Shown here: in pieces, positions 1 through 64,000 of the stretch
Position numbering within the stretch: the stretch's first letter is position 1
How the letters are laid out: the number at the start of each line of letters is the position of its first letter
Origin: Patescibacteria group bacterium
GTDB taxonomy: Bacteria > Patescibacteriota > Patescibacteriia > UBA2591 > JAQUPP01
Assembly: GCA_028716665.1 (NCBI GenBank)
Contig: JAQUPP010000001.1
Span: forward strand, 413,046-477,045
Length of the DNA stretch: 64,000 nucleotides
Direction: 5' to 3'
Position numbers and translations under genes: made by a program
The notes under the pieces: model-generated
The model's database searches: none
Told to the model about the DNA's origin: nothing
What the model saw: only the letters and a program-made list of their open reading frames with translations

Positions 1-2
1 GA

Positions 3-224
3 TTGGGAAAATCTTCCACCAGCGCTATTTCCGATGGTTTTGTTCATGCTTGGACAGCTATTTGTGATAGTAATATTACAACCCTAATTATTTGTTTTAT
101 TCTTTATCAATTAGGTTCAGGCACAGTAAGAGGATTTGGTTTAACTTTGGGCATAGGTATTTTAATCAGTATGTTCACGGCCATTACTGTTACCAGAACA
201 TTCTTAAAATTAGTAACTAAATAA
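3..224 (+). CDS. secD: protein translocase subunit SecD, C-terminal end (gene starts upstream of window)
   Basis: Last membrane helices with an SecD-like C-terminus, directly followed by secF. Confidence 0.5.
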   Translation: MGKSSTSAISDGFVHAWTAICDSNITTLIICFILYQLGSGTVRGFGLTLGIGILISMFTAITVTRTFLKLVTK

Positions 225-231
225 ATTATAT

Positions 232-1119
232 ATGTATAACATTATTGGTCATCGTAAAATTTTCTTTATTATTTCTGGCGTTATTTGCGGTTGTTCAATT
301 TTAGCTTTGATTTTTTGGGGTCTTAAGCCCGGTATTGATTTTACCGGCGGCTCATTAATGGAGATTAAATATTCAACAAACAAACCGGTAAATTCTGAAA
401 TTGTTCAGCAATTATCTCCTCTTAATTTGGGAGAAATTAATATTCAAACCATAGGACAAAATAGTTTTGTTTTAAGATTTAAAGAAATTAATGAGGACAC
501 GCATCAGGCTGTTTTAAGGGCATTAGGCAATAACGCGGAAGAATCTAAATTTGAATCCATTGGTCCGATTATTGGCGGAGAGTTGGTGAGAAAATCTCAA
601 TGGGCTATTATTTTAGCTTTAATGGCAATGTTTCTTTATATTGCTTGGGCTTTTAGAAAGTTGGCTAATTTCTCCCGTCAGGGCGAATATTGGAGATATA
701 GTAGTGGGGCTATAGTTGCTTTGCTGCATAATGTTTTAGTAATGTGTGGTTTTTTTGCTGTTTGGAGTCATTTTAAAGGAGTGGAAATTAATGCTAATTT
801 TATTACCGCTATTTTAACTGTTTTGGGTTATTCTATTAATGATACAATTGTGGTTTTTGACAGAATCAGAGAAAATGTTTTGCTTTATGGCACTCGCAGC
901 ATGGAAGAAACAATCAACAAGAGCATCAATGAAATAATCGTTCGATCTTTAAATACGGGCATGGCTGTAATTTTAGCCTTGATTGCGATTTATTTATTCG
1001 GTGGAGTTTCTCTTCAGGATTTTGCCATTGCAATGATCATCGGTATTAGTGTCGGAACTTATAGCTCCATTGCCATTGCCAGCCCATTTTTACTTTTATT
1101 TAGGAAATCCGCAAAATAA
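232..1119 (+). CDS. secF: protein translocase subunit SecF
   Basis: 295 aa multi-TM protein with the SecF periplasmic region and conserved C-terminal helices (INDTIVVFDRIRE). Confidence 0.75.
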   Translation: MYNIIGHRKIFFIISGVICGCSILALIFWGLKPGIDFTGGSLMEIKYSTNKPVNSEIVQQLSPLNLGEINIQTIGQNSFVLRFKEINEDTHQAVLRALGNNAEESKFESIGPIIGGELVRKSQWAIILALMAMFLYIAWAFRKLANFSRQGEYWRYSSGAIVALLHNVLVMCGFFAVWSHFKGVEINANFITAILTVLGYSINDTIVVFDRIRENVLLYGTRSMEETINKSINEIIVRSLNTGMAVILALIAIYLFGGVSLQDFAIAMIIGISVGTYSSIAIASPFLLLFRKSAK

Positions 1120-1137
1120 TTTTTTAAGAATTTTGGT

Positions 1138-2223
1138 ATGCGCGTAGCTTTGATTCATGATTTTTTAACTCAATATGGAGGCGCGGAAAAAGTTCTGGAA
1201 GTGTTCCATGAAATTTGGCCCGAAGCGCCGGTTTTTACTTTGCTCTATGACAAAGATACGATGGGCAAGCATTTCAAAGATTATGATATTAAAGTTTCAC
1301 CCATTCAAAATTTGCCTTTCGGCGTTAAAAAATACAGATGGTATCTTCCGTTAATGCAGGCGGCGATTGAAAGATTTAATTTGAATAATTTTGATTTGGT
1401 TATTTCCAATACTTCGGCATATTCCAAGGGAGTGATTACCAAACCTCATACCCGTTTTATCTGTTATTGTTTGACTCCAACTCGTTATTTATGGTCAGAT
1501 ACTTATGAATATCTTGAAGGCTTGACCGGAGCAGAGCGATTGGTGAAAAAATTTTTGCCTTCAATATTGACTGATTTGAGAAAATGGGATTTTATTGCCG
1601 CGCAAAGACCGGATTTCATGATCGCTATTTCAAAATTTGTCGCTCAGAGAATTCAAAAATATTATCGCCGTCAACCGGAAACGATAATTTACCCCCCGGT
1701 TGATACGGATAAATTTCATATCTCAAATGAAATAGGCGATTACTTTTTAATGGTTTCGCGATTCAGACCTTATAAAAAAGTTGATTTGGTTATTCAGACT
1801 TTTAATAAATTAAAAATACCTTTAAAACTTATCGGTATTGGCGAAGACAAAGCAATGAGAAAAATCGCCGGTCCGAATATAGAATTTTTGGGTTTTGTTT
1901 CAGAGAAAGAAAAAGCTCATTATTTATCACATTGCAAAGCGTTTATTCATCCACAAGAAGAAGATTTCGGTATTACGGTTGTTGAAGCAATGGCCAGCGG
2001 TCGACCCGTAATCGCTTATAAAGCGGGTGGCGCACTTGAAACCGTGATTGAAGGAGAAACCGGAGAATTTTTTGACGAGCAGAATTGGGAAAATTTAGCC
2101 GAAACCATTATTAAATTCAAACCGGAAAATTATAATCCGGAAAAAATCCGTTCTCATGCTTTGAAATTTAACAAAGAAAGATTTAAAAAAGAATTTTTAG
2201 AATTTATCAATTCCCATGTTTAA
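1138..2223 (+). CDS. glycosyltransferase family 1 (GT4-like)
   Basis: C-terminal EDFGITVVEAMASGRPVIA motif typical of GT4 retaining glycosyltransferases. Confidence 0.6.
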   Translation: MRVALIHDFLTQYGGAEKVLEVFHEIWPEAPVFTLLYDKDTMGKHFKDYDIKVSPIQNLPFGVKKYRWYLPLMQAAIERFNLNNFDLVISNTSAYSKGVITKPHTRFICYCLTPTRYLWSDTYEYLEGLTGAERLVKKFLPSILTDLRKWDFIAAQRPDFMIAISKFVAQRIQKYYRRQPETIIYPPVDTDKFHISNEIGDYFLMVSRFRPYKKVDLVIQTFNKLKIPLKLIGIGEDKAMRKIAGPNIEFLGFVSEKEKAHYLSHCKAFIHPQEEDFGITVVEAMASGRPVIAYKAGGALETVIEGETGEFFDEQNWENLAETIIKFKPENYNPEKIRSHALKFNKERFKKEFLEFINSHV

Positions 2224-3796
2224 AAGATTTTTTAAATTGGAATCAACCGTTGCCGGCGGAGCAATAATTATTGCTCTTTTTTCTATTTTGAGCCGCTTGC
2301 TCGGGCTCTTGAGAGATCGTTTATTAAGCGCTCATTTTGGCGCCGGTAAAATTCTGGACGCTTATTATGCCGCTTTCAGATTGCCGGATTTGGTTTTTAA
2401 TACTTTGGTTTTAGGAGCGCTCTCGGTTGCTTTTATTCCGGTTTTTTTGGAATATTTTGCCAAAGATAAAAAAGAGGCCTTTAAAGTTGCCAATTCCTTA
2501 TTAAATATTTTATTGACAGCCATTTTATTTTTAGTGGTTGTCTTTTTTATTTTTGCTCCCGTTTTGACTAAATTAATGGTGCCGGGTTTTGATTTGGAGA
2601 CCAGATTATTAACCATTAAATTGACAAGAATAATGCTGATTAGTATTTTATTTTTTACAATCAGCAATATCGCCGGCAGTATTTTAAATTCTTTCAAAAA
2701 ATGGTTAGCTTACAGTTTGGCATCAATAATGTATAATTTGGGAATTATTTTCGGTATTGTATTTTTGGTGAAAAAAATGGGATTTGTCGGTTTGGCTTGG
2801 GGCGTGGTTCTGGGCGCGTTTTTACATCTTTTAATTCAAATTCCAAGTCTTTTTAAAACCGGTTATCGGCCACAATTTATTTTCAATTGGCGACATCCGG
2901 CTGTTAAAAAAATCAGTGTTTTAATGTTGCCTCGTTGTTTTGCTTTGGGGATCAGGCAATTTAATTTGATTGCCACCACTTTTATTGCTTCTTCAATTGC
3001 CGTTGGCGCGGTGGCTGTTTACAATTTGGCTTTTAATTTGGTCAGTTTTCCAATCGGTATTTTTGGCGTTTCTTTGGCCTTGGCTGTTTTTCCGGTTTTA
3101 AGCCAAAGTTTTATTGACGGAGATAAAGCTCTTTTTACCCATCAAATTTCTAAAACAATAAGAAGAATTTTATATTTGATAATTCCCGCTACGGCCTTGT
3201 TTATTATTTTAAAAACTCAAATAGTCAGATTGATTTTAGGAACAGGCGCTTTTTCTCAGCAAGACATTATTTTAACCGCTCAAGCTTTGGCTTGGTTTTC
3301 AATTTCTTTATTTTCTGAAAGTTTAATTCCGGTTTTTGCCAGAGCTTTTTATGCCATTCAAGATACGAAAACTCCGACCATTATTGCCGCAGTCAGTTTT
3401 GTGATAAATATTATCGGTTGCATTATTTTTGGACACTTGATGAAAATCAGCGGTTTGGCATTGGCTTTTTCAATTTCTTCCGTTATAAATATCGGCTTGC
3501 TTTATTTTTATCTTAATAAAAAAATCGGCGATTTCGGAAAAAAAGAAATATTTTTATCATTTGGACGAATTATTTTTGTTTCTCTGGCTATGGCGAGTTT
3601 TGTCCAGATTATAAGTCATAAGATGGCATTACTGCTAAATCTACAAACTTTTACCGGCGTTTTAATTCAAAGTACTTGCGCTTTGATCGGCGGTATTTTA
3701 TTTTATTTGATTATTACTTTTATTTTGCAATTTCCGGAAGTGGAAATTGTTCATCAATTTGTTGTTAGAAAATTTAAGTTTCGTTCTAAAAATTAA
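2216..3796 (+). CDS. murJ: lipid II flippase MurJ (MviN family)
   Basis: 526 aa with about 14 TM helices and MurJ/MviN-like architecture and N-terminal region. Confidence 0.7.
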   Translation: MFKRFFKLESTVAGGAIIIALFSILSRLLGLLRDRLLSAHFGAGKILDAYYAAFRLPDLVFNTLVLGALSVAFIPVFLEYFAKDKKEAFKVANSLLNILLTAILFLVVVFFIFAPVLTKLMVPGFDLETRLLTIKLTRIMLISILFFTISNIAGSILNSFKKWLAYSLASIMYNLGIIFGIVFLVKKMGFVGLAWGVVLGAFLHLLIQIPSLFKTGYRPQFIFNWRHPAVKKISVLMLPRCFALGIRQFNLIATTFIASSIAVGAVAVYNLAFNLVSFPIGIFGVSLALAVFPVLSQSFIDGDKALFTHQISKTIRRILYLIIPATALFIILKTQIVRLILGTGAFSQQDIILTAQALAWFSISLFSESLIPVFARAFYAIQDTKTPTIIAAVSFVINIIGCIIFGHLMKISGLALAFSISSVINIGLLYFYLNKKIGDFGKKEIFLSFGRIIFVSLAMASFVQIISHKMALLLNLQTFTGVLIQSTCALIGGILFYLIITFILQFPEVEIVHQFVVRKFKFRSKN

Positions 3797-3797
3797 T

Positions 3798-5615
3798 ATG
3801 GAAACAAAACGGGTGCGCAATTTTTGCATTATCAGTCACGTAGATCACGGCAAATCAACTTTAGCCGATCGTTTTTTGGAATTTACTAATACAATCACCA
3901 AAGACAAAATGAAGCCCCAATATTTGGATTTGATGCCGCTGGAGAGAGAACGAGGCATAACCATTAAGCTTCAGCCCGTAACCATGAAATATTCTTATCA
4001 GGGAGAGGTTTATACTTTTAATTTGATTGATACACCCGGCCATGTTGATTTTTCTTATGAAGTTTCGCGTTCTTTAGCCGCGGTTGAAGGAGCGATTCTG
4101 TTGGTTGATATAAGTCAGGGGATTCAAGCTCAAACTTTGGCAAATCTTCATTTGGCCAAGAAACAAGGATTAACCATTATTCCGGTTGTTAATAAAATTG
4201 ATTTGCCTAATTTTGACTTGGAAGCTGTGAAAGAAGAATTGGCGAATCTTTTAAATATTGATAAATCTGAAATTATTTGCATTTCCGCCAAAAAAGGAAT
4301 CGGCATAGAAAAAGTTTTGGAAGCGGTGATAAAAAAAGTTCCTGAGCCGAAAGATGAATCAAAACAATCTTTTCAAGCTCTTATTTTTGATTCTCATTTT
4401 GACGAATATAAGGGAGTGCTTTTGCATGTCAGAGTGTTTAAAGGAGTTATTAAAATAGATAATAGAATTAAATTATTGGGTAGTGGAGTGATTTTTCCGA
4501 CCCTGGAAGTTGGTATTTTCAGTCCAAGTCTAAAAAAACAGGATAAACTTGAAGCGGGCGACATCGGTTACATAGTGACCGGTCTTAAAGAAATTGAAAA
4601 ATGTCGGGTCGGTGATACGGCCGCTTGTTTTCCATCCCAGATAACCGCGCTTGAAGGTTATAAAGAACCGCAACCAATGGTTTTTGCCAGTATTTATCCA
4701 AAAGAAGGAACCAAAAAAGAATTATTGCGCCAAGCTTTAAGCAAATTAAAATTAAATGATGCCAGTTTGACTTTTGAGCCGATCGGCTCAGTGGCTGATC
4801 AATCTGTCTTTGGAATGGGATTCAGGGTCGGTTTTCTCGGACTTTTGCATTTGGATATTGTAAAAGAAAGATTAAAAAGAGAATATGGACTTGATTTGGT
4901 TATCACTTCGCCGAGCGTATCTTATAATATAAAATTAAAAACAGGAAAAAGTAAACTTATTTATTCACCGACGGAATTTCCAGATCCGAGTCAGGTTGAT
5001 AAAATCGAAGAACCATGGGTTAAGATTGATATTGTCACGCCGATTACCTATATCGGTTCAATTATGGAATTGTTAAGAGGATATTTGGGGATTTTCTTGT
5101 CATTGGAATATATTTCCGGCGAAAAATATGGGAAATTTCAGAGGGCCGTTCTTCATTACGAAATGCCATTAGCTTTGCTTTTGGTTGATTTTTACGACAA
5201 ACTTAAAAGTATAACCAGCGGTTATACTTCTTACAGTTATGATTTTATGGGCTATCGGCCGACCGATGTGGTTAAACTGGACATATTGGTTGCCGGCGAC
5301 GTAATAGAGCAATTATCCAGCATTGTTTATAGAGATTGGGCTCTTCGTTCAGGCCGCAGAATTGTCGGATCCTTGAAAGAAATTCTGCCGCGTCAGCTTT
5401 TCGAAGTTAAACTTCAAGCCGCGGTTGGCGGAAAAATTTTAGCCTCGGAAAAAATATCACCTCTTCGTAAAGACGTGACGGCGAAATTATACGGAGGCGA
5501 CGTGACCCGCAAAAATAAATTATTGGATAAGCAAAAAAAAGGAAAACAAAAAATGGCGCGCTTGGGAAAAGTTGATATTCCACCAGAAGCATACTTGGCT
5601 ATCATAAAAAAATAG
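3798..5615 (+). CDS. lepA: elongation factor 4 (LepA)
   Basis: HVDHGKST G1, DTPGHVDF G3 and NKID G4 motifs plus the LepA C-terminal domain. Start placed at the internal METKRV Met of the track ORF. Confidence 0.9.
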   Translation: METKRVRNFCIISHVDHGKSTLADRFLEFTNTITKDKMKPQYLDLMPLERERGITIKLQPVTMKYSYQGEVYTFNLIDTPGHVDFSYEVSRSLAAVEGAILLVDISQGIQAQTLANLHLAKKQGLTIIPVVNKIDLPNFDLEAVKEELANLLNIDKSEIICISAKKGIGIEKVLEAVIKKVPEPKDESKQSFQALIFDSHFDEYKGVLLHVRVFKGVIKIDNRIKLLGSGVIFPTLEVGIFSPSLKKQDKLEAGDIGYIVTGLKEIEKCRVGDTAACFPSQITALEGYKEPQPMVFASIYPKEGTKKELLRQALSKLKLNDASLTFEPIGSVADQSVFGMGFRVGFLGLLHLDIVKERLKREYGLDLVITSPSVSYNIKLKTGKSKLIYSPTEFPDPSQVDKIEEPWVKIDIVTPITYIGSIMELLRGYLGIFLSLEYISGEKYGKFQRAVLHYEMPLALLLVDFYDKLKSITSGYTSYSYDFMGYRPTDVVKLDILVAGDVIEQLSSIVYRDWALRSGRRIVGSLKEILPRQLFEVKLQAAVGGKILASEKISPLRKDVTAKLYGGDVTRKNKLLDKQKKGKQKMARLGKVDIPPEAYLAIIKK

Positions 5616-5619
5616 ATTT

Positions 5620-6024
5620 ATGATAAAGAAGAAATCAAATTTTAGAAAAATAATTGCTTCCAGAAGTTTGTTTTATTTATTGATATTAGTTTTAATTTTC
5701 AGTTTGATAACGGCGATCCAAGAAATAAATCAGCAGATAAAATTGAAAAAAGAACTTTCAAAATTGGAAGCCCAAAATTCTTTATTGGAAAAAGAGAATA
5801 AAGAAGCCATTGATAAAATAGAGAAAATGCAAACTGATTATTTTCAAGAAAAAGTCGCTCGTGAAAAATTAGGCTTGCAAAAACCGGGAGAGCAGGTAGT
5901 GGTTATAACTTCTCAAAATACTCAAACTGACCAGACAGCAAAATCAATCAACAAAAGTTTTAATGAAAAAATATCTAATTTGAAAAACTGGTTTAATTAT
6001 TTTTTCCCAAATTCTTCCCGCTAA
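5620..6024 (+). CDS. septum formation initiator FtsB/DivIC family
   Basis: N-terminal TM, coiled coil, and the AREKLGLQKPGEQVV signature of the FtsB family. Confidence 0.6.
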   Translation: MIKKKSNFRKIIASRSLFYLLILVLIFSLITAIQEINQQIKLKKELSKLEAQNSLLEKENKEAIDKIEKMQTDYFQEKVAREKLGLQKPGEQVVVITSQNTQTDQTAKSINKSFNEKISNLKNWFNYFFPNSSR

Positions 6025-6235
6025 AAGCGGGACTAGAATTTGGAGAACCCTCACACCAAACTTAACATTAAACTTTTTATTTTAAACTAATAAAGCCGTA
6101 GGCGTTTCGCTCTACGGCTTTATTAGTTTGGATAATATAACGATGAGTTTGGTGTGCGGGGTTTAAATAAAAGTATTATAAATAATAAAATCGGAAGTTA
6201 AACTTCCGATTTTATTATTTTCTAAATTACTGATT

Positions 6236-7591
6236 TTAGTAAAGGTATCCCCAGGTTTGCAATTTGTCCGAATCTTCAGACCATTTTGATCCGATATCAA
6301 CCCGATAAAACATATTGGGCACCATAATATTTTTAATTCTTGAATAAACTTGTTCTCTGGCGTCGTCCATGGTTGTGCCGGAACCGGTAACAACCAACAA
6401 GCATCCTGAATCACCGGCAACTCGCCAAGCGCCCTCTGTCATTTTAACATCTTCTATATGAATGCCGTCCAAGTTGTCTGGTTTTTTGAAAAGTATCGGT
6501 AAGTCTTTATAAGTTTCAATTACTGATTTATCACTGGTAAAATAAGTTGGAAGCATAATTCTTGTTCCAATTTGAAATCCTTTTTTTGTTTTTAATTCAA
6601 AATTTTCTCCTTTGGCCAGTTTTTCCAGCCATTCGCCGGTTGGAGTGGTTATTCCCTCCAATTGAATTTGAAGGATTGGATAACCGAAGCGAGATGTAAA
6701 TTCAAGGGGATAAATACCTCGTCCATTAACTATACAATTTAAATCAATATAACCGCGATAACCGGATTGCGCCAAGGCGGGTTTCATTTTTTCCAAAGTT
6801 GCTTCAAAAATGGGATTGGTTTTAGCCCAAAATACAGCTGTACCCATTTCTCCGGTAAAAGGACCAAGGTCTCCGGGGAATAATCTTTTGTGTTCAAAAT
6901 TGACAATAACCGGTTTAATGAATTCTTGACCGTTGAAAAATGCTCCTACGGCAATTTCTACACCGGAGACGCATTTTTGAAGTTGGAAGACCGGTGCTTT
7001 TTTTTGCCAAACTTCTTTATTTTTTTCAAGCAAAGCTAAAATGTCGCGGCCATCATCCTCTTGTCCTAAAAATAACAATCCCTTGCCGCCGGACGGAGTA
7101 TTACCGGAAGGTTTAAAAACATAAAGGCCGGGATTGGTTTTAATAAAATTAATTGCCTCGTCATAATTTGAAAAATTATAATGAGGCAGAATGTTAATTC
7201 CGTATTTTTTTAATTCTGTTTGTCCGAATTCGCGATCTATTTCCAATTGATCAGTGTAAACAGAGCCGCCGATAACAGGTTTTCCGGCTTGGCGCAATTT
7301 TTCCGCATCAGGTCCGAATTCCACGTCGTCGAAAATAACAACATCGCACCAATCTACATATTTTTTCCAATCATCAATTTTTTCTACGAATCCGTCATAA
7401 GCATCTGCATCTGATTTGGCTTTAATATAGCATTTAACTTCATGTCCTTCTTTTTTTATTTGCCAAGCCAAATCGCCGCTTAAACTTTCCAATGAAATGA
7501 AAAGAAATTTTAATTTTTTCTTTTCTTGACTTCCATTAGTTTCGGAGATTTTTTCAGAACTGTTATTTTGTTTTTTTATTTCTTCTGTCAT
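6236..7591 (-). CDS. purD: phosphoribosylamine--glycine ligase-like ATP-grasp protein (PurD homologue)
   Basis: ATP-grasp core with HKRLFPGDLGPFTGEMG and NCRFGYP-like motifs alignable to PurD. N-terminus is divergent. Confidence 0.5.
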   Translation of the reverse strand: MTEEIKKQNNSSEKISETNGSQEKKKLKFLFISLESLSGDLAWQIKKEGHEVKCYIKAKSDADAYDGFVEKIDDWKKYVDWCDVVIFDDVEFGPDAEKLRQAGKPVIGGSVYTDQLEIDREFGQTELKKYGINILPHYNFSNYDEAINFIKTNPGLYVFKPSGNTPSGGKGLLFLGQEDDGRDILALLEKNKEVWQKKAPVFQLQKCVSGVEIAVGAFFNGQEFIKPVIVNFEHKRLFPGDLGPFTGEMGTAVFWAKTNPIFEATLEKMKPALAQSGYRGYIDLNCIVNGRGIYPLEFTSRFGYPILQIQLEGITTPTGEWLEKLAKGENFELKTKKGFQIGTRIMLPTYFTSDKSVIETYKDLPILFKKPDNLDGIHIEDVKMTEGAWRVAGDSGCLLVVTGSGTTMDDAREQVYSRIKNIMVPNMFYRVDIGSKWSEDSDKLQTWGYLY

Positions 7592-7668
7592 AATATTTTT
7601 AATTGTAAATCTTTTTTAACTATTCGTCAAAATTTTTTATGTGGATAAGTATGAAAAATTTTATTTAA

Positions 7669-7826
7669 CTTGACCCCATCACATTGGAAATTATAAAAAT
7701 TACTGTCTTTCGTTTTTTATATACATGTTAATTTCTAATCTGAATTGGATATTTATTTTAATTTTTACTTTTTAAATCGTAATTTTCAAGAAAGACAATA
7801 ATTTCCTTGTGATGGGGTTGACAAAT
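7669..7826. repeat. MITE-like inverted-repeat element E1 with promoter-bearing right arm (GGGGTTGACA)
   Basis: About 35-bp terminal inverted repeats TTGACCCCATCACA...TGTGATGGGGTTGACA, with inner IR TACTGTCTTTCG/GAAAGACAATAA. Confidence 0.6.
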
Positions 7827-7875
7827 TGAATTTTTTTGCTAACCTTTAAATATAAGATAAAAATAATTTAAACAT

Positions 7876-9024
7876 ATGTTTAAAGAGAAAATATTTTCTG
7901 AAAATCAAACAGAGAAAGAATCAGAAATTTTATTTTTGGGAAAAATTGAAGTTGCTAAAAAATCTTTAGAAAATTCTTTAAAATTAAAACCGGAAGAAAA
8001 AGTTTTATTTCTCAAGGATGAGAAAACCAATCTCGAAGTAGCTTCAATCTTAGAAAAAGCAGTTAGCGAGATAGGTTCTGAATTTCAAGAAATTTTATTG
8101 GATAAACAAACCAGAAGAGAAGAGATAAAAGAACTGCTTAAAAAATTCAAAGTTGTGATTGATGTATCTGAGAAAATGTACCCGGCTATTGATAATCTTT
8201 CAGACAAAGACATTGTAGAATATGGCAACCGCCTTTTGACCATTTTGGATCTGGGGGTTGATGCTTTTAAAAAAGATGGAGCATTAGATGAAAATTTAGA
8301 TGATTTAGAGTATAGGCTTAACAAAATGGAGGCGGTTTTGAAAGATGCCAGAGGTTTTAAGATTACTTCAAATTACGGGACAAATTTAGAAGTAGGATTG
8401 CGTCCATCTCATGAAAGACGGTGGTTTAAAGACGGGGGAGTTTTGGATAAACCTGGTCAATGGGGTAACTTTGTGGGTGGAGAAATTTTCACTACACCCG
8501 ACGAGAGAACAGTGAATGGAATTTTAATTTTACCTGTTTTAGAATCAATTATTACCTCGGATCAAGGAGTTGACGAGTTTGTTAAGATTAATATTAAAAA
8601 TGGATTAATTGCTTCTATCGAAGGCGGTAAATCAGCCGAAAAATTGAAGTCTGATTTAAAAGAGGATATGCAAGATGAGGTTAAAGAGAGCGGTAAACCG
8701 TTAAATGTTTTAAGAGTGGCGGAAATTGCATTTGGAGCAAACAGTAAGGCTCGGAGCACTGTTTCTGACCCCGAACAACCTTATGATTTTCCGGGTGTTT
8801 CAATAATTGAAGCGGAAAAAAGATTTGGAACAATGCATCTTGCTTTTGGTGATTCTAAGCATGGAGAGAAGGGTACTGAAGGATTTGAGACGGCTACTTC
8901 GCATTATGATTTTGTTATTCCAAGAAATGGTTTAACGGTTGAAATGTTTACCAGAGAAGAAGATTGGAAAAAGAAAAATAATGGTAAAAAAATAATTTCA
9001 AACGGCGGTTTAAATTTTTTCTAA
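7876..9024 (+). CDS. putative aminopeptidase (M29 / AmpS-like)
   Basis: Weak resemblance to thermophilic metalloprotease family (HLAFG-like motif, overall size). Uncertain. Confidence 0.3.
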   Translation: MFKEKIFSENQTEKESEILFLGKIEVAKKSLENSLKLKPEEKVLFLKDEKTNLEVASILEKAVSEIGSEFQEILLDKQTRREEIKELLKKFKVVIDVSEKMYPAIDNLSDKDIVEYGNRLLTILDLGVDAFKKDGALDENLDDLEYRLNKMEAVLKDARGFKITSNYGTNLEVGLRPSHERRWFKDGGVLDKPGQWGNFVGGEIFTTPDERTVNGILILPVLESIITSDQGVDEFVKINIKNGLIASIEGGKSAEKLKSDLKEDMQDEVKESGKPLNVLRVAEIAFGANSKARSTVSDPEQPYDFPGVSIIEAEKRFGTMHLAFGDSKHGEKGTEGFETATSHYDFVIPRNGLTVEMFTREEDWKKKNNGKKIISNGGLNFF

Positions 9025-9180
9025 AATAAAAAGTATTGACAAATTTTTATTTTTTTGTTATTATCAAGCGAGTGAGAGAAATGAAAATAATAGATTTTCA
9101 TTTCCGATCCGCCAGTTGGCGGAGCAGATATCAAATGGTTTAATAACCTTTATTATAAAATTAAATAAAAAGGAGGTGAA

Positions 9181-9351
9181 ATGAGTAAGAAAAAGGCAGG
9201 ATCGTCAGGGGGCGACAAAAGGATAAAGGAGTTGAATTATTTTCGCCGCAATCTGGTTAAGGGCGATATTAATCTGCGAAAGACTGATATCTCAAGACCT
9301 GTAAAACGGACATTGCAAAATTATTCACGCAGAAACGGATATTCAAAATAA
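9181..9351 (+). CDS. small basic protein, 56 aa, not in ORF track
   Basis: ATG 7 nt after AAAGGAGGTGAA, a TTGACA-N17-TATTAT promoter about 120 nt upstream, and a GTGCCCCGTATAAAACGGGGCAC-T-rich terminator after the stop. Confidence 0.35.
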   Translation: MSKKKAGSSGGDKRIKELNYFRRNLVKGDINLRKTDISRPVKRTLQNYSRRNGYSK

Positions 9352-9439
9352 TGTGATTGTGCCCCGTATAAAACGGGGCACTTTTTATATAATCAACTTG
9401 TCTACAAACTGATTATCTGATATAATAATTTTAATTGAT

Positions 9440-9967
9440 ATGGACTATTTTTTATTGATAAAAATTAATCATTTGGCCGGCGAGTGGATTGCATTTGATC
9501 AATTTGGCATTATTTGCGCTGATGGGTTGATTTTCTTTATCCCCCTGATTATTCTTTTGGTTTATTATTTATCACCCAGAAGAAAAGAAATCAGTTTAAT
9601 GGTTTTAAAAATAGTCGGAACTATCGCTTGCGGGCTCTTGATAAATAATTTTATTGGTTTATTTTGGCATCGTTTCCGTCCTTTTGTGGACCATAGAGAG
9701 GTTTTTCAGTTGATTAAATTTTTAGCCAGCCCGGAAGATTATTCTTTCCCGTCATATCACACGACTATCAGTTTTATCATGGCTCTGACCGTATTTAAAG
9801 ATTGGAAAAAATTCGGCATAATTTTATTGGTTTTAGCTTTATTGGTTGGCATTAGTAGAATTTTTGTCGGTGTTCATTGGCCAACTGATATTTTAGGAGG
9901 CATTATATCAGCAATTTTAAGCGTATTTATCACTCAAGCTATTTTTAAAAAATTATGGAAACTCTAA
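9440..9967 (+). CDS. PAP2 family phosphatase (undecaprenyl-diphosphatase-like)
   Basis: PSYHT and GVHWPTD motifs of type-2 phosphatidic acid phosphatases; membrane protein. Confidence 0.7.
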   Translation: MDYFLLIKINHLAGEWIAFDQFGIICADGLIFFIPLIILLVYYLSPRRKEISLMVLKIVGTIACGLLINNFIGLFWHRFRPFVDHREVFQLIKFLASPEDYSFPSYHTTISFIMALTVFKDWKKFGIILLVLALLVGISRIFVGVHWPTDILGGIISAILSVFITQAIFKKLWKL

Positions 9968-10860
9968 AAGATTTATTAAAAAAACCGGAACATTTTGCGC
10001 CCGGTCATCGAACTTGCCGCGGATGCGCTATCCCGATTATTGTTCGGTCTGTTTTGCGAGCAACTGATAATCCAGTGGTGGTGGTTAATGCCACGGGATG
10101 CATGGAAGTTACGACCACTCTTTATCCTCAAACTTCCTGGAATATGCCTTATATGCATAATGCTTTTGAAAACGCGCCGGCAACCATGAGCGGTATTTTG
10201 GCGGTTTATCAGCATTTAAAAGAAAAAAAGAAAATTCCTGAAAATGTTAAATTTGTTGTTTTTGGCGGTGACGGTTCCACTTATGATATCGGGCTTCAAT
10301 CACTTTCCGGAGCATGGGAAAGAGGAGATAATTTTTTATATGTTTGTTATGACAATCAAGTTTATAGCAATACCGGAGGACAAAGATCTTCTGCTACGCC
10401 ACTCGGCGCTTCAACTTCAACTACTCCGGCCGGAAAAATAGAATCCAGAAAAGATATTATGAAAATCGCCGCGGCTCATAATTTGCCTTATTTGGCTCAG
10501 GCCGCAATTCATAATTGGTTTGATTTGCACCAAAAAGCAAAAAAGGCCTTTAATACCAATGGCCCGACTTTTTTGAATATTTTATGTCCTTGCGTGGCGA
10601 ATTGGAAATATAATTCCGATTTGACTGTGAAAATGTCGCAACTTGCCACAGAAACTTGTTTTTGGCCGCTTTATGAAATAGAAAATGGCGTTTACAAATT
10701 AAATTATCAACCAAGAGAAAAACTTCCGGTTGAAGAATTTCTAAAATTTCAAGGAAGATTTAAAAATTTATTTTCTTCCAAAGATAAAAATAATTTAATT
10801 AAGATTCAGCAGGAGATTGATAAAAGGTGGCAGGAACTGACAGGGAAGTGTCCAAGGTAA
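9955..10860 (+). CDS. 2-oxoacid:ferredoxin oxidoreductase beta subunit (TPP-binding, PorB/KorB-like)
   Basis: N-terminal CRGCA, GGDGSTYDIG TPP motif, and strong similarity across the PFOR beta fold. Confidence 0.75.
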   Translation: METLKDLLKKPEHFAPGHRTCRGCAIPIIVRSVLRATDNPVVVVNATGCMEVTTTLYPQTSWNMPYMHNAFENAPATMSGILAVYQHLKEKKKIPENVKFVVFGGDGSTYDIGLQSLSGAWERGDNFLYVCYDNQVYSNTGGQRSSATPLGASTSTTPAGKIESRKDIMKIAAAHNLPYLAQAAIHNWFDLHQKAKKAFNTNGPTFLNILCPCVANWKYNSDLTVKMSQLATETCFWPLYEIENGVYKLNYQPREKLPVEEFLKFQGRFKNLFSSKDKNNLIKIQQEIDKRWQELTGKCPR

Positions 10861-10892
10861 AAAAAATATCCGCCGAAAAGGCGGATATTTTT

Positions 10893-11354
10893 TTACTTCG
10901 CGAGTTTTTGACTCGTCTTTTTTTTGAACAAAATTAAAATTAAACAAATCAGAAAAATTATTTGAATGGCGCACAAAAAGACGGGGTTATTTATTTTCTC
11001 CGGACAATGAATAATTTGATGTAAGTTATAAAATCCTTTTAAAAATTTTAAATTTAACCCATAATAAAAAAAAGTAAGTATGTCCGGCAGGGCAGATCCT
11101 AAAATTGCCCAGTAAATTTTTAGAGGATGAGTAGTCCGAGTAAAACGAAAGAAACAAAAGATAAAAATAATTGAAATAAAAATATCTATCAATGCCGCAT
11201 AGTAAAGATATTTTTGGATAAAAATTCCTTCATCAACATGAGTAATTGCGTCGAGTAAAAAATGTGATAAAAATCCAAACAAAAAAGCAAGAAACGGATT
11301 TGACGCGTACTTGCCAATAAAGATGCCAACAGCAGTGTGAACAGTTAAGGTCAT
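10893..11354 (-). CDS. membrane-bound metal-dependent hydrolase (DUF457 / YdjM-like)
   Basis: Small polytopic protein with the HFLLDAITH motif. Confidence 0.45.
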   Translation of the reverse strand: MTLTVHTAVGIFIGKYASNPFLAFLFGFLSHFLLDAITHVDEGIFIQKYLYYAALIDIFISIIFIFCFFRFTRTTHPLKIYWAILGSALPDILTFFYYGLNLKFLKGFYNLHQIIHCPEKINNPVFLCAIQIIFLICLILILFKKKTSQKLAK

Positions 11355-11369
11355 AAATATGATATAAAT

Positions 11370-11440
11370 AGCAGGGGCGGGGATCGAACCCGCGACGGCA
11401 CGCTTATGAAGCGTGTGCTCTACCGCTGAGCTACCCTGCC
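11370..11440 (-). tRNA. tRNA-Met (CAT), elongator type
   Basis: Cloverleaf folds with G1-U72 acceptor, anticodon loop TTCATAA, T-loop GGTTCGATCC. Confidence 0.8.
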
Positions 11441-11473
11441 ATCATTTTGTTAAGACCTGCTTAAAGTTTTAAT

Positions 11474-11544
11474 TGCGGGGGGGGGATTCGAACCCCCAAC
11501 CTCCAGGTTATGGGCCTGGCGAGCTGCCACTGCTCTACCCCGCG
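11474..11544 (-). tRNA. initiator tRNA-fMet (CAT)
   Basis: Begins CGCGGGG and ends CCCCGCA-A (C1:A72 mismatch); alignable base for base with E. coli tRNA-fMet; anticodon CAT. Confidence 0.8.
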
Positions 11545-11795
11545 TCATTAAGAAATCGATTAGTTATTCTTTTCTTTTCCAAATATCCTTTTGTCGATTT
11601 TAGAAAATATTCTCTTTTATAAGCTTCGTTTTTATCGGAATATTCTTCATGATAGACTAACTTCCATGGTCGGCGAAATTTTGTCGCCCAATCTTTGCCA
11701 CGTTGATGTTCACTAAATCTTCTCTGTAAGTTAGATGTGCAACCGATATAAAATTTATTATCTTTTAAACTTTGTAATATATAAACGTAATACAC
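11535..11795 (-). CDS. GIY-YIG nuclease family protein (small, YhbQ/UPF0213-like), copy 1
   Basis: VYIL...KFYIGCT...R..EH motif set. GTG start. The last 10 nt including the stop overlap the 5' end of tRNA-fMet. Confidence 0.8.
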   Translation of the reverse strand: MYYVYILQSLKDNKFYIGCTSNLQRRFSEHQRGKDWATKFRRPWKLVYHEEYSDKNEAYKREYFLKSTKGYLEKKRITNRFLNDAG

Positions 11796-11808
11796 AATAG
11801 ATTTTAAT

Positions 11809-11867
11809 TTATGGGCCTGGCGAGACCCGAAGGGTGGCCCTTGGCCCTGCCACTGCTCTACCCCGCG
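11809..11867 (-). repeat. partial duplicate of tRNA-fMet (positions 1-37) carrying a 22-nt GC-rich double-hairpin insertion
   Basis: CGCGGGGTAGAGCAGTGGCAG-[GGCCAAGGGCCACCCTTCGGGT]-CTCGCCAGGCCCATAA, then divergence from the tRNA. Confidence 0.7.
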
Positions 11868-12118
11868 TCATTAAGAAATCGATTAGTTATTCTTTTCTTT
11901 TCCAAATATCCTTTTGTCGATTTTAGAAAATATTCTCTTTTATAAGCTTCATTTTTATCTGAATATTCTTCATGATAGACTAACTTCCATGGTCGGCGAA
12001 ATTTTGTCGCCCAATCTTTGCCACGTTGATGTTCATTAAATCTTCTCTGCAAATTAGATGTGCAACCGATATAAAATTTATTATCTTTTAAACTTTGTAA
12101 TATATAAACGTAATACAC
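11858..12118 (-). CDS. GIY-YIG nuclease family protein, copy 2 (tandem 323-bp unit)
   Basis: One amino-acid difference from copy 1. Its 3' end overlaps the partial tRNA copy just as copy 1 overlaps the intact tRNA. Confidence 0.8.
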   Translation of the reverse strand: MYYVYILQSLKDNKFYIGCTSNLQRRFNEHQRGKDWATKFRRPWKLVYHEEYSDKNEAYKREYFLKSTKGYLEKKRITNRFLNDAG

Positions 12119-12131
12119 AATAGATTTTAAT

Positions 12132-12190
12132 CTATGGGCCTGGCGAGACCCGAAGGGTGGCCCTTGGCCCTGCCACTGCTCTACCCCGCG
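12132..12190 (-). repeat. second partial tRNA-fMet 5'-half copy with the same 22-nt insertion
   Basis: Same sequence as 11809-11867 apart from one substitution in the anticodon loop; no GIY-YIG gene follows. Confidence 0.7.
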
Positions 12191-12240
12191 TCATTAATCT
12201 ATAATGATACCTTAAATTTAATATTTCAGCAAATTGAATT

Positions 12241-12711
12241 TTAATATCGTGTTTTATTTTTTATTGACTTCCATTTTTTAAAAGGTTCCAAACATTCTTG
12301 TCGATTAACTTGTTTTGTTGTAACTTGTTTTCTTTTTGCCGTACCTTTTATGGCGTCATAAATAAATTTATCATCAAAGCCGATATTCGCCGCATCTTGT
12401 TGAGTGCAGCCATAATATAATTTTTTTATTTTTGCCCAATGAATAGCGGCAAAACACATTGGACAAGGCTCACATGAAGAATATATTTCACAATCAGAGA
12501 GATCAAATCTTTTAAGTTTTTTCGTGGCTTTTCTGATAGCAACAATTTCGGCATGAGCCGTCGGATCATTAGTCTTGATAACCTTGTTGTGACCCCGAGA
12601 TATAATTTTTTTATTGCGTACTATCACTACTCCAAAAGGGCCACCATCTTTTGTTTTTAGCGCTTTCCATGCTTCAAGCACGGCAATGCACATAAATTTA
12701 TTTTTCTCCAT
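12241..12711 (-). CDS. tadA: tRNA-specific adenosine deaminase TadA
   Basis: HAEIVAI and SCEPCPMC zinc-binding motifs. Start set at MEKNKFM; the longer track ORF runs into tRNA-Leu. Confidence 0.75.
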   Translation of the reverse strand: MEKNKFMCIAVLEAWKALKTKDGGPFGVVIVRNKKIISRGHNKVIKTNDPTAHAEIVAIRKATKKLKRFDLSDCEIYSSCEPCPMCFAAIHWAKIKKLYYGCTQQDAANIGFDDKFIYDAIKGTAKRKQVTTKQVNRQECLEPFKKWKSIKNKTRY

Positions 12712-12722
12712 AATTTTTTTTA

Positions 12723-12810
12723 TGGTGCCGCGGGAGGGAGTCGAACCCTCATGGGCGTAAAGCCCATACGATTTTGAGTCGTACGCGTATACCAGTTCCA
12801 CCACCGCGGC
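12723..12810 (-). tRNA. tRNA-Leu (CAA)
   Basis: GCCGCGG acceptor, anticodon loop CTCAAAA, long variable arm, GGTTCGACTCC T-arm, encoded CCA. Confidence 0.8.
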
Positions 12811-12874
12811 ATTCACAATATTTTAACATTTTTTTAAATCTTGTCAAACGTTTTAAAAGTGATAAACTAAACTT

Positions 12875-13633
12875 GTGAAAATTATCAGTGTTGTCAATCA
12901 AAAAGGCGGTACGGCTAAAACCACCACCTTAATAAATTTATCAGCTTATCTTGCCCGATTCGGCAAGAAAGTTTTGATTATTGATTTGGATCCGCAAGCC
13001 AATGCGAGTTCAGGATTGGGCGTGAGCGCGGAAAACAGAGACAAAGGGATTTATGAAATTTTAAGCGGAAAGATTCCTTTGACCGAAGGATTAATAGAAG
13101 TTAGAAAAAATTTTTGGCTTATTCCGGCAAATGAAAATTTAGCCGGAGCGAATATTGAAATAGTCAATTTGGAAGACAGAGAATTCCTTTTAACAAAAGC
13201 GCTTAAGCCTTTGGCAGATGATTTTGATTTTGTATTTTTTGACACTCCGCCTTCACTGGGATTAATGACCATTAACAGTTTAGTTGCTTCAAGTAGCGTT
13301 TTAATTCCAGTTCAAGCTGAATATTTCGCCCTGGAAGGATTGGGACAGCTCTTGAATACCATTAATTTGATAAAAGAAAATTTAAGACCGGATCTCAGTG
13401 TTTTAGGAGCAATCCTGACAATGTATGACACGCGCGGTAAATTGTCAGCTGATGTCTGGGAAGAATTATATAAATTTTTTCCGCATAAAATTTACAGAAC
13501 AGTTATTCCTCGCAATGTTTATTTGGCAGAAGCGCCGAGTTATGGCAAAACAATTTTAGAATATGCTCCTCGATCTCGCGGAGCAAAAGCCTACCATCGT
13601 TTAGCCAGAGAGTTTGTTTTTCACAATAAATAA
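12875..13633 (+). CDS. parA: chromosome partitioning ATPase ParA/Soj
   Basis: Deviant Walker A KGGTAKTTT and ParA family fold. GTG start. Confidence 0.85.
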   Translation: MKIISVVNQKGGTAKTTTLINLSAYLARFGKKVLIIDLDPQANASSGLGVSAENRDKGIYEILSGKIPLTEGLIEVRKNFWLIPANENLAGANIEIVNLEDREFLLTKALKPLADDFDFVFFDTPPSLGLMTINSLVASSSVLIPVQAEYFALEGLGQLLNTINLIKENLRPDLSVLGAILTMYDTRGKLSADVWEELYKFFPHKIYRTVIPRNVYLAEAPSYGKTILEYAPRSRGAKAYHRLAREFVFHNK

Positions 13634-13653
13634 AAATTTTAAATAATTTTACT

Positions 13654-14502
13654 ATGTCATTAGGAAGAGGACTGGGGGCGTTAATTCCTCCAAAAACAAT
13701 TCAAAAAATAACCGAAGAAACGTTAGCCGAAACAGGCGAGCGAGTTTTGGAAATTCCGCTTGAACAAATTGAAGCCAATCCGGATCAGCCGAGAAAAAAT
13801 TTTCCTCATCAAGAAATGGAAGGATTAATCAATTCTCTTCGCGAATACGGAATTATTCAACCTTTGATTTTAACTTCAATTGGTTGGGGAAAATATCAAA
13901 TAGTTGCGGGTGAACGTCGTTTTAGAGCGGCTAAGGTTTTGGAATTTAAAACTGTGCCGGCCATTATCAGATCAGTCAAAGACAGCGAAAAATTTGAAAT
14001 TTCTCTTTTGGAAAATATTCAAAGACAAGATTTAAACCCCATGGAAAGAGCCCGAGCTTACAAGCGATTGACCGATGAATTCAATTTGACTCAGGAAGAT
14101 ATTGCGAGAAAATTAGGAAAAGCCAGAACAAGCGTAGCAAATACTTTGCGCCTTTTAACTCTTGCCGAACCGATTCAGAGGGCGATTGAAGAAGAACAAA
14201 TTACCGAAGGCCATGCCAAGGCCTTGCTTTCCACGGAAGATCAGGAAAAACAAAAAATTTTATTGAAAAGAGTTTTAGGATTAAATTTAACCGTACGGGA
14301 AACGGAAAAAATTGTCGGCGGAAAAAGAGTCAGGAAAACCGTTGAATTGGATTCCATGCTTTTGGAAAACGAAAGGGAACTGGCGAAAATTTTGGACGCG
14401 AAAATAAAAATTATCAAAAAGAAAAAAGGCGGAAAAATCGTAATTGAAACTTTCAGCCAAGAAGATTTGGAAAAAATTATTCAAAAATTATTCAAGTGCT
14501 AA
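13654..14502 (+). CDS. parB: chromosome partitioning protein ParB/Spo0J
   Basis: ParB box GERRFRA and HTH region, directly downstream of parA. Confidence 0.85.
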   Translation: MSLGRGLGALIPPKTIQKITEETLAETGERVLEIPLEQIEANPDQPRKNFPHQEMEGLINSLREYGIIQPLILTSIGWGKYQIVAGERRFRAAKVLEFKTVPAIIRSVKDSEKFEISLLENIQRQDLNPMERARAYKRLTDEFNLTQEDIARKLGKARTSVANTLRLLTLAEPIQRAIEEEQITEGHAKALLSTEDQEKQKILLKRVLGLNLTVRETEKIVGGKRVRKTVELDSMLLENERELAKILDAKIKIIKKKKGGKIVIETFSQEDLEKIIQKLFKC

Positions 14503-14677
14503 AAGTTTAGTTTTAAAAGTCAAAATTTTGTGAATAACAAAGCTTGACTTTTTTATTTTTTTATGATAATTTTTAAAATGTCTTTCTGATACCAATCGGG
14601 GTAAAGGAAAAGTCCCCAATCACCTCGGGCAGAGGTGAAATAAATTTTCGGGCAAACAGCCTGAAAAAGGAGGAACA

Positions 14678-15571
14678 ATGAAATACGGGAACTGGACTAT
14701 GGGTGAGACAGAGGCGCTGATCAATATCTTGGGCGGACAGAGAATAGCCCTGGATATTCTAGGAGGTCAGCTGGAAGTGGAGGTTAGAGAGGCTAGCGTC
14801 AAGCTCTTTGATAAATATGGTCGTCATATTCCACACAGTCTTAAAAGCGATGTTTGCGATTTTGATCGCAATTTTCGACTTAATCAGCCAGAAATAGCAA
14901 CGGAAACTGACTATGCTAATAGAATTTTGCGTCTCCATAGCAATTTGGGAATCAATCCTAATGTTACGTGTTTTGAGTTCAAGCAAGAGACTGAACGTTT
15001 ATTACGTTTGATTAGAAATAACATACGAACAGCTAATATCGTCAATGGAGCTTGGCTTCCAATTATTTTGCCCAAATGGGAAGGTACACGTGGCCTTGGC
15101 ACTGTATTGGGAGAACAGTATCTCAAAGCAATTGGTAAGAGCTATAAAAAAGCTTTTCCCGGGAGGACATTTTGCAATTGTGAAAAATCTTTTGTAAATA
15201 AGGTGTTTATTGCTTCTAATAGTCGTCATAATTGTCTTATTGAGAGGATGGAGCAAGAAGCAGTAATCGGGATTTATTTTCCAACCGCTTTACAAGGATT
15301 TTCTATTGATGCTAGTCAGGAGTGTGTAGCGAAATTACCGAAAGAATTTATCCTCTCTGGACTGGATGCAATTATTGCAATGATTATGTATCCGGATATT
15401 TTGGCTCGAGATAAAGATACTCCCTGTTTGGATTTATCTGCTCTTTTCTGGCAAGACAATCGTTGTTCATTTTACTTTAAAGCTCGTGATGACAGACTTG
15501 AATTCGATATTTCTGGTCGCCAAAGAGATGCGCATACATGGGGTTCAAGTGGACTGCTGTTTATTGGGTAA
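14678..15571 (+). CDS. hypothetical protein on a compositionally foreign (GC-rich) segment
   Basis: Intact 297 aa ORF with SD AAAAAGGAGG; roughly 42-45% GC by eye against a much lower background; no recognised domain. Confidence 0.5.
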   Translation: MKYGNWTMGETEALINILGGQRIALDILGGQLEVEVREASVKLFDKYGRHIPHSLKSDVCDFDRNFRLNQPEIATETDYANRILRLHSNLGINPNVTCFEFKQETERLLRLIRNNIRTANIVNGAWLPIILPKWEGTRGLGTVLGEQYLKAIGKSYKKAFPGRTFCNCEKSFVNKVFIASNSRHNCLIERMEQEAVIGIYFPTALQGFSIDASQECVAKLPKEFILSGLDAIIAMIMYPDILARDKDTPCLDLSALFWQDNRCSFYFKARDDRLEFDISGRQRDAHTWGSSGLLFIG

Positions 15572-15703
15572 AGAAATTTAGTTTTTAAAATTACAGGGCG
15601 TAACATCGTTACGCCCTGCTTTTATTTTTTTATTTAAATAAACATTCTGACATTCTCAAGAATGTCAGAATGTTGTGATATATAATTTTTTTAAACCAAA
15701 GGA

Positions 15704-17938
15704 CTATTTTTGTGATTTGTGAGGATTATGCATGGAACATGCTTTATTACTGCATCTTTCGGGTATGGTTTTAGTTCCTTGCATCATTAAAGATCCGCAA
15801 AGGTCGCAGGTTTTTCCCGTTGGTCTGGATTTTATTATAAATTTGCATTTAGGATAATTGGAGCAGGAAAAAAACGGACCGAATCTTCCGCGGCGTTCCA
15901 CAATTTCCCCTTCGCATTTGGGGCATTTTACTCCGGTTTTTGCTTTGGCTTCTTCTTCAGCGCTTCTTTTAATAAATTTACATTTTGGATAATTGCTGCA
16001 AAAAATAAATTTACCAAAGCGGCCTTCGCGTTCCACAAGTTTACCCGTTGAACATTCAGGACACATTTCGCCGGTTTCTTTCGGACCTTCCATTATAGAG
16101 CCGTCTGCTTTTCTGGCGCCGGCGCATTCCGGAAATTTCGCGCAGCTTAAAAATTTTCCGGTTTTGGATAATTTTATGACCATCGGGCCGTTGCAAACCG
16201 GGCATTTGAATTTTTCATCAGCATCTCCAAGATTGGTTACCTTGTCTATTTTTTCTTTTGATTTAACGTCTTTGGAAAATGGTCCGTAAAAATCTTTTAA
16301 AACTTTTTCATATTTTATTTTTCCTTCAGCTATTTCATCAAGTTCGTTTTCCATTTCCGCGGTAAAGGAATCGCTGATATATTTTGGAAAATTATTTTCA
16401 AGAAAATCACTGACCACTTCGCCGGTGTCGGTGGGGTGGAGCGTTTTGCCGTCTTTAGTCACATATCCGCGGTCATTGATTGTTTTAATAATGTAAGCAT
16501 AAGTGCTCGGTCTTCCGATTTCGCGTTTTTCCAATTCTTTCACCAATCCGGCTTCCGTGTAGCGGCCGGGCGGTTCTGTTTGTTTCCCTTGGCTTTCAAG
16601 ATTCAATAATTCTAATTTTTCATCTTTGGATAATTTTGGTATTTGAACTTCTTCGCCCTGAGCTTCCACGTCTGCCGCGAGCCATCCCGGAAAAACAGTG
16701 ATGCTTCCGACAACGGAAAAATTAGGAATTATTCCTTCTTTATTTATATTGGCGGAAATTTTTGTTCTGAGCATTTTGGCATCAGTCATTTGAGAAGAAA
16801 TCGTTCTCGCCCAAATTAATCCGTATAATCTTTCCTGTTCTTCGTTTATGCCGGCGCTTTTTAATCCGATGTTTGTCGGACGGATGGCTTCGTGCGCTTC
16901 TTGAGCGCTTTTGCTTTTTGTTTTATAAATTCGCGGTTCTAAATATTTTTTACCGAAAGTTTTTTCTATTTCTTGATGGATTACAGGCAAGGCTTCTTTG
17001 CTGATAATCACGCTGTCGGTTCTCATGTATGTAATCAAGCCTTGTTCATAAAGTTTTTGAGCCACCATCATTGTGCGCGAAGGGGAAAATCCGAGTCGGG
17101 AACTGGCTGTTTGTTGAAGCGTTGAAGTGGTAAATGGCGCGCGAGGGGAACGTTTGGCTTCGGTTTGTTTTATTTCAGCTATATGCCAGGGATTGGCGCG
17201 GCCGGCTTCTAAAATTCTATTGGTTTCTTTTTCATCAGCCGGTTCTTTGTCGCAAGTTAAAATAATTTTATCTTGTGCTGAGCTTGCCTGTTCTGAGCTT
17301 GTCGAAGGCGTCGAAGCATCTTTTTTTTCTGTCTGGAATTCTCCGGTTAAAACCCAATAATTTTCCGGTATAAACGCTCTGATTTCGCGTTCTCTTTCCA
17401 TAATAATGCGCAATGCAGGTGATTGAACGCGTCCGGCCGAAAGTCCATAACGGACTTTTTTCCAAATAAGGCCGCTCAAATCATAACCGACAAGACGATC
17501 CAAAACTCGGCGCGCTTCTTGAGCTTGCCGCAAATTTTCGTCAATTTCGCGCGGATGATTTATCGCTTCTTTAATCGCGTTTTCGGTGATTTCATGAAAA
17601 ACAATTCTTTTTGGATTTTTCAAACCGCAAGTTTCTTTCAAATGCCAAGCAATCGCTTCTCCTTCGCGGTCAGGATCTGTCGCGAGCAGCACTTCGCTTG
17701 AGTTTTTGGCGAGACTTTTAATTTTGGAAACAACATCTTCTTTTCCTTTGGTGATTTCATAATGAGGAATAAATCCCGCTTTGATATCAATGGCTTTTTT
17801 ATTGCTTTTCGGAAGATTGCGAATATGTCCGTAAGAAGATTCAATTAAAAATTCATCTCCCAAAAAATGAGAAATGGTTTTTGATTTTGTCGGCGACTCA
17901 ACAATGATTAATTTTTTTTGATTTTTAGTTTTTGACAT
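15704..17938 (-). CDS. topA: DNA topoisomerase I
   Basis: TOPRIM and catalytic Tyr domain with multiple C-terminal C4 zinc ribbons; 744 aa. Confidence 0.9.
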   Translation of the reverse strand: MSKTKNQKKLIIVESPTKSKTISHFLGDEFLIESSYGHIRNLPKSNKKAIDIKAGFIPHYEITKGKEDVVSKIKSLAKNSSEVLLATDPDREGEAIAWHLKETCGLKNPKRIVFHEITENAIKEAINHPREIDENLRQAQEARRVLDRLVGYDLSGLIWKKVRYGLSAGRVQSPALRIIMEREREIRAFIPENYWVLTGEFQTEKKDASTPSTSSEQASSAQDKIILTCDKEPADEKETNRILEAGRANPWHIAEIKQTEAKRSPRAPFTTSTLQQTASSRLGFSPSRTMMVAQKLYEQGLITYMRTDSVIISKEALPVIHQEIEKTFGKKYLEPRIYKTKSKSAQEAHEAIRPTNIGLKSAGINEEQERLYGLIWARTISSQMTDAKMLRTKISANINKEGIIPNFSVVGSITVFPGWLAADVEAQGEEVQIPKLSKDEKLELLNLESQGKQTEPPGRYTEAGLVKELEKREIGRPSTYAYIIKTINDRGYVTKDGKTLHPTDTGEVVSDFLENNFPKYISDSFTAEMENELDEIAEGKIKYEKVLKDFYGPFSKDVKSKEKIDKVTNLGDADEKFKCPVCNGPMVIKLSKTGKFLSCAKFPECAGARKADGSIMEGPKETGEMCPECSTGKLVEREGRFGKFIFCSNYPKCKFIKRSAEEEAKAKTGVKCPKCEGEIVERRGRFGPFFSCSNYPKCKFIIKSRPTGKTCDLCGSLMMQGTKTIPERCSNKACSMHNPHKSQK

Positions 17939-18788
17939 AATTTCCGCCTCCCAGGTTTTTCACTTTGCCGTTTATTTCCATTAATGTCAAGATGGCAATG
18001 GCCTGACTGGTGCTAAATTTACTTGATTTAATTAATTGGTCAATATGCACGGGCTCGTGACTTAAAAATTTCCATAATATTTTTTCTTCCGGCAAAGTCG
18101 GTTCGGGTGTTTCGGAAATTTTTTCCGACAGTTCCAAATTAAAAGCGTCTAAAATATCTTCGGCTTTGGTAACCGCTTTCGCGCCCATTTTAATCAGTTG
18201 ATTGCAGCCGGCTGAATTCGGATTGTAAATGCTGCCTGGCACGGCGAAAACTTCCCGTCCTTGATCCAAAGCTGAATGCGCGGTAATCAATGCTCCGGAT
18301 TTTTCCGGTGCTTCTATCACCAAAGTTCCCAAAGAAAGTCCGGCGATAATTCTGTTTCTGGCTGGAAAAGTCCATCTGGTCGGGGAGGTGGTCGGTTGAT
18401 ATTCAGAAACTATTGCTCCGTTATTTTTAATAATATTTTTTGCCAAGGTTCTGTGAAGCGGCGGATAAATAATATCAGGACTTGAACCCAAAACCGCGAT
18501 TGTTCGGCCGCCATTATCCAAAGTTGTTTGATGAGCCAATCCGTCCACACCCAAAGCCAAACCGCTGACAATGGTTAATCCGGCCTTGACCAAATCTTTG
18601 GTTAAGGAAACGGTAATTTGCTTTCCATAACTTGAAACTTTTCTTGTCCCGACAATTGCCAAGGGATAATTTTCTTCCGCTTTGATTTTGCCGATGGCAT
18701 ACAGATTTTGAGGCGGGTCATAAATTTCTTTCAGCAGTTTCGGATAGTTTTTATCTTTGAGATTAATTTTTAAAACAGGGCTTGACAT
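17925..18788 (-). CDS. dprA: DNA processing protein DprA (Smf)
   Basis: Rossmann-like DprA domain (GLALGVDGLAH, VPGSIYNPNSAGCNQLIKMGA). Confidence 0.8.
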   Translation of the reverse strand: MSSPVLKINLKDKNYPKLLKEIYDPPQNLYAIGKIKAEENYPLAIVGTRKVSSYGKQITVSLTKDLVKAGLTIVSGLALGVDGLAHQTTLDNGGRTIAVLGSSPDIIYPPLHRTLAKNIIKNNGAIVSEYQPTTSPTRWTFPARNRIIAGLSLGTLVIEAPEKSGALITAHSALDQGREVFAVPGSIYNPNSAGCNQLIKMGAKAVTKAEDILDAFNLELSEKISETPEPTLPEEKILWKFLSHEPVHIDQLIKSSKFSTSQAIAILTLMEINGKVKNLGGGNYVKN

Positions 18789-18876
18789 TTTTCAATTTTT
18801 ATGCTAATATTTAATCAGTTCATTTATAACAAAAATAGCAAATAGCAAATTAATTGTCAATTAAAAAGGGGGAAAA

Positions 18877-19272
18877 GTGGAAAAAAAAGTAGATAAAGTT
18901 ATAAAAGATGAAAATAGAGAAATAATTGAAGTAGTAATGATCGTTGGAGGACATACTAAAAAATATAGAAAAATTGACGGAAAAATTACTGAGGTTGAAA
19001 TTGAAAAATCATTTGTTATTCCTCCTGATATTAAGAAGAAAGTTGAACAGCAGGTTTGGGCAATTTTTCATTCTGTTTCGAAGAAAGTTGTAAAAAGTAA
19101 AATGAACTCGTATCAGGTAATATTAAAAGGAAGAACAGAAGAGTTCGATATTAATGTGGGTGCGCCAATTTGTGCTACCAGTCCCGAAGAGGCAATAGAA
19201 AGTGTGAAAGAATATGCAAAACGAATGAAATTACCGATAGAGAGCAGAAAATTAATTGCTGTACAGTTATAG
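18877..19272 (+). CDS. hypothetical small protein
   Basis: GTG start after AAAAGGGGGAAAA; first of three tightly spaced small genes. Confidence 0.4.
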   Translation: MEKKVDKVIKDENREIIEVVMIVGGHTKKYRKIDGKITEVEIEKSFVIPPDIKKKVEQQVWAIFHSVSKKVVKSKMNSYQVILKGRTEEFDINVGAPICATSPEEAIESVKEYAKRMKLPIESRKLIAVQL

Positions 19273-19282
19273 GAGGTGGAAG

Positions 19283-19432
19283 ATGGGAGACAAAAAAATC
19301 CTGCGTGTTAAGGGATACAGTAACATCGATAAAATTTGTTGGAGCAAATTTTCGCCCAACGAATATAAGATAGAAGACGTTTGGTTTATGGGACACTATA
19401 TATGGAAAGTAGTATTAGTCAGAAAAGCCTAA
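19283..19432 (+). CDS. small ORF, 49 aa, not in ORF track
   Basis: ATG 6 nt after AGGAGGTGGAAG; lies between the two flanking small genes. Confidence 0.3.
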   Translation: MGDKKILRVKGYSNIDKICWSKFSPNEYKIEDVWFMGHYIWKVVLVRKA

Positions 19433-19443
19433 AGGAGGCAAAG

Positions 19444-19728
19444 ATGAATAAATATCAAGTGATGGTAGAAGGCGGAAGTGTAACCGTTTGTGGAGATAGA
19501 AAAACACCAAGGTGTGTGCTTAGAAAAAAGGCAAAGAAAACTGGTGGCGAAGATTTTCAACCCGCAGATTATACTTATATAGGAAATGGAGAGTGGATGG
19601 TAAGAGAAAAAGACGTCAAAATAGGCAAACCAATTGAGGTTCAGACTAGTCGAGAAGCGGTGAGAAAAGTGGCCCTCTTAGAAAGGATGTCGCAAACTAA
19701 TTTGTTTGCGGTTAAAGTGCCAAAATAA
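19444..19728 (+). CDS. hypothetical small protein
   Basis: ATG after AAAGGAGGCAAAG; shares an MNxYQV N-terminal motif with the C-terminal half of 18877-19272; terminator hairpin follows. Confidence 0.4.
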   Translation: MNKYQVMVEGGSVTVCGDRKTPRCVLRKKAKKTGGEDFQPADYTYIGNGEWMVREKDVKIGKPIEVQTSREAVRKVALLERMSQTNLFAVKVPK

Positions 19729-19807
19729 AAAAATTTTTAGCGCCCGTTTATAAAAAACGGGCGCTATTTTTTTGGACAAATTTTTTAAAAATAGTATTAT
19801 AAATGGT

Positions 19808-20869
19808 ATGAGAATATTTTTAAGCGGCGGCGGCACAGGCGGTTCGGTCAGTCCGCTTTTAGCCATCAGCCAAGAAATAAAGAAACATAATCCGGAAGCA
19901 AAATTTTTATTTATCGGAACTCGCCAAGGTTTGCCGGAGAGGGAATTGGCTCAATCATACAATATTCCTTATCAACCGATTTTTTCCGGTAAATTGAGCC
20001 GTTATTTTTGTTGGCGCAATTTTGTTTCTCCATTTTTAATTATTGCAGGTTTTTTACAATCTGTTTTTTTAATTTTAAAATTTAAGCCAAAAGCTATTGT
20101 TTCGGCCGGGGGATTTGTCGCCGTGCCATTGGTTTGGGCCGGTTGGTTTTTCAGAACGCCGATTTTTATCCATCAACAAGATGTTATTCCGGGTTTAGCC
20201 AATAAATTAATGGCTCCTTTTGCTAAAATTATCACCGTCAGTTTGGAAAAATCGTTGAATGATTTTCTGAAAGAAAAAACCGTTTTGACCGGTAATCCGG
20301 TTCGCCCGGACATAAAAAATTATTCTCGAGAAAGAGCGATTAAAAGATTTGATTTGGAAACTAATTTGCCGACATTATTGGTTATCGGCGGCGGCACAGG
20401 CGCGGAAAATATCAATAAATTGATTAATAAAATTATTCCCGAATTGGTTAAATTTTGTCAGATAATTCACATAACAGGGAAAAGAAAAATACAAGTTGCG
20501 CAAACTCTAACTCATTATCATCAATACGAATTTTTAAACGAAGCGATGCCAGATGCTTTAACGATTGCCGATTTGATTATCAGCCGAGCCGGAATGGGAT
20601 TTCTAACCGAATTGTCAATTTTGGGAAAACCGGCGATTATAATTCCAATGCCGAATTCGCACCAAGAAATTAATGCTCAATATTTTGCCGAACAAAAGGC
20701 GATTGTTTTAATGGAAGAAAAAAATATCAATCATAAAATTTTATTTGATAAAATTCATCAATTGATTTTTGCCGCCAGCGAACGTTCTGTTTTGAGTTTG
20801 AATATTTCCAAATTGGCCAAGCCTGATGCCGCTTCCAAAATTGCGGAAATTATTTTGAAGAACATTTGA
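19808..20869 (+). CDS. murG: undecaprenyldiphospho-muramoylpentapeptide beta-N-acetylglucosaminyltransferase MurG
   Basis: N-terminal GGTGG motif and GT28 two-domain fold. Start placed at MRIFLSGGG. Confidence 0.8.
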   Translation: MRIFLSGGGTGGSVSPLLAISQEIKKHNPEAKFLFIGTRQGLPERELAQSYNIPYQPIFSGKLSRYFCWRNFVSPFLIIAGFLQSVFLILKFKPKAIVSAGGFVAVPLVWAGWFFRTPIFIHQQDVIPGLANKLMAPFAKIITVSLEKSLNDFLKEKTVLTGNPVRPDIKNYSRERAIKRFDLETNLPTLLVIGGGTGAENINKLINKIIPELVKFCQIIHITGKRKIQVAQTLTHYHQYEFLNEAMPDALTIADLIISRAGMGFLTELSILGKPAIIIPMPNSHQEINAQYFAEQKAIVLMEEKNINHKILFDKIHQLIFAASERSVLSLNISKLAKPDAASKIAEIILKNI

Positions 20870-20943
20870 CAAAAAGTAATAGTAGAATATAATAAGCAAT
20901 AGAAAAATAAAAAGTTTGCTCATTGGCAGACAAGGGGGATAAA

Positions 20944-21543
20944 ATGGCTCTTTTAAATTTTTTAGGTTTTTTAGGTCTTTGGTATGTTAAAGTAGTGATT
21001 TCGTTGTTTATTATTTTCATGATAATTTGTTTTATTCAGTCTATTGGGAATAAAATTTTGAAAAAACGTTTTCCCGATGACGCAGCTTTCATTAAGTACA
21101 TGAGACAATTCTATGGTTTCAAAGTTCTCCTTGATTATGCTGAATCAAAGGGTATAACCGTGAAAATGGGTGGAAGAAGAAATGGAAGTTGGGATATGGA
21201 AAATAAAATTATTACGATTGATATTGATACTGTTTTTAAGGAAAAATATCGGTTAATGGGGATGGCATTTTTCGCTCATCAAATCGGACACATTGAATCG
21301 TTTGATCCGCAAATTTCCGAATGCAGAAATAAATTAAGGGAAAAAAATTCCGATACGTACTTCATCTGTTACTATGAAGAAAAAATGGCATGGGAGGCAG
21401 GAAGTAAAATTTTGGATTGTTTGGAACTATTAATTCCCGAATATTGGCGATATTATGAACGTCAATGTCTAAATAATTTATGCCCTGATTTTCCTTGTCC
21501 CTTTTTCGAAAAGAATAATACCAAAGAGCCTCAAACAACATGA
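20944..21543 (+). CDS. membrane-anchored DUF955 (ImmA/IrrE-like) domain protein, degenerate HQxxH
   Basis: N-terminal TM, KGITVKMG...ITIDIDT...FAHQIGHIE pattern of ImmA/IrrE metallopeptidases, Cys-rich C-terminus. Confidence 0.45.
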   Translation: MALLNFLGFLGLWYVKVVISLFIIFMIICFIQSIGNKILKKRFPDDAAFIKYMRQFYGFKVLLDYAESKGITVKMGGRRNGSWDMENKIITIDIDTVFKEKYRLMGMAFFAHQIGHIESFDPQISECRNKLREKNSDTYFICYYEEKMAWEAGSKILDCLELLIPEYWRYYERQCLNNLCPDFPCPFFEKNNTKEPQTT

Positions 21544-21665
21544 TAACGTGAAATTAAAAAATGCCCTCTGAAATCAGAGGGCATTTTAATATCTTGACAA
21601 AAACCGAAAAATGTGCTTAAATAATAGTAATCCAGACAATAAAGTTTGGAAACCAGGAGGAAATA

Positions 21666-22391
21666 ATGGATCTTTTAAAATCATTTATATTGGCAGTATT
21701 TATTGTTTCAATACCAAAGATATTAGAGGGAATGAGTTGGGTTCTTGCGTATATGGAAGTATTCATGAAATATTGGGTTTTTAGGCCGATTTATTACAAT
21801 CAGGTTTCTCGTCGACTTTATCCCAGACAAAATCGGAAACTGAAAAAATATCTGAGAAATTCACCGGTTTTTTCCAAGCTTTTGGCTTATGCCACATTAA
21901 ATGGGATAAAAGTGGAGAAGGGATGTTCTCGCAATCCTAACTGTGATTGGTCTGCTTGTACTTCAATCAGTACAGTTAAAGTTTACAATGTTAATGATGT
22001 TTATAGATTTAAACGTCAAGAAGAGGGGGTTTATTCTTTCGCGCACGAAATAGGGCATATTGAATTTCACAGAAATAAACCTACTCCAAAATGTTGGGAT
22101 GAGATGGAAAAAATTGAAGATCCTCCGCTCAGTTTTAAAGAAAAACTTGAAGCCTGGATAAAGAAAGATTCTGACAAATCTTGCGGATGTTTTTGGGACG
22201 AGTGGATGGGGTGGATATATGGTTATAATGCTCTCAGATCCGCGGGCGTGCCAATTAATGAAAAAAAATATTGGCGAATTGCTTTGAATTGTATTCCCCA
22301 ACATGAAGTTTGTCCTCTTTGGCCATTCGGATGCGAAAAGTTTAACGCCATTCAAACTCTAGAGAAGAAATATAGAGAAAAATTAAAATAA
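21666..22391 (+). CDS. membrane-anchored ImmA/IrrE family metallopeptidase (HEIGH)
   Basis: Paralogue of the preceding gene with an intact HExxH (FAHEIGHIEFH); Cys-rich C-terminal region. Confidence 0.5.
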   Translation: MDLLKSFILAVFIVSIPKILEGMSWVLAYMEVFMKYWVFRPIYYNQVSRRLYPRQNRKLKKYLRNSPVFSKLLAYATLNGIKVEKGCSRNPNCDWSACTSISTVKVYNVNDVYRFKRQEEGVYSFAHEIGHIEFHRNKPTPKCWDEMEKIEDPPLSFKEKLEAWIKKDSDKSCGCFWDEWMGWIYGYNALRSAGVPINEKKYWRIALNCIPQHEVCPLWPFGCEKFNAIQTLEKKYREKLK

Positions 22392-22553
22392 AAAGCCTCC
22401 TGAATTATAGGGGGCTTTTTTATATTATAATAATGCATTAATTTAAAAATTGGTCTTGACATTTTTGAAAAAATATGCTACAATAATATCAATACTGAGA
22501 AAGTTTTTGGCATAAAGCCAATGATTTAAAACTCGGTATAAATGGGGGAAACG

Positions 22554-23210
22554 ATGGATAAAAAATCTATCGGCGCAGAAACGGCCAAATTGGCTGGTCT
22601 GCATATGGACTGCAATATGAAGATCAAAGATCTTCAACTCGGTTTAGACGAATATGAATGTTTTCTAAACCTGACTTCAGAACAGCGTCAACAAGCCTTA
22701 GCACCTTTCAAAAAGGATTCGCGCTTCAAATTGGCTAATGCGTTTGAAATTGTCGTGCCAAAGGGGTATGACCACGCCACTCGTTTGACTGTTTTCAAAG
22801 CAACACACGGTAAAGAGTTTTATTATTACAATCCTGAAATCACTGACAAGAATTTTGATAAAGCGACGACAAAACTTTTACCCGGTCGGAAATTTAAAGT
22901 AAAAGTTTTTCAGATTACGGAAACAGTAAATTCAGAGGACTGTTTGAAATTTCTCAAAACGCAGAAAGCTGTTTTAACCGGAGCTCAGGGCGCGTCATTG
23001 GTTTATGAACTTGCCAAAAACAAGTTGCCAAAGGGCCATTGGTATATTTCATTTGATAAGAAAGATTCTCTTTGGATTGAATCTGGCGGTGTTCACCGCG
23101 TGCCGGGCGTCTTCCGCCGCTCGGATGGCGACTTCGAGTTCTACCTCGGCAACTTTGAGCATGGCTGGGACGACGACTGCTGCTTGCTCTGCTTCTGCGA
23201 CTGTGATTGA
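22554..23210 (+). CDS. hypothetical protein with GC-rich 3' end encoding a Cys-rich tail
   Basis: SD GGGGGAAACG-ATG. The last ~125 nt is conspicuously GC-rich and encodes ...GWDDDCCLLCFCDCD; terminator hairpin follows. Confidence 0.45.
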   Translation: MDKKSIGAETAKLAGLHMDCNMKIKDLQLGLDEYECFLNLTSEQRQQALAPFKKDSRFKLANAFEIVVPKGYDHATRLTVFKATHGKEFYYYNPEITDKNFDKATTKLLPGRKFKVKVFQITETVNSEDCLKFLKTQKAVLTGAQGASLVYELAKNKLPKGHWYISFDKKDSLWIESGGVHRVPGVFRRSDGDFEFYLGNFEHGWDDDCCLLCFCDCD

Positions 23211-23286
23211 TTAGAAAATTAAATTCAGACCTCCTGTTTCGACAGGAGGTCTTTTTTATTTATAAAAAAAGTGTAGAATATTAATC

Positions 23287-23556
23287 ATGCCCGCCCAAAT
23301 TTTTTATTACGTATACATTTTGCGCAGTTTAAAAGATAGTAAATTTTATATTGGCTTTACAAAAGATTTAAGAAGAAGACTAGAAGAACACAATAATAAA
23401 ATGTCTACATCTACTAAATCAAGAGCGCCATTTACTTTGGTTTATTATGAAGCATATCTTCATTCAGGAGATGCCAAAGAACGAGAAAGATTTTTTAAAT
23501 CTGGGTGGGGTAGAAATTATATTAAAAAATCACTTAAACGTTATTTATGTCAATAA
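23287..23556 (+). CDS. GIY-YIG nuclease family protein, copy 3
   Basis: YYVYILRS...KFYIGFT motif set. The stop overlaps the murC start. Flanked by the two halves of a 34-nt palindrome. Confidence 0.8.
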   Translation: MPAQIFYYVYILRSLKDSKFYIGFTKDLRRRLEEHNNKMSTSTKSRAPFTLVYYEAYLHSGDAKERERFFKSGWGRNYIKKSLKRYLCQ

Positions 23557-25022
23557 AAAATTTAGGCGGGAAAAAAATACATTTTATCGGCTTGGGTGGA
23601 ATCGGGGTAAGCGCTCTGGCAAAAATGATGATTCAACAGGGCAAAAAAGTTTTTGGCTCTGATTTGAATTCTTCCGAAATAATCAAGAAACTGGAAAAAA
23701 TGGGAGTTAAATTTTATCAAGGCCATAAAGCGGAAAATTTGTCAGCTGATATTGATTTGGTTATTTATTCGCCGGCCGTGGAAAAAAATAATCCGGAAAG
23801 AATAAAAGCGAAAAAATTATCCATTCCCGAATTTTCTTATCCGGAATTTTTAGGAGAATTAAGCAAAGAAAAATTCACTATTGCTGTCAGCGGCACGCAT
23901 GGCAAATCAACCACTACGGCGATTTTGGGTTTGATTTTGGAACAAGCCAAATTGGATCCGTTAGTGATTGTCGGAAGTAAGGTGCCTCAATGGAATGGAA
24001 ATTTACGCATATCACGGACTAATACGGACTCAACGCGGACCAACACGGACAGTCAGCGTAAGTCAGTGTCAGGTCAGTGTCAGTCTGTGTTTGTGGTGGA
24101 AGCTTGCGAATGGCGGGCGCATATGTTGAATTTATCGCCCAAAATGATTGTTTTGAATAATTTGGAATTGGATCATACTGATTATTATAAAGACATCGAT
24201 CATTTAATTAGAACTTTTAAAACATATATTAAAAAATTGCCCAAAGACGGAGTTATAATTTTAAACGTTGACGATGTTAATTTGACCAAGCTTAAATCAA
24301 AAAACAAGACCATAACTTTTGGCATTAAAAATCACGCCGAAGTAATGGCGAAAAATATTATTACCAAACACGGCGAGCAAATTTTTGATTTATGTTTTAA
24401 GGGTAAAACTTACAATTTCCGGTTGAAAGTTCCGGGAATTTTTAATGTTTATAATGTTTTGGCGGCAACAGCCGGCGCTTTGGCATTGGGCGTTAAACCC
24501 GAAATAATTAAAAAATCCGTAGAAAATTTCTACGGGATTTGGCGAAGATTTGAGAAAATAGGGGAATATAAAAAAGCGATTATTATTTCCGATTATGCTC
24601 ATCATCCGACTGCTGTTTCCGGCACTATTCAAGCGGCTAAAGAATTTTACCCAGGAAAAAGAATCGTGGCAATATTTCAGCCTCATCATCACAATCGGAC
24701 TAAAAAATTATTTAAGGAGTTTATCAAGTGTTTTAAAGGCGCTGACCTGACAATCATTTCGGAAATTTACGATGTAGCGGGTCGAGAAGAAGAAAAAGAT
24801 CAAGATGTCAGTTCAAAAGATTTGGTTAAAGCAATCCGCGCCAGATATGAAAAAATTCCAAATTCCAAATTCCAAATTCCAAATTCTAAAAATGTTTTAT
24901 ATGCTAAAAATTTAGTAGAAGTTAAACAACTAATATTAAAGAACATAAAGCCAGGTGACGTAATCCTTGTCATGGGCGCAGGGGATATTTATCAAATTGC
25001 CAATGATTTGGTAAAAAGATAA
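23547..25022 (+). CDS. murC: UDP-N-acetylmuramate--L-alanine ligase MurC
   Basis: GIGGIGVSALA and GTHGKSTTT motifs and the Mur ligase C-terminal domain. Contains two odd in-frame repeat insertions (see findings). Confidence 0.85.
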   Translation: MSIKNLGGKKIHFIGLGGIGVSALAKMMIQQGKKVFGSDLNSSEIIKKLEKMGVKFYQGHKAENLSADIDLVIYSPAVEKNNPERIKAKKLSIPEFSYPEFLGELSKEKFTIAVSGTHGKSTTTAILGLILEQAKLDPLVIVGSKVPQWNGNLRISRTNTDSTRTNTDSQRKSVSGQCQSVFVVEACEWRAHMLNLSPKMIVLNNLELDHTDYYKDIDHLIRTFKTYIKKLPKDGVIILNVDDVNLTKLKSKNKTITFGIKNHAEVMAKNIITKHGEQIFDLCFKGKTYNFRLKVPGIFNVYNVLAATAGALALGVKPEIIKKSVENFYGIWRRFEKIGEYKKAIIISDYAHHPTAVSGTIQAAKEFYPGKRIVAIFQPHHHNRTKKLFKEFIKCFKGADLTIISEIYDVAGREEEKDQDVSSKDLVKAIRARYEKIPNSKFQIPNSKNVLYAKNLVEVKQLILKNIKPGDVILVMGAGDIYQIANDLVKR

Positions 25023-25056
25023 TTGGGATTTATTTGAAAAAGTTTTCCACAGATTA

Positions 25057-25083
25057 TTAGCACTCGGACTTGACGAGTGCTAA
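25057..25083. promoter_or_regulatory. CIRCE operator (HrcA binding site) overlapping a TTGACG-N17-TACAAT promoter
   Basis: Perfect TTAGCACTC-N9-GAGTGCTAA inverted repeat upstream of hrcA-grpE-dnaK. Confidence 0.85.
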
Positions 25084-25240
25084 TTTTTAGTCTACAATAT
25101 TTTTTTGTATGCCAGGTAGTGAAAATTTGGTTAATAATCAATAAAGACAAGATTTTTACAAGCTGGCTTTTTAAAGAAATAAATTTATATTTTAAAAATA
25201 AATATAAAATTTAATAAATATCAAATTTCTACTACCTGGT

Positions 25241-25975
25241 ATGTTAACTCAAAGGCAAAATCAATTGCTTAAAACCATTGTCTCTCAATATATTAAAACC
25301 GCGGAGCCGGTTAGTTCAGAGTCATTGGCTGATAAATATAGATTGTCGGCCCAAGGCCGATCCGCCTCGGGCGGAAAAATAAGTCCGGCTACTATTCGCA
25401 ATGAGATGATGGAATTAACCAAAGAAAATTTTTTAATCCAGCCGCATACTTCGGCCGGCCGTATTCCCACTGAGAAGGCCTATCATTATTATATTAAAAA
25501 TTTTTTACAGCAAGAAGAAGTCAGCCAAATTGAAAAAAGAAAATTAAACAGCGCCAGAAAAGAAAATCAGTCTTTGGAAATTTCAGCCAAGAGAATCGGC
25601 GAGAAAATAGCGGAGTTGACCAACGGATTGGTTATTTTGGCTTTTGATAAAGATAATTTTTATTACACCGGCCTTTCTTCCTTGTTTAGCCAACCAGAAT
25701 TCAATCAAATGGAAGTTGTTTATAATGTTTCGCAAATTATAGATCATTTGGATCAAACCGTTGCCAAAATTTTTGACGAAATAGAAAGCAATCACCGCGT
25801 TTTTTTGGGACGAAGCAACCCGTTTGGTGATTTTTGCGGAACAATTTTAATCAAATATCATACACCAAATCAAAAAAGGGGCGTAGTATTGGGTCTTTTG
25901 GGACCGATGAGAATGGATTACAACAGAAATATCGCTTTAATAGAATATGCCAAAGAGATATTGGACAAAGTTTAG
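25241..25975 (+). CDS. hrcA: heat-inducible transcription repressor HrcA
   Basis: N-terminal wHTH alignable to B. subtilis HrcA (SPATIRNEM) with an 11-aa in-frame insertion; CIRCE lies upstream. Confidence 0.85.
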   Translation: MLTQRQNQLLKTIVSQYIKTAEPVSSESLADKYRLSAQGRSASGGKISPATIRNEMMELTKENFLIQPHTSAGRIPTEKAYHYYIKNFLQQEEVSQIEKRKLNSARKENQSLEISAKRIGEKIAELTNGLVILAFDKDNFYYTGLSSLFSQPEFNQMEVVYNVSQIIDHLDQTVAKIFDEIESNHRVFLGRSNPFGDFCGTILIKYHTPNQKRGVVLGLLGPMRMDYNRNIALIEYAKEILDKV

Positions 25976-25992
25976 AAATTAAAAATTTTATT

Positions 25993-26286
25993 ATGCCAGG
26001 TAGTGAAACTTTGATAACGATTATGTTTTATTATGTCTATGTTTTACAAAGTATAAAAAATAATGGCCTTTATGTGGGTTATACTTTAGATTTAAAGAAA
26101 AGATTACAAGAACATAATCGTAAATTAAATTTTTCTACCAAAGCAAATATCCCATGGAAACTTATTCACTATGAAGCCTATCTTAATAAAGACGATGCGC
26201 AACGTCGAGAGAAATATCTCAAAACTTCTCAAGGAGCCAGATTATTAAAGCGCATGCTTAAAGAATATTTTTATAATAATAAATAA
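25993..26286 (+). CDS. GIY-YIG nuclease family protein, copy 4 (between hrcA and grpE)
   Basis: MFYYVYVLQS...LYVGYT motif set; ATG embedded in the left terminal inverted repeat. Confidence 0.7.
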   Translation: MPGSETLITIMFYYVYVLQSIKNNGLYVGYTLDLKKRLQEHNRKLNFSTKANIPWKLIHYEAYLNKDDAQRREKYLKTSQGARLLKRMLKEYFYNNK

Positions 26287-26306
26287 TCAAAGTTCTACTA
26301 CCTGGT

Positions 26307-26837
26307 ATGTCAGATGAAGAAATAAAAAAATTGCAAGAAGAAATCGAATTAATGAAGCAACAAGCGGAAGAATATTTAAACGGCTGGAAAAGAACCAAGG
26401 CCGATTATCTTAATCGCGAAAAAGAAATTGATAAAGAAAAAATTGAATGGATAAAATTCGCCAATTTGGAATTAATTTTGAATTTTTTGCCGATTATGGA
26501 CAGCTTTGATCACTCGGTAAAAAATTTAACGGAAATAGAAAACAGTGGTTTGACAAGCTCACCACGAGATGGTTCGACTTCTTCGACAAGCTCAGGGCAA
26601 GCAAGCTCACCACAAGGCGAGTGGGCAAATGGCGTTTTAAAAATCAAAGACCAATTTGAAAGTTTTTTAAAAGCGCAGGGCGTTGAAAAAATAAAAACTT
26701 TGGGAGAAAAATTCGACCCCATGTTTCACGAAGCAATTGGCAAACAAGGGGAAGAGAATGAAATTGTTGAAGAAATTCAAAGCGGATACGTGATGCACGG
26801 CCGAGTTATCAGACCGGCGAAAGTAATAATTAAGTAA
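26307..26837 (+). CDS. grpE: nucleotide exchange factor GrpE
   Basis: GrpE coiled-coil and beta domain (FLPIMDSFD, FDPMFHEAIG) with a 23-aa in-frame insertion. Confidence 0.85.
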   Translation: MSDEEIKKLQEEIELMKQQAEEYLNGWKRTKADYLNREKEIDKEKIEWIKFANLELILNFLPIMDSFDHSVKNLTEIENSGLTSSPRDGSTSSTSSGQASSPQGEWANGVLKIKDQFESFLKAQGVEKIKTLGEKFDPMFHEAIGKQGEENEIVEEIQSGYVMHGRVIRPAKVIIK

Positions 26838-26868
26838 ATTTAATAATTAATTTGTAAATAATAAATAT

Positions 26869-28809
26869 ATGTCAAAAATTATAGGAATTGACTTAGGAAC
26901 ATCTAACTCAGCTGCTTCTTACATGGAAGCGGGCAAATCAAAAATAATTCCCTCAGCCGAAGGGACAACTTTAGTTGGCGGAAAAGCTTTTCCGTCATAC
27001 GTCGCTTTCACAAAAGAAGGCGAACTTTTAGTCGGTGAACCGGCTCGTCGTCAAGCAGTGGCTAATCCGGAAGGCACAATTTTGGCCGCAAAAAGAAAAA
27101 TGGGCACTGACTTCAAATATAATATTTTCGGCAAAGAATACACGCCTCAGCAAATTTCCGCTTTTATTTTGCAAAAAATAAAAAAAGACGCGGAAATGTA
27201 TTTGGGCGATAAAGTGGAAAAAGCGGTTGTGACCGTGCCGGCTTATTTTAATGACGCGCAAAGACAAGCAACCAAAGATGCCGGAGCGATTGCCGGACTT
27301 GAAATCGTCCGTTTGGTTAATGAACCGACCGCGGCCAGTTTGGCTTACGGTTTGGATAAAGTTCAGGAAAAAGATCAGCAAGTTTTGGTTTTTGATCTCG
27401 GCGGCGGAACATTGGATGTGACGATTATGAATTTCGGCCAAGGCGTTTTTGAAGTTCGTTCCACTTCCGGCGACACCAAACTCGGCGGCACGGATATGGA
27501 TGAATCTTTGATAAATTATATAATTGATGAATTTAAAAAAGAGCAAGGCGTTGATTTGAAAGCTGACAAAATGGTAACCCAGAGAGTCAAGGAAGCGGCT
27601 GAAAAAGCGAAAATTGAATTGTCTTCAGCTCTGGAAACGGAAATTAATTTGCCGTTTATTACCGCCACCAACGAAGGACCGAAACATTTATTGATGAAAA
27701 TCACCCGGGCGAAATTGGAAGAATTGGTTAAACCGATTGTTGATCGCTGTCGTGTTTCAATTGAACAGGCGATTTCAGACGCCAAACTTACCCCCGCTAA
27801 TATTGAAAAAGTTATTTTAGTCGGCGGTCCGACCAGAATGCCGATTGTCCAGAAATTTATTGAAAATATTTTCGGCCCGAAAATCGCTCGAGGCGTTGAC
27901 CCGATGGAATGCGTGGCCATGGGCGCGGCAATTCAAGGCGCGATTTTAGCCGGCGAAACAGAAGTCAAAGACGTTCTATTATTGGACGTCACGCCGCTTA
28001 CTTTAGGCATTGAAACTTTAGGCGGAGTAATGACGCCGATTATTGACCGCAATGCGACTATTCCAACTTCAAAATCTCAGGTTTTTTCTACTGCAGCTGA
28101 CAATCAAACTTCAGTGGAAATTCATGTTTTGCAGGGAGAAAGACCGATGGCCGGCGACAACCGGACTTTAGGTAGATTTATTTTGGACGGCATTCCGCCG
28201 TCTCCAAGAGGCATTCCTCAAGTTGAAGTCGGTTTTGATTTGGACGCAAACGGTATTTTAACCGTCACGGCAAAAGATAAGGCCACTTCAAAATCTCAGC
28301 ATATTACCATTAAAGATACTTCCGCGCTTTCCAAAGAAGAAATTGAAAAAATGAAAAAAGCAGCCGAGCAATTTGCCGCTGAAGACAGAAATAAAAAAGA
28401 AATAATCGAATTGAGAAATCAATCCGACACTTTAATTTATACTTGCGAAAAAAGTTTAAAAGACGGCGGCGATAAAATTCCGGCTGATGTCAAAAAGCAA
28501 GTTGAAGACAAGGTTGCTGAATTGAAAAAAGTCAAAGACGCGAATGATATTGAAGTGATTAAAAAAGCGATTCAAGATTTGGGCGACACGGTTCAAAAAA
28601 TCGGCGCGGCGATGTATGGTTCGACCTCTTCGACAGGCTCAGAGCAAGCAGGCTCACCACAAGATGGTTCGGCCTCTTCGACAGGCTCAGAGCAAGCAGG
28701 CTCACCACAAGCCCCGGGTGCTCAACCAGAAGCCGGTCCGACAGAAGAAAAAAAGAAGGATGAAGGACCGATTGAAGGGGAATATACGGAAGAAAAACCT
28801 AAATCCTAA
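26869..28809 (+). CDS. dnaK: molecular chaperone DnaK (Hsp70)
   Basis: [28 protein letters not shown] signatures; 646 aa with two tandem 16-aa repeats in the C-terminal tail. Confidence 0.95.
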
Positions 28810-28880
28810 TATCTAAAAAATTTTAATGTCTAAACTCAAAAAGTTTAGACATTAAAATTTTGAGTTAATTAATAAAAAAT

Positions 28881-29501
28881 ATGAAGGGAAATAATCAAAT
28901 AGATTTTAATGTAATTGAAAAAGAAATGGATGAATTATGGGAGATGTATAAAAGATGTAAATCTCATCATTCTTATAGGGAGGATAATGTTATAGGATTA
29001 AAATGTATAGAACCAGGAGAATATTATTCTAATAGAAATAAATTTTCTATTTGTTATGATAATCCAATAACACAAGAAGACAAAAAAGAAAATAATAAAA
29101 TTTCAAATTGGATAAATGAAAATTTTATTGTTCGTTTATGTTCTATATTAGATTGCTATCAAATTTGTTCTAATAGACAGAAGATAGATCACAAAATTAA
29201 TAATTGGCAGGATATTAATTTTATAAGACAATTAAGGAATATATTTTGTCATACTACGGAAAGTAATTTTGACAAAAAATATCAAAAAATTATTAAAAAA
29301 ATAGGAGAATATTTAAAATTATCAAAGAATGATTTTGGTTTATCAATTGATAAAGTTATTGAACCATTATTTAATGGTTGTAAAGAATATATTAAAATTT
29401 TAAAAAACCAGAAATTATCGTTTCCATCTCCATTTTTTAATTTTATTCTTAAAATAAAATATCTATGGCAAAAGTTTTTGGACAAAAAAGTAAATATTTA
29501 A
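28881..29501 (+). CDS. hypothetical protein, possibly HEPN/Abi-like (Rx4H motif RNIFCH)
   Basis: Only a motif-level hint (LRNIFCHT); context is next to NERD and a toxin-antitoxin pair. Confidence 0.3.
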   Translation: MKGNNQIDFNVIEKEMDELWEMYKRCKSHHSYREDNVIGLKCIEPGEYYSNRNKFSICYDNPITQEDKKENNKISNWINENFIVRLCSILDCYQICSNRQKIDHKINNWQDINFIRQLRNIFCHTTESNFDKKYQKIIKKIGEYLKLSKNDFGLSIDKVIEPLFNGCKEYIKILKNQKLSFPSPFFNFILKIKYLWQKFLDKKVNI

Positions 29502-30223
29502 TTAAAAAAGATTTTATTCATGGGTGGGGTTATGGCGTTATAATACCTTCAATAGTTATTATTATTGTAGGTATTTTGTTTATACGTTTTGGGTTAATAA
29601 TTAATCCGGTCTTAATTAAAACGGGAGGAATTATTGGTTTGATTCTAATGACTGTGCCGCTTATAATTTTAGTAAATCTAGGCAATAAGTTGGATGATTT
29701 TTCCCTTAAGCATAATCATATTTCTAATCAATTTTATCGCGGACGATGGGGCGAAAAAGATGTTTTGGATGAGCTTAAAAAATTGCCCAATGAATACACT
29801 ATTTTTCAAGACGTTCAATTTCCTGAGAGTAGAGGGAATATAGATTTTGTTTTAATCGGCCCGACCGGTATTTTTGCCCTTGAAGTTAAAAGTCATATAG
29901 GATTTGTTGGTTATCATAACGATGAATTAACTCTTAATAATTGGATTTTTAAAGAAAAAAATATTTTAAAACAAGCTTTTTCCGGCGCTATGCAACTTCA
30001 TGATTATCTTAAATTTAAAATCGGCAAAGATATTTTTGTTAATGCTGCTCTGGTTTTTTCTCACCGTTTAGCCAAAATGCGCTTTGGCTTCAATCCGGTT
30101 GACAATGTTTTTGTCGTGCAAAAAGCATTTTTACTTCAATTGATTACCCAACAACCGCCAAGACTTGATCCGCAAACCATCTTAATTCTTGTAGAAAATC
30201 TCAAACCTTTGGTAAAAATTTAA
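29465..30223 (+). CDS. NERD (nuclease-related domain) protein with N-terminal TM helices
   Basis: GNIDFVLIGPTGIFALEVKSH matches the NERD core. Confidence 0.65.
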   Translation: MAKVFGQKSKYLIKKDFIHGWGYGVIIPSIVIIIVGILFIRFGLIINPVLIKTGGIIGLILMTVPLIILVNLGNKLDDFSLKHNHISNQFYRGRWGEKDVLDELKKLPNEYTIFQDVQFPESRGNIDFVLIGPTGIFALEVKSHIGFVGYHNDELTLNNWIFKEKNILKQAFSGAMQLHDYLKFKIGKDIFVNAALVFSHRLAKMRFGFNPVDNVFVVQKAFLLQLITQQPPRLDPQTILILVENLKPLVKI

Positions 30224-30361
30224 GAAATTATTTATATTTTTAACGAGCCTTGTACTCGTTTTTTTATTTGATTTAATTTATATATTTGTTATAATTAATA
30301 CTTAATAAGTTTTAATAAATAAAAAGTTATCCACAATATATAATATTGACACATATCATAT

Positions 30362-30739
30362 ATGATATATACTAATAATAGTGAATATAAAGTTAAATTC
30401 TATAAAGATAGTCGAACCGGAGATAGTCCAGTGTTAGAATATATTGATAATTTATCAGAAAAAGAAAGGACAAAGGTTTTTAAATATATTGAATTCTTGC
30501 GAGAACATCAAGGGGTTTTAGATGAACCTTATTCTAAACACATTAAAAGTAAAATTAGAGAATTGCGGGTTGATTTCGCTCGTCAAAGGCATAGAATTTT
30601 TTACTTTACATTTATAAAAAAGACCATAATTTTGCTTCATGCTTTTTTAAAGACAACAGCCAAAACTCCTCAATCAGAAATAAAAATGGCAGAAGAAAAT
30701 TATAATGATGTTTTAAATAATGAAGAAATATATGAATAA
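30362..30739 (+). CDS. type II toxin, HigB-like (phage Gp49 / DUF891 family)
   Basis: KVKFYKD...VLEYIDNL...ELRVDF...RIFYF pattern of Gp49-like RelE/ParE toxins; overlaps the downstream HTH gene. Confidence 0.6.
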   Translation: MIYTNNSEYKVKFYKDSRTGDSPVLEYIDNLSEKERTKVFKYIEFLREHQGVLDEPYSKHIKSKIRELRVDFARQRHRIFYFTFIKKTIILLHAFLKTTAKTPQSEIKMAEENYNDVLNNEEIYE

Positions 30740-31034
30740 AATTAAAAAATCACAAAAGGCGGTAGATTTTCAAGAATATCTCGCCGAACAATTAAAAAAT
30801 CGCAAATTTAAAAAATACTATGATGAATATGGTAAACAATTAGAAATTGCTTATCAAATTTTGCAATTGCGCAAACAAAGAGGAATATCCCAGGCTGAGT
30901 TAGCGAAAAAAATAGGGACAAAGCAAAGCAATATTGCCAGAATGGAAACCGGCCAACAGAATTTAACCATCAGCATGCTTCAAGAAGTTGCCAAAGCATT
31001 AAATCGAGATTTTAAGATTGTATTTATTAGATAA
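30720..31034 (+). CDS. HTH XRE-family antitoxin (HigA-like)
   Basis: LRKQRGISQAELAKKIGTKQSNIARMETG helix-turn-helix. Confidence 0.7.
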   Translation: MKKYMNKIKKSQKAVDFQEYLAEQLKNRKFKKYYDEYGKQLEIAYQILQLRKQRGISQAELAKKIGTKQSNIARMETGQQNLTISMLQEVAKALNRDFKIVFIR

Positions 31035-31174
31035 AATAAAATTTAATTGTCCGACAAAAAATCGAGTCTAGTGCTCGGTTTTTATTATCTCTTGACAAAA
31101 AGTGATTTTTGCGCTATGATGTTAATAATTCTGAGCGATTAGGTTTGGAATTAAAAAAAAGAAAGGAGGGGGAA

Positions 31175-31465
31175 ATGGAGGGTCAAAATATCTATACAAT
31201 CAATTTTTGCAATACTGATGACGATAGTATTCGAAGTCAAGTCATACTTTGCCATCAGAAAAAAATTTCGCAGAAAGTATTTGCAACGAAAATCGGTTTA
31301 ATCATAGAGAAGTTTAAAGCCAGTCCCGATTTTAATGATCAGGAATTTCGTCCTCACAAAGGAACTCGGATTCTTGACCAAAAATGGAGCAATATAATTA
31401 CAGACGGTCTGTGTAAACAAGGATTTTCTGTAATTTCACCGATTGGAAGTTATAAAACGTATTGA
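31175..31465 (+). CDS. hypothetical protein
   Basis: ATG after AAAGGAGGGGGAA, own TTGACA promoter; start placed at internal MEGQN of the track ORF. Confidence 0.35.
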   Translation: MEGQNIYTINFCNTDDDSIRSQVILCHQKKISQKVFATKIGLIIEKFKASPDFNDQEFRPHKGTRILDQKWSNIITDGLCKQGFSVISPIGSYKTY

Positions 31466-31587
31466 ATATAAATTAAGGGGTGTTTAAAAACCGCCCCTTT
31501 TTTAATTGACAAATCATAATTTTTTTACTCTTGACATTTTCTGAAAAAATGCTATAATATAAATAATTAAAAAAAAGGGGGTGAAAA

Positions 31588-31962
31588 ATGGGAAAAGGAG
31601 TTAAGAGGCCATATTCGCTTTTAGAAACAATAATAGATGTCACTGAATTTTTCGGAGCTAAACCCGAAAAATGGCTACAAATACCAAATAGTTCTTGGGA
31701 AGGAGGAGCACGAGTAAAATTTGAAGCCGATGGAAATAAAATAGAAGTAAGATTGTTTCCGGATAAAGTTGGTTTTTTTAGAGTCAAAAAGGCATTAGAT
31801 CACAATGATTCTGATAAATCAGACATAGATATTCTTTTCAGGGATATCTGGTACGTTGCGTATATTAACGTAGCGGGAATTGGAGAGAGTGTCCGATTTG
31901 TCAATACAAAAGATCAGACCCTAACAATCAATAAAAAGGGCAATTGTATTTTAGAAATTTAA
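31588..31962 (+). CDS. hypothetical protein
   Basis: TTGACA-N17-TATAAT promoter, SD AAAGGGGGTGAAAA, and terminator hairpin after the stop. Confidence 0.4.
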   Translation: MGKGVKRPYSLLETIIDVTEFFGAKPEKWLQIPNSSWEGGARVKFEADGNKIEVRLFPDKVGFFRVKKALDHNDSDKSDIDILFRDIWYVAYINVAGIGESVRFVNTKDQTLTINKKGNCILEI

Positions 31963-32018
31963 GTTTATAGGGGTTAAATAAAAAATATTTAACCCCTATT
32001 TTTTTTCTCTTGACCCCC

Positions 32019-32144
32019 TCACCAAAACGTTGATATTTATTAATAATAAGTCCGTCTTTATTAAAATTTATTTTATTATGTAAAAATTAAAAAATACAGA
32101 TATTAATTATTTTCATCAGCGTTATAGGTGAGGGGGTTGACAAA
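32019..32144. repeat. MITE-like element E5 (TTGACCCCCTCACC...GGTGAGGGGGTTGACA)
   Basis: Same terminal structure as E1; right arm forms the -35 of the promoter for 32256-33134. Confidence 0.55.
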
Positions 32145-32255
32145 ACACGAAAAATATGCTTAAATAATAGCAATATTTTAGAAATAGTTCTTTAAATATA
32201 TGCGGTAAAATTGCCGCATAAATAAAGTTGTCCCTAAAAGGGAAGGGGGTTTCAT

Positions 32256-33134
32256 ATGGAAACGAGGAAAATTGCTCTTGCTTGTTTTATCGGCGGAGCG
32301 CTTTGCTGCGCAGTTGCGTTATTTGCCGCACCAATGTATTGGTGGTTGGGTCTTCTGGCGGGATTTGCCGGCGGTTATCTCAGTTATGAGTTTCGCGGAG
32401 TTTGCAAAGCAGCACCAGTTGCTTTGAGGATTGCCACAAAAGAAAGCCGTAAAATTTATCAAAGTGAAATTGTCAGAACAAAAGAGTGGTTTTCTAAGAA
32501 CCACCCATTTGCTTATCTCAATATAATTTTGGCTGTGATATTCGGTCTTTATCTTATTCCTTATGATTGGATTATCGCAGATACATATCCGAACATATCA
32601 CACTATATGCGAGCTTTAATTACGTATTTTTCGATACAGGCGTTGGCTGTTTTTGGCGCGCCATTCCTTTTTTCTTTTTGGGGCGCAAGATTTGTTGATA
32701 AATGTTATTGGATATCAAAAGGGGAAGATGCATATTTAAAGGAAGCGAATAATCCGGATATATGGAGATACAAACTTAAACAAAAACCGCTGACTTATTT
32801 AAACGTTCTGCGTTGGATGGTATTAGGTGCTGGATTTTTTATTTGGACACCATGCAAATTTTGTCTTAAAATAGTTTGGACAATACTTTGTTTCTTGGGC
32901 CGTTTTGCCTGGCATCTCTTTCGGTTGATTCATTCAAACAAGAGGGTGCTTTGCGCAATTGACGGAACACTTGGCGGACTTATCAGTTATTTTTATTTTA
33001 TTTCCATGCCAATGCCATTTGGAAGCAAAATAATGTTCATTATTTTTGGAGGACTTTTGGGAGGAGTATTCGGCATTATAAGTTACGAGATAATCTCAAA
33101 AAGAATTCTTCACCTGAATGCGGCGACAACTTAG
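32256..33134 (+). CDS. hypothetical multi-TM membrane protein
   Basis: Promoter supplied by MITE-like element E5, SD GGGAAGGGGG, 292 aa with about 8 TM segments. Confidence 0.45.
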   Translation: METRKIALACFIGGALCCAVALFAAPMYWWLGLLAGFAGGYLSYEFRGVCKAAPVALRIATKESRKIYQSEIVRTKEWFSKNHPFAYLNIILAVIFGLYLIPYDWIIADTYPNISHYMRALITYFSIQALAVFGAPFLFSFWGARFVDKCYWISKGEDAYLKEANNPDIWRYKLKQKPLTYLNVLRWMVLGAGFFIWTPCKFCLKIVWTILCFLGRFAWHLFRLIHSNKRVLCAIDGTLGGLISYFYFISMPMPFGSKIMFIIFGGLLGGVFGIISYEIISKRILHLNAATT

Positions 33135-33303
33135 TAAAATAAATATACTGGCGGTTAGATAAATATCTTCCCGCCAGTTTTTTTACTCTTGGCCCACTTT
33201 CATAATTTACCATTAGGGGTTGACATTTTGGCAAAAATATGCTATTTTAAAGACAATTAGAGTTCGTTTAAAAAGCTTGTTTATTAACAAACAAGGAGGT
33301 AAG

Positions 33304-34104
33304 ATGCCGAAAAAGAATAAAGAAATTATTCGTTTACGGGGTCATCATTTAGATCTTTTAATGACTTTATTTAAGCGACCTAAAATCGGAGCAGGCATGA
33401 TCAAAAACGCCATTATATCTGAAAAAGATTATGGTTTTAAACAGCAAAGAATAGTGTTGGCCGAAAGAATAATTCAAGTTCTAAAGGAAATTCTTCGAGG
33501 ACAAACAAGGGTTAAGCTCATCGACGGAATAGATGATATCTGTCAGAAATGCAAGAGAAAAAGAACAAAGGAATGCAGTTGTTGTTATGCGGGAAGCGCG
33601 GAGGATAGACGAATAGTTGGACGTTATGGATTAGAAATGGATAAAATTTATCCAGCTGCTGAAATTATAAATGCTTTAGCAATGGCTCGAAATGGTATTC
33701 GCTTGAGAGGAACTCATTTAAGACTGTTGGATTTTTTTATTCGCCATCCCAAAACTGCAGTTGAAACAATTAAAACTCTTAAAGAGTTCGGCAAGAAACA
33801 TATTGAAGAGACTCTTAAGATTTTAGAGATGGCTAAAAAGAAGGGTGTTTACATTCAGATTATTTGGGAAATAGATGATATTTGTCGAAATTGTAAAGAA
33901 AGGGTAAATTTTAACAGGAATGCGGATTGTATTGATGGTTGGAGAGTTTGCTGGTATCAAAATTTTTTATTAGAATATTCTTCTTACCAGCCACCGGATG
34001 ATTCAAATGTGACTCAATTGTTGGGTTTAAAGAGAAATAAATTTTATCCGGCTGATAAAATTGTCGAAAAATTAAAGGAATATAAAAATAAATTGAGGGG
34101 TTAA
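33304..34104 (+). CDS. hypothetical Cys-rich protein with an internal two-fold repeat
   Basis: Repeated LRG(H/T)HL.LL...DDIC..CK modules; conserved cassette leader upstream. Confidence 0.45.
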   Translation: MPKKNKEIIRLRGHHLDLLMTLFKRPKIGAGMIKNAIISEKDYGFKQQRIVLAERIIQVLKEILRGQTRVKLIDGIDDICQKCKRKRTKECSCCYAGSAEDRRIVGRYGLEMDKIYPAAEIINALAMARNGIRLRGTHLRLLDFFIRHPKTAVETIKTLKEFGKKHIEETLKILEMAKKKGVYIQIIWEIDDICRNCKERVNFNRNADCIDGWRVCWYQNFLLEYSSYQPPDDSNVTQLLGLKRNKFYPADKIVEKLKEYKNKLRG

Positions 34105-34143
34105 ATAACCCCTCAATTTTTAATTTTTGTTATTGGCAAAAAC

Positions 34144-35361
34144 CTACCCCATTTTTATTTCTAATTTTTTTCTTTTATATCTTACCGAAAAATAAATTAA
34201 CGGTAGGGCTAAAATTAAAAATCCGGCAAGCAGAAAACCTTGCCTTGCCGTTATAAAACCAAGCATAAAACCGGCAACAGGCGCGCCGATTATTGACGCA
34301 AGAGATTCAAACATTGATTTGATTGATAAAATCGCAGCTCGATTTTCGCTTTTAACAAATTCGTTCGTCAGGGCTTCTTCAAGTGGTAAAAATATTTCGT
34401 CTATTGAACTGAATAAAGTGAATAATATAACGGTAAATAATATTAAACTTGTTTTTGCGGCCGCGAATAATAAAATTGCATAGCCGAGCGCCAAGAAAAA
34501 TAAAATAAATAATTTACTTTTTTTCTTAAGAAAAAATTCCGCGACAAGAGGCAAAATTATTCCAAGTCCCGCGATTATTGAAAAAAGATAGCCGATCATT
34601 GGAAGGCTTAAACCTATTTTTTCAAGATGAGGCGTCCAAATTAAAGAGGTGATTTCATCAACAAAAAAGAAAACAAATATTCCTGAAAATAACAAGATGA
34701 TGATTTTGTGGCTTAGGGCGGTTTTTATGGCTGTTTTTGAATCTTGAAAAATATTACAGAATTTTTTTTGCGCAATTGGTTTATCTTGCTCATGTTTTCT
34801 TATTTCTTTTCCAAAAAAGAGAATTAAGGTTGAAACAAAAATTCCGGCGGCAAAAACGAACCAAAGATTTCTCATATTTGAGGTCGCGACGATATAGCCG
34901 CCAATTAACGGAGCTGCGACCATCCCGATATTTCTGAACATTCTGGTTTTTAAAAAATATTTATCAACCAATGACTTGTCCGTGTTTTCCATGAGATCCA
35001 CTGCCCAAGCGCGATCAGCGCCACTAACAAGTGTTTCAAAGAGCGCGTCAAAAGCAAAAATTATCGCCACAATATAAAATTTATCCCAAACAGGGATAAG
35101 CGCTAAAGAAATAGCGGTTAACAAATATCCCAGGATTACGCTATTTTTTCGTCCATACTTGTCGGCTATAACTCCGGTTGGTATTTCAAAAATAAGCGTA
35201 ACAACGCTTCGGATACTGCTTATTAACGCGATTTGGAAAAAATTAAATCCGATATGCAAAAAATACAAGACATAAAACGGCATTATGACTTTAGATAAAT
35301 TGAAAATCAGAGAATGGGCGTAAAACGGAAAAAGTAATTTTATTTCATTTTTCTTAAACAT
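34144..35361 (-). CDS. MFS transporter
   Basis: 12-TM protein with an MFS-like GxxADKYGRK loop-2 motif. Confidence 0.65.
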   Translation of the reverse strand: MFKKNEIKLLFPFYAHSLIFNLSKVIMPFYVLYFLHIGFNFFQIALISSIRSVVTLIFEIPTGVIADKYGRKNSVILGYLLTAISLALIPVWDKFYIVAIIFAFDALFETLVSGADRAWAVDLMENTDKSLVDKYFLKTRMFRNIGMVAAPLIGGYIVATSNMRNLWFVFAAGIFVSTLILFFGKEIRKHEQDKPIAQKKFCNIFQDSKTAIKTALSHKIIILLFSGIFVFFFVDEITSLIWTPHLEKIGLSLPMIGYLFSIIAGLGIILPLVAEFFLKKKSKLFILFFLALGYAILLFAAAKTSLILFTVILFTLFSSIDEIFLPLEEALTNEFVKSENRAAILSIKSMFESLASIIGAPVAGFMLGFITARQGFLLAGFLILALPLIYFSVRYKRKKLEIKMG

Positions 35362-35540
35362 ATCGAAGCAAAATTTAAGGCAGTTAGTGAATTAATTATA
35401 ACACAGAAGAAAAATAGAAAGAAGTGCAGAGGATTATTTTAAGTTTTTTTGCAAGGTTGACAAAAATAATTTTTTTTGATACATTTAAAATAATTAAAGT
35501 TCTTTTAAAAAGCCTGCTTATCGGCAGACAGGGAGGAGAA

Positions 35541-35792
35541 ATGAGAAATGCAATAGTGTCTTTTATAGCTCTTTTTATTCTTTGGGGAGTTGGCTGGTTG
35601 GAAAATTATTTCGGCCTTATTGACGTTAATCAGCTGGTGAGTCAAAAACATTTTTATTGCGCTTTTTCCGCCTATTTTGTTTGCGGCGGATTAACCGTAA
35701 TTTTAGCTGTAACGATGTTATTTGCATTTATTTGTTTTCTCGGTTTTTTCTGTGCGCTCTTGGATGGTACTATAGACGATCACTGTTGGTAA
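35541..35792 (+). CDS. small membrane protein
   Basis: Conserved cassette leader and GGGAGG SD in front of the ATG; two TM helices. Confidence 0.4.
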   Translation: MRNAIVSFIALFILWGVGWLENYFGLIDVNQLVSQKHFYCAFSAYFVCGGLTVILAVTMLFAFICFLGFFCALLDGTIDDHCW

Positions 35793-35827
35793 AAATTTGA
35801 TATATTTAAAATAAAAGGGGGCATGTC

Positions 35828-36316
35828 ATGAGCAGAAAAGAATTTAAAGATCAGCATGAAATAGGCGCAGTTTTGAACATTTTTCCATTTATGAAAGAAA
35901 TTGTTGATGAGATTAAAATTTCTCGTCAACGAATCCATCTTATTTGGATTGAACCGGGTGAAGAAGTAGTTAAAGAAAGCACGATTTGCGCGCAGGGGTT
36001 CAATTATACCGGTTGGATTTACACGATAAAGGACGGGAAGATTTACAAAAAAGCTACATGGGAAGAAATTCGCAAACAGAGAAAAGATCTTCATCTTCCG
36101 GATGCGTCTGACAATAACGCTCAAACGTTGTTGGACGGCAGCGAAAACGCCTGCATCTTTATTCACCAACACGGAGAACATGACCAAGGAGAAGGACCGA
36201 CAAGATTTTCCATTACCATGTTTAATTGTCGAGGGCACAGTTTATTCAGAGATTATGATAACGTGATGATTTGGCTAAAGGAAGTAAAGGTTTATCAAGA
36301 ACTTCAAAAATTTTAA
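35828..36316 (+). CDS. hypothetical protein
   Basis: SD AAAGGGGGC before the ATG; terminator AAAAGGGGCAAAAAATATTGCCCCTTTT follows. Confidence 0.4.
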   Translation: MSRKEFKDQHEIGAVLNIFPFMKEIVDEIKISRQRIHLIWIEPGEEVVKESTICAQGFNYTGWIYTIKDGKIYKKATWEEIRKQRKDLHLPDASDNNAQTLLDGSENACIFIHQHGEHDQGEGPTRFSITMFNCRGHSLFRDYDNVMIWLKEVKVYQELQKF

Positions 36317-36409
36317 AAAAATAAAAGGGGCAAAAAATATTGCCCCTTTTTTTTATTTGACAAAATTTCAGTTTGTGATAAATTATAAATAATTGAAAAG
36401 GAGGTGAAA

Positions 36410-36583
36410 ATGTTTAACAATCAGTATAAGATAAAAATAAAACATCCGCTGATTCGTTCCGGAATTACAATAGAAACAAACGTTTCGGAAAAGTATTTGG
36501 TGCCTGTACTGATGAAGGCGATGGAAAAAGTCAGAGAGTTTAATAAAAAGCAGGCAGAATTGGAAGAAAAAAATAGTCAATAA
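36410..36583 (+). CDS. small protein, 57 aa, not in ORF track
   Basis: TTGACA-N17-TAAATTATAAAT promoter, SD AAAAGGAGGTGAAA, terminator GGGCGGCTTTTAAAGCCGCCC. Confidence 0.35.
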   Translation: MFNNQYKIKIKHPLIRSGITIETNVSEKYLVPVLMKAMEKVREFNKKQAELEEKNSQ

Positions 36584-36739
36584 TTTAAGGGCGGCTTTTA
36601 AAGCCGCCCTTTTTTTATTTGATTGACGTTTATTGAGGGACGGAGTATAATTATATAAATCATATGATGATTCAAGTTAAGAATCTGACAAAAAAATTTA
36701 ATGGTTTAATTATTTATAATTAATTTAAATATTATTTTT

Positions 36740-37504
36740 ATGGAAACAACAACAAATGTAAAATTTATTCCTCAGCCGCCTAAATTCGCCATTATATTGT
36801 GTGGCGTTTTAGCTCTTTTTTGGGTCGTTTTGTCAGTCGATAAAATTGTGGATATTAAAAATGGGTTAGAGGTAAATACTATTACTGTCAGCGGTGAAGG
36901 AAAGGTCATTAGTATTCCTGATGTAGCTTCTATTAGTTTTTCAGTCATTTCCGATAAAATGACTGCCAAAGAAGCAATGAGCGACAATTCGCAAAAAATG
37001 AACGCGGTTATCAAATCTATTAAAGATTTAGGCGTTGCAAGTAAAGATTTAAAAACAACAGGCTATAATTTGGCTCCGCTTTATGATTGGCCAAGAGGTC
37101 AAAGAATTTTTAAAGGTTATGAATTGACTTCTACCTTATCTGTTAAAATCAGAGATTTTGATAAAATCAGCGATATTATTGATGGCGCGATTATGCAAGG
37201 AGCAAATCAGGCCGGCGATATCCAATTTGTAGTTGATAAACCTGAGATATTGCAAGCCGAAGCGAGAGACAAGGCTATTCAACAAGCCAAGGACAAGGCC
37301 GCGGCAATCGCCAAGGCATCCGGTTTTAAGCTCGGCAAAGTTGTTTCTTTTTCAGAATCAGGCACAGACAGATATTATCCGCAACCAATGTATGCGGAAA
37401 AAAGTTTAGGCGCAGGGGATTCTGCTATGATTTCAGCTCCGGCTATTGAAAGCGGCAGTCAAGAAATTCAAACCACAGTTTCTTTGGTTTTCAGAATCAG
37501 ATAA
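36740..37504 (+). CDS. SIMPL / DUF541 family periplasmic protein (YggE-like)
   Basis: N-terminal TM then the SIMPL domain pattern (VSGEG...GYEL...IDGAI). Confidence 0.6.
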   Translation: METTTNVKFIPQPPKFAIILCGVLALFWVVLSVDKIVDIKNGLEVNTITVSGEGKVISIPDVASISFSVISDKMTAKEAMSDNSQKMNAVIKSIKDLGVASKDLKTTGYNLAPLYDWPRGQRIFKGYELTSTLSVKIRDFDKISDIIDGAIMQGANQAGDIQFVVDKPEILQAEARDKAIQQAKDKAAAIAKASGFKLGKVVSFSESGTDRYYPQPMYAEKSLGAGDSAMISAPAIESGSQEIQTTVSLVFRIR

Positions 37505-37718
37505 AAATTATTAAAGTTGAATCATCAAAAGAGGAGTGTTTTTTTTGAAAGATACTCCTCTTTGTCATCCCTTGACATTTCATCAAAAATTTGATATTAT
37601 AAAGATAATAAAAGTTCGTTAAAAAGTCTGTCCATTGGCAGGCAGGGAGGAAAAATGAAATTACCATTAAAAGATAAATTTCCATTGGAGAGAGAGGATT
37701 TTATAGAAATTATTCCAT

Positions 37719-38114
37719 TTGTTGAATTTTTTGTTTGAGATTCTTGGTTTTAAACCCGGTTATGGCGGAAGAGGTATAGCAATTTTCCCAACAGATCCAA
37801 CTCATTTTCCGGAAAAACAAATTGTGAAGGCCAGTTGGCTACAACAAGCCAGTTATGAATTAGGAGAATTTATGTGTCGAAGCATTCCGGAAACAGTAGA
37901 TAAAAAATTCCTTGTCATGGCTTCTCAATTTAAAATCAGAAAAGTTGTTTCTCAGTTCAATTCTATTTTTCTTATTGCCATTGTAAAAATGAATAAAGGT
38001 TTTACTCATGGCAAAGTTACAATAGAGGGCCGTATTAATGATAAGGATTTGGATCTGGCGCTTGAAGGAGAATTTACTTTTTGTCTAAAAGATAAGGATG
38101 TTGTTTCGTCCTAG
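37719..38114 (+). pseudogene. hypothetical protein, probably frameshifted from a 27-codon leader ORF (about 37655-37738) at a T6 run
   Basis: Consensus cassette leader and SD sit before ATG ~37655 in another frame; a 1-nt indel in TTTTTT would fuse the two ORFs. Confidence 0.35.
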
Positions 38115-38122
38115 GGGGAAAA

Positions 38123-38290
38123 ATGATTCCTGATTTAATTTGGAAAATTTGGGTAGTTGGCGCTGTAATTATTTGTTCCGGACTAATGTGTATATGGTGG
38201 CCGCCACACTCACACAAGAAAATCGGCAAAGGATTGATTAAGATTGGCCTATTTGTCATCCTCGTAGGGATTATAAAAATGATAAGTTAA
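38123..38290 (+). CDS. small membrane protein, 55 aa, not in ORF track
   Basis: SD TAGGGGGAAAA before the ATG; two hydrophobic helices. Confidence 0.3.
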   Translation: MIPDLIWKIWVVGAVIICSGLMCIWWPPHSHKKIGKGLIKIGLFVILVGIIKMIS

Positions 38291-38318
38291 AGAAAGATTT
38301 TGCCTTAAAGGAGGAAAA

Positions 38319-38600
38319 ATGGGTAAAAGTTTTTGGGTAAAGTTTTCTGTCATATGGATAGTAATGTGGGTAATTTGGTTCTTTTTAATTTGGGGTAGTG
38401 TCAAATTGGATTTATTTTTTAACCCATGGTTAAAAGGAGTACTTTTTCACTGGTATCAATTTTTTACCACACATCATTATCTGACGATTCTGTATCAAAG
38501 TAATTTTAAAAACTTTCTGGTAGCGATAGGCATATTCAGTTTTATTATAAGTTTTTTCTTTTCATTGTTCGTTGCATTAAAGTTTGAAGAGAATAATTAA
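38319..38600 (+). CDS. small membrane protein
   Basis: SD AAAGGAGGAAAA-ATG; terminator AGCCGAGAGAAAAATCTCTCGGCT follows. Confidence 0.35.
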   Translation: MGKSFWVKFSVIWIVMWVIWFFLIWGSVKLDLFFNPWLKGVLFHWYQFFTTHHYLTILYQSNFKNFLVAIGIFSFIISFFFSLFVALKFEENN

Positions 38601-38708
38601 AAATCAGCCGAGAGAAAAATCTCTCGGCTTTTTATTTTATTCGCCCATGGACAGATTTATAAATTTGAAATAATATGATATGATAAATTATAATTTAATT
38701 TTTATTTT

Positions 38709-39386
38709 ATGACTGTTAAAGAAATCATCGCTTATTTTAAAAAACATTCTTGCCTTCGCGATAAAGAGGGAATGGCGAGATTTGGCATTAATCCGCAATA
38801 TGCTCTGGGAGTGAGAATTCCGGTTTTAAGAAGTTTGGCGAGAAAAATCGGTAAAAATCATAAACTGGCCATTGATTTGTGGAAAACCAAGATTCACGAA
38901 GCGAGAATCTTTGCCACCATGATTGACGAGCCGCAAAAATTAACCGAGAAACAAATGGAACAATGGGTGAGAGGATTTAATTCGTGGGATTTGTGCGACC
39001 AGTGCTGTTCCAATTTATTTTGCAGAATACCCGTTGCTTGGAAAAAAGCAGAAAAGTGGGCCGATAAAAAAGAAGAATTCGTGAGAAGAGCAGGGTTTGC
39101 TTTAATGGCGTATTTGGCCTGCCACGATAAAAAAGCCAAAAACAAAGATTTTGAAAAATTTTTTCCGCTTATCAAAAAATATTCCACTGATAAAAGAAAT
39201 TTTGTCAGAAAAGCGGTTAATTGGGCGTTAAGGCAAATTGGAAAAAGAAATTTGAATTTGAATAAAAAGGCGATTATCATTGCCAAAGAAATTAAAAAAA
39301 TAAATTCTCCTGTCGCGCATTGGATCGCGATTGACGCAATCAGGGAATTAACCGATAAAAAGATTCAAAAAAGATTATTGAAATAA
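38709..39386 (+). CDS. DNA alkylation repair enzyme (AlkD/AlkC-like HEAT-repeat glycosylase)
   Basis: Family-typical N-terminus (IIAYFKKHS...KEGMARFGIN) and WDLCDQ motif. Confidence 0.6.
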   Translation: MTVKEIIAYFKKHSCLRDKEGMARFGINPQYALGVRIPVLRSLARKIGKNHKLAIDLWKTKIHEARIFATMIDEPQKLTEKQMEQWVRGFNSWDLCDQCCSNLFCRIPVAWKKAEKWADKKEEFVRRAGFALMAYLACHDKKAKNKDFEKFFPLIKKYSTDKRNFVRKAVNWALRQIGKRNLNLNKKAIIIAKEIKKINSPVAHWIAIDAIRELTDKKIQKRLLK

Positions 39387-39466
39387 TTTTTCTGATTATT
39401 GACAAAAATTGAAAATACGATATATTTTTATATAAGATCAGATCTTTATAAACAAGGAGGAAAAAA

Positions 39467-39612
39467 TGGAAATATTTTGGCCGGGCATAGGGGTTGGCCT
39501 AATAGTAATGTGGATAGGATTTTATTATCATTGTAATAAAAAAAGAGAAATTGGTGATTCTTTAATGTTTTTGGGCCTGGTTCTTGCAGTAATTTCTGTT
39601 TGGTCTATTTAA
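39467..39612 (+). CDS. small membrane protein, 48 aa, not in ORF track
   Basis: SD ACAAGGAGGAAAAA-ATG; terminator hairpin follows. Confidence 0.25.
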
Positions 39613-39703
39613 GATTTAATTTTAAGCTCCGGGAGACAAAGTCTTCCGGAGCTGTTTATTTCCATATTGTCTTTTAATTGGAAATTGTCTATAATTACTA
39701 TAT

Positions 39704-40570
39704 ATGTCAGAACCGTTGTATATCATTAATTTAACCGGAGAGAAAGAGTTATTCTCTCCTAAAAAAGTTTTTCGCAGCGCCCAGCGATCAGGCGCTTCAA
39801 ATCTTTTAGCCGAGAAAATAGCCAAAATTATCACCAAGGAAGTTTATCCTGATATGCCGACCAAGCGTATTTTCAGCCGGATCAAAACTTTACTTAAACA
39901 AGATGACCCGCAAGCTGCTTTAAAATTCAGTTTAAAAGAAGCTTTAAGAAAATTAGGGCCAAGCGGTTTTCCGTTTGAAAAATATATTGCTTCCATTTTA
40001 ACGAGAAACGGCTACGAAGTGAAAATTAATCAAATTGTCGGCGGGCGATGCGTAAACTACGAAATTGATTTTTTGGCAAAAAGAAACGGAACGGTTTTTA
40101 TCGGCGAATGCAAATATCATCATTTGCCGGGCACGACACTTGATTTAAAAGTGGCTTTGGCGAATTATGCCAGATTCTTGGATTTATCAGCCGGCAGTTT
40201 TTTTAAGAAGAAAGAATATCAAAATTTTAAACTTCAAAGTATTTTAGTGACTAACACGAAATTTACCAGCCAAGCCATTCAATATTCCGAATGCGTCGGG
40301 GTTGATTTATTGGGTTGGCATTATCCGGTAAAAAAAGGACTCGAGTATTTTATTGAAAATCAAAAATTATATCCCATCACCATTTTGCCGTCCATGAAAG
40401 ATTATTTGCTGCAAATTTTTGTTTCGAAAGGTTTAATGCTGGTGGAAGATATTTTAAATTTAGATTTAGCGAAATTTACCGAATGCACGGGCGTAAAACC
40501 AAATCAAATTTCAGCTTTAATCAAAGAGGCAGGACTTTTGTTTAAAAATAATTCATTAACAAAAAATTAA
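39704..40570 (+). CDS. ATP-cone plus restriction-endonuclease-like (Mrr-type) domain protein
   Basis: N-terminal ATP-cone-like region; central IDFLAKRNGTVFIGECKYH resembles a PD-(D/E)xK nuclease core. Confidence 0.4.
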   Translation: MSEPLYIINLTGEKELFSPKKVFRSAQRSGASNLLAEKIAKIITKEVYPDMPTKRIFSRIKTLLKQDDPQAALKFSLKEALRKLGPSGFPFEKYIASILTRNGYEVKINQIVGGRCVNYEIDFLAKRNGTVFIGECKYHHLPGTTLDLKVALANYARFLDLSAGSFFKKKEYQNFKLQSILVTNTKFTSQAIQYSECVGVDLLGWHYPVKKGLEYFIENQKLYPITILPSMKDYLLQIFVSKGLMLVEDILNLDLAKFTECTGVKPNQISALIKEAGLLFKNNSLTKN

Positions 40571-40577
40571 TTATTAT

Positions 40578-41645
40578 ATGAAAATTGACAAAAAACAGAT
40601 CAAAATCTTGGCTTCCGCTTTTTTAGTGTTTATTACCGCTATTCTTTTTTGGCAGCAATTATTTTCGTTGTTTTCCAATAATGATATTAAGCCCCGTCAT
40701 TTTCTCAGTTTGGGAATATTTTCTGTTATTTTCATTTCTTTTATTTTATTATTTTTCATTTTGATTAAAGATCGCAAAATTATTTATTTAACAATAATTA
40801 TTTCGTCCGGATTTTTCTTTATCTTTCCCAAATTTAATTATATTTATTTATTCGGGATTTTAATTTTTATTTTATTCTTAATTTCCGCTTATGAAAGAAT
40901 ACGGAGAGAAAAAGAAGATCGACTCAAGCTTTCACTCAGGATGATTTTATCCAGAGGTTTGTGTTTTATCGTCATTGGCATAGCTTTAATAACCTCAATA
41001 ACTTATTATTTTAATCCGTGGCTTAAATTCGGTCAGAATGAAACAATTATAGACCCCGGAATAATCAAATCTTTAATAAAACCATTAACCGGCATTTTTG
41101 CTCAATCAATACCTTTTTACAGTCCGGAGATGACAATTGATCAAATTATAACCGTTCAAGTAATGATTTCTGATCCGTCTTTAAAATCATTAAATTTACC
41201 GCAGGATTTAATGGCAAATTTAAAATCAAAAATAAAAATTGATAAAAATGGGAAAACCGATATTAACACCTTAATTAAAGATCCAGATGCAAGTTCTCTG
41301 ATGAAAGAGATATTTAACAGTCAGAAAATTGACCAGAAATTACTTGTTCAACAAAGAACGGCAATGGCTAAAACATTCGGAGGGGTTGAATTAAAAGGAG
41401 ACGAAACCTTAGATACAATTTTTGTTAAATTAATAAATTCCAAGCTTAGTCAATTTATCGGTCCTTATGTCGAACAAATTTCCATCGCGATTGCTGCGAG
41501 TTTATTTTTCTTTTTATGGTTTATAGAATATATCCTTGCTTTTATGGCGGTAATTTTGTCTCAAATTATTTTTCTTATCCTCAAACTTTGCAAAGTTGTC
41601 AGTATTGAGAAGGTGATGAAAGAAGGGCAAGAGGTTGCGTTTTAG
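40578..41645 (+). CDS. hypothetical membrane protein
   Basis: Multiple TM helices; no recognised domain. Confidence 0.4.
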   Translation: MKIDKKQIKILASAFLVFITAILFWQQLFSLFSNNDIKPRHFLSLGIFSVIFISFILLFFILIKDRKIIYLTIIISSGFFFIFPKFNYIYLFGILIFILFLISAYERIRREKEDRLKLSLRMILSRGLCFIVIGIALITSITYYFNPWLKFGQNETIIDPGIIKSLIKPLTGIFAQSIPFYSPEMTIDQIITVQVMISDPSLKSLNLPQDLMANLKSKIKIDKNGKTDINTLIKDPDASSLMKEIFNSQKIDQKLLVQQRTAMAKTFGGVELKGDETLDTIFVKLINSKLSQFIGPYVEQISIAIAASLFFFLWFIEYILAFMAVILSQIIFLILKLCKVVSIEKVMKEGQEVAF

Positions 41646-41795
41646 GGATTTGTCCGCCCAAGTTTTTTGCAGAAAAATTTAGGCGGATTGACAAATTTTT
41701 TAAACTTGTTAAAATAATCATTACTTAATTAATTTTATATTTCAGCCCTGAGATAGAGATATTACTTCCTATCGAGGGTGTTTATCAATTTTTTT

Positions 41796-42365
41796 ATGCC
41801 AACTAAAACAAAAACAACGCCAAAAAAAGAAAAAGTTATCGGTGAAAAACCAAAAAAGAAAGTTATTAAAAAAACCGCTCCATCTCATAAAAAAGAAGAA
41901 GTTCAAGAAGTAACTCCTGAAATTATCAAAGAACCGGTTAAAATTCACAAAGCAATAGAGCATAAACCTGTTAAAGACGCAGGTATTTGGTCAACCGGAA
42001 AACGCAAAACAGCTATTGCCAGAATACAGCTTTTCAAAAATGGTAATGGAGAAATAACCGTTAATAACAAAACATTTAAAGATTATTTCCCATATTTTGA
42101 ATTGCAAAATATAGTTTTGTCTCCGCTCTGTCTAACGAATCAGGAAAAAAGTTTTAATTTCAGAATAATGATCAAAGGAGGCGGATTCAAGAGTCAAGCC
42201 GAAGCGGTCAGACTCGGAATTTCTCAGGCCTTGGTTGAATTGGACCCTGAATGCCGTAAAGCTTTAAAAACAGTTAAATTTTTAACTCGCGATTCCAGAG
42301 TAAAAGAAAGAAAGAAACCTGGTTTGAAAAGAGCTCGTCGCGCTCCACAATGGAACAAGAGATAG
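41796..42365 (+). CDS. rpsI: 30S ribosomal protein S9 with Lys-rich N-terminal extension
   Basis: C-terminal GGGFKSQAEAVRLGISQAL...LTRDSRVKERKKPGLKRARRAPQWNKR is canonical uS9. Confidence 0.85.
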   Translation: MPTKTKTTPKKEKVIGEKPKKKVIKKTAPSHKKEEVQEVTPEIIKEPVKIHKAIEHKPVKDAGIWSTGKRKTAIARIQLFKNGNGEITVNNKTFKDYFPYFELQNIVLSPLCLTNQEKSFNFRIMIKGGGFKSQAEAVRLGISQALVELDPECRKALKTVKFLTRDSRVKERKKPGLKRARRAPQWNKR

Positions 42366-42491
42366 TTTCTGATTAAAAAAATAACAGTTCATTTTGTCCG
42401 AAAAATATGCCAGAGCAAAGCTTATCCTTGAGAAAAATATAAATTTTTCGGTATGTTTTGTTCTGGCATATTTGTTTTAAAGAATTAAAAT

Positions 42492-43817
42492 ATGGATAAA
42501 AAATCATTGGAAATTGTAATGTTCAATATGTCGAGCTTTTCAGAATGGGAAGGCGGCATTGTGAATCGCAATTATCATATTTTCAATAAATTATCGCAAG
42601 ATGAAAAAGTAAAACGGATAATTGCCGTTGATTTTTTGCCTTTTACTTTCAGAAGAGCTTTGAGAAATTATTTGGAAAATATTTTGAAAACCACAAATTA
42701 CAAATCTAATGCAGACATAAAAGTTACAAATATTTATCGGGATTTTACCACTAAATGCGTGAAAATTGTTGGATTGGCGCCGGCTGAAATTTATGTTTTT
42801 TCAACCATTGATTCAATATTTACCCGCCCAAATTTTTTGAAGAAAAATTTAGGCGGTTTTTCTTCTCATCAAATAGTTTTAAAAAAATTAAACAAGATAT
42901 TGATTAAAATCAACAAGAATCAGCCGGAAAAAACCAAGAGAGTTATTTGGTCATATTTTCCGATGTTTGTTGACTATTTCTCGGCCCAAGGCCGATCCGC
43001 CTCGGGCGGAAATGGCATACCCGCTGATTTGACGGTTTTCGACGCAGTGGACAATTGGATTGAACATCCTTCTTTCGCGCGCTATAAAAAATTATTAGAG
43101 AAAAATTATAAAATAATTTCCCAAAAAAGCGATTTAATTTTCACCGTAGCGGAAAATTTGGTGGAATTTTTTAAAAATTTAGGCAGGAACAAAGATGTCT
43201 ATTGGATCGCCAACGGCGTTGAACCCAAGCATTTTGCCAAGGAACAGTCTGTGCTTAAAAATGATCCCATTTTAATGATTTCTCGTCCGATTATCGGTTA
43301 TGTCGGGACAATTCAAAACAGGGTTGATTTTAATCTTTTGGAATATTTGGCTCAGCAAAATCCTGATAAATCTTTTGTCTTGATTGGTCCGCTTTGGCCG
43401 GTCTTTTTGAGAAAATTGCGCCGACCGACTACGGAAATAAAAAAATTGAAAAAATACAAAAATATTCATTTATTGGGCCGCCGACCATATGATTTGACAC
43501 CGGCTTATATTAAATTTTTTGACGTGGCGATTAATCCTCATAAACTCGATGAATTTATAAAATACACAGATTCTTTAAAGGTTTTGGAATATTTGGCTTG
43601 CGGTATGCCAGTGGTAACTACGCCGCCCTCGGGCGTGGAAAAATTTTCTCACCTTCTTTATATTGCCGCAGATTACCAAGATTTTAATAAAAATATTGAG
43701 ACAGCTCTTGCCGAAAATCAGCCGGAATTAAAAGAGAAAAGATTAATAAGAATAAAAGAAGAGGATTGGGACAATAAACTTTTAGAAATGATGAATATTT
43801 TAAAAACTAAGATTTAA
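42492..43817 (+). CDS. glycosyltransferase family 1 (GT4-like)
   Basis: C-terminal LEYLACGMPVVTTP. Contains the 34-nt palindrome and the 32-nt double-hairpin insert, both in frame. Confidence 0.55.
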   Translation: MDKKSLEIVMFNMSSFSEWEGGIVNRNYHIFNKLSQDEKVKRIIAVDFLPFTFRRALRNYLENILKTTNYKSNADIKVTNIYRDFTTKCVKIVGLAPAEIYVFSTIDSIFTRPNFLKKNLGGFSSHQIVLKKLNKILIKINKNQPEKTKRVIWSYFPMFVDYFSAQGRSASGGNGIPADLTVFDAVDNWIEHPSFARYKKLLEKNYKIISQKSDLIFTVAENLVEFFKNLGRNKDVYWIANGVEPKHFAKEQSVLKNDPILMISRPIIGYVGTIQNRVDFNLLEYLAQQNPDKSFVLIGPLWPVFLRKLRRPTTEIKKLKKYKNIHLLGRRPYDLTPAYIKFFDVAINPHKLDEFIKYTDSLKVLEYLACGMPVVTTPPSGVEKFSHLLYIAADYQDFNKNIETALAENQPELKEKRLIRIKEEDWDNKLLEMMNILKTKI

Positions 43818-43840
43818 TTTTTAATTTTAGTGAAGCGCTT

Positions 43841-44713
43841 ATGATACTTTCTATTATTATCGTCAGTTGGAATGTTAAAAAATTATTGGAGAAATGTTTG
43901 AATTCCATTTTTAAAAATGTTGACGGTTTGGATTATGAAGTTTGGGTGATTGATAATAATTCGGCAGACGGTTCAAGGGAATATTTAAAAAGCTTGATCG
44001 GTCAAAATCAAAACTTAAAAGTGATTTTCAATGAGCAAAATATCGGTTTTGCCAAAGCAAATAATCAAGCTCTCAAAGAAGCTAGTGGAGAATTTATTTT
44101 ACTTTTAAATCCGGATACGGAAATTATCGGTGATACTTTGCAAAAAACGATTCAATTCATGCAATATAATCAGGAGTGCGGCATTTTGGGCAGTAAAATA
44201 ATCGGTCCGGACGATAAAATACAAAATTCCGTCAGAAGTTTCCCGACAATTATTTCGCAGGCAATGATTTTTTTAAAACTTCATCGTCTTTTCCCCGGAA
44301 CGAAAATTTTAAAAGATTATTTTCAAGCTGATTTCAATTACGAAAAAATAAGCGAAGTTGATCAGGTAATGGGTGCTTTTTTAATGACTAAAAGAGAAGT
44401 TTTGGAAAAAGTCGGTTTATTGGACGAAAAATTTTGGTTATGGTTTGAGGAAGTTGATTTTTGCAAAAGAGTGAAAGAGGAGGGTTATAAAATAATTTAT
44501 TATCCCAATGCCGCGATATTCCATTACGGCGCGCAAAGTTTCCGCCAAATGTTGTCTTGTCCAAAGCAGAGCACTTATAATCGAAGCACTATTTATTATT
44601 TTAAAAAACATTCTCACTTTGTTTTATATTGGCCGCTTTTGATTTTAAATCCAATCAGCTTATTTTTAGCTTGTTTAGTTCAAATTTTTTCTTTTCGCCA
44701 TGAAAGTCGTTAA
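43841..44713 (+). CDS. glycosyltransferase family 2
   Basis: LSIIIVSWN...DNNSADGS...LLLNPD GT2 N-terminal motifs. Confidence 0.65.
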   Translation: MILSIIIVSWNVKKLLEKCLNSIFKNVDGLDYEVWVIDNNSADGSREYLKSLIGQNQNLKVIFNEQNIGFAKANNQALKEASGEFILLLNPDTEIIGDTLQKTIQFMQYNQECGILGSKIIGPDDKIQNSVRSFPTIISQAMIFLKLHRLFPGTKILKDYFQADFNYEKISEVDQVMGAFLMTKREVLEKVGLLDEKFWLWFEEVDFCKRVKEEGYKIIYYPNAAIFHYGAQSFRQMLSCPKQSTYNRSTIYYFKKHSHFVLYWPLLILNPISLFLACLVQIFSFRHESR

Positions 44714-46130
44714 TTTAGATAAAAAAATTTTATTTGTTGTTTTGGGTTTTTTTCTTTTTCAAATTTTGTCATTTTTGGGTTATTTATGGCCTATTTTGGC
44801 AAATATTATTTTTTTATTGATTGTTTTGTCGGCAATTTTTCTGTCCGTATATAAAATAGAATACGGATTTTTTATTCTGGCTTTTGAATTTTTGTCCGGC
44901 CATGGCGGACTTTTATTTGAATTTAAAGGAATTTCTTTGCGGCTTGCCTTATTTATAGTAGTGATGCTCGTTTGGGTAATCAAAAAATTCTTTTCGGAAA
45001 AATGGGAAAATCTGTTTTTTCAAAAAAAATCTCCATTTTGTATTTTATTTTTAGTTTTTATAATTTTAATTTTATTCGGCTTGATTCAGGGAATTGCCAG
45101 GAATGACAGTATCTTGGCCATTAAAGATTTTATCAATTATTCTTATTTTCTTTTATTTTTTCCTCTAACAGATATTTTAAAAAAGGATAAATCCGATCAA
45201 AAAATTTTCAGTTTGGCTCAAGGCGCGACTATCGGTATTGGGATTTCAACCATTATTGTTTTGATTTTATTCGGTTCCGGACTGGTCCAAGTCCATGACA
45301 GTTTTTATTGGTGGTGGCGGAACGTGGTGGTGGGCAAAGCGACTTTTATGAGTGGAAATTTTTTCCGTATTGTTACGCCGGCCCATTTGATAATTTTGCC
45401 TTTATTCCTGGTTTATTTAAGCTTGTTGTTTGAGACAAAATTAAAATTAAAAAAACAATTCTTTTTTTTCTGGTTGGCGGCGTTAAGCAGTTTGGCGATT
45501 TTGATTAATTTCTCCCGCGCTTATTTGTTGGGATTTTTTGTCGGATTGATATTTTTGGCCAAAGAATTAAACAAGAAAAAATGGCTGATTTTTTCTTTAT
45601 CAATGATTTTAATTTTAATTTTTGAATTTTGTTTCATTTACACTCTTTTTGGCGGCGAAGGGATGTTGAATGGATTCGGTTTTTTCAAAAATCGTTTAGG
45701 CACGATAATTTCACCGGAAGAAGAAACCAGCTCTCTGACGCGAATGGTGATTTTGCCGATTTTAACTCAAAAAATAAAACTTGATCCGATTTTCGGTTCA
45801 GGACTTGGCGGCGTAGTTTCTTATTTGGATCCGGTTACAAAACAAATTCAAAGCACTTTTCATCTGGATTGGGGATATTTGGAAATTTGGTCTGAGCTTG
45901 GATTGATCGGACTTTTGATTTTTTTATCACTGTTTGGATTTGTTTTTTATCAGGGTTTTAAAATGATAAAGATTTTTTCTCAAGATATTTTTAAAAAAAG
46001 GATTATCATAGGATTGATGGGTGGTCTGGCCGCTTTAATGGTTGCCAGTTTGACCGGTCCGTTTATTTTTCATCCTTTGGGTATTTTTTATTTTACTTTT
46101 ACCGCCGCTTATTTAATAAAGGGTATTTAA
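44700..46130 (+). CDS. O-antigen ligase / Wzy-like polymerase family membrane protein
   Basis: About 12 TM helices with a large loop; sits between glycosyltransferases. Confidence 0.4.
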   Translation: MKVVNLDKKILFVVLGFFLFQILSFLGYLWPILANIIFLLIVLSAIFLSVYKIEYGFFILAFEFLSGHGGLLFEFKGISLRLALFIVVMLVWVIKKFFSEKWENLFFQKKSPFCILFLVFIILILFGLIQGIARNDSILAIKDFINYSYFLLFFPLTDILKKDKSDQKIFSLAQGATIGIGISTIIVLILFGSGLVQVHDSFYWWWRNVVVGKATFMSGNFFRIVTPAHLIILPLFLVYLSLLFETKLKLKKQFFFFWLAALSSLAILINFSRAYLLGFFVGLIFLAKELNKKKWLIFSLSMILILIFEFCFIYTLFGGEGMLNGFGFFKNRLGTIISPEEETSSLTRMVILPILTQKIKLDPIFGSGLGGVVSYLDPVTKQIQSTFHLDWGYLEIWSELGLIGLLIFLSLFGFVFYQGFKMIKIFSQDIFKKRIIIGLMGGLAALMVASLTGPFIFHPLGIFYFTFTAAYLIKGI

Positions 46131-46211
46131 ACCCTTTTTTGCCTGCCCTCGCTCGGAAAAGAAAATAAATTTTCTTTTCCCTCGCTCGCTTGGCAATAAA
46201 TTTAAATCAAG

Positions 46212-47282
46212 ATGAAAGAACAAATTCCTAAAATTTCCATTCAAATTGTTACTTGGAACAGCAGGCGATATATCAAGGAATGTCTTGATTCTGTCCTGGC
46301 GCAAACTTATAAGAATTTTTCCGTTTTAATTATTGATAATGCTTCTTGCGACAGCACGGTTGAATTTGTGGAAAGAAATTATCCAAACCCAACCGGCTCA
46401 TTGGCCAAAGCTAAAAAAATATTAAATTCCAGACCTTCTATTTTTATTTTTAGAAATATTAAAAATTTGGGATTTTCCGGAGCTCATAATTTAGGACTAA
46501 CTTTGGGTCAAGCGGATTTTGTTTTAGTGATGAATCCGGATATAATTTTGGAACCTGATTTTTTGGAAAAAATAATAAAAACCGCTCAGGAAAATGAATC
46601 AACGGCCAGTTTCGGGGGAAAAATGCTTAAAATTAAATTTGATCAAGAGGAACTGGCGGAAAAAATAAAAACAAATATTTTAGACAGCACCGGACTTTTA
46701 TTTTTAAAAAACAGCCGTATAATTGACAGGGGAGAAAACGAAGAAGATAATGGACAATATGACAGAAAAGAAGAAGTTTTTGGCATTTCCGGCGCTTGTG
46801 TTTTATACAGAAAAAGCGCTTTGGAAGAAATTAAAATTAAAACCGATTTTTCAAAGGCGGAAAATGAATATTTTGACGAACAATTTTTCGCTTATAAAGA
46901 AGATGTGGACCTGGCTTGGCGATTGCGCTTGGCCGGATTTGGGGCGATTTACGAACCAAAAGCAAAAGCTTACCATTTTCGCCAAGGAGCGCCGAAAGAC
47001 AGGCGTTTTTACCAGTCGCAAACGGTTAATTTTTTCTCATACAGAAATCATTTGTGGATGGTTTTAAAAAATATTTATTGGAAAAATTTTTTCTCCCAAT
47101 TTTTATTTATTTTGTGGTATCAGCTTTTAAAAACATTTTATTTATTTTTTCGCCAACCCAGGAATTTATTTTTATCCAAACTGTCTTTCTTTAGAGGATT
47201 ATCGGAAATGTTTAGAAAAAGAAAATATATTATTAAAATGGCGAAAGTCGGGCCGGAAGAAATCAAAAAATGGACAAAATAA
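46212..47282 (+). CDS. glycosyltransferase family 2
   Basis: ISIQIVTWNS...DNASCD...VMNPD motifs. Confidence 0.6.
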   Translation: MKEQIPKISIQIVTWNSRRYIKECLDSVLAQTYKNFSVLIIDNASCDSTVEFVERNYPNPTGSLAKAKKILNSRPSIFIFRNIKNLGFSGAHNLGLTLGQADFVLVMNPDIILEPDFLEKIIKTAQENESTASFGGKMLKIKFDQEELAEKIKTNILDSTGLLFLKNSRIIDRGENEEDNGQYDRKEEVFGISGACVLYRKSALEEIKIKTDFSKAENEYFDEQFFAYKEDVDLAWRLRLAGFGAIYEPKAKAYHFRQGAPKDRRFYQSQTVNFFSYRNHLWMVLKNIYWKNFFSQFLFILWYQLLKTFYLFFRQPRNLFLSKLSFFRGLSEMFRKRKYIIKMAKVGPEEIKKWTK

Positions 47283-47291
47283 TTATATTAT

Positions 47292-48092
47292 ATGTTATCC
47301 ATAATCATTGTTAATCACAATCATCGAAATTATTTAAAGCAATGTTTGAAAAATATTGTTGAGGCCAATATCAATCTTGATTTTGAGGTGATTATTATTG
47401 ATAATAATTCAAAAGATACAAGCAAAAAGTTTTTGTCAGAATTTAATATGCCGTCTCTAAAATTCAGAGTTATTTTAAATAATAAGAATTATGGTTTTGC
47501 CAAGGCTAATAATCAGGGGATTAAATTGGCTCAAGGAAAATATGTTTTAGTTTTAAATCCGGACGTGATTGTTTTAAAAGATTCAGTGGAAAAACTTTAT
47601 AAATTTTTAGGAGAAAATAATGAAGCGGCAATGGTTGGTCCCAAGCTTTTAAATCCCAACGGAACGATTCAGTATTCTTGTTGTAAATTTCCTTACTGGT
47701 ATATGCCGATTCTCCGCCGAACTTTTTTAGGGAAGCTTCCTTTTTTGAAAAATAAATTGGGTAAATATTTAATGTCAGATTGGAAACACAATGAAGCAAG
47801 AGAAGTGGATTGGCTTTTGGGCGCGGCCTTGATGATTAAAAAAGAAGTTTTGGAAAAAATCAATTATTTTGATGAAAGATTTTTTCTTTATTTCGAAGAC
47901 ACTGATTTAGCGAGACGGATTTGGAAATTCGGCAAGAAAGTTTATTACTTGCCAGAAGCTCAAATGTATCATTTTCATCAGCGGCTCTCGGCGGAACGCA
48001 GCGCCAGTCCGACTTTATTGTCCAGAATTACCTGGATTCATATTGCCAGCGGAATCAAATATTTTTGTAAATGGCTTAACCCTCGGCTGTAG
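47292..48092 (+). CDS. glycosyltransferase family 2
   Basis: LSIIIVNHN...DNNSKD...LVLNPD motifs; a GC-rich hairpin lies at its 3' end. Confidence 0.65.
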   Translation: MLSIIIVNHNHRNYLKQCLKNIVEANINLDFEVIIIDNNSKDTSKKFLSEFNMPSLKFRVILNNKNYGFAKANNQGIKLAQGKYVLVLNPDVIVLKDSVEKLYKFLGENNEAAMVGPKLLNPNGTIQYSCCKFPYWYMPILRRTFLGKLPFLKNKLGKYLMSDWKHNEAREVDWLLGAALMIKKEVLEKINYFDERFFLYFEDTDLARRIWKFGKKVYYLPEAQMYHFHQRLSAERSASPTLLSRITWIHIASGIKYFCKWLNPRL

Positions 48093-48207
48093 CCTTACGG
48101 GCGAAGAAAATAATTTGCCAAATTTTGAAAATTTGTTATAATAATTTTAATATTGCGGGATCGTCCCTCGGCCGTAGCCAGTAGGCTACTGCCTACGGGC
48201 GAGGCTA

Positions 48208-48462
48208 ATGGTAAATAAAACAATGCATACAATTTATGTTTTAAGAAGTCTGAAAGATGATAATTTATATATAGGCTGTACTTCTGATTTACAGAAGAGA
48301 TTAAGAGAACATAGAAATAAAAAAGTTTTTTCTACTCGCAATAGGTTGCCAATGAAGTTAATTTATTTTGAAAATTACCCTGATAAATATGAAGCTTATA
48401 GAATGGAAAGATTTTATAAAACCGCTAAAGGTAAAAAAATAATTAAAAACAAAATAATATAA
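48208..48462 (+). CDS. GIY-YIG nuclease family protein, copy 5 (immediately 5' of tRNA-Gln)
   Basis: IYVLRS...LYIGCT motif set; flanked by 12-nt direct repeats TGCGGGATCGTC. Confidence 0.75.
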   Translation: MVNKTMHTIYVLRSLKDDNLYIGCTSDLQKRLREHRNKKVFSTRNRLPMKLIYFENYPDKYEAYRMERFYKTAKGKKIIKNKII

Positions 48463-48469
48463 TAAATAA

Positions 48470-48545
48470 TGCGGGATCGTCTAATGGTAGGACTCCAGCC
48501 TTTGGAGCTGGCTATGATGGTTCGAATCCATCTCCCGCAGCCAAA
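48470..48545 (+). tRNA. tRNA-Gln (TTG)
   Basis: U1-A72 acceptor typical of bacterial tRNA-Gln, anticodon loop CTTTGGA, GGTTCGAATCC T-arm, encoded CCA. Confidence 0.8.
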
Positions 48546-48695
48546 AAAATAACCCTTTATTTAAGAGGTTATTTTTTTATGCCCCATCATGGATTAGTAG
48601 AATTTTTTTAAAAAAGGGGAGTAGTCTAACGAAAATTTACTTTTGATTTTTTTATAAATATGGTACTTTTGAATAAAAAATGATATTATAAGAAT

Positions 48696-49286
48696 ATGGA
48701 AATTAAAAATACACTTTACGTAATCAATAGAAATAATTGGCGAAAATGGCTGATAAAAAATCATAAAAATCAGAAAGAAGTTTGGCTTATATATTATCGC
48801 AAAGAAACCGGAAAACCTCGTATTTCATATGACAATGCGGTCCTGGAAGCTCTTTGTTATGGGTGGATTGACAGTACTGTCAAAAAGATTGATAAAGAGC
48901 GTTTCGCGCAACGTTTTTCACCGCGTCAACCAAAAAGCGGTCTTTCGCAAATGAATAGAGAACGCATATACGAACTCATAAAAGAAAAAAAGATGACAAA
49001 ATGGGGATTCAAGGCCATTGCGCATGCATTCAATCCGAAAATAGATGAATCCAATAAATTCGTAATTTCCAAAGATATTTATAAGGCATTGCGGGCAAAC
49101 AAGAATGCTTGGAAATATTTTCAAAAATTTCCGCTTTCTTATCGGCGCATCAGAATTGCGTACATTGAGGATCGCAAAGGGTACGATATGGATGTGTACA
49201 AAAAAACACTCGCTCATTTTATAAAAATGACAGCGCAAAATAAGCGGATAGGATTTGTAAAAGAGAGAAGAGATGCTATGATATAA
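48696..49286 (+). CDS. YdeI/OmpD-associated family protein (DUF1801-like)
   Basis: Family-like N-terminus (WRKWL...EVWLIYYRKETGKP...CYGWIDS). Confidence 0.45.
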   Translation: MEIKNTLYVINRNNWRKWLIKNHKNQKEVWLIYYRKETGKPRISYDNAVLEALCYGWIDSTVKKIDKERFAQRFSPRQPKSGLSQMNRERIYELIKEKKMTKWGFKAIAHAFNPKIDESNKFVISKDIYKALRANKNAWKYFQKFPLSYRRIRIAYIEDRKGYDMDVYKKTLAHFIKMTAQNKRIGFVKERRDAMI

Positions 49287-49379
49287 ATATAATAATGGAT
49301 ATTTTTTTAAAAATGTCTTGACGGAATTGTAAAATTATGATATATTTTAAATAATTAAAAAAAAAGGGGGGGGATTAAA

Positions 49380-49802
49380 ATGAAAGAAAAAGTTCTTTAC
49401 CAAAAAGAATGGGAACAAGTCAAGGAGATTTTAAAAAAAGAACAGGATACACTGAGATTAGCCAAAGAAGATGGCACTTTCTATGCCGTACAAGTTCAAG
49501 AGAACACCCTGGAACAAATATTCAAGGCTCTGCAAGCGGTTAAGTATTCGGATCAACCTGCCAAGATAGATGGGTTAGTAATGAGTTGTAAGTTAGGGCT
49601 TCAGGACTACCTGTGGGAGCTTGAGAAAGTAAAGAAAGATGAAATATCGCGCCGAAGTCTGATTCGTAGTATTTTCAGTATTTTAGAAGTAATGGTTCAA
49701 GAAGAGAAACCGTTCCGGTTGGTGGCAGTGGATTTTCAATGCCGCGTCATTAAATCAATCATAGAATCATTGTTCCCCAATGTGAAGATTAGAATTTTAT
49801 AA
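49380..49802 (+). CDS. hypothetical protein
   Basis: SD AAAGGGGGGGATTAAA-ATG; terminator after the stop. Confidence 0.4.
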   Translation: MKEKVLYQKEWEQVKEILKKEQDTLRLAKEDGTFYAVQVQENTLEQIFKALQAVKYSDQPAKIDGLVMSCKLGLQDYLWELEKVKKDEISRRSLIRSIFSILEVMVQEEKPFRLVAVDFQCRVIKSIIESLFPNVKIRIL

Positions 49803-49906
49803 AAAATAAATGAGGAAAGGCAAAAGCTTTTCCTCATTTTAAATTTATTCAGAGCAAGCTGCTGTATTTTTTCTTTAAATTTGTTATACTAAAAGTATAA
49901 AATATT

Positions 49907-50239
49907 ATGGAAAACAAAAATATAAAAATTAAAGTTCTTGGTTCCGGCTGTCCCAATTGTAAAAGATTGGAAGCTAATGCGCAAAAAGCAGTGGAGGAAT
50001 TAAATTTGGGAGCCGTAATTGAGAAAGTAACTGACATGGATTTAATTATGAGTTATGGGATAATAAGCACTCCGGCTTTGGTAATTAATGAACAAGTGGT
50101 AAGTTATGGCCGTATTCCTGATGTTGCCGAAATTAAAGCGATGTTGGTCAACCCGGAAATAATTAAACCTTTCGATAATAATTCCGCATCAAAAACAGGT
50201 GGTTGCAATTGCGGGTGTAAATGCGGAGGCAAATGTTAA
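49907..50239 (+). CDS. thioredoxin-like redox-active disulfide protein 2 family
   Basis: KVLGSGCPNC active site at the N-terminus; Cys/Gly-rich C-terminal tail. Confidence 0.6.
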   Translation: MENKNIKIKVLGSGCPNCKRLEANAQKAVEELNLGAVIEKVTDMDLIMSYGIISTPALVINEQVVSYGRIPDVAEIKAMLVNPEIIKPFDNNSASKTGGCNCGCKCGGKC

Positions 50240-51212
50240 TTATATGAGTATATTTTATCCGATACAATTATTGGCCGATTGGCTAACTTATGATATTTTT
50301 GGCATCACACCGAAAACATTATTGGCCGGAGCGGTTAATTTTTTTATTTTTGATACGATTAAAATTTTTATTTTGCTAACAATAATTATTTTTGTTGTTT
50401 CAATAATCAGATCTTTCTTACCACCTGAAAAAATTCGCAATATTTTATCTCACAAACATAAATTTGTCGGTAATATTTTAGCCGCATTATTCGGTATTAT
50501 CACTCCATTTTGTTCTTGCTCGGCTGTGCCTTTGTTTTTGGGTTTTGTGGAAGCAGGAGTGCCGCTTGGAGTTACTTTTTCTTTTTTAGTGTCATCACCT
50601 ATGATTAACGAGGTTGCTTTAGTTTTATTGCTCGGTATGTTTGGCTGGAAAATCGCCGGTATTTATGTAGTCAGCGGTCTTGCAATTGCCGTTATCTCAG
50701 GTTTAGTGATAAGCAAGCTGCCGGTTGAACATTTACTCGCCGATTTTGTGCGTAAAAATCAGGCCAAAAACAATTTGCAATTGCCGAAAATGAATTGGTC
50801 TCAAAGATGTAATTATGCCAAGAGTTATACTAGGGACATAGTTAAAAAAGTTTGGCTGTATATTTTAATTGGGGTTGGTGTCGGCTCTTGGATCCATGGT
50901 TATGTGCCGGCTGATTTTTTGGCAAAATATGCCGGAGCGGATAAATGGTACGCCGTACCCTTGGCTGTAATTATTGGTATTCCTTTATATTCTAATGCCG
51001 CCGGTGTTATTCCTTTGGTAAGTGCTTTAACCGAAAAAGGCGTGGCCATTGGCACAACACTGGCCTTTATGATGGCTGTAACCGCCTTATCATTGCCTGA
51101 ATTTATGATTTTAAAAAAGGTGATGAAAACAAAATTGATAATTATTTTTGCCTCAATTGTTGGTATGGGTATTATTTTTACCGGGTATTTATTTAATGCT
51201 ATTTTGAAATAA
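50199..51212 (+). CDS. ArsP/DUF318-family permease (TPFCSCS motif)
   Basis: IITPFCSCSAVPLF motif and 8-TM permease architecture; commonly partnered with redox-active disulfide protein 2. Confidence 0.5.
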   Translation: MVAIAGVNAEANVNYMSIFYPIQLLADWLTYDIFGITPKTLLAGAVNFFIFDTIKIFILLTIIIFVVSIIRSFLPPEKIRNILSHKHKFVGNILAALFGIITPFCSCSAVPLFLGFVEAGVPLGVTFSFLVSSPMINEVALVLLLGMFGWKIAGIYVVSGLAIAVISGLVISKLPVEHLLADFVRKNQAKNNLQLPKMNWSQRCNYAKSYTRDIVKKVWLYILIGVGVGSWIHGYVPADFLAKYAGADKWYAVPLAVIIGIPLYSNAAGVIPLVSALTEKGVAIGTTLAFMMAVTALSLPEFMILKKVMKTKLIIIFASIVGMGIIFTGYLFNAILK

Positions 51213-51218
51213 TAATTT

Positions 51219-51680
51219 ATGAATAAAAAGATTGTTATTGGATTATTAATTACTTTTGGAATAATAATAGTTTTATGGGTTGTTAGTTTGGGCTCACCTA
51301 AATCAAAAACTGTTTCAGTTATTCAAAATCAACCGCAAAAACAATCAGCTGATAAGGTTGAAGTTTTTCTTTTTCATACAACTCGACGTTGTGCGACTTG
51401 TATTGCGATTGGTCAATTGGCGGGCGAAACGGTTAACGAGTATTTTCAGCCGGAACTTAGAGACGGCAAAATTGAATTTAGAGAGATCAATATTGATTTG
51501 CCGGAAAACAAAGAATTGGCGCAAAAATTTCAGGCCAGTGGTTCATCGTTATTTATTAATGTTATTTCTAATGGAGGAAATAACATTACCGAAGATGTGA
51601 ATGTTTGGCGTTTAACCCAGAATGAAGTTCAATTTAAAAGTTATTTAAAAGACAAAATAAATAATTTCTTGGGAAAATAA
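51219..51680 (+). CDS. exported CxxC (thioredoxin-like) protein
   Basis: Signal/anchor peptide then RRCATCIAIG CxxC motif. Confidence 0.4.
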   Translation: MNKKIVIGLLITFGIIIVLWVVSLGSPKSKTVSVIQNQPQKQSADKVEVFLFHTTRRCATCIAIGQLAGETVNEYFQPELRDGKIEFREINIDLPENKELAQKFQASGSSLFINVISNGGNNITEDVNVWRLTQNEVQFKSYLKDKINNFLGK

Positions 51681-51681
51681 T

Positions 51682-52380
51682 ATGGATTGGATTAATAGTT
51701 TAATTGATAATTATAATATTCCGCTTTTAACTGCTTTTTTATTGGGCATTCTGACTTCTATCAGCCCTTGCCCATTGGCTACCAATATTACCGCTATTGC
51801 TTACATTTCTCGTGAACTGAAAACCGTCAAAAATACTCTTTTGAATGGTTTATTTTATACCATGGGTCGAGGGATCAGTTATACACTTTTAGGATTACTT
51901 ATATATTTTGGTTTATCATCTTTCCAAATATCAAAAATTTTTCAAGGTTGGGGAGATAAAGTTTTGGGTCCGATTTTGATAATTATCGGCCTTATTATGT
52001 TCGGAATAATTAAGATAAATTTCGTAGGTCAGAATAAAAAAACAGAAAAATTAGAACAGTGGCTTTCCAGTAAAGGTTATTTAGGCTCTCTACTTTTGGG
52101 CGTATTATTTGCTTTGGCTTTTTGTCCATACAGCGGAGTATTGTTTTTTGGCGCGTTAATACCGCTGGTTCTTAAATCAACCGGCGGAATATTTTTGCCT
52201 TTGTTATTTGCTCTTGGCACAGGTTTGCCGGTGATAATTTTTTCTTTTTTTATCGCTTTTGGCGTACAAAAAGTAGCAAAGGCATTTAAAATTGTGCAGA
52301 AAATTGAGAAGATAATGCGTTACAGCGTGGCATCAATATTTATTTTAACCGGGATTTATTATATTATATACAATATTTGA
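51682..52380 (+). CDS. cytochrome c biogenesis CcdA/DsbD-like thiol-disulfide transporter
   Basis: Six TM helices with SPCPLA and AFCPYSG cysteines in TM1 and TM4. Confidence 0.6.
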   Translation: MDWINSLIDNYNIPLLTAFLLGILTSISPCPLATNITAIAYISRELKTVKNTLLNGLFYTMGRGISYTLLGLLIYFGLSSFQISKIFQGWGDKVLGPILIIIGLIMFGIIKINFVGQNKKTEKLEQWLSSKGYLGSLLLGVLFALAFCPYSGVLFFGALIPLVLKSTGGIFLPLLFALGTGLPVIIFSFFIAFGVQKVAKAFKIVQKIEKIMRYSVASIFILTGIYYIIYNI

Positions 52381-52395
52381 TTTATAATTTAAATT

Positions 52396-53076
52396 ATGTT
52401 GATTTTAATTTTGTGGATTATCGGAATAACGAGTTTTACGCTATTGGGCAGTTGGTATGTCAAAAAATACAATAAGCCCGATTTGTTAATCGCGCTTTAC
52501 GTGACCTTTATTTTGGTCGCCCAGATATTGGCGGTAAAAATTTCCGCTTTTGATTTGGGATTCAAGACATTTTTTGCGCCAAGCGGAATTCTTGTTTTTT
52601 CCATCACTTATCTTTTGACGGATATCGTGAATGAAAAATTCGGCAGAAGGGAAGTCCAAAAAATGATTTTAATCGCTTTTATTTCTCAGGTGGCGATGGT
52701 GTTTTTCTTTTGGCTGGGAGTGATATTTCCGGCCGCGCCTTTTTGGCAGATGCAAGATGTTTGGAAACAGATATTCGGATTGGTACCGCGGATCGTGGCG
52801 GCAAGCTGGATTGCCTTTTTAATTAGTGAAAATATTGATGCCATTATTTTTTCATATTTTAAAGCAAAAACAAAAGGAAAATATTTGTGGATGAGAAACG
52901 CATTCAGTTCTTTGCCGGCACTCGCCTTGGACTCAATTCTTTTTATAACCATCGCTTTTCTGGGAGTTTCGCCGATTTGGCCGTTAATCTTGGGTCAGAT
53001 CGTAGTTAAATGGCTGGTGGGGTTGGTTAATATACCTTTTATGTATTTCAATAAATGGGTGATGGGAAATAAATAA
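52396..53076 (+). CDS. queuosine precursor transporter-like (YhhQ/DUF165, VUT family)
   Basis: About 220 aa, six TM helices, conserved DIVNEKFGRR loop. Confidence 0.5.
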   Translation: MLILILWIIGITSFTLLGSWYVKKYNKPDLLIALYVTFILVAQILAVKISAFDLGFKTFFAPSGILVFSITYLLTDIVNEKFGRREVQKMILIAFISQVAMVFFFWLGVIFPAAPFWQMQDVWKQIFGLVPRIVAASWIAFLISENIDAIIFSYFKAKTKGKYLWMRNAFSSLPALALDSILFITIAFLGVSPIWPLILGQIVVKWLVGLVNIPFMYFNKWVMGNK

Positions 53077-53147
53077 AATATTTTGGATAAAATAAAATAG
53101 GGTTTGATTGTTCTCAATCAAACCCTATTATTTTGAAAAAATTATCA

Positions 53148-53603
53148 TCAGAAGTAAGCGAAAAATCCGCCGAGAATTATCCAAGGAGAATTCTCATAAG
53201 TGTTGTACGGATTTACCAACTTTGATCCTGGTGTATCTCCTGCAAGTCGATGGCCTAGTCCCACTTCAAATTTTAAATGGGCACAGATATCACTGCCACC
53301 ACCAAATGAGGCAAAGACCCCTGTAGGACCACCGTCTATATTGGATTTACCAATACCTCCAAAGAGATAACTGATATTTTTATCAGTTCCAGAATTAATG
53401 AGGTATACCGCCTCCCACCTGTTTTGCCACAGTATTTTGCTGTGATTAGCAGGCTGCGGAAGTCCGCTTAAGGTATATTGGCAACCCCATGGACCGTTTG
53501 TTAATACGATCTTTCCTCCAAGGAAATCCGGCCCCCCCGTTAGTCCACATTGCATATTTAGGTTTAAAGGAGCAGCCACCAACATCATTAAAAATGTAAA
53601 CAT
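53148..53603 (-). CDS. secreted Gly-rich hypothetical protein
   Basis: Signal peptide; promoter provided by the inverted MITE-like element E2; SD GGAGGTGAAGT-ATG. Confidence 0.45.
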   Translation of the reverse strand: MFTFLMMLVAAPLNLNMQCGLTGGPDFLGGKIVLTNGPWGCQYTLSGLPQPANHSKILWQNRWEAVYLINSGTDKNISYLFGGIGKSNIDGGPTGVFASFGGGSDICAHLKFEVGLGHRLAGDTPGSKLVNPYNTYENSPWIILGGFFAYF

Positions 53604-53688
53604 ACTTCACCTCCTTCCTTCTTTCTACTTTTTTTGGTTTTTAAATTATCAATTTACTATACATCTAAAATATCACATTTTTCGATTT

Positions 53689-53843
53689 TTGTCAAGCCCC
53701 CCACATGGGGATTATTGTCTTTCTTAAAAATTATGATTTAATAAGGTTGACTAAAATAAATGTTTAATTAAGATAAAATTAGAGTGGATATAAGAAACGA
53801 AAGACAGTAATTTTAATAATCCCTCTATGTGGGGGGCTCAAGT
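53689..53843. repeat. MITE-like element E2, opposite orientation (promoter fires leftward into 53148-53603)
   Basis: CAAGCCCCCCACATGGGGATTATTGTCTTTC ... GAAAGACAGTAATTTTAATAATCCCTCTATGTGGGGGGCTCAAG, same family as E1. Confidence 0.6.
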
Positions 53844-53877
53844 GGATAAAAATGTGTTATTATTTTGAATAATCAAT

Positions 53878-54447
53878 ATGAATATAATTTTAGGTTCAGC
53901 TTCAAAATCACGAAAACGAGTCATGGAAAGGGCTGGTTGGAAATTTACCATAATAACCGCTGATATTGACGAAAAGGCGATTCGTTTTGATGACCCCAAA
54001 GATTTGGTGATGGCTCTTGCTAGTGCCAAAGCCGATGCGATTCTGCCGAAAATTAAAGAAAAAGCTTTTTTAATAACCGCGGATCAAGTGGTGGTTTGCA
54101 ATAATGAAATCAGAGAAAAACCCATTGATGAAAAACAAGCCAGAGAATATTTGCGAAGCTATGCTGATTATCCGGCCGAGGCGGTTAACGGAATCGCGAT
54201 TGTGAATACTGAGACAAAAGAGAGAATGGTAAAATTGGAAATATCCAAGATAAAATTCAAACAGATTCCGGAAACAATCATTGATCAATTGATTTCCAAG
54301 GGAGATATTTTTTCACAAGCCGGATCATTTTCCGCGGAAGATCCTTTATTAATTCCGTATATTGATTATATAGAAGGAACATTAGACAGCGTCGAGGGAT
54401 TGCCAATAGAATTAATTGAAGATTTGATCAATAAAATGAATAAATAA
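53878..54447 (+). CDS. maf: Maf-like nucleoside triphosphate pyrophosphatase
   Basis: ILGSASKSR N-terminus and Maf fold, 189 aa. Confidence 0.75.
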   Translation: MNIILGSASKSRKRVMERAGWKFTIITADIDEKAIRFDDPKDLVMALASAKADAILPKIKEKAFLITADQVVVCNNEIREKPIDEKQAREYLRSYADYPAEAVNGIAIVNTETKERMVKLEISKIKFKQIPETIIDQLISKGDIFSQAGSFSAEDPLLIPYIDYIEGTLDSVEGLPIELIEDLINKMNK

Positions 54448-54501
54448 ATTATCAATTATAAAGTAAAAGAGGCGGAAATTATATCCGCCTCTTTTTTATT
54501 T

Positions 54502-54948
54502 TTATCTTAATGGCCAGGACTGGGTGATAGATCCGATTGTTGATCTTAATCCTTCTCTGATAAACTCCTGAGACATTATGTGCTCAGAAGTGATAATAGC
54601 AACTATTGTCAGAGAATTCGATTTCGGCGTTAATCCCATCACCAGGGTTTGTTTGTCTTTGATTTTAAAAATCGGACTTCTACTTTTATCAGGATTGTTT
54701 ATTTTTTCGAACCTTTCCTTCAAGATTTCTTCATTTATTTTTTCACTCAGAGATTTAATTTTATATTTGAAATCAACATATACCTTGCGAGGATTGACCA
54801 CGAAAGTAGCTTTCAAATTAAAATTGTTTTTACCGGTTTTTAGTGGAATAGTAGTCCTTATTTCTCCACTATTATAAATGATTTTTCTATCCCTGTAGCC
54901 CAGTTCTTCGAGTGCCTTAAGCAATCGATTGTTGTACTTTTTACTCAT
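54502..54948 (-). CDS. hypothetical protein
   Basis: SD GGAGGAG-ATG on the minus strand, TTGACA promoter upstream, terminator after the stop. Confidence 0.4.
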   Translation of the reverse strand: MSKKYNNRLLKALEELGYRDRKIIYNSGEIRTTIPLKTGKNNFNLKATFVVNPRKVYVDFKYKIKSLSEKINEEILKERFEKINNPDKSRSPIFKIKDKQTLVMGLTPKSNSLTIVAIITSEHIMSQEFIREGLRSTIGSITQSWPLR

Positions 54949-55125
54949 TTCTCCTCCTTTTTAAGATGCGTTAAACCTTTATGGTTTAAATTTATATATA
55001 TTTAAGCATATCTGTGTTTTTTGTCAAGTCCCTCGCAAGACCCTCTCGTTGAATAATAAATTTAATGGAATTTACCTATTGACTTTTTCTAATTTTTATG
55101 CTATGCTTTTAATAAGGAGGCAACA

Positions 55126-55344
55126 ATGGATGCAATAAATAATGTAGGTCATCAAGGCTATCAGCAAATTGCGACCAATCCCAATAAAGTGATTGAAACT
55201 GACGAAATTGATAAGACAATAAAAGAGATTGAACAAGCCAAAAAGAGACTGGAGACTCAGCCGATAGAACCGATTTCCGCTTGTTCCAGCGCGGATAAAC
55301 CAAAAGAAGAAAAGACGGGAACTAATATTGACTTGTATGGATAA
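55126..55344 (+). CDS. hypothetical small protein
   Basis: SD AATAAGGAGGCAACA-ATG; terminator GGCGCGATTATTACGCC on the other side. Confidence 0.3.
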   Translation: MDAINNVGHQGYQQIATNPNKVIETDEIDKTIKEIEQAKKRLETQPIEPISACSSADKPKEEKTGTNIDLYG

Positions 55345-55478
55345 GAAGGCGTAATAATCGCGCCTTCTTTTTATATTGACAAAATTCAGAAATATGCTAT
55401 TATTAAAACATATAAAGGATATAGTTCATTCAAATAAAAAGAAAAAAGTCTTGCTTATCGGCAGACAGGGAGGAAAAA

Positions 55479-55988
55479 ATGGAAATAAAGAAAGATCGGA
55501 TAATCGCCGGATGCAGTCCTAGCTTTGAGGATACCGACGAAGAAGTTGAAGTAAAGGCAATTTGGGAAATTTTACCGCTTGTTCTTGATATCAATCTTTC
55601 TGAAGATATCAATATTTTGAAAAAAGTAGATATATGGAGTTTGATTATTCATCGCATTTCCGATGATACGAATATTGATTTACCGGTTTTAGAGGTGAAT
55701 AGAGAAGAAGACGAAGAAGTGTTTCTAAGAGATGGAAGATTTTGCGCGTATTCTTTTAAAGATAACAAGCTTTGCACGAATGCGATTTTCAGGAATATTA
55801 AAGATCTTGATATAAAACTTTTTAACGGCAACGAGCACGTATGCGTCTTAATTTTTCCGGAATTGGATCTCGCTCTCGAATATACGAATATTATCATTAT
55901 TCGTTGTCCATGGGGGAAAACTTTCATGGATTTTCCGAATGTTTGCGAATCCATTGAAAAATGGATTAAACAATTTGGTAAGAAATAA
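55479..55988 (+). CDS. hypothetical acidic protein
   Basis: Conserved cassette leader and SD; terminator GGGGCGACAAAAAGTCGCCCC after the stop. Confidence 0.45.
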   Translation: MEIKKDRIIAGCSPSFEDTDEEVEVKAIWEILPLVLDINLSEDINILKKVDIWSLIIHRISDDTNIDLPVLEVNREEDEEVFLRDGRFCAYSFKDNKLCTNAIFRNIKDLDIKLFNGNEHVCVLIFPELDLALEYTNIIIIRCPWGKTFMDFPNVCESIEKWIKQFGKK

Positions 55989-56063
55989 GCCAATAATAGG
56001 GGGCGACAAAAAGTCGCCCCTTTAACTTATCCCCAAAAAGGGGGTTGACCCCCTCACAAGGAA

Positions 56064-56216
56064 AACCATTGTCTTCCTTAGAAATTACAGTTTAATAGGC
56101 ATAAAGTTAAAAATAATCATTTAGATAAGATAAAATCATTGTATATATAAAAAAATGAAAGACAGTATACCCTTTATGGTTTTCCACATGTGAGGGGGTT
56201 GACAAATTTCAAAAAT
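56064..56216. repeat. MITE-like element E3 (TTGACCCCCTCACAAGGAAAACCATTGTCTTCC ... GGGGGTTGACA)
   Basis: Same family; right arm is the -35 for 56328-56777. Confidence 0.6.
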
Positions 56217-56327
56217 ATGCTATTATATATAACACAATAGTTCTTTACATAGCTAAAGCGATCCGGGCTAGATCTCTCAAAAGATCAAAAATGGATCGCA
56301 TAATAGTAGAAAGAAAAAGGGGGAAAA

Positions 56328-56777
56328 ATGAAAAAACTAAACAAAATTTTTGTTGTAGCCGTATTAATGACATTATTTGCCGAAGCGTATGGCGAACCGC
56401 CAACCTTGGAAAACAAGTTTGTACCGGTTCAAAAAACCGTAGTGGTTATGCCGGAAAATCAGGTCAACATATTGTCAGTTAATCCGGCAGAAGAGATAAA
56501 TACGGCAAATGAATTTGTAAAAAGATCTGCAATTATATTGATCGCACAGAACCTTGTGCCACCGGTAAAAAAAGTTCAAGATCAAATTGACTTGGGATTA
56601 CCCAAGATAAAAAATACTGCGATACGCAGCGAAAAGGTTTTTTCAAATTACCAAGTTCTGTCTCTACAAAAAGTAGGGATTGAGAATAATGGAGATACTG
56701 CCGTTTCTCGAGCCAAGAAAGAGCTCGACAAAAGAAACAAAGAAATGGCCAAGCCGATAGAATTGGCTTGCAAATAA
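56328..56777 (+). CDS. secreted hypothetical protein
   Basis: Signal peptide, SD AAAAAGGGGGAAAA-ATG, promoter from element E3. Confidence 0.45.
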   Translation: MKKLNKIFVVAVLMTLFAEAYGEPPTLENKFVPVQKTVVVMPENQVNILSVNPAEEINTANEFVKRSAIILIAQNLVPPVKKVQDQIDLGLPKIKNTAIRSEKVFSNYQVLSLQKVGIENNGDTAVSRAKKELDKRNKEMAKPIELACK

Positions 56778-56828
56778 GAATTATTGAGGGCGCGGAAAAA
56801 TCCGCGCCCATTTTTTTATTATTTATTT

Positions 56829-56976
56829 CTTGACCCCACCACCTTGAAATTATAATGCTCAATTTTATATTTTCTGATTTAAAAATATTTTTTAATCAGA
56901 AAGGTTTAATAAATTATAAATTTAATTTTATACCTCGCATTTTTAAAATATAATTTCTAGGTGGTGGGGTTGACAG
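56829..56976. repeat. MITE-like element E4 (TTGACCCCACCACC...GGTGGTGGGGTTGACA)
   Basis: Same terminal family with a different inner hairpin; right arm is the -35 for 57064-57468. Confidence 0.55.
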
Positions 56977-57063
56977 ATTTTATTTTTTTGTTATAATCAA
57001 AAACAGACTTAAGGGCATGGTACCTTAAAAAAAGTCTGTCTATTGGCAGACAAGGAGGAGAAA

Positions 57064-57468
57064 ATGAGAAATTTTTTGAAGCTGGGAGTGTTGGTTGTCT
57101 TGGGATTTATCTTTTGCAGTATTTTTCTGACCAATCAAGTCAGAGCAGAAGTAAATGTCCCAAATGCAATGACTATAACACAGTCAACCAATATTGATTC
57201 CATAACAAGCCCGAAATGTTGTATTATCGCTGACAGCATAATATTCAATATTACGGAAAAGAAAGTAATTATTAAAAATGGCATCCTTACATATTTTAAT
57301 TCTAAGGATGAAAAAAGCTTGAACATAGTGATGAAAGAGGGTGTTTTTAATTTAGATAACACGTGGAATACGATATACTCGATTAAAAATTTTTCGGATA
57401 TAGAAGTATTTACCGTTATTAACGGTAAATATAAAAAGATTATCGACGATAAGTTAGAAAATTATTAA
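57064..57468 (+). CDS. secreted hypothetical protein
   Basis: Conserved cassette leader; signal peptide (LGVLVVLGFIFCSIFLTNQVRA). Confidence 0.45.
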   Translation: MRNFLKLGVLVVLGFIFCSIFLTNQVRAEVNVPNAMTITQSTNIDSITSPKCCIIADSIIFNITEKKVIIKNGILTYFNSKDEKSLNIVMKEGVFNLDNTWNTIYSIKNFSDIEVFTVINGKYKKIIDDKLENY

Positions 57469-57742
57469 AAATCAGGCTGAGAGAAAATTCTCTCAGCCTT
57501 TTTGTTTTTAAGTATTGACTGATATTTTGATATCAGTTATCATATACTCTATAGTTTAAAAATTTTAGTTTATGTTTTACAGGCGGAAGAAAAAATTTAT
57601 TTTCATTCAAAGCTCTGATTAATAAAAAAGAGACGGGTTAAAACCCGCCTCTTTTTCTTTTAGGATAATTTAATTAATTTAAAATTTAAAATTATGGAAG
57701 ACTTTATTTTGAAGTACGACACCGCCAAATACACGGAGAGAG

Positions 57743-58567
57743 GTGGTGCCGGTGAACACTCTCCAGCTTTTTATCACCAACCGATGCAACCTTCGTTGCA
57801 AAGGATGTTTCTACGCCCATAAATTAGGCGCCAAGGAAATGAGTTTAAGAGAGTATCAGGATTACATTTTGAAATATTTGCCAGAAATTCAAAAAGTAAT
57901 TCTTTTAGGAGGAGAGCCGACGATGCATAAAAATCTGCCGCAAATGCTTAAGTTTAACAATCAATATGGCCTGAAAACCACGATTTATTCCAATGGTTTT
58001 AATTTAGAGCAATTCAAGGGTAAGAATTTTGATAATGTTCAAATCAGGGTCGGAGTTTACGGATCTTATTCCAGTGAAAAACCGTTGTCTAAAATAGATA
58101 AAATTGATTTGCCAATGACCATTGTTTATATGTTAAGAAAAGACAATATTAATGAATTAATGGAAACGGCCGAAATGGCGGAAAAAAATTTCAATTGCGA
58201 TAATTTTTATATTTCCAGCATCAGAGATATTGCCGTTACCGATGATTTTTGGAAAGATACTCCGGAAACGATTCCTATGGACGAATATGCTGAAATTATT
58301 CAGGAGTTTGTCAATAAATATTCAGGCAATATCAAAAAACTTCATTTGGCGACAAGAGGCGTTGTTGTAACAAAAAAACAGAATTTTATGAAATTTCATA
58401 AATGCCGTTTTGGAAATATTTTCCCCGATAAAGAAAAAATCATTTGCCCTTTTGATATTTCAAAAAAGATTTTAACCAAGGATTTATTATTTAATCAGCG
58501 GAATTGCACTAAGCATCGCAAATGCATTTTGCAAAAAATTGTTTTGGAAAAGGTGCCGGGAAAATAA
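57743..58567 (+). CDS. radical SAM protein with C-terminal Cys cluster (possible auxiliary Fe-S / SPASM-twitch-like)
   Basis: CNLRCKGC (Cx3Cx2C) and GGEP motifs; C-terminal C..C......C...C pattern. GTG start after GGAGAGAGG. Confidence 0.6.
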   Translation: MVPVNTLQLFITNRCNLRCKGCFYAHKLGAKEMSLREYQDYILKYLPEIQKVILLGGEPTMHKNLPQMLKFNNQYGLKTTIYSNGFNLEQFKGKNFDNVQIRVGVYGSYSSEKPLSKIDKIDLPMTIVYMLRKDNINELMETAEMAEKNFNCDNFYISSIRDIAVTDDFWKDTPETIPMDEYAEIIQEFVNKYSGNIKKLHLATRGVVVTKKQNFMKFHKCRFGNIFPDKEKIICPFDISKKILTKDLLFNQRNCTKHRKCILQKIVLEKVPGK

Positions 58568-58969
58568 TCCACAATAAAAGACTTGACAAATTCTGAAAAT
58601 ATGCTATTATTTATTACATAATAAAGGGGGTGGTTTTTATGTATGAAAGCACTGGCTGTGAGCGCTAGCCAGATCCTGAAAATGGATTAAATTTGAGCGC
58701 TATCCCTAAAATTGCCAATAAAGGAGGTTAAATGTCCCACACGGGCTTACCGCCTTAAAATAACAAATAGGACTTCAGGCCGAGAGCAATCTCGGCCATT
58801 TTATTTATTATTTTACTCTTGACAATTTTCTAAAATTTGCTATATTTATTCACATAAACCAGGAGGTGATTAAGTAATGGTTCTTTAAAATGGCTTAAGC
58901 GATCCCGGCCAAATCCCGAGGAAGGATTAGAGCGGATTTGCAAATTAAAACAAGAAAAGGAGGTATCAG

Positions 58970-59938
58970 ATGTTGGGTCTTCTGAAATTTTTGATTTTTT
59001 TGGCGGTATTCGTATTCTGTATCTTTTTAAGTGTCAAATTTAACTTTAAGGAAAATAAAAAATTTGGCACAAAAGAGTTTGAGGGTGTCGGAATAAAGCC
59101 AAAAGGATTAATTTTGGGAATAGCTTTGTTCTTTTTAGCTCTTATCATATTGCCGGCGATTGGAGCGATTCCGGCCGGATACAGAGGCGTAGTACTGAAA
59201 TTCGGAGCTGTTACCGGTCGTGTTTTAGGTGAAGGAATTTATACGGTTCATCCTTTTACAGAGACGGTAAAATTAATGTCCGTGAAAGTAGAAGCATACG
59301 AGGTGCAAGTAGAAGCTGCCTCAAAAGACCTTCAAGATGTCAATGCCAAAATTACTTTGAATTATTTTCTTGAATCAAGAGTAGTGGGCAGGACATATCA
59401 AACTCTGGGATATGATTATCAGACTCGTATTATTTCACCCGCTATTCAAGAAGCCGTGAAATCTTCAACTGCTCAGTTTGACGCGACTGAATTAATTACC
59501 AAAAGACCGCTTGTAAAAGAAAAAATTGAATCATTTTTAAAAGAAAGAATCGCTATTCATGGGATAATAATGGATGCTGTTTCAATCACGGATTTTAAAT
59601 TTTCGCCTAAATTTTCCGAAAGTATTGAAAATAAGGTAAGAGCCGCGCAAGATGTTTTAACCGCCCAAAATAATTTAGAAAAAATAAAAATAGAGGCGGA
59701 TCAAAAAGTGGCGCAAGCACAAGCAGAAGCAGAAGCACTAAGACTTCAGAAACAACAAGTGACGCCGGAATTAATCGCATTGCGTAAAATTGAAGTTCAG
59801 CGTTTGGCCATTGAAGTTCAACTTGCAGCTGTAGGAAAATGGAATGGACAATTGCCGAATGTAACAGGCGGGGTTATACCATTTCTCGATGTTAACCAAC
59901 AGAGTGTTAAAGCAGACGTTAAAACAGATACTAAATAA
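58970..59938 (+). CDS. SPFH / band-7 (prohibitin/HflK-like) domain protein
   Basis: N-terminal TM, SPFH core (GYRGVVLKFG...TVHPF) and C-terminal coiled coil. Confidence 0.7.
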   Translation: MLGLLKFLIFLAVFVFCIFLSVKFNFKENKKFGTKEFEGVGIKPKGLILGIALFFLALIILPAIGAIPAGYRGVVLKFGAVTGRVLGEGIYTVHPFTETVKLMSVKVEAYEVQVEAASKDLQDVNAKITLNYFLESRVVGRTYQTLGYDYQTRIISPAIQEAVKSSTAQFDATELITKRPLVKEKIESFLKERIAIHGIIMDAVSITDFKFSPKFSESIENKVRAAQDVLTAQNNLEKIKIEADQKVAQAQAEAEALRLQKQQVTPELIALRKIEVQRLAIEVQLAAVGKWNGQLPNVTGGVIPFLDVNQQSVKADVKTDTK

Positions 59939-60073
59939 GTAATGAAATATTTTTTGAAACTATAAAAAAGGAGGTGATTAGAATGTCTCGAAATAAGGGA
60001 ACGCCACCTTAAAAACAAAAAAATAATGGGGCCGAGAGAAATTACTCTCGGCCATTTTATTTGTTTTAACGGG

Positions 60074-60197
60074 GTTGACCCCGTCAGAAGTTTGGCGCAA
60101 GTCTTTATATTTTAAATAGTCATAACCGCAAAGCGGCTTCGCCTTAAGCTTTTCTATATCAATAATTTATAGATGAACTTTTAACGGGGTTGACAAA
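60074..60197. repeat. MITE-like element E6 (AACGGGGTTGACCCCGTCAG...AACGGGGTTGACA)
   Basis: Terminal repeats around GGGGTTGAC; right arm is the -35 for 60255-60905. Confidence 0.5.
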
Positions 60198-60254
60198 AAT
60201 AGATTTTTTTGATTAAATTATAAATAAGATATAGTTCTTTAAAAGGAGGTCTTA

Positions 60255-60905
60255 ATGAAAAATTCAAGAAGGGTAAAAGATTTAAAAAGAGTGAAAGATT
60301 TTGAGCCCAAGTATGTATATCCGGCTGTAGCACGCGAGATTATGAAGAGAAATATTTTCGGCATTGAAGAGGTGATAAAACATTTCCATCTTCATCCAAC
60401 CGACGAAGATCTTGCGATTTTATCGCAAGTACCATATTCAGAAAAAGTATTAAGAGTTTTTAAAGATAGCCATATTCTGGTTGTTAATTATGGCGAATCA
60501 ATTATTGATCAGAGAGATTTAAGTCCACAATTTTTTTATGGCAGCAAAAACGCCTGGTATAATTCCGAAGAATTTGCCAAAAACCCGGGAAAGATAGGAT
60601 GGAATTTAATAAGGAAGACAGAAATTCCGGGTTCTATCAATAAATCTTGGAGCGATCAAATGTCATTGCTTCGCGAAAATGAGAAAGTGCCGACAGCGCA
60701 AGAATTCGTAAATGCCATAGTGGCATTCAGTATTTTAGGGGAAAGACTGTTTAAGCATCGGCTTCTGAGGGTCTACGATATAGACAGATATGGCAATTGC
60801 GTTTACATCGGTAATCCCAGACCGACAAATATTCGGATATATAAATATGAAAAGAGTGTTCGTTTAGAGGGAGTAGGCCTGGCAAGCCAGATAATACCAA
60901 CATGA
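60255..60905 (+). CDS. hypothetical protein
   Basis: Promoter from element E6, SD AAAAGGAGGTCTTA-ATG, terminator after the stop. Confidence 0.4.
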   Translation: MKNSRRVKDLKRVKDFEPKYVYPAVAREIMKRNIFGIEEVIKHFHLHPTDEDLAILSQVPYSEKVLRVFKDSHILVVNYGESIIDQRDLSPQFFYGSKNAWYNSEEFAKNPGKIGWNLIRKTEIPGSINKSWSDQMSLLRENEKVPTAQEFVNAIVAFSILGERLFKHRLLRVYDIDRYGNCVYIGNPRPTNIRIYKYEKSVRLEGVGLASQIIPT

Positions 60906-61046
60906 TAAATATTCAGAGTCCTTGTTTATAATAAAACAAGGACTCTTTTTTATTCACCCCCTAACTTCTTGACGAAGATTATGGATGGATTATAATATGA
61001 TTTGTATGAAATATCATATAAATCATATTATTTTAAAGAAAAATTT

Positions 61047-61283
61047 ATGAAAAAAGATTTTTTTGAAAGCATAATTTGTTTTGATACTGCCACGGTTGGC
61101 GAGCGGGGACAGATTGTAGTCCCGGCCGAAATCCGCAAAAAATTAAAAATGAAAAGCGGCGATAAAATGGTGGCTTTTTTAACTCCGGCAGAAACAATAA
61201 TTCTTATTCCGAGCAATAAATTCGGCAAGATTGTTTCCGTGTTCCATAAAAAACTTGATAAATTAACAGAATTAATTAAATAA
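61047..61283 (+). CDS. AbrB/MazE (SpoVT-AbrB) family DNA-binding protein
   Basis: GQIVVPAEIRKKLKMKSGDKM swapped-hairpin motif. Confidence 0.6.
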   Translation: MKKDFFESIICFDTATVGERGQIVVPAEIRKKLKMKSGDKMVAFLTPAETIILIPSNKFGKIVSVFHKKLDKLTELIK

Positions 61284-61297
61284 TAAATAAATAAAAT

Positions 61298-62932
61298 ATG
61301 CGTTTACCCAAATTTAACAAAAAATTAATCATTTTGATAATCATTATTATTTTGGCGATCGGCGGTTTTATTATTTCTCGTCGGCCGCAAAAATTACAGT
61401 TTGAATCCATAACACTGAGCAAGCGAAATATTATCCAAGAAGTCAGTGTCACCGGTCATATCAAGCCCGTGGAAACAGTTGATCTGGCTTTTGAAAAAAA
61501 TGGCAAAGTGACTGAAGTTAATGTGAAAATCGGCGATAAGATAGAAAAAGGAAAAGTATTGGTTAAACTTGACAATACGGAAGTTTTAACAGAGCTTCGT
61601 CAAAATCAAGCTAATTTGGAAAGCGCCAAGGCTCAGCTTAATCAATATCAAGCCGCGCTTGACTCTCAAAAATCAAAACTGACTGAAATGGAAAGCGGCA
61701 CGAGAATAGAAGAAATTCAGGTTCAAGAAATCAAAGTGGCAAATGCCAAGATATCTTTAACAAACGCCAAAAACGACTTGATTGATAAATTGAAAGATGC
61801 TTACACAAAATCAGATGATTCGATTAAAAATAAAATCGATCAAATGTTTAATAATCCAACTTCCGCGGATCCGCAATTTAATTTTTCATTGAATAATTTC
61901 AGTTTGGAAATAGAGCTTGAACAAGACAGAATGTCAATTGAAAGTATGCTGGCCGATTGGAATAATTCTTTGAGTAAAATTTCCGCTTCAAGCGATTTAA
62001 ATATTTATTCATCTCAGGCTGAAAAAAATTTAGACCAAATTAATTCTTTTTTGGAACAAATCGCCAATGTGGTCAACGGTTTAATGCCGACGATGTCGGG
62101 TCTCTCTCAGACGACGATTGACACTCATAAATCAAATACTTCAATTGCCAGAACAAATATGAATACGGCGGTTGTCAATTTGAGCGCCGCGGAGGAAGGA
62201 ATTAAAACCGCTCAATCAAATCTCAGTTTGGTAGAACAAGAACTTATTTTGAGCAAGGCGGGGACAGTCAAGGAACAAATTGATTCTCAAAAATTTCAAA
62301 TAAAACAAGCCGAGGCCAATGTTGTTTCGCAGCAAGCAAAAATTAATCAAGCCGAAGCGAGTGTGGAAAACACCAGAGTTCAAATGGAAAAATTGATTTT
62401 GCGTTCGCCGATTTCCGGCGTTGTCACCAAACAAGAAGCCAAAGTGGGAGAATTTGTTACCGCCAATACGATAATGGTCGGAATAATGAGCGATAAAAAT
62501 TTTGAGATGGAAACAAATATTCCCGAAGCGGATATTGCCAAAGTTAAAATCGGAAATCTGGCCAATGTAACTCTTGATGCTTATGGTTCAAGCGTTGTTT
62601 GGCAAGCTGAATTGGTAAAAATTGATCCGTCGGAAACAATGATTGAGGGAGTTTCAACTTACAAAACAACTTTTCAATTTAAAAATGAAGATGAAAGAAT
62701 TAAATCCGGGATGACGGCCAATATTGATATTATTGCCGCCCAGCATGATAATGTGATTTCTGTTCCTCAAAGAGCGATTACTGATAAAGACGGCAAGAGA
62801 ATGGTGAAAATTGTTGACGGCGACGGATTTAAAGAAGTGGAAGTGGAAACCGGAATGCGCGGTTCGGAAGGAGAAATAGAAATTCTCAAAGGACTTAATG
62901 AAGGAGATAAAGTCATTACTTCTAAGAAGTAG
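61298..62932 (+). CDS. HlyD/MacA-family periplasmic adaptor (membrane fusion protein) with long coiled coil
   Basis: N-terminal anchor, biotinyl-like lipoyl hairpin (KIGDKIEKGKVLVKLD), long coiled coil, C-terminal beta-barrel. Confidence 0.7.
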   Translation: MRLPKFNKKLIILIIIIILAIGGFIISRRPQKLQFESITLSKRNIIQEVSVTGHIKPVETVDLAFEKNGKVTEVNVKIGDKIEKGKVLVKLDNTEVLTELRQNQANLESAKAQLNQYQAALDSQKSKLTEMESGTRIEEIQVQEIKVANAKISLTNAKNDLIDKLKDAYTKSDDSIKNKIDQMFNNPTSADPQFNFSLNNFSLEIELEQDRMSIESMLADWNNSLSKISASSDLNIYSSQAEKNLDQINSFLEQIANVVNGLMPTMSGLSQTTIDTHKSNTSIARTNMNTAVVNLSAAEEGIKTAQSNLSLVEQELILSKAGTVKEQIDSQKFQIKQAEANVVSQQAKINQAEASVENTRVQMEKLILRSPISGVVTKQEAKVGEFVTANTIMVGIMSDKNFEMETNIPEADIAKVKIGNLANVTLDAYGSSVVWQAELVKIDPSETMIEGVSTYKTTFQFKNEDERIKSGMTANIDIIAAQHDNVISVPQRAITDKDGKRMVKIVDGDGFKEVEVETGMRGSEGEIEILKGLNEGDKVITSKK

Positions 62933-63069
62933 AAGTAATTAAAATCAAAATTAAAAAATCAAAATGCAAAATGACAATGTAAAATTCAAAATTAAAATTA
63001 ATTTTTTTAAACATTTTAACATTTTGAAATGTCATTTTAATTTTTGATATTTACATTTTAAATTTCATT
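62933..63069. repeat. ~130-nt intergenic repeat, copy A, immediately 5' of the ABC ATPase start codon
   Basis: Near-identical to 63788-63912; contains three TGTAAAAT/ATTTTACA half-sites and an AAAATGACA...TGTCATTTT inverted repeat. Confidence 0.6.
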
Positions 63070-63789
63070 ATGGCTTTAATTGAAGTTAAAAATTTGGAAA
63101 AAATTTATCATACGGACAGCGTGGAAACGCCTGCCTTGATTGATACTTCTTTTAAGATAGAAAAAGGAGAATTTGTGGCAATCATGGGGCCGTCAGGTTC
63201 CGGGAAATCAACCTTGCTTCATATTTTGGGATTTTTGGATGAACCGACCGGCGGCGAATATTATTTTGACGGGAAATCACTCAGTGATTATTCACAAAAA
63301 GAAATAGCTATGGTCAGAAATAAAAAAATGGGATTTATTTTTCAGACTTTTAATTTACTCAGCCGAACTAGTGTTTTGGAAAATGTAAAATTGCCGCTTC
63401 TTTATTCTGATATTAAAGAATCGCTTTGGAATGAAATGGCGAAAAAGGCGATTGAGTCAGTCGGACTTTCGCATAGAATCAATCATTTGCCTTCGCAGCT
63501 TTCCGGCGGAGAAAAACAAAGAGTGGCCATTGCCAGAGCTTTGATTAATAATCCGCAAGTTATTTTTGCCGATGAACCGACCGGTAATCTTGATTCAAAA
63601 TCAGGACAAATTATCATGGAAATCATTCAGCGATTAAACGAGAAAGAAGGCAAAACAATTATTTTAATCACTCATGAAACCAATACGGCTGAACATGCTC
63701 AAAGAATTATTCATATGTTGGACGGACAAATTGACAGCGACAGAAATGTAGAAAATCGCAGGACAGCCCAAGATAGTTTTATTAAGTAA
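63070..63789 (+). CDS. ABC transporter ATP-binding protein (MacB/LolD-like)
   Basis: Walker [10 protein letters not shown], signature [15 protein letters not shown], Walker [13 protein letters not shown]. Confidence 0.85.
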
Positions 63790-63912
63790 TTTAAAATTCA
63801 AAAATCAAAGTGTAAAATGACAATGTAAAATTTAAAATTTTAATTTTCAAAAACATTTTAACATTTTGATTTGTCATTTTAATTTTTGATATTTACATTT
63901 TACATTTTTAAT
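63788..63912. repeat. ~125-nt intergenic repeat, copy B, immediately 5' of the FtsX-like permease start codon
   Basis: Same sequence family as copy A. Confidence 0.6.
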
Positions 63913-63913
63913 C

Positions 63914-64000
63914 ATGAACATAAAATACAGCATTAAAACATCTTTAACCGGATTGAAAACAAATAAATCAAGATCATTCTTGACTATTTTGGGTATTGTT
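63914..64000 (+). CDS. ABC transporter permease (FtsX/MacB-like), N-terminal fragment
   Basis: MNIKYSIKTSLTGLKTNKSRSFLTILGIV is the typical FtsX-family N-terminus; continues beyond the window. Confidence 0.5.
   Translation, partial: MNIKYSIKTSLTGLKTNKSRSFLTILGIV

Follow-up and report, generated by a model that had tools for sequence, protein, structure and literature searches.

In this Patescibacteria genome, what separates murG from murC is likely an old, clade-wide accessory gene slot whose contents have been swapped. In the window analysed here (the whole 64-kb stretch of DNA), the slot holds two small membrane-tethered zincin-like proteins, a variable protein of the diversity-generating retroelement (DGR) type and an inserted, mobile GIY-YIG gene. 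The slot is conserved and recombining, and it is not a recent island. Its constant resident appears to be a gene of a tiny, lineage-restricted zincin-like family, around which the other contents would vary between close relatives. An odd Cys-rich island thereby resolves into three recognisable things, and current knowledge is not overturned.

A conserved and recombining slot between murG and murC

The interval spans positions 20870-23546, exactly the 2.7 kb reported in a first-pass annotation of this DNA, with borders that we defined by Pfam. On its left lies murG (19772-20869, + strand; Glyco_transf_28, E = 5e-30, and Glyco_tran_28_C, E = 1e-25), and on its right lies murC (23547-25022, + strand), which encodes three Pfam Mur ligase domains. 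Four genes fill the space between: ORF A, ORF B, ORF C and a GIY-YIG gene. Three of the four have their own terminator, and each of these three is preceded by a promoter of consensus type or by a strong ribosome-binding site. ORF A follows a sigma-70-like consensus promoter (20866-20893, + strand; TTGACA, 16 nt, TATAAT; 12/12 positions) whose first hexamer overlaps the murG stop codon, and ORF C follows a promoter-like site (22456-22484, + strand; TTGACA, 17 nt, TACAAT with a TG; 11/12). Terminator hairpins lie 3' of ORF A (21558-21587; a palindromic 13-pair stem that the scan placed on the - strand), ORF B (22390-22420, + strand; a 13-pair stem followed by a T run) and ORF C (23227-23252, + strand; an 11-bp stem with a UUCG loop). 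The last of these was considered as a DGR-specific hairpin and rejected, since similar hairpins also follow homologs that have no variable region (VR), as expected of an ordinary terminator. The promoter before ORF A had been described as a cassette promoter with a leader. The promoter itself is there, but the idea of a repeated cassette was rejected: elsewhere in the window we found just short matches that look like generic promoter and ribosome-binding-site consensus sequences.

Comparison with other genomes argues for an inherited slot. Directly adjacent murG and murC genes are found in many more distant Patescibacteria (9 loci), as the first-pass annotation had presumed to be normal, so the window's lineage carries extra DNA at this place. 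Other genes interrupt the pair in some distant genomes. The annotation went on to call the interval an inserted island, and here synteny contradicts it. Across six related loci (L004/L033, L005, L031, L032, L023 and L026; MurG 64-89% identical to the window's), a homolog of ORFs A and B (the A/B family) lies directly after murG in every case, and it lies between murG and murC in all five loci that reach murC. The core of the slot is therefore a feature inherited within the clade and no recent insertion. A test of island membership gave the same picture, with homologous genes at the same place in 6/6 related loci, no integrase, att site or flanking tRNA found at the slot borders, and unremarkable composition. 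The GC content of the interval (0.31-0.44) is similar to that of its surroundings and peaks in the VR of ORF C, and there is no compositional break in the interval beyond the VR. Rfam identified no RNA elements between murG and murC, and PADLOC defence-system models gave marginal matches only.

The contents of the slot diverge far more than its borders. Between the window and its close relatives murG is 85-89% identical (66% in L023) and murC 80-90%. Genes in the slot share 23-50% identity with the window's copies, compared with 80-99% for flanking genes. The B-type genes of L004 and L005 are 89% identical to each other, like their flanks. Genes related to ORF C occupy the slot in L004 (two copies), L005 and L031, and are missing from L032 and L023. 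The nearest neighbours differ among murG, murC and hrcA, which indicates recombination. These mosaic identities suggest diversifying selection, which would be relevant to how these episymbionts vary.

A tiny zincin-like family with a predicted active/inactive pair

ORFs A and B encode paralogous zincin-like proteins with membrane tethers. ORF A (20944-21543, + strand) encodes 199 aa with an HQIGH motif and is predicted to be an inactive paralog. Its start is an ATG behind AAGGGGG (the mechanical ORF begins at TTG 20923), and a 199-aa protein identical to it exists as P0123. ORF B (21666-22391, + strand) encodes 241 aa with an HEIGH motif and follows an AGGAGG ribosome-binding site. The two are 28-29% identical (BLASTP E = 2e-12), each has an N-terminal hydrophobic helix, and they contain 7 and 9 Cys, respectively. 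The first-pass description of two paralogous, membrane-anchored, Cys-containing HExxH proteins was thus accurate.

The A/B family is previously undescribed and very small, with 20 representatives among 1.84 billion proteins and no model of its own in Pfam, NCBIfam or PHROGs. Members are recognised by a TM helix at the N terminus, the HExxH motif, conserved Cys and a Glu downstream of HExxH that does not vary. In an alignment of 22 members, H127, H131 and E179 are invariant and E128, C175, W183 and W203 nearly so. In ORF B itself, the invariant residue is Glu179 and the conserved cysteines are Cys175, Cys216 and Cys223. The downstream Glu lies about 48 residues after HExxH within an ExxAW motif; the corresponding M48 motif is ExxAD. 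This arrangement of HExxH and downstream Glu is of the gluzincin type. E179 is predicted to be a metal ligand, and ORF B would be an active peptidase dependent on Zn. The conserved Cys set probably forms a structural metal site.

The catalytic Glu, E128, is present in 21/22 aligned members, and ORF A alone differs (Q). An ortholog of ORF A in L032 is 50% identical, has an intact ORF and carries YQIGY in place of the motif. Together, HQIGH in ORF A and YQIGY in its ortholog point to a second, inactive lineage, which we predict to be catalytically dead and kept for a non-catalytic role. The family would then contain a natural active/inactive pair.

Profile searches place the family near M48 peptidases and minigluzincins. 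Searched against the PDB, the family profile matched Ste24p (M48; E = 7e-4 over about 107 residues), MJ1213 (6e-3), proabylysin (0.2) and HtpX (0.7), and no M78 structure was among the matches. Individual members matched only M78, M48 and M56 in Pfam: 3/22 matched M48 (best E = 0.013), one of 22 matched M56 (1.4e-4) and 4/22 matched M78 at E < 1 (best 0.0026), and all zincin-family matches of the A/B family fall below curated thresholds. ORF B scores 14.2 bits against M78 (PF06114; gathering score 22, E = 0.038) over residues 122-141 around HEIGH only, and ORF A has no match to PF06114. CapP, an M78-type CBASS regulator, matched weakly (E = 0.006). A structure model of ORF B built from a 3-sequence alignment has a pLDDT of 57, and a fold search with it was uninformative. 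The DUF955 (ImmA/IrrE) identity first assigned to these proteins is thus not supported by profiles. Combined with genes at the same place in relatives, this largely matches the outcome that the first-pass annotation had named as counting against its own view, which is supported in part.

With minigluzincins (proabylysin, projannalysin/MJ1213) and the cores of M48 (Ste24, HtpX) and M56 (BlaR1) peptidases, the A/B family would share a small core of helix, beta-sheet and HExxH helix together with the downstream Glu. Association with the membrane is common to the family and the M48/M56 metallopeptidases, but A/B proteins have a single N-terminal TM anchor instead of a polytopic arrangement, and they have extra conserved Cys. 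Unlike all three groups, the family includes a lineage, that of ORF A, that has lost catalytic residues, and it scores below curated thresholds. M78/DUF955 proteins (ImmA, IrrE, CapP) are likewise small HExxH zincins, and the match to them is marginal and centred on the motif helix. Unlike M78 proteins, A/B proteins are membrane-anchored and lack an HTH/XRE partner gene. Pfam, NCBIfam and PHROGs detected no HTH or XRE protein in the ORFs of the interval, as the first-pass annotation had remarked of XRE repressors. The same holds for the two ORFs that precede murG, and no HTH protein is encoded by the genes identified in related loci.

The N-terminal TM helix is found in 16/22 family members. 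The next 20 residues contain 1-8 K/R, a number that in most members exceeds the count in the N-terminal flank. Because a K/R-rich segment follows the TM helix, as in ORF B, the positive-inside rule would place the A/B-family domain on the cytoplasmic face of the membrane. A second hydrophobic segment may be present in ORF B, and its domain may instead lie outside the cytoplasm and contain disulfides.

ORF C is a stand-alone member of a DGR variable-protein family

ORF C (22542 or 22554 to 23210, + strand; 222 or 218 aa, with the ATG at 22554 the likely start) is a stand-alone member of a large Patescibacteria family of DGR variable proteins (at least 369 clusters of homologs) with a predicted C-type-lectin-like fold. 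It ends in DDDCCLLCFCDCD. The first-pass annotation listed it as a 219-aa protein and missed its identity; the protein is real, and its Cys-rich tail is a DGR-type variable region. The VR equivalent lies at 23082-23202 (+ strand), encodes SGGVHRVPGVFRRSDGDFEFYLGNFEHGWDDDCCLLCFCD and is depleted in adenine. A phage origin of the family was rejected, as 2.9 million viral contigs yielded one match.

Several features of the last 40 codons of ORF C bear the mark of adenine-specific mutagenic retrohoming. Adenine makes up about 10.7% of the VR and 33.3% of the remaining gene (Fisher p = 2e-7). Among all 121-nt windows the VR falls at the 0.025% quantile for A content, and its value is close to the 10.0% of a verified active target in L001. 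Relative to the template repeat (TR) of L001, the ORF C VR differs at 15/28 A sites and at 15/93 other sites (p = 2.5e-4). Nine AAY-templated sites match the closest homologs at 0-1/9 positions, compared with about 25/31 for the remaining VR (scaffold) sites, and the AAY-templated columns hold 8-12 residue types across 34 homologs. In the syntenic C-like genes of L004 (second copy), L005 and L031, the signature has been lost and A content is 29-31%. Read from these patterns, the last 40 codons are clearly a variable region that has passed through retrohoming, and ORF C is therefore predicted to be a ligand-binding protein with a hypervariable surface. A second A-poor stretch, around 2979, was considered as another VR and rejected, being a TM region of MurJ.

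Complete DGR loci surround some homologs of ORF C. In L001, L071 and L072 the homologous gene is followed by a TR, Avd (bAvd) and RT. Comparing VR (8580-8700) with TR (9038-9158) in L001, where bAvd and RVT_1 come next, places 16/17 mismatches at TR adenines; the corresponding counts are 12/12 in L071 and 15/16 in L072. Seven contig sizes are common to the C-homolog and RT match lists, among the matches listed. L028, the locus of a close homolog, is syntenic with L001 and has lost Avd and RT.

The window itself contains no TR copy of the ORF C VR (blastn, word size 7) and no RT or Avd (tblastn with the L001 proteins) within its 64 kb, and no RT from its own 640,230-bp contig appears among the best 120 of about 8000 RT homologs. 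DGR targets that are non-adjacent to their RT and more than 100 kb away are on record (PMC5758913). A DGR located beyond the 64-kb window may still act on ORF C in trans; alternatively, ORF C may have been acquired recently or may be an orphaned DGR target.

An AF2 model of ORF C has a pLDDT of 90. Its top Foldseek matches (PDB, BFVD) are C-type lectin domains, at weak E values of 0.046-1. At the sequence level the family profile matched no PDB entry, including any solved variable protein. The predicted CLec-like fold would be shared with known DGR variable proteins, namely Mtd of Bordetella phage BPP-1, TvpA of Treponema denticola, archaeal AvpA and Thermus TaqVP. Like such targets, ORF C has an A-depleted C-terminal VR of about 120 nt in which hypervariable AAY codons alternate with an invariant scaffold. 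The closest kind are targets of the Patescibacteria/CPR DGR clade (clade 2, PMC8144416; CPR set, Wu et al. 2018, PMC5758913). Roux et al. 2021 (PMC8144416) report that CPR clade-2 targets typically have no TM segment and no other domain that can be recognised. This holds for ORF C as well, and its homologs sit in target-TR-Avd-RT cassettes. Unlike these known targets, ORF C stands alone beside zincin-like genes in the murG-murC slot, with TR, RT and Avd absent within 64 kb. It offers a clean case, open to checking, of a CPR genome in which a DGR target stands alone. Patescibacteria DGR targets are abundant and functionally blank, and a slot beside cell-wall genes and a tethered zincin gives one of them a concrete neighbourhood.

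Alternative readings of the interval

If the whole interval were the remnant of a DGR cassette, ORFs A and B would be accessory or partner proteins of ORF C, for example a membrane tether or a processing protease. This is unlikely. B- and C-family genes do occur together in 4/6 fully covered loci (the window, L004, L005 and L031), each window gene is an independent, cassette-like transcription unit, and DGR cassettes of the C family do insert between housekeeping genes. The association nevertheless fails in both directions: L032 and L023 carry a B-family gene without C, whereas the three verified DGR loci (L001, L071 and L072) and two orphan loci (L028 and L029) carry C-family genes without any B-family gene. 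The families also differ in size, 20 representatives for B against at least 369 clusters for C, and the VR signature is lost in the syntenic C-like genes.

It is improbable, too, that diversification of ORF C has ceased, leaving an orphaned or fossil target beside decaying and functionless ORFs A and B. Such decay would fit the missing DGR machinery within 64 kb, the precedent of L028 and the lost catalytic Glu of ORF A. It fits poorly with a VR as A-poor as those of verified active targets, when the decayed syntenic homologs are back at 29-31%. ORFs A, B and C are all intact, with strong promoter-like or ribosome-binding signals and terminators; the A lineage persists as an intact ORF in L032 despite 50% identity; and the 89% identity of the L004 and L005 B-type genes, matching their flanks, is consistent with ordinary constraint.

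A more ambitious reading, and a long shot, makes the slot a dedicated diversification locus. In it, a cytoplasmic, DGR-diversified sensor of lectin fold would work with the zincin tethered to the membrane and with the inactive paralog of that zincin. The CLec protein would bind a ligand that changes, such as a component of a phage or a host cell, and the tethered pair of peptidase and pseudopeptidase would relay or carry out the response where lipid II is made. If true, DGRs would here be coupled to sensing or defence in a module of a new kind, in which recombination keeps deeply divergent alleles.

Very improbable is a recent mobile island of ImmA/IrrE-type (M78, DUF955) antirepressor peptidases without an XRE partner: the weak M78 matches of ORF B and of 4/22 members, the CapP match and the murG-murC adjacency in more distant relatives lean that way, but the M78 matches stay below the Pfam cut-off and span only about 20 residues, the PDB matches are to M48 and minigluzincins and to no M78 structure, no HTH partner occurs in the interval or among genes identified in related loci, the gene is syntenic across the clade down to 64-68% MurG identity, and integrase, att site, tRNA and any compositional break beyond the VR are lacking.

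A GIY-YIG gene behind the murC promoter

The accessory slot, as we read it, ends with a gene that is present in some relatives and absent from others. This GIY-YIG nuclease gene (23287-23556, + strand) encodes 89 aa, matches PF01541 clearly (55.2 bits against a cut-off of 22.6; E = 9e-15) and is, as the first-pass annotation had counted, copy 3 within the window, which contains five. Its stop overlaps the start of murC. Resembling small stand-alone GIY-YIG genes (PF01541), kin to the catalytic domains of homing endonucleases, it has a clear domain, multiple copies and presence/absence polymorphism. It differs in being 89 aa long without a DNA-binding domain, and in lying between a promoter and the murC start, not in an intron or intein.

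The GIY-YIG gene is inserted behind the murC promoter in some genomes and missing in others. A conserved murC promoter block (23259-23280, + strand), TTTATAAAAAAAGTGTAGAATA, lies directly upstream of murC in L005 and directly upstream of the GIY-YIG gene in the window. The gene is absent from L005, L031 and L032, and the island test credits presence/absence polymorphism to it alone among the slot genes. The small gene has inserted between murC and its promoter, and is now probably co-transcribed with murC. In L004 a 95.5% identical copy occupies the same place, and the promoter block there has 2 mismatches (…GTGTAAGATA).

A probable variable gene slot between murG and murC

In this Patescibacteria (CPR) MAG, murG (19772-20869, + strand) and murC (23547-25022, + strand), both assigned by Pfam, are separated by a 2,677-bp gap with four genes, all on the + strand. 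ORF A (20944-21543, 199 aa) carries an HQIGH motif and its paralog ORF B (21666-22391, 241 aa; PHE59_03105 in NCBI) carries HEIGH. ORF C (PHE59_03110) starts at 22542 or 22554, runs to 23210 and has the C-terminus DDDCCLLCFCDCD, and a GIY-YIG gene (23287-23556) ends in a stop codon that overlaps the murC start. Coordinates, Pfam matches and ORFs thus agree with the gene content described in the first-pass annotation. The "cassette promoter and leader" reported there is a plain strong consensus promoter upstream of ORF A (20866-20893, + strand; 12/12 sigma-70 consensus positions), and elsewhere in the window there are only short consensus-like matches. ORF B has TTGACA and the ribosome-binding site AGGAGG upstream, and ORF C an 11/12 promoter match with TG (22456-22484, + strand). 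A strong terminator hairpin follows each of ORFs A, B and C, and Rfam reports no RNA elements in the slot.

We compared 58 loci, obtained by scanning GTDB genomes for MurC and JGI metagenomes for MurG, and classified them with HMMs of the B and C families plus BLAST. Among the closest relatives, L004 (the same as L033; murG 86% identical to the window) carries two C-like genes, a B-like gene and a GIY-YIG gene; L005 (88%) and L031 (87%) each carry a C-like then a B-like gene; and L032 (88%) has only an A-type gene. Further out, L023 (66%) has a B-like gene and a polysaccharide deacetylase, and in L026 (72% over 114 aa) a B-like gene follows murG before the contig ends ahead of murC. Loci with 56–63% murG identity lack the B family; there, either a further Mur ligase and murC come after murG (L036) or hrcA-grpE-dnaK follows it directly. 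At 30–52%, nine loci have murG next to murC, and in the others unrelated genes, for example an amidohydrolase, come between the two.

The B-family gene therefore marks one clade and is stable in position, which makes a conserved, inherited murG-murC slot very likely. The inserted island proposed earlier is disfavored, as relatives largely hold the same genes between murG and murC. We consider it probable that the whole is a clade-specific variable gene slot comprising a zincin-like pair, a stand-alone diversity-generating retroelement (DGR)-type protein and a GIY-YIG gene. The finding is real, yet more ordinary than first proposed. Adjacency of murG and murC is not strict in the phylum: interrupters in distant Patescibacteria (L054-L056, downstream of murG; L063/L068; L036) include an amidohydrolase-like protein of 427-432 aa, a 170-aa membrane protein and a second Mur ligase.

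ORFs A and B: a small zincin-like family

ORFs A and B are paralogs (E 2e-12) of a rare family. ORF B has one non-self homolog among 5.8 billion sequences, and with the A/B profile as query, an exhaustive HMMER search across 1.84 billion cluster representatives returned only 20 proteins, nearly all of 200-230 aa. Across a 22-sequence alignment, H127, H131 and E179 are invariant and A126, E128, C175, W183 and W203 nearly so, with a CP...CP pair common at the C-terminus. ORF A alone among these members lacks the catalytic Glu. Its ortholog in the L032 slot (3760-4383; 50% identity) has an intact ORF with the motif YQIGY, in which both zinc-binding His are replaced, and judged by these motifs the two form a predicted pseudo-peptidase lineage. 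A and B would represent a small, previously undescribed zincin-like family that includes a naturally occurring pair, one member predicted active and the other inactive.

Membrane anchoring of these paralogs, also noted in the first pass, holds up, with an N-terminal hydrophobic helix in 16 of 22 members. The 20 residues past the helix contain 1-8 K/R, exceeding the N-terminal flank in most members, so the positive-inside rule would place the HExxH domain in the cytoplasm; a cytoplasm-facing, active metallopeptidase is a reasonably likely reading. The public ORF B annotation (212 aa) begins at Met30 and omits this TM helix (21666-21752), which is conserved family-wide (M-x-L-L-K/N start) and has AGGAGG upstream.

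The DUF955 (M78) assignment initially made for the pair is not demonstrable: ORF B scores 14.2 bits against Pfam M78 (cut-off 22) over 20 residues, and no M78 structure is among the PDB matches of the family profile. Those matches are led by Ste24p (M48; E 7e-4 over ~107 residues) and minigluzincin MJ1213 (6e-3), then proabylysin, HtpX and archaemetzincin. Marginal family matches across members fall to M78 (4), M48 (3) and M56 (1), and the ORF B structure model is too poor for fold assignment. On the profile matches, we therefore call A/B putative membrane-tethered minimal gluzincins, nearest the M48/M56/minigluzincin group.

ORF C: a DGR-type variable protein

ORF C matches nothing in Pfam, NCBIfam or PHROG, and its homologs form at least 369 clusters, none of them named, and every one comes from Patescibacteria or metagenomes. 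Downstream of a 75% identical homolog, P0005 in L001, lie in order a 121-nt repeat copying the gene's 3' end, the accessory gene bAvd on the opposite strand and an RVT_1 reverse transcriptase (RT). Mismatches between variable region (VR) and template repeat (TR) fall at TR adenines in 16 of 17 cases. Homologs in L071 and L072 show the same target-TR-Avd-RT order (TR adenines account for 12/12 and 15/16 mismatches), and seven further contigs, matched by identical length, recur among both the C-homolog and the RT matches listed. Nine positions of the L001 TR are Asn codons (AAY), and in a 34-member family alignment the corresponding columns hold 8-12 residue types each, interleaved with an invariant scaffold (R-V-P, S-D-G, F-x-L-G, W, C-L-L-C-F-C-D). 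The C-family cassettes (L001 8001-10533, L071 5001-7520, L072 5001-7508) sit between housekeeping genes: tsaD/glutaredoxin, ligA-pemK/gatC and secY/adk.

The window VR equivalent (23082-23202) bears the same signature. It contains 10.7% A versus 33.3% in the remaining gene (p 2e-7), which ranks it in the most A-poor 0.025% of 121-nt stretches in the window. Against its closest homologs (73-80% identity overall), 0-1 of 9 AAY sites match versus 24-25 of 31 other VR sites; relative to the L001 TR, differences affect 15 of its 28 A sites and 15 of the 93 others (p 2.5e-4). We conclude with little doubt that ORF C is a DGR-type target protein. The VR/TR and homolog comparisons resolve the "Cys-rich tail" into two parts, the CLLCFCD strand of the conserved scaffold and residues at variable sites, here D and C by chance. 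AF2 models ORF C with confidence (pLDDT 90), and C-type lectin domains top the Foldseek matches both in the PDB and in a library of viral structures; their statistics are weak (E 0.05-1, TM <=0.5), so this modeled fold is likely rather than proven. ORF C has no signal peptide or TM helix, in line with what is reported of CPR DGR targets (Roux et al., PMC8144416). Stand-alone DGR-type variable proteins are already known as abundant in CPR.

Searches of the 64-kb window found no RT or Avd (tblastn with the L001 proteins) and no VR copy (blastn), and none of the best 120 of ~8000 RT homology matches comes from the window's own contig. DGR targets non-adjacent to RT are documented, some >100 kb distant (PMC5758913), and stand-alone ORF C homologs are common. 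L028, syntenic with L001, keeps only the target gene (1462-2118), without Avd and RT, so the RT module comes and goes independently of the target; in L029, no machinery was found within 6 kb. Both retain A-poor VRs (9-11%). The window VR is as A-poor as verified targets while clearly decayed homologs have drifted to 29-31% A, a composition that argues for recent DGR action on ORF C or its recent acquisition.

Identity to ORF C is just 34-40% for the syntenic C-like genes, far less than for the DGR-linked L001 gene. Neither the CLLCFCD end nor the A depletion survives in the L005 gene, the L031 gene or the second of the two L004 copies. L001 and the window were compared at a single protein, an ATP-cone protein with 38% identity (one marker, possibly non-orthologous); set against the 75% of ORF C, this hints at possible lateral acquisition. 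Functional coupling of the B and C families is possible; it is unsupported, because each occurs without the other.

Divergence and insertions around the slot

Divergence appears to peak at the slot. Window ORF B matches the L004/L005/L031 type at 31-33% identity, and A and B types share 23-29%, whereas flanking genes among the same genomes are far closer (dprA 99%, topA 93-96%, murG 85-89%, murC 79-94%, hrcA 86-97%). Within an allele type divergence is ordinary (L004 versus L005 B-like proteins, 89% identical). The nearest neighbor varies among murG, murC and hrcA (window 15704-28809 versus L004, L005, L031 and L032), mosaic identities that suggest recombination plus raised divergence centered on the slot. 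The simplest reading of these sequences is that old paralogous or allelic lineages may have been reshuffled by recombination. Two small ORFs of unassigned function between dprA and murG (18877-19272 and 19381-19728), seemingly paralogous by eye, are another fast-diverging pair beside conserved genes; the second has homologs in the same place in L005, L031, L032 and L066 at ~30% identity.

The slot GIY-YIG gene is a selfish mobile insertion, now co-transcribed with murC. The TTTATAAAAAAAGTGTAGAATA block lies directly upstream of murC in L005 and upstream of the GIY-YIG ORF in the window (two mismatches in L004), and murC now takes a new start from the 3' end of that ORF. L004 has a copy with 95.5% identity, and the gene is absent from the slot in L005, L031 and L032. 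The 64 kb hold five small stand-alone GIY-YIG genes (11535-11795, -; 11858-12118, -; 23287-23556, +; ~26020-26286, +; 48208-48462, +), the others 45-49% identical to the slot copy. Three of the five adjoin tRNA genes (11369-11544, 12726-12810, 48470-48540), and the fourth, between hrcA and grpE, is missing there in L004 and L005.

Housekeeping genes nearby also carry in-frame inserts. A GC-rich ~50-60 nt element encoding STSSTSSGQASSPQ-type peptides occurs in grpE (26541-26645), dnaK (28616-28711, two copies) and topA (17272-17321, other strand), reminiscent of Rickettsia palindromic elements inside coding genes. The murC gene has a low-complexity insert (~24015-24100; RTNTDSTRTNTDSQRKSVSGQCQSV) that varies among relatives (L004 8001-9509, L005 7983-9446), with a second insert further on in L004, and murG of L004 and L005 has private inserts too.

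Follow-up and report, generated by a model that had tools for sequence, protein, structure and literature searches.

A probable 281-bp IS-like micro-element built around a GIY-YIG nuclease gene on the murC start codon of a Patescibacteria genome

A stretch of 64,000 nucleotides from a Patescibacteria group bacterium (contig JAQUPP010000001.1), referred to as the window, was analyzed with regard to the GIY-YIG gene upstream of murC (copy 3). Copy 3 is very probably an IS-like micro-element of 281 bp that was inserted on the murC start codon, rather than a gene that entered a palindrome already present. The unit looks like a new, start-codon-targeting variant of the Ssn/SRM-type pairing that is demonstrably mobile. 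Comparison of these loci gives evidence for mobility, including sites without the element, duplicated targets, reciprocal occupancy, insertions in series, and derivatives that lack cargo. The coordinates of the features are listed in Table 1.

Table 1. Features of the repeat elements in the window.
Feature	Position	Strand	Basis or remark
parA start region of the window, empty site for the 89%-identical element	12860..12880	+	comparison with L003
Left flank CATG, original murC start codon, now start of the GIY-YIG ORF	23286..23289	+	
GIY-YIG nuclease ORF, 89 aa, one domain	23287..23556	+	Pfam PF01541
Whole mobile unit, inverted repeat–GIY-YIG gene–inverted repeat	23290..23570	+	281 bp
Left terminal inverted repeat CCCGCCCAAATTTTTTATT, in-frame reading PAQIFY	23290..23308	+	repeat finder
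murC, present start codon inside the element, N-terminus MSIKNLGG	23547..25022	+	
Right terminal inverted repeat AATAAAAAATTTAGGCGGG, codes MurC residues 3-8	23552..23570	+	repeat finder
Second-family member of 128 bp without cargo, at the hrcA start codon	25112..25239	+	relatives' empty sites
Sister element, repeat CCAGGTAGTGAAACTTTGA, on the grpE start codon	25996..26305	+	relatives' empty sites
Cargo-less palindrome, 35 nt, upstream of rpsI, TTG on both sides	41653..41687	.	
Cargo-less palindrome inside the GT1 glycosyltransferase gene, in-frame reading TRPNFLKKNLGG	42823..42857	.	

The palindromes and split halves quoted in the original prediction were all recovered from the window at the positions given there. 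The left half of the split palindrome, CCCGCCCAAATTTTTT (23290-23305), lies immediately 3' of the ATG at 23287-23289, and the right half is AAAAAATTTAGGCGGG (23555-23570). According to the repeat finder, the arms around the GIY-YIG ORF are 19 nt each, 95% complementary, and 243 nt apart, in agreement with the predicted position of the ORF between two palindrome halves; the right arm encodes murC codons 4-8 (KNLGG), as was also proposed, with murC starting at 23547. The intact palindrome, given earlier as 34 nt, is 35 nt long with a terminal C/G pair. In the copy 3 protein, Pfam detected PF01541 over residues 7-72 (E 9e-15) and no second domain, and its homologues are 76-105 aa long. Instead of the three or four GIY-YIG ORFs counted previously, the window contains five, and in the alignment of its GIY-YIG copies the catalytic positions (Tyr, Tyr, Arg, and Glu) do not vary. 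As single-stranded DNA, copy 3 is predicted to fold into a structure that closes on a stem of the two paired repeats. The neighbouring gene on the upstream side of copy 3 is an unannotated ORF of 222 aa, with no match in an exact-protein lookup; murG, assigned to this place before, is located three genes further up. A scan 5' of the ATG at 23287 found no consensus promoter, so no leaderless or promoter-capture mechanism is claimed; the only feature obtained was the terminator of the upstream gene (23227-23252).

The half-sites agree with the palindrome better than expected by chance. The exact 14-mer AAAAATTTAGGCGG has three copies in the window (mean in 100 dinucleotide shuffles, 0.00), and for the 15-mer left half, allowing up to 2 mismatches, 7 matches were counted versus 1.7 expected. 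One imperfection, a left-arm C facing a right-arm A, is common to all three copies, which from their sequences argues for a common origin and not for independent palindromes.

The murC loci of three syntenic relatives (MurC 90, 85, and 81% identical) have no palindrome, and the element is absent. These empty sites, in L114, L111, and L112, read ...aatcATG|ACTTTA or ...ggtATG|AATTTA with identical upstream sequence. L114 is the same as the window up to ...gaatattaatcATG at murC, and in the window the whole unit stands directly 3' of the old ATG of murC. Because the orthologous empty sites are without any palindrome, the half-sites are the element's own terminal inverted repeats. The region KNLGG, for which murC of relatives was compared, is absent from them: their MurC proteins start with MTLPKI or MNLQKV versus MSIKNLGG in the window.

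The closest homologues of copy 3, P0002 (89% identity) and P0003 (76%), start with MPAQIF and have the same repeats; their elements occupy the start codon of parA and have TATG at either end. The left repeat of copy 3 is also present at the parA insertions of L003 and L005. The parA region of the window reads ...gataaactaaacttGTGaaaatt versus ...gataaactaaaagTATG followed by the element and TATGaaaatt in L003, and ~70 nt upstream are identical. The empty site has cttGTG versus agTATG, three differences clustered at the junction, for which an excision footprint, co-conversion, or drift may account. Occupancy is reciprocal: murC is occupied and parA empty in the window, and the opposite was observed in contigs of JGI sample 3300029288, which probably represent one organism. 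The right-hand TATG is absent at the murC copy, where we infer a target duplication from the sister insertions.

Two members of a second repeat family were found on the start codons of hrcA and grpE. The cargo-less hrcA element is bounded by TATG at 25108-25111 and 25240-25243, and the grpE element by TATG at 25992-25995 and 26306-26309; the latter carries the fifth GIY-YIG ORF (25993-26286). In L111, L112, and L114, the empty hrcA and grpE sites have a single TATG, versus the perfect TATG duplication in the window, and no palindrome. In total, three distinct repeat families were distinguished, each with its own GIY-YIG variant, and the nucleases group roughly by repeat family.

Scanning metagenomes for split halves at a distance of 235-265 nt retrieved 26 stretches, corresponding to 24 distinct elements once L005 and the window copy were added. 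The terminal repeats of copy 3 are conserved in 24 metagenome elements. A GIY-YIG ORF was present in all split-half elements except two degenerate ones, and in most members the stop codon TAG is inside the right repeat. In the window subfamily, the left arm has C in place of T, which abolishes a TAA, and the upstream ATG consequently reads through (MPAQIF). An identical 4-nt repeat occurred on both sides of 11 of the 24 family-1 elements (TATG in 10), and a 3-nt repeat in four more. For nine of the ten TATG cases, the downstream ATG opens a host ORF of 90-528 aa, with ParA-, AtpA-, and RsmI-like N-termini among them; this start-codon enrichment could be partly survivorship and not targeting. 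Two elements were inserted serially at one start codon in L099, and one element disrupts a gene. Of 138 repeat pairs within 806 kb of loci chosen by their repeat pattern, 128 were spaced by ≤80 nt or by 231-320 nt. Odd spacings were noted at L092, L023, and L025 in the search of this sequence for larger units, and no transposase-sized unit with these repeats was found in this biased sample, in which a larger element with a conventional transposase could be missed because the loci were picked by repeat pattern.

The bare palindromes consist of the same two repeats with 4-5 nt between them and are MITE-like cargo-less derivatives; the left-arm C of the window subfamily is also found in the bare palindromes of the window. 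The copy upstream of rpsI folds as a hairpin (z -4.8) and is absent from the ~90%-identical L074, forming a 39-nt indel in otherwise conserved sequence. The copy in the GT1 gene corresponds to 14 residues, TRPNFLKKNLGGFS, that are missing in all eight aligned homologues, one of them at 74% identity. Since 35 + 4 = 39 nt makes 13 codons, in-frame placement inside genes is possible. In the Patescibacteria genomes of GTDB, 73 copies of the bare palindrome were counted, with up to 6 per genome, and its sequence is conserved across very distant Patescibacteria. Exact 4-nt flanking repeats were present at 11 of these 73 copies versus 0.6% expected per site; the length of the flanking repeats varies (3 or 4 nt), and they are lacking at most of the bare palindromes. 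A GIY-YIG gene was located within 8 kb at only 3 of 71 palindrome loci.

The nearest described system is that of the Ssn nucleases, ~94-aa single-domain GIY-YIG enzymes (Chenal et al. 2025, Nat Commun 16:2388; PMC11893778) assigned to CDD family cd10448, the genes of which are flanked by hairpin repeats (SRM/NTS). These enzymes bind hairpin repeats in single-stranded DNA and cut upstream of them, and they also act on hairpins split over two oligonucleotides (PMC11893778). Their authors pointed out the IS-like layout and the analogy to REP/RAYT, mobility being only hypothesised, and named Rickettsia among the SRM-rich genomes (PMC11893778). The link between single-domain GIY-YIG proteins and hairpin repeats has been described only in 2025, and literature searches for bacterial or Patescibacteria GIY-YIG elements with inverted repeats and target duplications gave nothing beyond that paper. 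A single-domain GIY-YIG protein of ~90 aa is common to both systems, as is a gene enclosed by inverted repeats that form hairpins and of which solitary copies exist at other places in the genome. With a 94-aa GIY-YIG protein of Rhizobium, the gene of which is flanked by canonical SRM hairpins, copy 3 shares 38% identity (BLASTP E 1e-13, 47 bits); a homology search seeded with the Rhizobium protein gave Rhizobiales only, among the matches listed. However, each Ssn flank is a complete hairpin, whereas each flank here is half of one hairpin, so that the copy 3 gene lies in the loop. The published SRM consensus pattern (HGTCWY...) had 0 matches in the window versus 4 in the Rhizobium control. The loci described here, from Patescibacteria hosts, show sites without the element, duplications at the flanks, insertion on start codons, and bare copies in frame, and none of these features has been reported for Ssn. 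The PDB sequence search with copy 3 returned only UPF0213 structures (31 bits) and Slx1 (~20 bits), and no Ssn structure.

The element comprises terminal inverted repeats of 16-19 nt (CCCGCCYAARTTTTT...) around one ORF, encoding a single-domain GIY-YIG nuclease of 85-97 aa that is presumably related to the Ssn hairpin-specific single-stranded DNA nucleases. Elements of this kind are inserted at (T)ATG, overwhelmingly at start codons of host genes, and leave TATG as a direct repeat of 4 bp; host expression signals and the upstream ATG then probably serve the element, and the downstream ATG restores the host gene. According to the mechanism proposed, both repeats may form in single-stranded DNA the stem that the bare hairpin also has, and the Ssn-like nuclease may bind this stem and cut each strand immediately 5' of it, where TATG meets CCCGCC (TATG|CCCGCC). 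Excision or copying would be completed by host repair or ligation, followed by insertion at a staggered TATG cut. We know of no transposition chemistry for a hydrolytic GIY-YIG nuclease acting alone, and strand joining would therefore need host factors. At murC, the insertion very probably occurred right after the start codon, and ~18 nt, representing the duplicated ATG and codons 2-6, were probably lost later at the right junction. A new ATG arose within the element; L003 has AAATCAA in its parA insertion where the window has ATGTCAA. Owing to this probable loss and the new ATG, the right repeat now codes for MurC residues 3-8.

A wider reading can be put forward tentatively, namely that the ~90-aa GIY-YIG protein may be the mobility enzyme, representing a new transposase class, and the 281-bp unit the smallest self-mobilising bacterial DNA element known. 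Such an element might recognise its own ends as a single-stranded DNA hairpin, target start codons, use host expression signals, return a fresh ATG, and seed 35-bp in-frame hairpin MITEs across Patescibacteria. If the GIY-YIG protein is the mobility enzyme, the multiplication of Ssn-associated hairpin repeats elsewhere (NTS/dRS3-like, possibly RPE-like) would be explained. The lifestyle is unusual in that insertion exactly at start codons would give expression from host signals and regenerate the host ATG. The unit is a candidate minimal transposition system, and its hairpin/enzyme pairs are natural candidates for single-stranded DNA tools.

Two accounts of the palindromes were rejected. A terminator or regulatory hairpin that resembles the gene flanks by chance or convergence, an option raised in the original prediction, has next to no probability: stable folding of the palindromes and the intergenic position upstream of rpsI fit it, but the copies share exact 14-16-mers (0 expected, none in 100 shuffles) and the same mismatch, one copy is in frame inside the GT1 coding region, and the rpsI copy is an indel between strains (absent from L074) without a T-run immediately after it on direct reading of the sequence. 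The occupied and empty sites had been ascribed to a homing endonuclease or to a MITE with and without cargo. The latter part stands, based on the shared termini, presence or absence between close relatives, and short flanking direct repeats. Homing, in which the GIY-YIG gene would cut the centre of a dispersed host palindrome and copy itself in, the intact palindromes being free targets, is highly improbable. At murC (three genomes), parA, hrcA, and grpE, no palindrome is present in the orthologous sites that lack the element, and the half-sites thus came with the gene. GIY-YIG enzymes include homing endonucleases, the gene sits exactly between the halves of a sequence intact elsewhere, and this palindrome is widespread in Patescibacteria; however, the insertions bear 4-bp direct repeats, which are not produced by double-strand-break repair homing, the single-domain protein of 89 aa has no DNA-binding domain, the bare palindrome, too, is present or absent as an indel and has flanking repeats, and GIY-YIG genes are rare near palindrome loci (3 of 71 within 8 kb).

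The remaining alternatives concern the role of the nuclease. It is unlikely that the repeats belong to a conventional insertion sequence with its transposase acting in trans and that the GIY-YIG gene is MITE cargo with no role in movement. Every intact split-repeat unit of copy 3 size that was found holds a GIY-YIG ORF fused to the repeats, with its start abutting the left repeat and its stop in the right one, each of the three repeat families has its own nuclease variant, and the biased 806-kb sample contained no transposase-sized unit; these points oppose the classic DDE transposon signature of inverted repeats with a 3-4-bp duplication, the larger number of bare copies than gene-bearing ones in genomes, and the fact that transposase activity is not known for GIY-YIG-only proteins. 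Moreover, related Ssn enzymes recognise hairpins flanking their own genes (PMC11893778). A domesticated Ssn/SRM system, in which mobility is historical and the host benefits from nuclease and hairpins, for instance through limits on, or shaping of, the recombination of incoming single-stranded DNA as has been proposed for Neisseria, appears quite improbable. It would be in line with the modulation of transformation by Ssn in N. meningitidis (PMC11893778), the hairpin conservation across very distant Patescibacteria, and five GIY-YIG genes kept in 64 kb of a small genome. However, presence or absence differs at several loci between genomes 81-90% identical, and reciprocally, which together with the serial insertions at one start codon and the disrupted gene indicates recent selfish activity. 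A host role and a selfish role are not mutually exclusive.

Like insertion sequences and MITEs, the IS-like micro-element ends in inverted repeats, duplicates a short target, has empty orthologous sites, occurs at many loci, and has short derivatives without cargo. It differs from insertion sequences in its sole ORF, which encodes a GIY-YIG nuclease and none of the transposase types (DDE, HUH, serine, or tyrosine), in its insertion at a start codon, which it uses and regenerates, and in its size of ~285 bp, far below that of known autonomous insertion sequences (IS200, ~700 bp). If copy 3 acts like Ssn, recognition of a hairpin as a single strand and a short specific target would be common to it and to IS200/IS605 and REP/RAYT; in the latter, small palindromic repeats likewise proliferate with one small protein gene flanked by them. 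IS200/IS605 and REP/RAYT use a Y1 HUH transposase and have subterminal hairpins, not terminal inverted repeats, and no duplication, whereas copy 3 has no Y1 HUH ORF, its repeats are terminal, and duplications are present. With GIY-YIG homing endonucleases (I-TevI and Seg proteins), it has the catalytic domain and selfish spread in common, but no DNA-binding domain, no intron, empty sites without the recognition sequence, and flanking duplications. The NCBIfam matches to copy 3 were all sub-threshold, to intron endonuclease and UvrC-type models, including a weak one to TIGR01453, a model of group I intron endonucleases (30 bits versus a cut-off of 56).

The bare palindromes also resemble the Rickettsia palindromic elements (RPE) of ~100-150 bp, reportedly described by Ogata et al. 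in 2000, in that short palindromic repeats are placed in frame in protein-coding genes; to our knowledge, the two are unrelated in sequence. The repeat ends of the micro-element have been turned into protein-coding sequence as MurC residues 3-8 and as the 14-residue glycosyltransferase insert, which has a bearing on how small Patescibacteria genomes gain protein insertions.

The GIY-YIG ORF preceding murC (copy 3, one of five GIY-YIG ORFs in the window) starts with ATG-CCCGCCCAAATTTTTT and is followed by AAAAAATTTAGGCGGG. Every sequence quoted in the original prediction was found in the window; of the neighbours it named, murC does overlap the ORF, while the upstream one is an unannotated 222-aa ORF and not murG. 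The exact 14-mer AAAAATTTAGGCGG occurs three times in the window versus none in 100 shuffles, and all three copies share one imperfection, a left-arm C facing a right-arm A. The coordinates are listed in the table.

Features of the window related to GIY-YIG ORFs and palindromic repeats
Feature	Position	Size	Remarks
Initiator-like tRNA-Met	11473-11544		region 11473-12190, minus strand
Tandem GIY-YIG ORFs	11535-11795; 11858-12118		same region, minus strand
GIY-YIG ORF (copy 3)	23287-23556	89 aa	Pfam PF01541, E 9e-15
Inverted-repeat arms of copy 3	23290-23308; 23552-23570	19 nt each	95% complementarity (repeat finder)
murC	23547-25022		overlaps 3' end of GIY-YIG ORF; codons 4-8 = right arm
Palindromic insert in MurC	24020-24085		in frame
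CIRCE operator	~25055-25085		intact
Fifth GIY-YIG ORF	25993-26286		bounded by 19-nt inverted repeat CCAGGTAGTGAAACTTTGA
Intact palindrome	41654-41686		upstream of rpsI
Intact palindrome	42823-42857		within GT1 glycosyltransferase ORF
Hairpin-rich insert in GT1	42983-43012		in frame
Hairpin	48083-48108		related to the tRNA-Gln-side palindrome
Duplicated tRNA-Gln 5' end	48148-48208		region 48148-48543
Fourth GIY-YIG ORF	48208-48462		same region
tRNA-Gln	48470-48543		same region

Three syntenic murG-x-x-murC-hrcA-grpE-dnaK loci without the GIY-YIG gene, with MurC homologues 90, 85, and 81% identical, were compared, and the palindrome was absent from the murC site in all of them. The site reads ...gtgtagaatattaatcATG ACTTTACCAAAAATT AAAAAAATACATTTTATCGGC in the related locus L114 and ...gtgtagaatattaatcATG CCCGCCC...GGCGGG AAAAAAATACATTTTATCGGC in the window; the insertion, immediately behind the murC start codon, therefore comprised the whole unit with both of its half-sites. 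Since the empty sites contain no palindrome, its role as a pre-existing target, into which the gene had been predicted to home, is rejected at this locus. At the right junction, about 18 expected nucleotides (a second ATG and codons 2-6) are absent, and a new ATG lies within the element, the window having ATGTCAA where the sister element of the related locus L003 has AAATCAA; MSIKNLGG-KKIHF thus replaces MTLPKI/MNLQKV-KKIHF at the MurC N-terminus.

The closest homologues of copy 3, P0002 (89%) and P0003 (76%), both start with MPAQIF, and their elements, from two other organisms, have the same repeats but occupy the start codon of parA: ...aaaagTATG-CCCGCCC...GGCGGG-TATGaaaatt in L003 and ...aagaTATG-...-TATGcagcc in L005. 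The window parA site is empty and has no palindrome, with about 70 nt upstream identical. Three clustered junction differences (cttGTG at the empty site, 12870-12880, vs agtATG in L003, 120-135) may represent the footprint of an excision, co-conversion, or drift. The L003 and L004 contigs derive from the same two samples as L112 and L113, in which the murC site is empty, and hence occupancy of murC and parA appears reciprocal between close relatives.

The metagenome scan for two repeat halves spaced 235-265 nt apart returned 26 stretches, giving 24 distinct elements once L005 and the window copy were included; a GIY-YIG ORF is present in all split-half elements but two, which are degenerate. 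Identical 4-nt flanking repeats were found at 11 of the 24 (TATG in 10) and a 3-nt repeat at 4 more. The downstream ATG starts a host ORF of 90-528 aa in nine of the ten TATG cases; the tenth is followed by a 110-nt cargo-less element, TATG, and an rplI-like ORF, a case of successive insertions into a single target that had been regenerated. These elements are extremely compact: the stop codon TAG is usually part of the right repeat. Where the left arm has its common form CCGCCT, translation from the upstream ATG gives MPA-stop, and the ORF opens at an ATG further inside; in the window subfamily, the arm is CCGCCC and is read through from the upstream ATG, which accounts for the C/A asymmetry of the window copies. 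The same C in the bare palindromes of the window suggests that they derive from this gene-bearing subfamily.

The bare palindrome (35 nt, cargo-less) is itself mobile. L074 matches window 37.4-45.1 kb at about 90% identity and has the GT1 copy but not the one upstream of rpsI; the latter difference is a 39-nt indel amid conserved sequence, and in the window TTG stands on either side of it. The GT1 residues TRPNFLKKNLGGFS are missing in eight homologues, one of them 74% identical; 35 nt plus a 4-nt duplication make 39 nt, or 13 codons, and therefore the reading frame is kept. Scanning one genome per species revealed 73 intact palindromes in 71 stretches (up to six per genome), with hosts being nearly all Patescibacteria (Parcubacteria orders and Saccharibacteria). 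Exact 4-nt flanking repeats were present at 11 of the 73 bare copies versus 0.6% expected per site, and a GIY-YIG gene lay within 8 kb at only 3 of the 71 loci. Several genomes (L018, L015, L028, L066, and L077) have the CCCGCC palindrome nested in a further sequence that is conserved and partly palindromic, such as ccctcggctcc...gtcgctcggg. Six copies in the Saccharibacteria genome CAYUSS01 have longer flanks in common, a hint that the repeat units are composite or nested. Other hairpin-rich in-frame inserts make GT1 about 10 residues longer than its homologues (GGCCCAAGGCCGATCCGCCTCGGGCGGA) and add about 20-25 to MurC (SRTNTDSTRTNTDSQRKSVSGQCQS), the latter an imperfect palindrome varying in length among relatives.

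The fifth GIY-YIG element, bounded by repeats of a second family, is flanked by TATG on both sides, the second ATG being the grpE start codon, and a 128-bp gene-less unit with the same repeats is placed likewise on the hrcA start codon. Both sites are empty in L111, L112, and L114, with a single TATG each; these TATG pairs are textbook target-site duplications. In L114 (4520-4640), the CIRCE operator preceding hrcA has its left arm interrupted by a unit of about 110 bp with inverted repeats CCCCGTTACAAATTT and TTAGC flanks. Further GIY-YIG ORFs, in L004 (1230-1545) and L123 (1480-1800), are enclosed by repeats of a third family (CCCTGTTAAATAA / CCCTGTGAAAT); one element lies between parA and parB, and the other splits a 23S-rRNA-intervening-sequence-protein gene mid-ORF.

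Inverted repeats bound the unit, which occurs in gene-bearing and cargo-less forms, in support of the proposed reading as a MITE that may or may not carry cargo. Insertion is at (T)ATG, mainly at start codons, and leaves a 3-4-bp duplication; by rough reasoning, the start-codon bias exceeds expectation from survivorship alone. In the ssDNA fold of the element, the repeats pair with each other. Ssn proteins are single-domain GIY-YIG nucleases of about 94 aa (CDD cd10448), which recognise hairpin repeats (NTS/SRM) in ssDNA by binding, cleave immediately upstream of them, and are still active on a hairpin split over two oligonucleotides (Chenal et al. 2025, PMC11893778). NTS/SRM repeats flank their genes, and the authors remark on an IS-like layout and a REP/RAYT analogy but do not demonstrate mobility (PMC11893778). 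Copy 3 shares 38% identity (E 1e-13) with a 94-aa GIY-YIG protein of Rhizobium whose gene has canonical SRM hairpin flanks, and it is nearer to this protein than to UPF0213 or Slx1 structures. Unlike Ssn genes, flanked by whole hairpins, the window element has half a hairpin at each flank; the published SRM consensus gave no matches to the window repeats versus four in the Rhizobium control. An Ssn-like nuclease of the element may recognise the paired-repeat stem in ssDNA and nick 5' of it on each strand, and movement would be completed by host functions. The main rival is that the GIY-YIG unit is a passenger moved by an unlinked transposase; however, no transposase unit was found in 806 kb of fetched loci, a biased sample. 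The searchable literature yielded no account of such elements, and the element is best classed as a variant of the Ssn/hairpin-repeat association that is new, is demonstrably mobile, and inserts at start codons.

Other GIY-YIG ORFs lie beside tRNA genes. The tandem ORFs upstream of tRNA-Met are each preceded by a copy of the 5' portion of the tRNA, reaching to the anticodon loop and broken by a 22-nt double hairpin (GGCCAAGGGCCACCCTTCGGGT), and each terminates at a TAG within the next tRNA 5' end, with a repeat period of 323 nt. This arrangement looks like insertion into a tRNA gene with its 5' half regenerated. The fourth ORF immediately precedes tRNA-Gln, whose first 21 nt are duplicated; a 39-nt imperfect palindrome (CCTCGGCCGTAGCC...GGGCGAGG) splits the duplicate. 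In L115 (1400-1820), the homologue P0053 comes after tRNA-Gly, and its 3' end carries a duplicate of the tRNA-Gly anticodon arm, then the mini-palindrome CCCGCCCAATTGGCGGG, just ahead of the infC start codon. Within the assembly collection, 43 blocks list this protein.

Follow-up and report, generated by a model that had tools for sequence, protein, structure and literature searches.

Introduction

The closest known system to the elements described here is the Ssn family of single-domain GIY-YIG nucleases, which cut single-stranded DNA beside hairpin repeats (Chenal et al., Nat Commun 2025, PMC11893778). Its authors noted that the arrangement NTS-ssnA-NTS resembles an insertion sequence and raised mobility as a hypothesis only, and Patescibacteria are not mentioned in their paper (PMC11893778). 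GIY-YIG ORFs have been reported in non-intron insertions of Patescibacteria rRNA genes (PMC11270868). These two reports came closest in a full-text literature search, which returned no description of GIY-YIG elements bounded by terminal inverted repeats (TIRs) and accompanied by duplications.

In the 64-kb stretch of Patescibacteria DNA analyzed here (the window), the hrcA and grpE start codons are very probably the insertion sites of two members of one miniature transposable element family. As in the Ssn family, the encoded protein has about 90 aa and consists of a GIY-YIG domain only, repeats capable of forming stems stand on either side of its gene, many ORF-less repeat copies are dispersed near genes, and repeat and protein variants co-occur. 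In contrast to the Ssn repeats, which are local hairpins on each side, the flanks here pair across the gene as a 20-bp TIR, whose sequence is unrelated to NTS, and the record of transposition consists of 4-bp duplications and empty sites, together with arrays and with copies that are identical although they lie at different loci. Start codons are the targets and Patescibacteria the hosts.

IS200/IS605 elements carry an HUH Y1 transposase and subterminal hairpins, with neither TIRs nor a target-site duplication, while homing enzymes add a separate DNA-binding domain, recognize sites of roughly 10-40 bp and spread by homologous repair into cognate alleles, also without TIRs or duplications. With IS200/IS605 and REP/RAYT (HUH Y1, ssDNA hairpins, tetranucleotide targets) our family shares its very small size, abundant ORF-less hairpin derivatives, a stem that is likely to be recognized rather than the duplex sequence, and a 4-nt target adjoining the element; if the element left together with one tetranucleotide, the empty site would be recovered, in the manner of peel-and-paste. 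It differs in its enzyme, which is GIY-YIG and not HUH, and in the presence of TIRs and duplications. The latter also set it apart from GIY-YIG homing endonucleases of the I-TevI type, with which it shares the catalytic domain in a selfish mobile gene, the protein here being the catalytic domain only and the target 4 bp long. Classical MITEs and their DDE-encoding parent insertion sequences (Correia elements, IS630- and IS5-derived MITEs) are similar in their TIRs, short target-site duplications, RNA hairpins in transcripts, insertion near genes and ORF-less copies that match or outnumber the coding ones. Here, however, the sole coding partner is a 310-bp nuclease unit and no DDE transposase was found, the inner arm positions co-vary freely, a two-base asymmetry is kept and start codons are strongly preferred.

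Results

The original prediction, made on the same DNA, placed four repeat arms around the hrcA and grpE start codons, and all four are present on the forward strand: the left arm, ATGCCAGGTAGTGAAA, begins at 25109 (and not at ~25107, as first placed) and at 25993, the right arm, TTCTACTACCTGGTATG, at 25227 and 26293. No further arm copies occur in the 64-kb window, and when three or fewer mismatches are allowed, shuffles would be expected to match the right arm 0.02 times and the left arm 0.43 times. An inverted-repeat search paired 25993-26015 with 26286-26308 (23 nt, 87% complementary) and 25109-25142 with 25209-25242 (34 nt, 74% complementary). The repeat proposed to bracket the GIY-YIG gene indeed does so, its length being 20 bp rather than 17 (Table 1). 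The start codons, thought to lie inside the repeats, are adjacent to them: their ATG bases belong to a direct TATG duplication outside the inverted repeat, and this target-site duplication, which had been missed, explains why they appeared to be part of it. The two TIR arms differ at positions 10-11, GTGAAA in one and GTAGAA in the other. In the hrcA leader, the ATG at 25109 within the left TATG copy opens an 11-codon frame (MPGSENLVNNQ*, 25109-25144), of which M-P-G-S-E-N had been read correctly, and the CIRCE operator and promoter ahead of this leader are also where they were expected.

Table 1. Features of the hrcA-grpE region, in window coordinates (L201 is the close relative described in the text).
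Feature	Position	Strand	Evidence or remark
CIRCE operator TTAGCACTC-N9-GAGTGCTAA	25057..25083	+	read directly; host context, outside element; conserved in L201
hrcA promoter TTGACG-17-TACAAT	25070..25098	+	10/12 matches; host context
TATG target-site duplication, left copy, ORF-less element	25108..25111	+	single TATG at L201 site
128-bp ORF-less element (MITE-like), hrcA leader	25112..25239	+	TIRs 25112-25131 / 25220-25239; absent from L201
TATG duplication, right copy, ORF-less element	25240..25243	+	holds hrcA start codon 25241-25243
hrcA (host gene)	25241..25975	+	Pfam PF01628 and PF03444
TATG duplication, left copy, ORF-bearing element	25992..25995	+	ATG 25993 in frame with GIY-YIG ORF; single TATG in L201
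310-bp element with GIY-YIG gene	25996..26305	+	TIRs 25996-26015 / 26286-26305; absent from L201
GIY-YIG nuclease ORF, 87 aa from conserved internal ATG	26023..26286	+	Pfam PF01541, E=3.3e-16
TATG duplication, right copy, ORF-bearing element	26306..26309	+	holds grpE start codon 26307-26309
grpE (host gene)	26307..26837	+	Pfam PF01025, E=2.6e-37

In a close relative (L201; HrcA 93% identical, 80-94% nucleotide identity, gene order unchanged) both sites are empty. Upstream of hrcA it reads TACAAT-attgga-TATG-ttaaca, with a single TATG and no insertion, and its TACAAT, identical to that of the window, stands 7 nt before the hrcA ATG; the hrcA-grpE junction (...attttatTATGccagatgaag) likewise holds one TATG and no insertion. 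Relative to L201 the window is longer by ~135 bp in the hrcA leader and by 314 bp at the hrcA-grpE junction, exactly at both sites. Since L201 is without insertion and has one TATG per site, both insertions were precise and accompanied by a 4-bp target-site duplication. The persistence of both arms in relatives without the GIY-YIG gene had been named as the observation that would favor a purely regulatory RNA structure; L201 lacks this gene and both arms, and the arms are absent from the orthologous heat-shock gene leaders of L201, L202 and L203. The 128-bp stretch and the GIY-YIG element share their TIRs and the TATG duplication and are both absent from the close relative, and therefore belong to one mobile family. 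The proposal of a mobile element with an empty copy in the hrcA leader is thereby supported, this AT-rich stretch being an ORF-less member of the family.

The GIY-YIG gene between hrcA and grpE is, as stated in the original prediction, the fourth copy in the window, which has five; other paralogues in it are mobile without TIRs of the hrcA/grpE type. The TAA stop codon of this fourth copy runs into the right TIR by one base, the first of this repeat, and lies 20 nt before the grpE ATG. Proteins of the family (86-96 aa) consist of the PF01541 domain only and have invariant catalytic residues, and in our alignment A1 the invariant positions are Y6, Y17, G19, R27, E30, H31, N32 and E51. The A1 profile matches UPF0213 (E=8.6e-9) and SLX1 structures in the PDB and also an Azospirillum GIY-YIG protein flanked by NTS-like (SRM) repeats (hhalign 98%, E=1.7e-13); the family may belong to the Ssn clade (cd10448) or to the neighboring UPF0213 clade (cd10456). 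In the comparison with homing enzymes, the match of the GIY-YIG protein to TIGR01453 is weak and below the cut-off. Among the host proteins, HrcA is 93% identical to P0001 and matches TIGR00331 below the curated cut-off.

Elements bounded by these TIRs (20-bp consensus CCAGGTAGTGAAAATTCGAC / GTCGAATTTCTACTACCTGG, with a sharp boundary at position 20) numbered 143 after removal of redundancy, from Patescibacteria genomes and metagenomes. Paired arms occurred almost solely in Patescibacteria MAGs in a genome scan with the TIR pattern, and viral contigs yielded ten single unpaired matches, which is the chance level. The ORF-less forms measure about 50-160 bp and the coding forms about 310 bp, the latter being filled by a single GIY-YIG gene of 86-90 aa. 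Exact duplications of 4 bp (99/143) or 3 bp (15/143) flank 114 of the elements, with more than 20 different sequences, mostly TATG and also TGGA, GAGG, CTCA, TTGA, AAAG and others. Seven elements, 309-323 bp long and found in different genomes, have one GIY-YIG ORF each; their proteins are 63-72% identical and the outer 13 bp of their TIRs nearly identical, a one- or two-base variant being present in three of the seven. When metagenomic relatives of the protein were gathered by protein similarity alone, 70 out of 80 proved to be TIR-bounded at 307-351 bp. No larger element or conventional transposase was found between such TIRs in 200 loci, and all TIR pairs spaced by >400 bp are neighboring separate elements. 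Within the element there is no recognized transposase (DDE, HUH, serine or tyrosine recombinase), the sole ORF being the GIY-YIG domain. The features by which transposable elements are otherwise known are there, namely TIRs, a duplication of fixed length and variable sequence, an empty site and copies at unrelated loci. One genome has identical 130-bp copies at two loci (L011 and L016), L175 has two element copies, and in tandem arrays adjacent elements have single duplication copies in common; the identical copies and arrays suggest recent activity.

ORF-less copies face either way with respect to the host gene. Copies that have an ORF and an ATG-type duplication point in the direction of the host gene (TATG, never CATA). 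The left-hand ATG is in frame with the nuclease ORF in 31/62 elements, about 70% in the CCAGG subfamily and 0/18 in the CCCCG subfamily, so that a constant in-frame arrangement was rejected as a rule and is lineage-specific. An internal outward promoter (TGnTAnnnT) was found in only a few ORF-less copies and was dropped as a general feature.

The original prediction had suggested examining whether the arms co-vary, and they do: in the protein-anchored set the two arms changed jointly 132 times and disagreed 12 times. The two-base asymmetry at positions 10-11 (GA vs. AG) is family-wide, being found in 139/143 elements; complementarity figures for these 143 are inflated, as three of the element samples were ascertained by TIR similarity, a bias of which the protein-anchored set is free. 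On the sense strand no excess of G-U pairs accompanies the co-variation (2 G-U vs. 7 A-C), and since it is strictly Watson-Crick, the pairing of the arms points to DNA and not to RNA.

Among 74 ATG-type duplications, 68 open host ORFs of at least 60 aa, and the targeted genes are unrelated housekeeping genes, including those for DprA, TyrRS, UvrB, DnaX and a thioredoxin-reductase-like protein. Start codons would be expected to make up at most 29% at random among non-coding TATG sites, and from these counts they are strongly preferred as targets. Leaderless-type promoters were considered as an explanation of this preference: a TANNNT motif lies 5-9 nt upstream of 43% of the targeted starts vs. 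21% of all called starts (p=0.001), but the difference from a matched control of T-ATG starts is not significant (43% vs. 31%, p=0.15). Mimicry of the element end by the target (TATG followed by CC) was dropped as an explanation: it applies to 10/67 cases, three of which are the next element in an array. The right-hand copy of the duplication rebuilds the host start codon and the left-hand copy retains the original upstream signals, and insertions into start codons are survivable because the duplication rebuilds the ATG.

Discussion

The arms had also been read as RNA segments whose long-range pairing masks the start codons of hrcA and grpE, having evolved as a thermometer or a comparable regulator. 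This is now largely refuted, and we regard it as extremely improbable. The stem of an RNA thermometer is weak and imperfect and opens over a range of about 30 to 45°C. What the locus has in common with the known thermometers (ROSE, fourU) and with CIRCE/HrcA control is a heat-shock operon leader with a conserved CIRCE and a start codon beside a stem; at both genes the predicted stem has the start codon at its 3' foot, folding of the hrcA leader gives z = -4.4, and the co-variation of the arms would fit a functional RNA as well. However, the stem comprises about 24 bp, and the structure prediction across temperatures that had been proposed gives -29 kcal/mol at 37°C, -24.6 at 45°C, -19 at 55°C and still -13.9 at 65°C, far too stable for physiological melting. 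Nor are the arms kept at the orthologous locus of the 93%-identical relative, while together with the duplications they also precede unrelated genes in many lineages, where ORF-less copies take either orientation relative to the host gene. The sense strand, moreover, is without a G-U excess, the RNA-specific signature that was looked for, and an Rfam search (the whole window at the gathering threshold, 25000-26400 at E up to 1) returned tRNAs and one chance-level match only.

We infer instead that the GIY-YIG nuclease mobilizes the element. In single-stranded or cruciform DNA, one TIR arm would pair with the other, and the nuclease would recognize the outer 13 conserved bp of the stem, including the G-T/A-C distortion, and nick at the flanking tetranucleotide, by analogy with the characterized Ssn nucleases, which do so beside their own hairpin repeats; host repair, replication or ligation might then complete excision and insertion. 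The nuclease alone leaves integration and the 4-bp duplication unexplained, and we know of no GIY-YIG enzyme with strand transfer or covalent-intermediate chemistry. More tentatively, and as a serious contender that we would stop short of calling probable, the 87-residue protein may itself be a genuine transposition enzyme that works by a new class of mechanism, recognizing its own TIR stem in single-stranded or cruciform form and cutting the flanking tetranucleotide, with start codons actively targeted. If so, these units of roughly 310 bp would be the smallest autonomous transposons known, and each insertion would capture host initiation signals for the nuclease and return a rebuilt ATG to the host.

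A more conventional explanation would be that a transposase encoded elsewhere moves the elements in trans, as ordinary non-autonomous MITEs, the GIY-YIG gene being a passenger or selfish add-on, e.g., with a homing or retention function. GIY-YIG enzymes are, to our knowledge, hydrolytic nucleases without transposase activity, ORF-less copies are plentiful, and the linkage of ORF and TIRs would equally follow if the gene were a long-term passenger; the mobility of the other GIY-YIG paralogues of the window without these TIRs points the same way. Nevertheless we consider such an origin unlikely in view of the 70/80 protein relatives that are TIR-bounded and the 200 loci without a larger TIR-bounded element or conventional transposase. 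The ORF, moreover, fills the element exactly across proteins at 61-82% identity, with catalytic residues kept, the inner seven TIR positions co-vary freely, which is unexpected for the binding site of a DDE transposase, and the closest characterized relatives recognize hairpin repeats flanking their own genes (PMC11893778). A different matter is whether real transposon copies have since been co-opted, so that the stems now determine how strongly hrcA and grpE are expressed or how they are coupled, e.g., through RNase III processing or upstream-frame-coupled translation. An essential operon tolerates the insertions here, the left ATG at this locus shares the reading frame of the GIY-YIG ORF, as it does in half of the elements scored, the nuclease frame ends shortly before the grpE ATG, and ORF-bearing copies with an ATG-type duplication follow the orientation of the host gene. 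Yet L201 manages without the insertions and the in-frame arrangement is lineage-specific, being missing from the CCCCG subfamily, and we judge co-option to be quite improbable.

As a consequence for the host, hrcA and grpE would now stand behind a very stable stem, and their translation probably needs ribosomes to initiate at the left-hand ATG and unwind the 5' arm, reaching the grpE start by reading through the GIY-YIG frame and the hrcA start by reading the 11-codon frame. The duplications, empty sites, arrays and ORF-less derivatives prove at the level of sequence, and for the first time, that a single-domain GIY-YIG nuclease with stem-forming flanks behaves as a transposable unit. The element is very compact, two 20-bp TIRs and a 264-bp gene, which makes GIY-YIG-driven transposition directly testable, and start codons are an unusual choice of target in the reduced genomes of Patescibacteria. 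For annotation it follows that many Patescibacteria "GIY-YIG nuclease family proteins," together with the odd N-terminal extensions annotated on them, are these elements, and that hairpins before many Patescibacteria genes are their ORF-less forms and not regulators.

Inverted-repeat elements at the starts of hrcA and grpE

The window (34.8% G+C) carries, in this order, murC, a CIRCE operator with promoter, hrcA, a small GIY-YIG gene, grpE and dnaK. The original prediction placed the start codons of hrcA and grpE within inverted repeats, and our search of the 64 kb located the arms at both genes: ATGCCAGGTAGTGAAA occurs at 25109 and 25993 and TTCTACTACCTGGTATG at 25227 and 26293, neither has a further copy, and both sets of matches are far in excess of shuffle expectation. 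The start codons themselves are situated differently. Complementarity of the arms reaches 20 bp on each side, the layout being CCAGGTAGTGAAA(N)TTTG...CAAA(N)TTCTACTACCTGG, and TATG immediately adjoins both outer ends of each pair, so that the ATGs of hrcA, grpE and the GIY-YIG frame are part of a direct 4-bp repeat instead.

The contig L201, which encodes an HrcA homologue (P0001) with 93% identity to that of the window, is syntenic with the window at 80–94% nucleotide identity. Its hrcA leader reads CIRCE...TACAAT-attgga-TATG-ttaaca and its hrcA-grpE junction ...aaattttatTATGccagatgaag; the window is longer by ~135 bp and 314 bp precisely at the two TATGs, and deleting each element together with one TATG recreates the L201 arrangement. 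Conservation of the arms in relatives lacking the GIY-YIG gene, named as a refuting outcome in the original prediction, is thus not found in L201. The arms are also absent from two more distant relatives, in one of which (L202) the hrcA-grpE gap is 11 nt, while in the other (L203 and L204) a PDDEXK_3 gene occupies the junction. With empty sites in L201, target-site duplications and many copies, the mobile-element reading of the arms is borne out and extends to a wide family, and the hrcA and grpE insertions almost certainly belong to a family of elements with terminal inverted repeats (TIRs) and flanking duplications.

Coordinates of elements and other features in the window and in retrieved loci (L-numbers)
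Feature	Location	Remarks
ORF-less element, hrcA leader	25112-25239	128 bp
Coding element, hrcA-grpE junction	25996-26305	310 bp
Start of hrcA in L201	L201 3985-4003; window 25093-25111	ATG 7 nt past -10 hexamer TACAAT
Third GIY-YIG gene	23281-23569	ORF 23287-23556
Tandem 323-bp units	11545-12190 (- strand)	intact tRNA-Met 11473-11544
tRNA-Gln duplication	48157-48543	ORF 48208-48426...; intact tRNA-Gln 48470-48543
G+C-rich insertion, grpE	26535-26612	
G+C-rich insertion, dnaK	28623-28707	
G+C-rich insertion, murC	about 24000-24070	
Stretch shortened in L201	21460-23212	222-aa ORF 22542-23210
PDDEXK_3 (PF13366) gene, 133 aa	L203 3729-4130; L204 1145-1546	different small nuclease gene at same kind of site; overlaps grpE start; HrcA 55% identical
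CCGGG subfamily	L147 2395-2793; L149 2321-2473; L183 2326-2477; others	
Repeats on plasmid AZO_p3	L215 470-570 and 895-990	

Spread and coding form of the family

One genome per species was scanned for the pattern CCAGGTAGTRRAANTTTG, which matched at least 120 stretches. Unpaired matches, from assorted phyla, were at the estimated chance level (~280 matches across the collection by our own arithmetic). Paired matches (plus strand then minus strand, 60–320 bp apart) were, among those listed, nearly all in Patescibacteria MAGs, with a few labelled otherwise; the labels were Parcubacteria, Portnoybacteria, Doudnabacteria, Saccharibacteria, Berkelbacteria and Sungiibacteriota. Pooling the listed genome matches with metagenomic loci gave 143 non-redundant elements in size classes of about 50–90, 120–150 and 300–330 bp, with an exact flanking duplication of 4 bp in 99 and of 3 bp in 15; more than 20 different sequences are duplicated, TATG or its complement CATA being the commonest. 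Signs of activity are the identical 130-bp copies at two loci (L011 and L016) of one Saccharibacteria genome, head-to-tail arrays in which neighbouring elements have single duplication copies in common, and elements before consecutive genes on several contigs, as in the window.

In every element of 307–351 bp examined, a single ORF of 86–96 aa takes up the whole interval between the TIRs. Across the seven proteins of the window and genome loci, identity to the window copy is 63–72%, and GIY, YIG, Arg, Glu-His-Asn and Glu are invariant; PF01541 is the only Pfam domain of the element protein. A metagenome search with the protein alignment alone, without TIRs as a criterion, retrieved 591 relatives out of 600 candidate stretches, and recognisable TIRs bound 70 of the best 80 of these. 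Neither a conventional transposase nor a longer element was found between such TIRs in 200 loci examined. Read in the orientation of the ORF, duplications of the ATG type are TATG (or ATG, CATG or AATG) and never CATA, so the coding copies are co-oriented with the gene whose start codon they occupy.

Target choice

The duplicated ATG opens a host ORF of at least 60 aa in 68 of the 74 ATG-containing cases (34 ORF-less and 34 coding elements). A random sample of nine among the host proteins comprised DprA, TyrRS, UvrB, an RmlD-like reductase, DnaX, a polysaccharide synthesis enzyme, a thioredoxin-reductase-like flavoprotein, a zinc-ribbon protein and a GARS-like ligase, and in most of them the Pfam match begins near the first residues. 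Reconstructed pre-insertion sequences hold 273 T-ATG starts versus 679 non-start intergenic TATG/CATA sites; on this baseline, random insertion with subsequent loss of genic insertions predicts a start-codon share of at most ~29%, compared with the 92% observed. The 74 ATG-type elements have no extended consensus surrounding the TATG target, and a Shine-Dalgarno motif lies upstream of the targeted start in three of them. A leaderless-promoter account of the preference, which fits hrcA and murC here, was not significant against a matched control. From the position of the hrcA start in L201, the mRNA of this gene is probably leaderless.

In some ORF-less copies the duplicated sequence is GAGG, AAGG or CCTC and resembles a ribosome-binding site. 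A subfamily with TIRs beginning CCGGG duplicates TGGA, its target lying just 3' of a conserved coding motif (...DFSIMAYYW, which we take by eye to be dockerin-like, or ...GDGKVDLVDFSIMAYYW). These elements are frequently found in head-to-tail arrays of 73–75-bp hairpin copies plus one coding copy.

Pairing of the arms and RNA folding

The repeat boundary is sharp at 20 bp and the outer 13 TIR positions are nearly constant. Positions 3, 4, 6, 14 and 17–20 vary between elements and both arms change jointly (132 joint changes versus 12 disagreements in the protein-anchored set). A site bound as duplex by a transposase would not need the arms to co-vary so freely; the pattern indicates that pairing of the two ends into a stem is under selection, or that one end is copied from the other. 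Disagreements include two G-U versus seven A-C in the sense strand, and this lack of a G-U excess points to Watson-Crick identity, as for DNA, and not to an RNA helix as the constraint. Positions 10–11 are an exception to this pairing: in 139 of the 143 elements one arm has GA where the other has AG, and both arrangements relative to the ORF occur. When a single strand folds, G-T plus A-C distort the stem nine pairs up from its foot, and this makes top-strand and bottom-strand hairpins differ.

A thermosensor-like pairing that sequesters the start codons had also been proposed. The hrcA leader is predicted to fold at -34.5 kcal/mol (z = -4.4) into a 24-pair stem that has the start codon at its foot, and by such models element-bearing transcripts certainly fold. 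The isolated stem is predicted at -29 kcal/mol at 37°C, -24.6 at 45°C, -19 at 55°C and still -14 at 65°C; known RNA thermometers are much weaker. Given this stability, the missing arms in L201, the unrelated host genes and the lack of a G-U excess, we reject the thermosensor, and a dedicated heat-sensing role of the stems is not supported. Host translation may proceed through the element: the left-hand ATG would retain its native upstream context, and ribosomes starting there would traverse the 5' arm, in an 11-codon frame at hrcA and, at grpE, in the GIY-YIG frame, which stops 20 nt upstream of the grpE ATG. Their passage would free the right-hand ATG for translation of hrcA or grpE.

Relation to known nucleases and possible mobilisation

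In sequence-based comparisons the element protein matches the UPF0213 structures 1ZG2 and 1YWL, and SLX1 more weakly. Ssn nucleases, 94-aa single-domain GIY-YIG proteins, bind the NTS/SRM hairpin repeat of single-stranded DNA, cutting upstream of it at a distance of a few nucleotides, and are without activity on duplex DNA, RNA or the opposite strand; the repeat is present on both flanks of the gene in 42% of homologues, and NTS-ssnA-NTS was likened to an insertion sequence (PMC11893778). The main text of that paper makes no mention of target sites or Patescibacteria, and transposition and mobility appear only as this insertion-sequence hypothesis. The window protein has a homologue on a plasmid of Azospirillum, which aligns with the profile of element proteins at 98% probability and whose flanking CGTCATCCCCGCGAAGGCGGGGATCCAGG repeats fit the published NTS consensus. 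This 97-aa gene, between sufB and sufC on Azospirillum lipoferum plasmid AZO_p3, has an inverted pair of NTS-like repeats on each flank and is, by its arrangement, an Ssn-type unit within the suf operon.

We regard the TIR-bounded family as Ssn-like, a candidate for cd10448 or for the neighbouring UPF0213 clade. Unlike in Ssn, the element ends pair across the gene, which lies in the loop of the repeat, transposition is documented, and start codons are the target. The element would be a variant, not previously known, of the recently recognised Ssn-like nucleases with stem repeats, and its testable features are of interest to researchers on transposition and on Patescibacteria genomes. GIY-YIG ORFs in non-intron insertions of Patescibacteria rRNA genes, seemingly not spread by homing (PMC11270868), are compatible with the same kind of element.

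We lean slightly towards the GIY-YIG nuclease as the mobilising enzyme. Its substrate would be the TIR stem, formed in single-stranded or cruciform DNA, and its nicks would fall at the adjoining tetranucleotide. If one strand were cut at both ends, each time after TATG, the element would leave with one TATG and the empty site would be restored; re-insertion after another TATG would create an apparent duplication, as in peel-and-paste transposition. Alternatively, staggered 4-nt cuts could be filled in.

Other insertions in the window

The interval from the murC promoter TAGAAT to the murC ATG holds a third GIY-YIG gene, which overlaps the murC start and whose product is 48% identical to the TIR-bounded GIY-YIG protein. 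L201 lacks the gene, TAGAAT-N8-ATG running directly into murC, and no recognisable TIRs were found around the window copy, which we therefore read as another insertion at a start codon, its type being either different or decayed. Each of two tandem 323-bp units comprises the tRNA-Met 5' half up to the anticodon plus A (CATA, the complement of TATG), broken by a 22-nt G+C-rich insert, and then a GIY-YIG ORF; an intact tRNA-Met comes after the two units. Upstream of a fifth GIY-YIG ORF lies a second copy of the first 19 nt of tRNA-Gln, split by a 39-nt palindromic insert, and the intact tRNA comes after the ORF.

Short G+C-rich in-frame insertions within conserved genes (for example TSSPRDGSTSSTSSGQASSPQG, with ...LALSLSK... 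in the opposite frame) look like another small repeat family tolerated in coding sequence; those in grpE and dnaK are not in L201 (window +72 and +66 bp). A further stretch of about 1.75 kb, replaced in L201 by about 100 bp, contains a cysteine-rich ORF.

Follow-up and report, generated by a model that had tools for sequence, protein, structure and literature searches.

INTRODUCTION

Allomyces and chytrid mitochondria contain double-hairpin elements (DHEs), and sponge mitochondria contain repetitive hairpin-forming elements. Both kinds are short, GC-rich and built of two hairpins, and both are dispersed in intergenic DNA, in rRNA genes and occasionally in protein genes. Their length reportedly varies from 26 to 79 nt, and to our knowledge no transposase is associated with them. 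The Allomyces elements lack flanking duplications (PMC2800124). In the GC clusters of yeast mitochondria, substitutions gather in the loops, suggesting structural constraint, and one of them, GC42, is 42 nt long, lies mostly between genes and has a duplicated AG target on its sides (PMC4478555). These mitochondrial repeats are the nearest analogues of the bacterial repeat described here (30-mer), which resembles DHEs in shortness, GC richness, paired hairpins, dispersal and lack of flanking duplications, and resembles GC42 as a GC-rich, apparently mobile hairpin repeat with variation concentrated in the loops. DHEs, however, are mitochondrial and lineage-restricted, whereas the 30-mer is bacterial, strictly 30 nt long, near-identical from one phylum to another and located for the most part in protein genes, in frame; unlike GC42, it lacks a duplication, has a target that is T-rich on the left and A-rich on the right, and places about two-thirds of its copies in ORFs.

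A bacterial precedent is provided by the Rickettsia palindromic elements (RPEs), which are reported to be palindromic repeats lying in frame within protein genes, including essential ones, where they are translated and tolerated as surface additions. In-frame palindromic insertion is thus common to both, but RPEs measure approximately 100-150 bp, are found only in Rickettsia and comprise several unrelated sequence families, in contrast to 30 bp and many phyla for the 30-mer. Only the 30-mer specifies the same peptide from both orientations.

REP/REPIN repeats, mobilized by RAYT (Y1 HUH) transposases whose genes typically have REPs on either side, and palindromes derived from IS200/IS605 are short GC-rich hairpins, often in inverted pairs, that are recognized as folded single-stranded DNA and leave no target duplication. 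The two 15-nt palindromic units of the 30-mer agree with the REP/REPIN definition of a 20-40 bp GC-rich imperfect palindrome, and its empty and filled sites, like those of IS200/IS605, show no target-site duplication. REP elements carry GTAG or CGTC tags (PMC3733652); neither head is present in the flank and element logo of the 30-mer. Furthermore, REPs are extragenic, whereas the 30-mer lies largely inside ORFs, and its hairpins abut the junctions with no guide or cleavage spacer, unlike those of REP and IS200/IS605. IS200/IS605 ends as such, with a tetra- or pentanucleotide target and asymmetric subterminal hairpins and spacers, do not describe an element that is dyad-symmetric and has only a 3-nt T/A preference. 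By analogy, the REP/RAYT system would nevertheless be the closest mechanistic model and offers a plausible, indeed the most plausible, way of movement. MITEs such as Correia and NEMIS are also non-autonomous and carry inverted terminal units, but they span 50-500 bp, contain internal sequence, generate target-site duplications and have an identifiable parent IS, none of which holds for the 30-mer. The missing duplication and the complete lack of internal sequence do not fit a MITE derived from a DDE transposon.

RESULTS AND DISCUSSION

Two identical copies in the window

The DNA analyzed (the window) is a 64,000-nt stretch from a Patescibacteria group bacterium, with a GC content of 34.8%. TCGGCCCAAGGCCGATCCGCCTCGGGCGGAAA is present exactly at 25346-25377 and 42981-43012, in both cases on the + strand, and 100 dinucleotide-preserving shuffles gave no match to this 32-mer with up to three mismatches permitted. 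The first copy lies in hrcA (heat-inducible repressor, PF01628; 25241..25975, + strand) and the second in a gene for a GT4-type glycosyltransferase (GT; PF00534/PF13692/PF13524; 42492..43817, + strand), and the reading frame of the element is identical in the two ORFs. The original prediction, which placed the 32-mer in frame in these two genes, is borne out by exact matches inside long ORFs, but its estimate of 32 nt and 11 residues has to be reduced to 30 nt and 10 residues (SAQGRSASGG), the trailing AA being host sequence. This dinucleotide starts a Lys codon in hrcA that is kept in insert-free HrcA orthologues, and in the GT gene it belongs to an Asn codon that is also found at the empty site. 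The element proper occupies 25346..25375 (+) in hrcA, encoding HrcA residues 36-45, and 42981..43010 (+) in the GT gene, where it is identical, encodes the same decapeptide and is placed between TTC (Phe) and AAT (Asn).

In the hrcA copy, hairpin 1 (25346-25360, +) reads TCGGCC-CAA-GGCCGA and hairpin 2 (25361-25375, +) reads TCCGCC-TCG-GGCGGA. Fold prediction for each strand of the window copies yields a pair of abutting hairpins, each with a 6-bp stem and a 3-nt loop, exactly as had been proposed, with a predicted energy of -13 kcal/mol for DNA (z = -3.9) and about -19 kcal/mol for RNA. An Rfam scan of the window at gathering thresholds returned four tRNAs and nothing else. An intrinsic terminator was considered and rejected, as the 30-mer is followed by A-rich sequence with no T-run and is located inside ORFs. 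Two intergenic single hairpins elsewhere in the window (9108-9123 and 10869-10885) have TCCGCC/GGCGGA stems with loops of 4 and 5 nt; the second, with an A-run and a T-run on its sides, resembles a bidirectional terminator.

Evidence for precise insertion

An alignment of 27 Patescibacteria HrcA proteins reveals that the 10 residues are missing from 24, while the downstream Lys-Ile-Ser belongs to the host. The three carriers are the window protein, a 93%-identical one (P0001, locus L001) and a 54%-identical one (P0002, locus L002). The hrcA copy recurs, with point differences, in four independent assemblies from different samples. For the glycosyltransferase, the insert is present in a 96%-identical orthologue and absent from a 92%-identical one (loci L124/L125), whose empty site reads TAT TTC/AAC AAA, compared with TAT TTC, the 30 nt and AAT GGC at the filled site. 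This pair indicates that the inserted unit is 30 nt, placed between codons with no target-site duplication. The GT copy of strain L235, which shares about 89% nucleotide identity, is identical to that of the window. Finally, the decapeptide in the F1-ATPase β subunit (AtpD) is an insertion relative to every solved F1-β structure. Judged from these alignments, both window copies are true insertions, precise and lacking target duplication. The protein alignments and the empty GT site thus agree with the insertion originally claimed; the opposite case, a 32-mer confined to two sites with residues common to the orthologues, was checked and did not hold.

The GT site, immediately after the residues DYF, is also occupied in distant orthologues: L127 has a canonical copy, L128, P0126 and P0149 have decayed copies, and L126 has a single 15-nt unit. 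Copies therefore decay in some lineages. Among three strains that are approximately 88% identical, L234 is empty at this site, L128 retains its decayed 30-mer, and L233 contains an unrelated GC-rich insert of 69 nt. The latter, also in frame after DYF, was observed in the GT gene of L233 (GCA_018896315.1) and again in P0132; L233 additionally has a 42-nt insert elsewhere that holds one TCCTGC-GAA-GCAGGA hairpin. Shared occupancy (L002 for hrcA; L126, L127, L128 and P0149 for GT) means either that the few loops that tolerate the element have been entered repeatedly, or that the insertions are ancient, have been under strong constraint and have been lost precisely on several occasions. In strains with about 10% divergence in the flanks, only 1 of 60 element positions has changed, against roughly 6 expected by our estimate, which suggests constraint, homogenization or recent arrival. 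A passive transposon would not usually stay near-identical in hosts of 32-60% GC, and this could point instead to a templated or function-constrained origin.

Architecture of the element

As read from the aligned copies, the unit consists of two abutting 15-nt hairpins in inverted orientation with zero internal sequence. Its general form is YCNNCC-RRA-GGNNGR followed by YCNNCC-TYY-GGNNGR, and the consensus is TCCGCC-RRA-GGCGGA followed by TCCGCC-TYY-GGCGGA, of which stem 1 of the window genome is a compensated variant (TCGGCC/GGCCGA). Apical CC-NNN-GG is nearly invariant. Among the matches listed, loop position 9 is A in 95% and loop position 22 is T in 95%, so that the two units are almost always inverted; the remaining loop positions are free.

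Several observations show that the stems are kept by compensatory change while the loops vary. The hrcA copy of L001 has a single C>T change that leaves a G.T pair, and that of L002 has exchanged TCGGCC/GGCCGA for TCCGCC/GGCGGA by two compensating changes, G>C and C>G. Over all loci examined, 10 non-canonical 15-mers adjacent to a canonical unit are fully paired and 11 are paired at five of six positions, compared with an expectation of 0.6% for random 15-mers. Stem variants include TCGGCC/GGCCGA, CCAGCC/GGCTGG, CCCTCC/GGAGGG, TCCTCC/GGAGGA, TCAGCC/GGCTGA, CTGGCC/GGCCAG and CCCGCC/GGCGGG. A single long hairpin of 30-36 nt was rejected as the conserved fold of the family because these variants destroy it and keep just the two local stems. 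For the canonical symmetric variant with T/A flanks, the long hairpin is nonetheless the preferred predicted fold, so the two-hairpin form is less certain as the active fold of that variant.

All loci examined together hold 251 elements with two units of 6-3-6 form, and no other stem-length class exceeds chance. Single 15-nt units are rare in these loci, and neither arrays of three or more units, nor longer versions with cargo, nor single units parted by cargo were found in them. At L029 (~7420-7480), one 30-mer is apparently nested in hairpin 2 of another: CCCGCC-AGA-GGCGGG precedes TCCGCC-TTG, which is separated from its GGCGGA by TCCGCC-TGG-GGCGGA and TCCGCC-TTG-GGCGGA.

Family size, hosts and target preference

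A scan with TCSGCYNNNGGCSGATCCGCCNNNGGCGGA over one genome per species located at least 120 loci, all matches being metagenome-assembled genomes (MAGs) or metagenomic contigs. About half of the matches listed are Patescibacteria/CPR (candidate phyla radiation); the others include Omnitrophota, Kiritimatiellae, Lentisphaerae, Verrucomicrobiota, Planctomycetales, Ignavibacteria, Chloroflexota and further groups. The Ignavibacteria copies fall within the C-terminal domains of type IX secretion (T9SS), on contigs that exceed 1.6 Mb. The exact window variant is present in 102 metagenome stretches that represent approximately 91 distinct contexts on contigs of 32-60% GC. Overall, copies have entered hundreds of different genes, essential ones among them, in uncultivated bacteria of several phyla. 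With the selecting copy of each locus left out, there are about 0.3 copies per 10 kb, which equals the density of the window. The proposed family of tiny, GC-rich palindromes that colonize coding genes does exist and is far larger than was guessed; the accompanying restriction to an AT-rich genome fails, as locus GC among the genome matches listed ranges from 0.30 to 0.70 and hosts belong to several phyla.

Target preference is confined to 3 nt on either side of the element. In the matches listed, T frequencies in the left flank are.60/.83/.61 and A frequencies in the right flank are.61/.83/.60, with background values farther out. For the asymmetric window variant, the A-rich side at GGCGGA is strong (0.69/0.84/0.58) and the variant-stem side is weaker. 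The same T-rich/A-rich preference (TTY on the left, RAA-like on the right) is seen in copies outside long ORFs, hence it is not a codon effect.

The family appears to have no earlier description. Full-text searches with the DNA core and the peptides found none, in a literature coverage that leaves out most subscription journals; the only matches were BamHI cloning primers and the mitochondrial or REP analogues. In a Kiritimatiellae MAG (L008, 4569-4752 and 6390-6572), the 30-mer is located within an intergenic composite repeat of ~185 nt, beside a GTCATTCCGAGCGTAGCGAGGAAT-type module, which suggests mosaic assembly of hairpin modules in non-CPR hosts.

Reading frame and protein context

Of roughly 130 sites in the matches listed, 81 are inside ORFs of at least 450 nt, and 71 of these (88%) are read in frame 0 as S-A-x-G-G-S-A-x-G-G. 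The other frames are represented by RRRRIRLRR (n = 6) and PPxADPPxAE (n = 4). Junctions that resemble the target, taken from the long ORFs of these loci, predict a between-codon share of 43% (p = 8e-17), so target codon usage alone was discarded as the cause of the bias. This excess over site availability indicates that the element is translated and has been filtered by selection. Owing to dyad symmetry, the same type of peptide arises in either orientation and only the two loop codons differ. Canonical copies prefer the orientation with the less hydrophobic loop residues (36 vs 14), and the window variant is read as SAQGRSASGG in 65 cases and as SARGGSALGR in 9.

In the AlphaFold (AF2) model of the window's HrcA (pLDDT 88), the insert is disordered and forms the loop that connects helix 26-37 to recognition helix 49-61. 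Copies occupy loop regions, as seen in the wHTH turn of HrcA and the N-terminal domain of AtpD. Hosts include AtpD and HrcA and, as their conserved motifs suggest, DnaJ (in its G/F region) and aminoacyl-tRNA synthetase genes, namely one for an aspartyl-tRNA synthetase, one for a class-I synthetase and one that is valyl-tRNA-synthetase-like. The chromosomal settings comprise hrcA-grpE-dnaK, murC and contigs of more than 1 Mb. We infer that the 30-mer is selfish DNA, translated and tolerated rather than useful to its host.

How the element may move

The best explanation is a non-autonomous mobile repeat of 30 bp that is recognized through its hairpins, to which we assign a probability of roughly 0.7. 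Neither a mobilizing enzyme nor a full-length parent element or transposition intermediate was found in the loci examined, and mobility is accordingly deduced from presence/absence patterns. No recurrent nuclease or transposase gene lies within 2.5 kb of the copies, where ORF clusters represent housekeeping families only and where neither a RAYT nor a TnpA gene was seen. Any mobilizing activity would thus act in trans. Carriage by phages or plasmids was rejected: PLSDB and INPHARED, like the E. coli genomes, returned no match, and 2.9 million viral contigs returned two. One of the two, on an IMG/VR contig (L232, 390-419), closes the ORF of a group II intron reverse transcriptase and provides its final codons (SALGGSASGGK, then stop).

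The preferred model for movement of such a repeat, drawn by analogy with REP/RAYT and IS200/IS605, is recognition of folded single-stranded DNA, as suggested by conservation of structure only, by the lack of target duplication and by the meeting of flanks and element ends at the hairpin feet. A trans-acting, structure-specific enzyme would recognize the folded hairpins, of which apical CC-RRA-GG is the most conserved part. It would cut and join at their feet, which bring the two flanks together with the two ends of the element, and the excised single-strand circle would form a closed 12-bp dumbbell. The sign of GC skew on the element strand was 39 vs 29 in these short loci, which is not significant. 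A bolder form of this model remains tentative and, in our estimate, rather doubtful as a whole: the 30-mer would be the smallest known mobile DNA, moving as a folded single strand by way of an undiscovered hairpin-specific enzyme or, with no dedicated enzyme, through DNA uptake and integration at AT-rich gaps, and crossing phyla among uncultivated groundwater and sediment bacteria, with its dyad symmetry an adaptation that yields one and the same harmless Ser/Ala/Gly decapeptide whichever way it is inserted.

Capture of an oligonucleotide during repair would dispense with a dedicated transposase. A stable, nuclease-resistant hairpin fragment, originating from degraded DNA that was taken up or from the carried template of some system, would enter breaks or replication gaps at AT-rich sites by ligation or annealing and so spread among phyla of one habitat. 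The missing transposase and target duplication, the identical 30-mers in ~91 contexts of 32-60% GC, and the restriction to environmental uncultivated lineages, with nothing in the plasmid, phage and E. coli collections, are all consistent with such an origin. DNA triloops of the C-GNA-G and C-RRA-G type that close GC stems are, moreover, exceptionally stable. The strict 30-nt architecture and constant inverted orientation, however, look like recognition by a specific enzyme, and single units are rare, making capture an improbable source of the family.

We consider it similarly unlikely that the 30-mer is a nucleic-acid signal kept by the host and spread by recombination rather than transposition, whether as a structure in mRNA or ssDNA or as a palindrome bound by a protein, with a role in pausing, stability, uptake or chromosome organization. 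Compensatory conservation of the stems, a rate of change below that of the flanks and conservation of the sequence across phyla are what such a signal would show. Its position within genes is nonetheless arbitrary and differs from gene to gene, copies decay in L128 and P0126, and close relatives lack copies with no visible compensation. The sense-strand bias in mismatch types that an RNA role would leave is absent, G.U and A.C mismatches showing no pattern in the few cases at hand. A sequence-specific dsDNA site is unlikely because compensatory changes alter the sequence, and the strong filtering of frame and orientation argues for a cost that is minimized rather than for signal placement.

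GIY-YIG cassettes and other repeats of the window

The window is rich in mobile GIY-YIG endonuclease genes, which raises the question of whether the hairpin inserts are their footprints or by-products. An HMM built from the window's own copies detects five ORFs in these 64 kb, compared with 10 in approximately 1.5 Mb of other element-bearing loci; the five small ORFs are gained and lost between strains, and one lies 650 nt downstream of the hrcA insert. At single loci this origin is largely refuted, however: L001 has the hrcA insert but lacks the cassette, L125, in which a cassette follows the GT gene, lacks the insert, and GIY-YIG genes are not among the recurrent neighbors of the element. 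In these two strain comparisons, gain and loss of the cassettes are independent of those of the hairpin inserts. The suggested co-occurrence with GIY-YIG loci therefore has no local counterpart, and we regard a GIY-YIG by-product as highly improbable. An ancestral or convergent Ser/Ala/Gly linker motif, or an assembly artefact, can practically be dismissed, for although the peptide is linker-like, its synonymous positions are fixed, the DNA is palindromic and recurs in other frames and in intergenic sequence, orthologues lack the insert, the empty site exists, and the hrcA copy is supported by the four independent assemblies.

The small GIY-YIG genes of the window include 23266-23553, 25831-26283 and 48178-48459, with counterparts at L124 1610-1918 and L125 4102-4410, and they vary in presence between strains that are ~90% identical. 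The 314-nt cassette at 25997-26310 is absent in L001, the cassette after the GT gene of L124/L125 is absent from the window and L235, and one GIY-YIG copy adjoins tRNA-Gln (48470-48543). A tandem array of 323-nt units (11524-12197, genes on the - strand) is positioned upstream of the intact tRNA-fMet gene (11473-11544). Each unit contains an 86-aa GIY-YIG ORF (11535-11795, 11858-12118) and a tRNA-fMet 5' half that reaches to the anticodon, and the array looks like the outcome of repeated insertion or duplication of a GIY-YIG cassette carrying a replacement tRNA half.

A 22-nt insert, ACCC-GAA-GGGT followed by GGCC-CTT-GGCC, is found in a displaced 5' half-copy of tRNA-fMet (11825..11846, +) and, identically, in the next half-copy (12148..12169, +). 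It was thought to be related to the hairpin inserts, and the similarity in design stands, since the two-mini-hairpin layout and apical CC-GAA-GG are common to both. Membership of the family does not: its stems are 4 bp long, its target is not flanked by T-rich and A-rich sequence, and the 22-mer is absent from all 232 loci examined for it. A search of all loci for paired 4-3-4 units returned the two tRNA copies and two others, near the chance level of one in shuffled sequence. Kinship with the 30-mer is thus possible but unsupported.

Other repeats differ from the 30-mer in kind. An in-frame repeat of ~48 nt, coding for similar peptides, is common to grpE (26535-26612) and the 3' end of dnaK (28601-28711); it is not palindromic, is missing in the relative L001 and occurs in no other locus examined. 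L001 in turn has a 154-nt GC-rich insert (6069-6222) with several hairpin-capable segments in the grpE-dnaK interval, an insert that the window lacks. A conserved leader, AAAAAGTCTGCTTATCGGCAGACAGGGAGGAAAAATG, occurs six times, at window positions 20909, 33270, 35507, 37621, 55444 and 57029, each copy a short hairpin followed directly by a Shine-Dalgarno sequence and a start codon.

CONCLUSIONS

When MAG proteins are annotated or aligned, SAxGGSAxGG inserts that recur should not be taken as signals of homology. The putative mobilizing enzyme may be of use for inserting very short sequences, and the 30-mer itself offers a clean natural system for hairpin-directed insertion with no target duplication, and can mark the exchange of DNA between uncultivated lineages, CPR included. 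If the mobile reading is true, mobile DNA would reach down to a smaller size than has been recognized, and essential, highly conserved proteins such as F1-β, aminoacyl-tRNA synthetases, DnaJ and HrcA would be dotted with one standard decapeptide, left by a DNA parasite that several phyla have in common.
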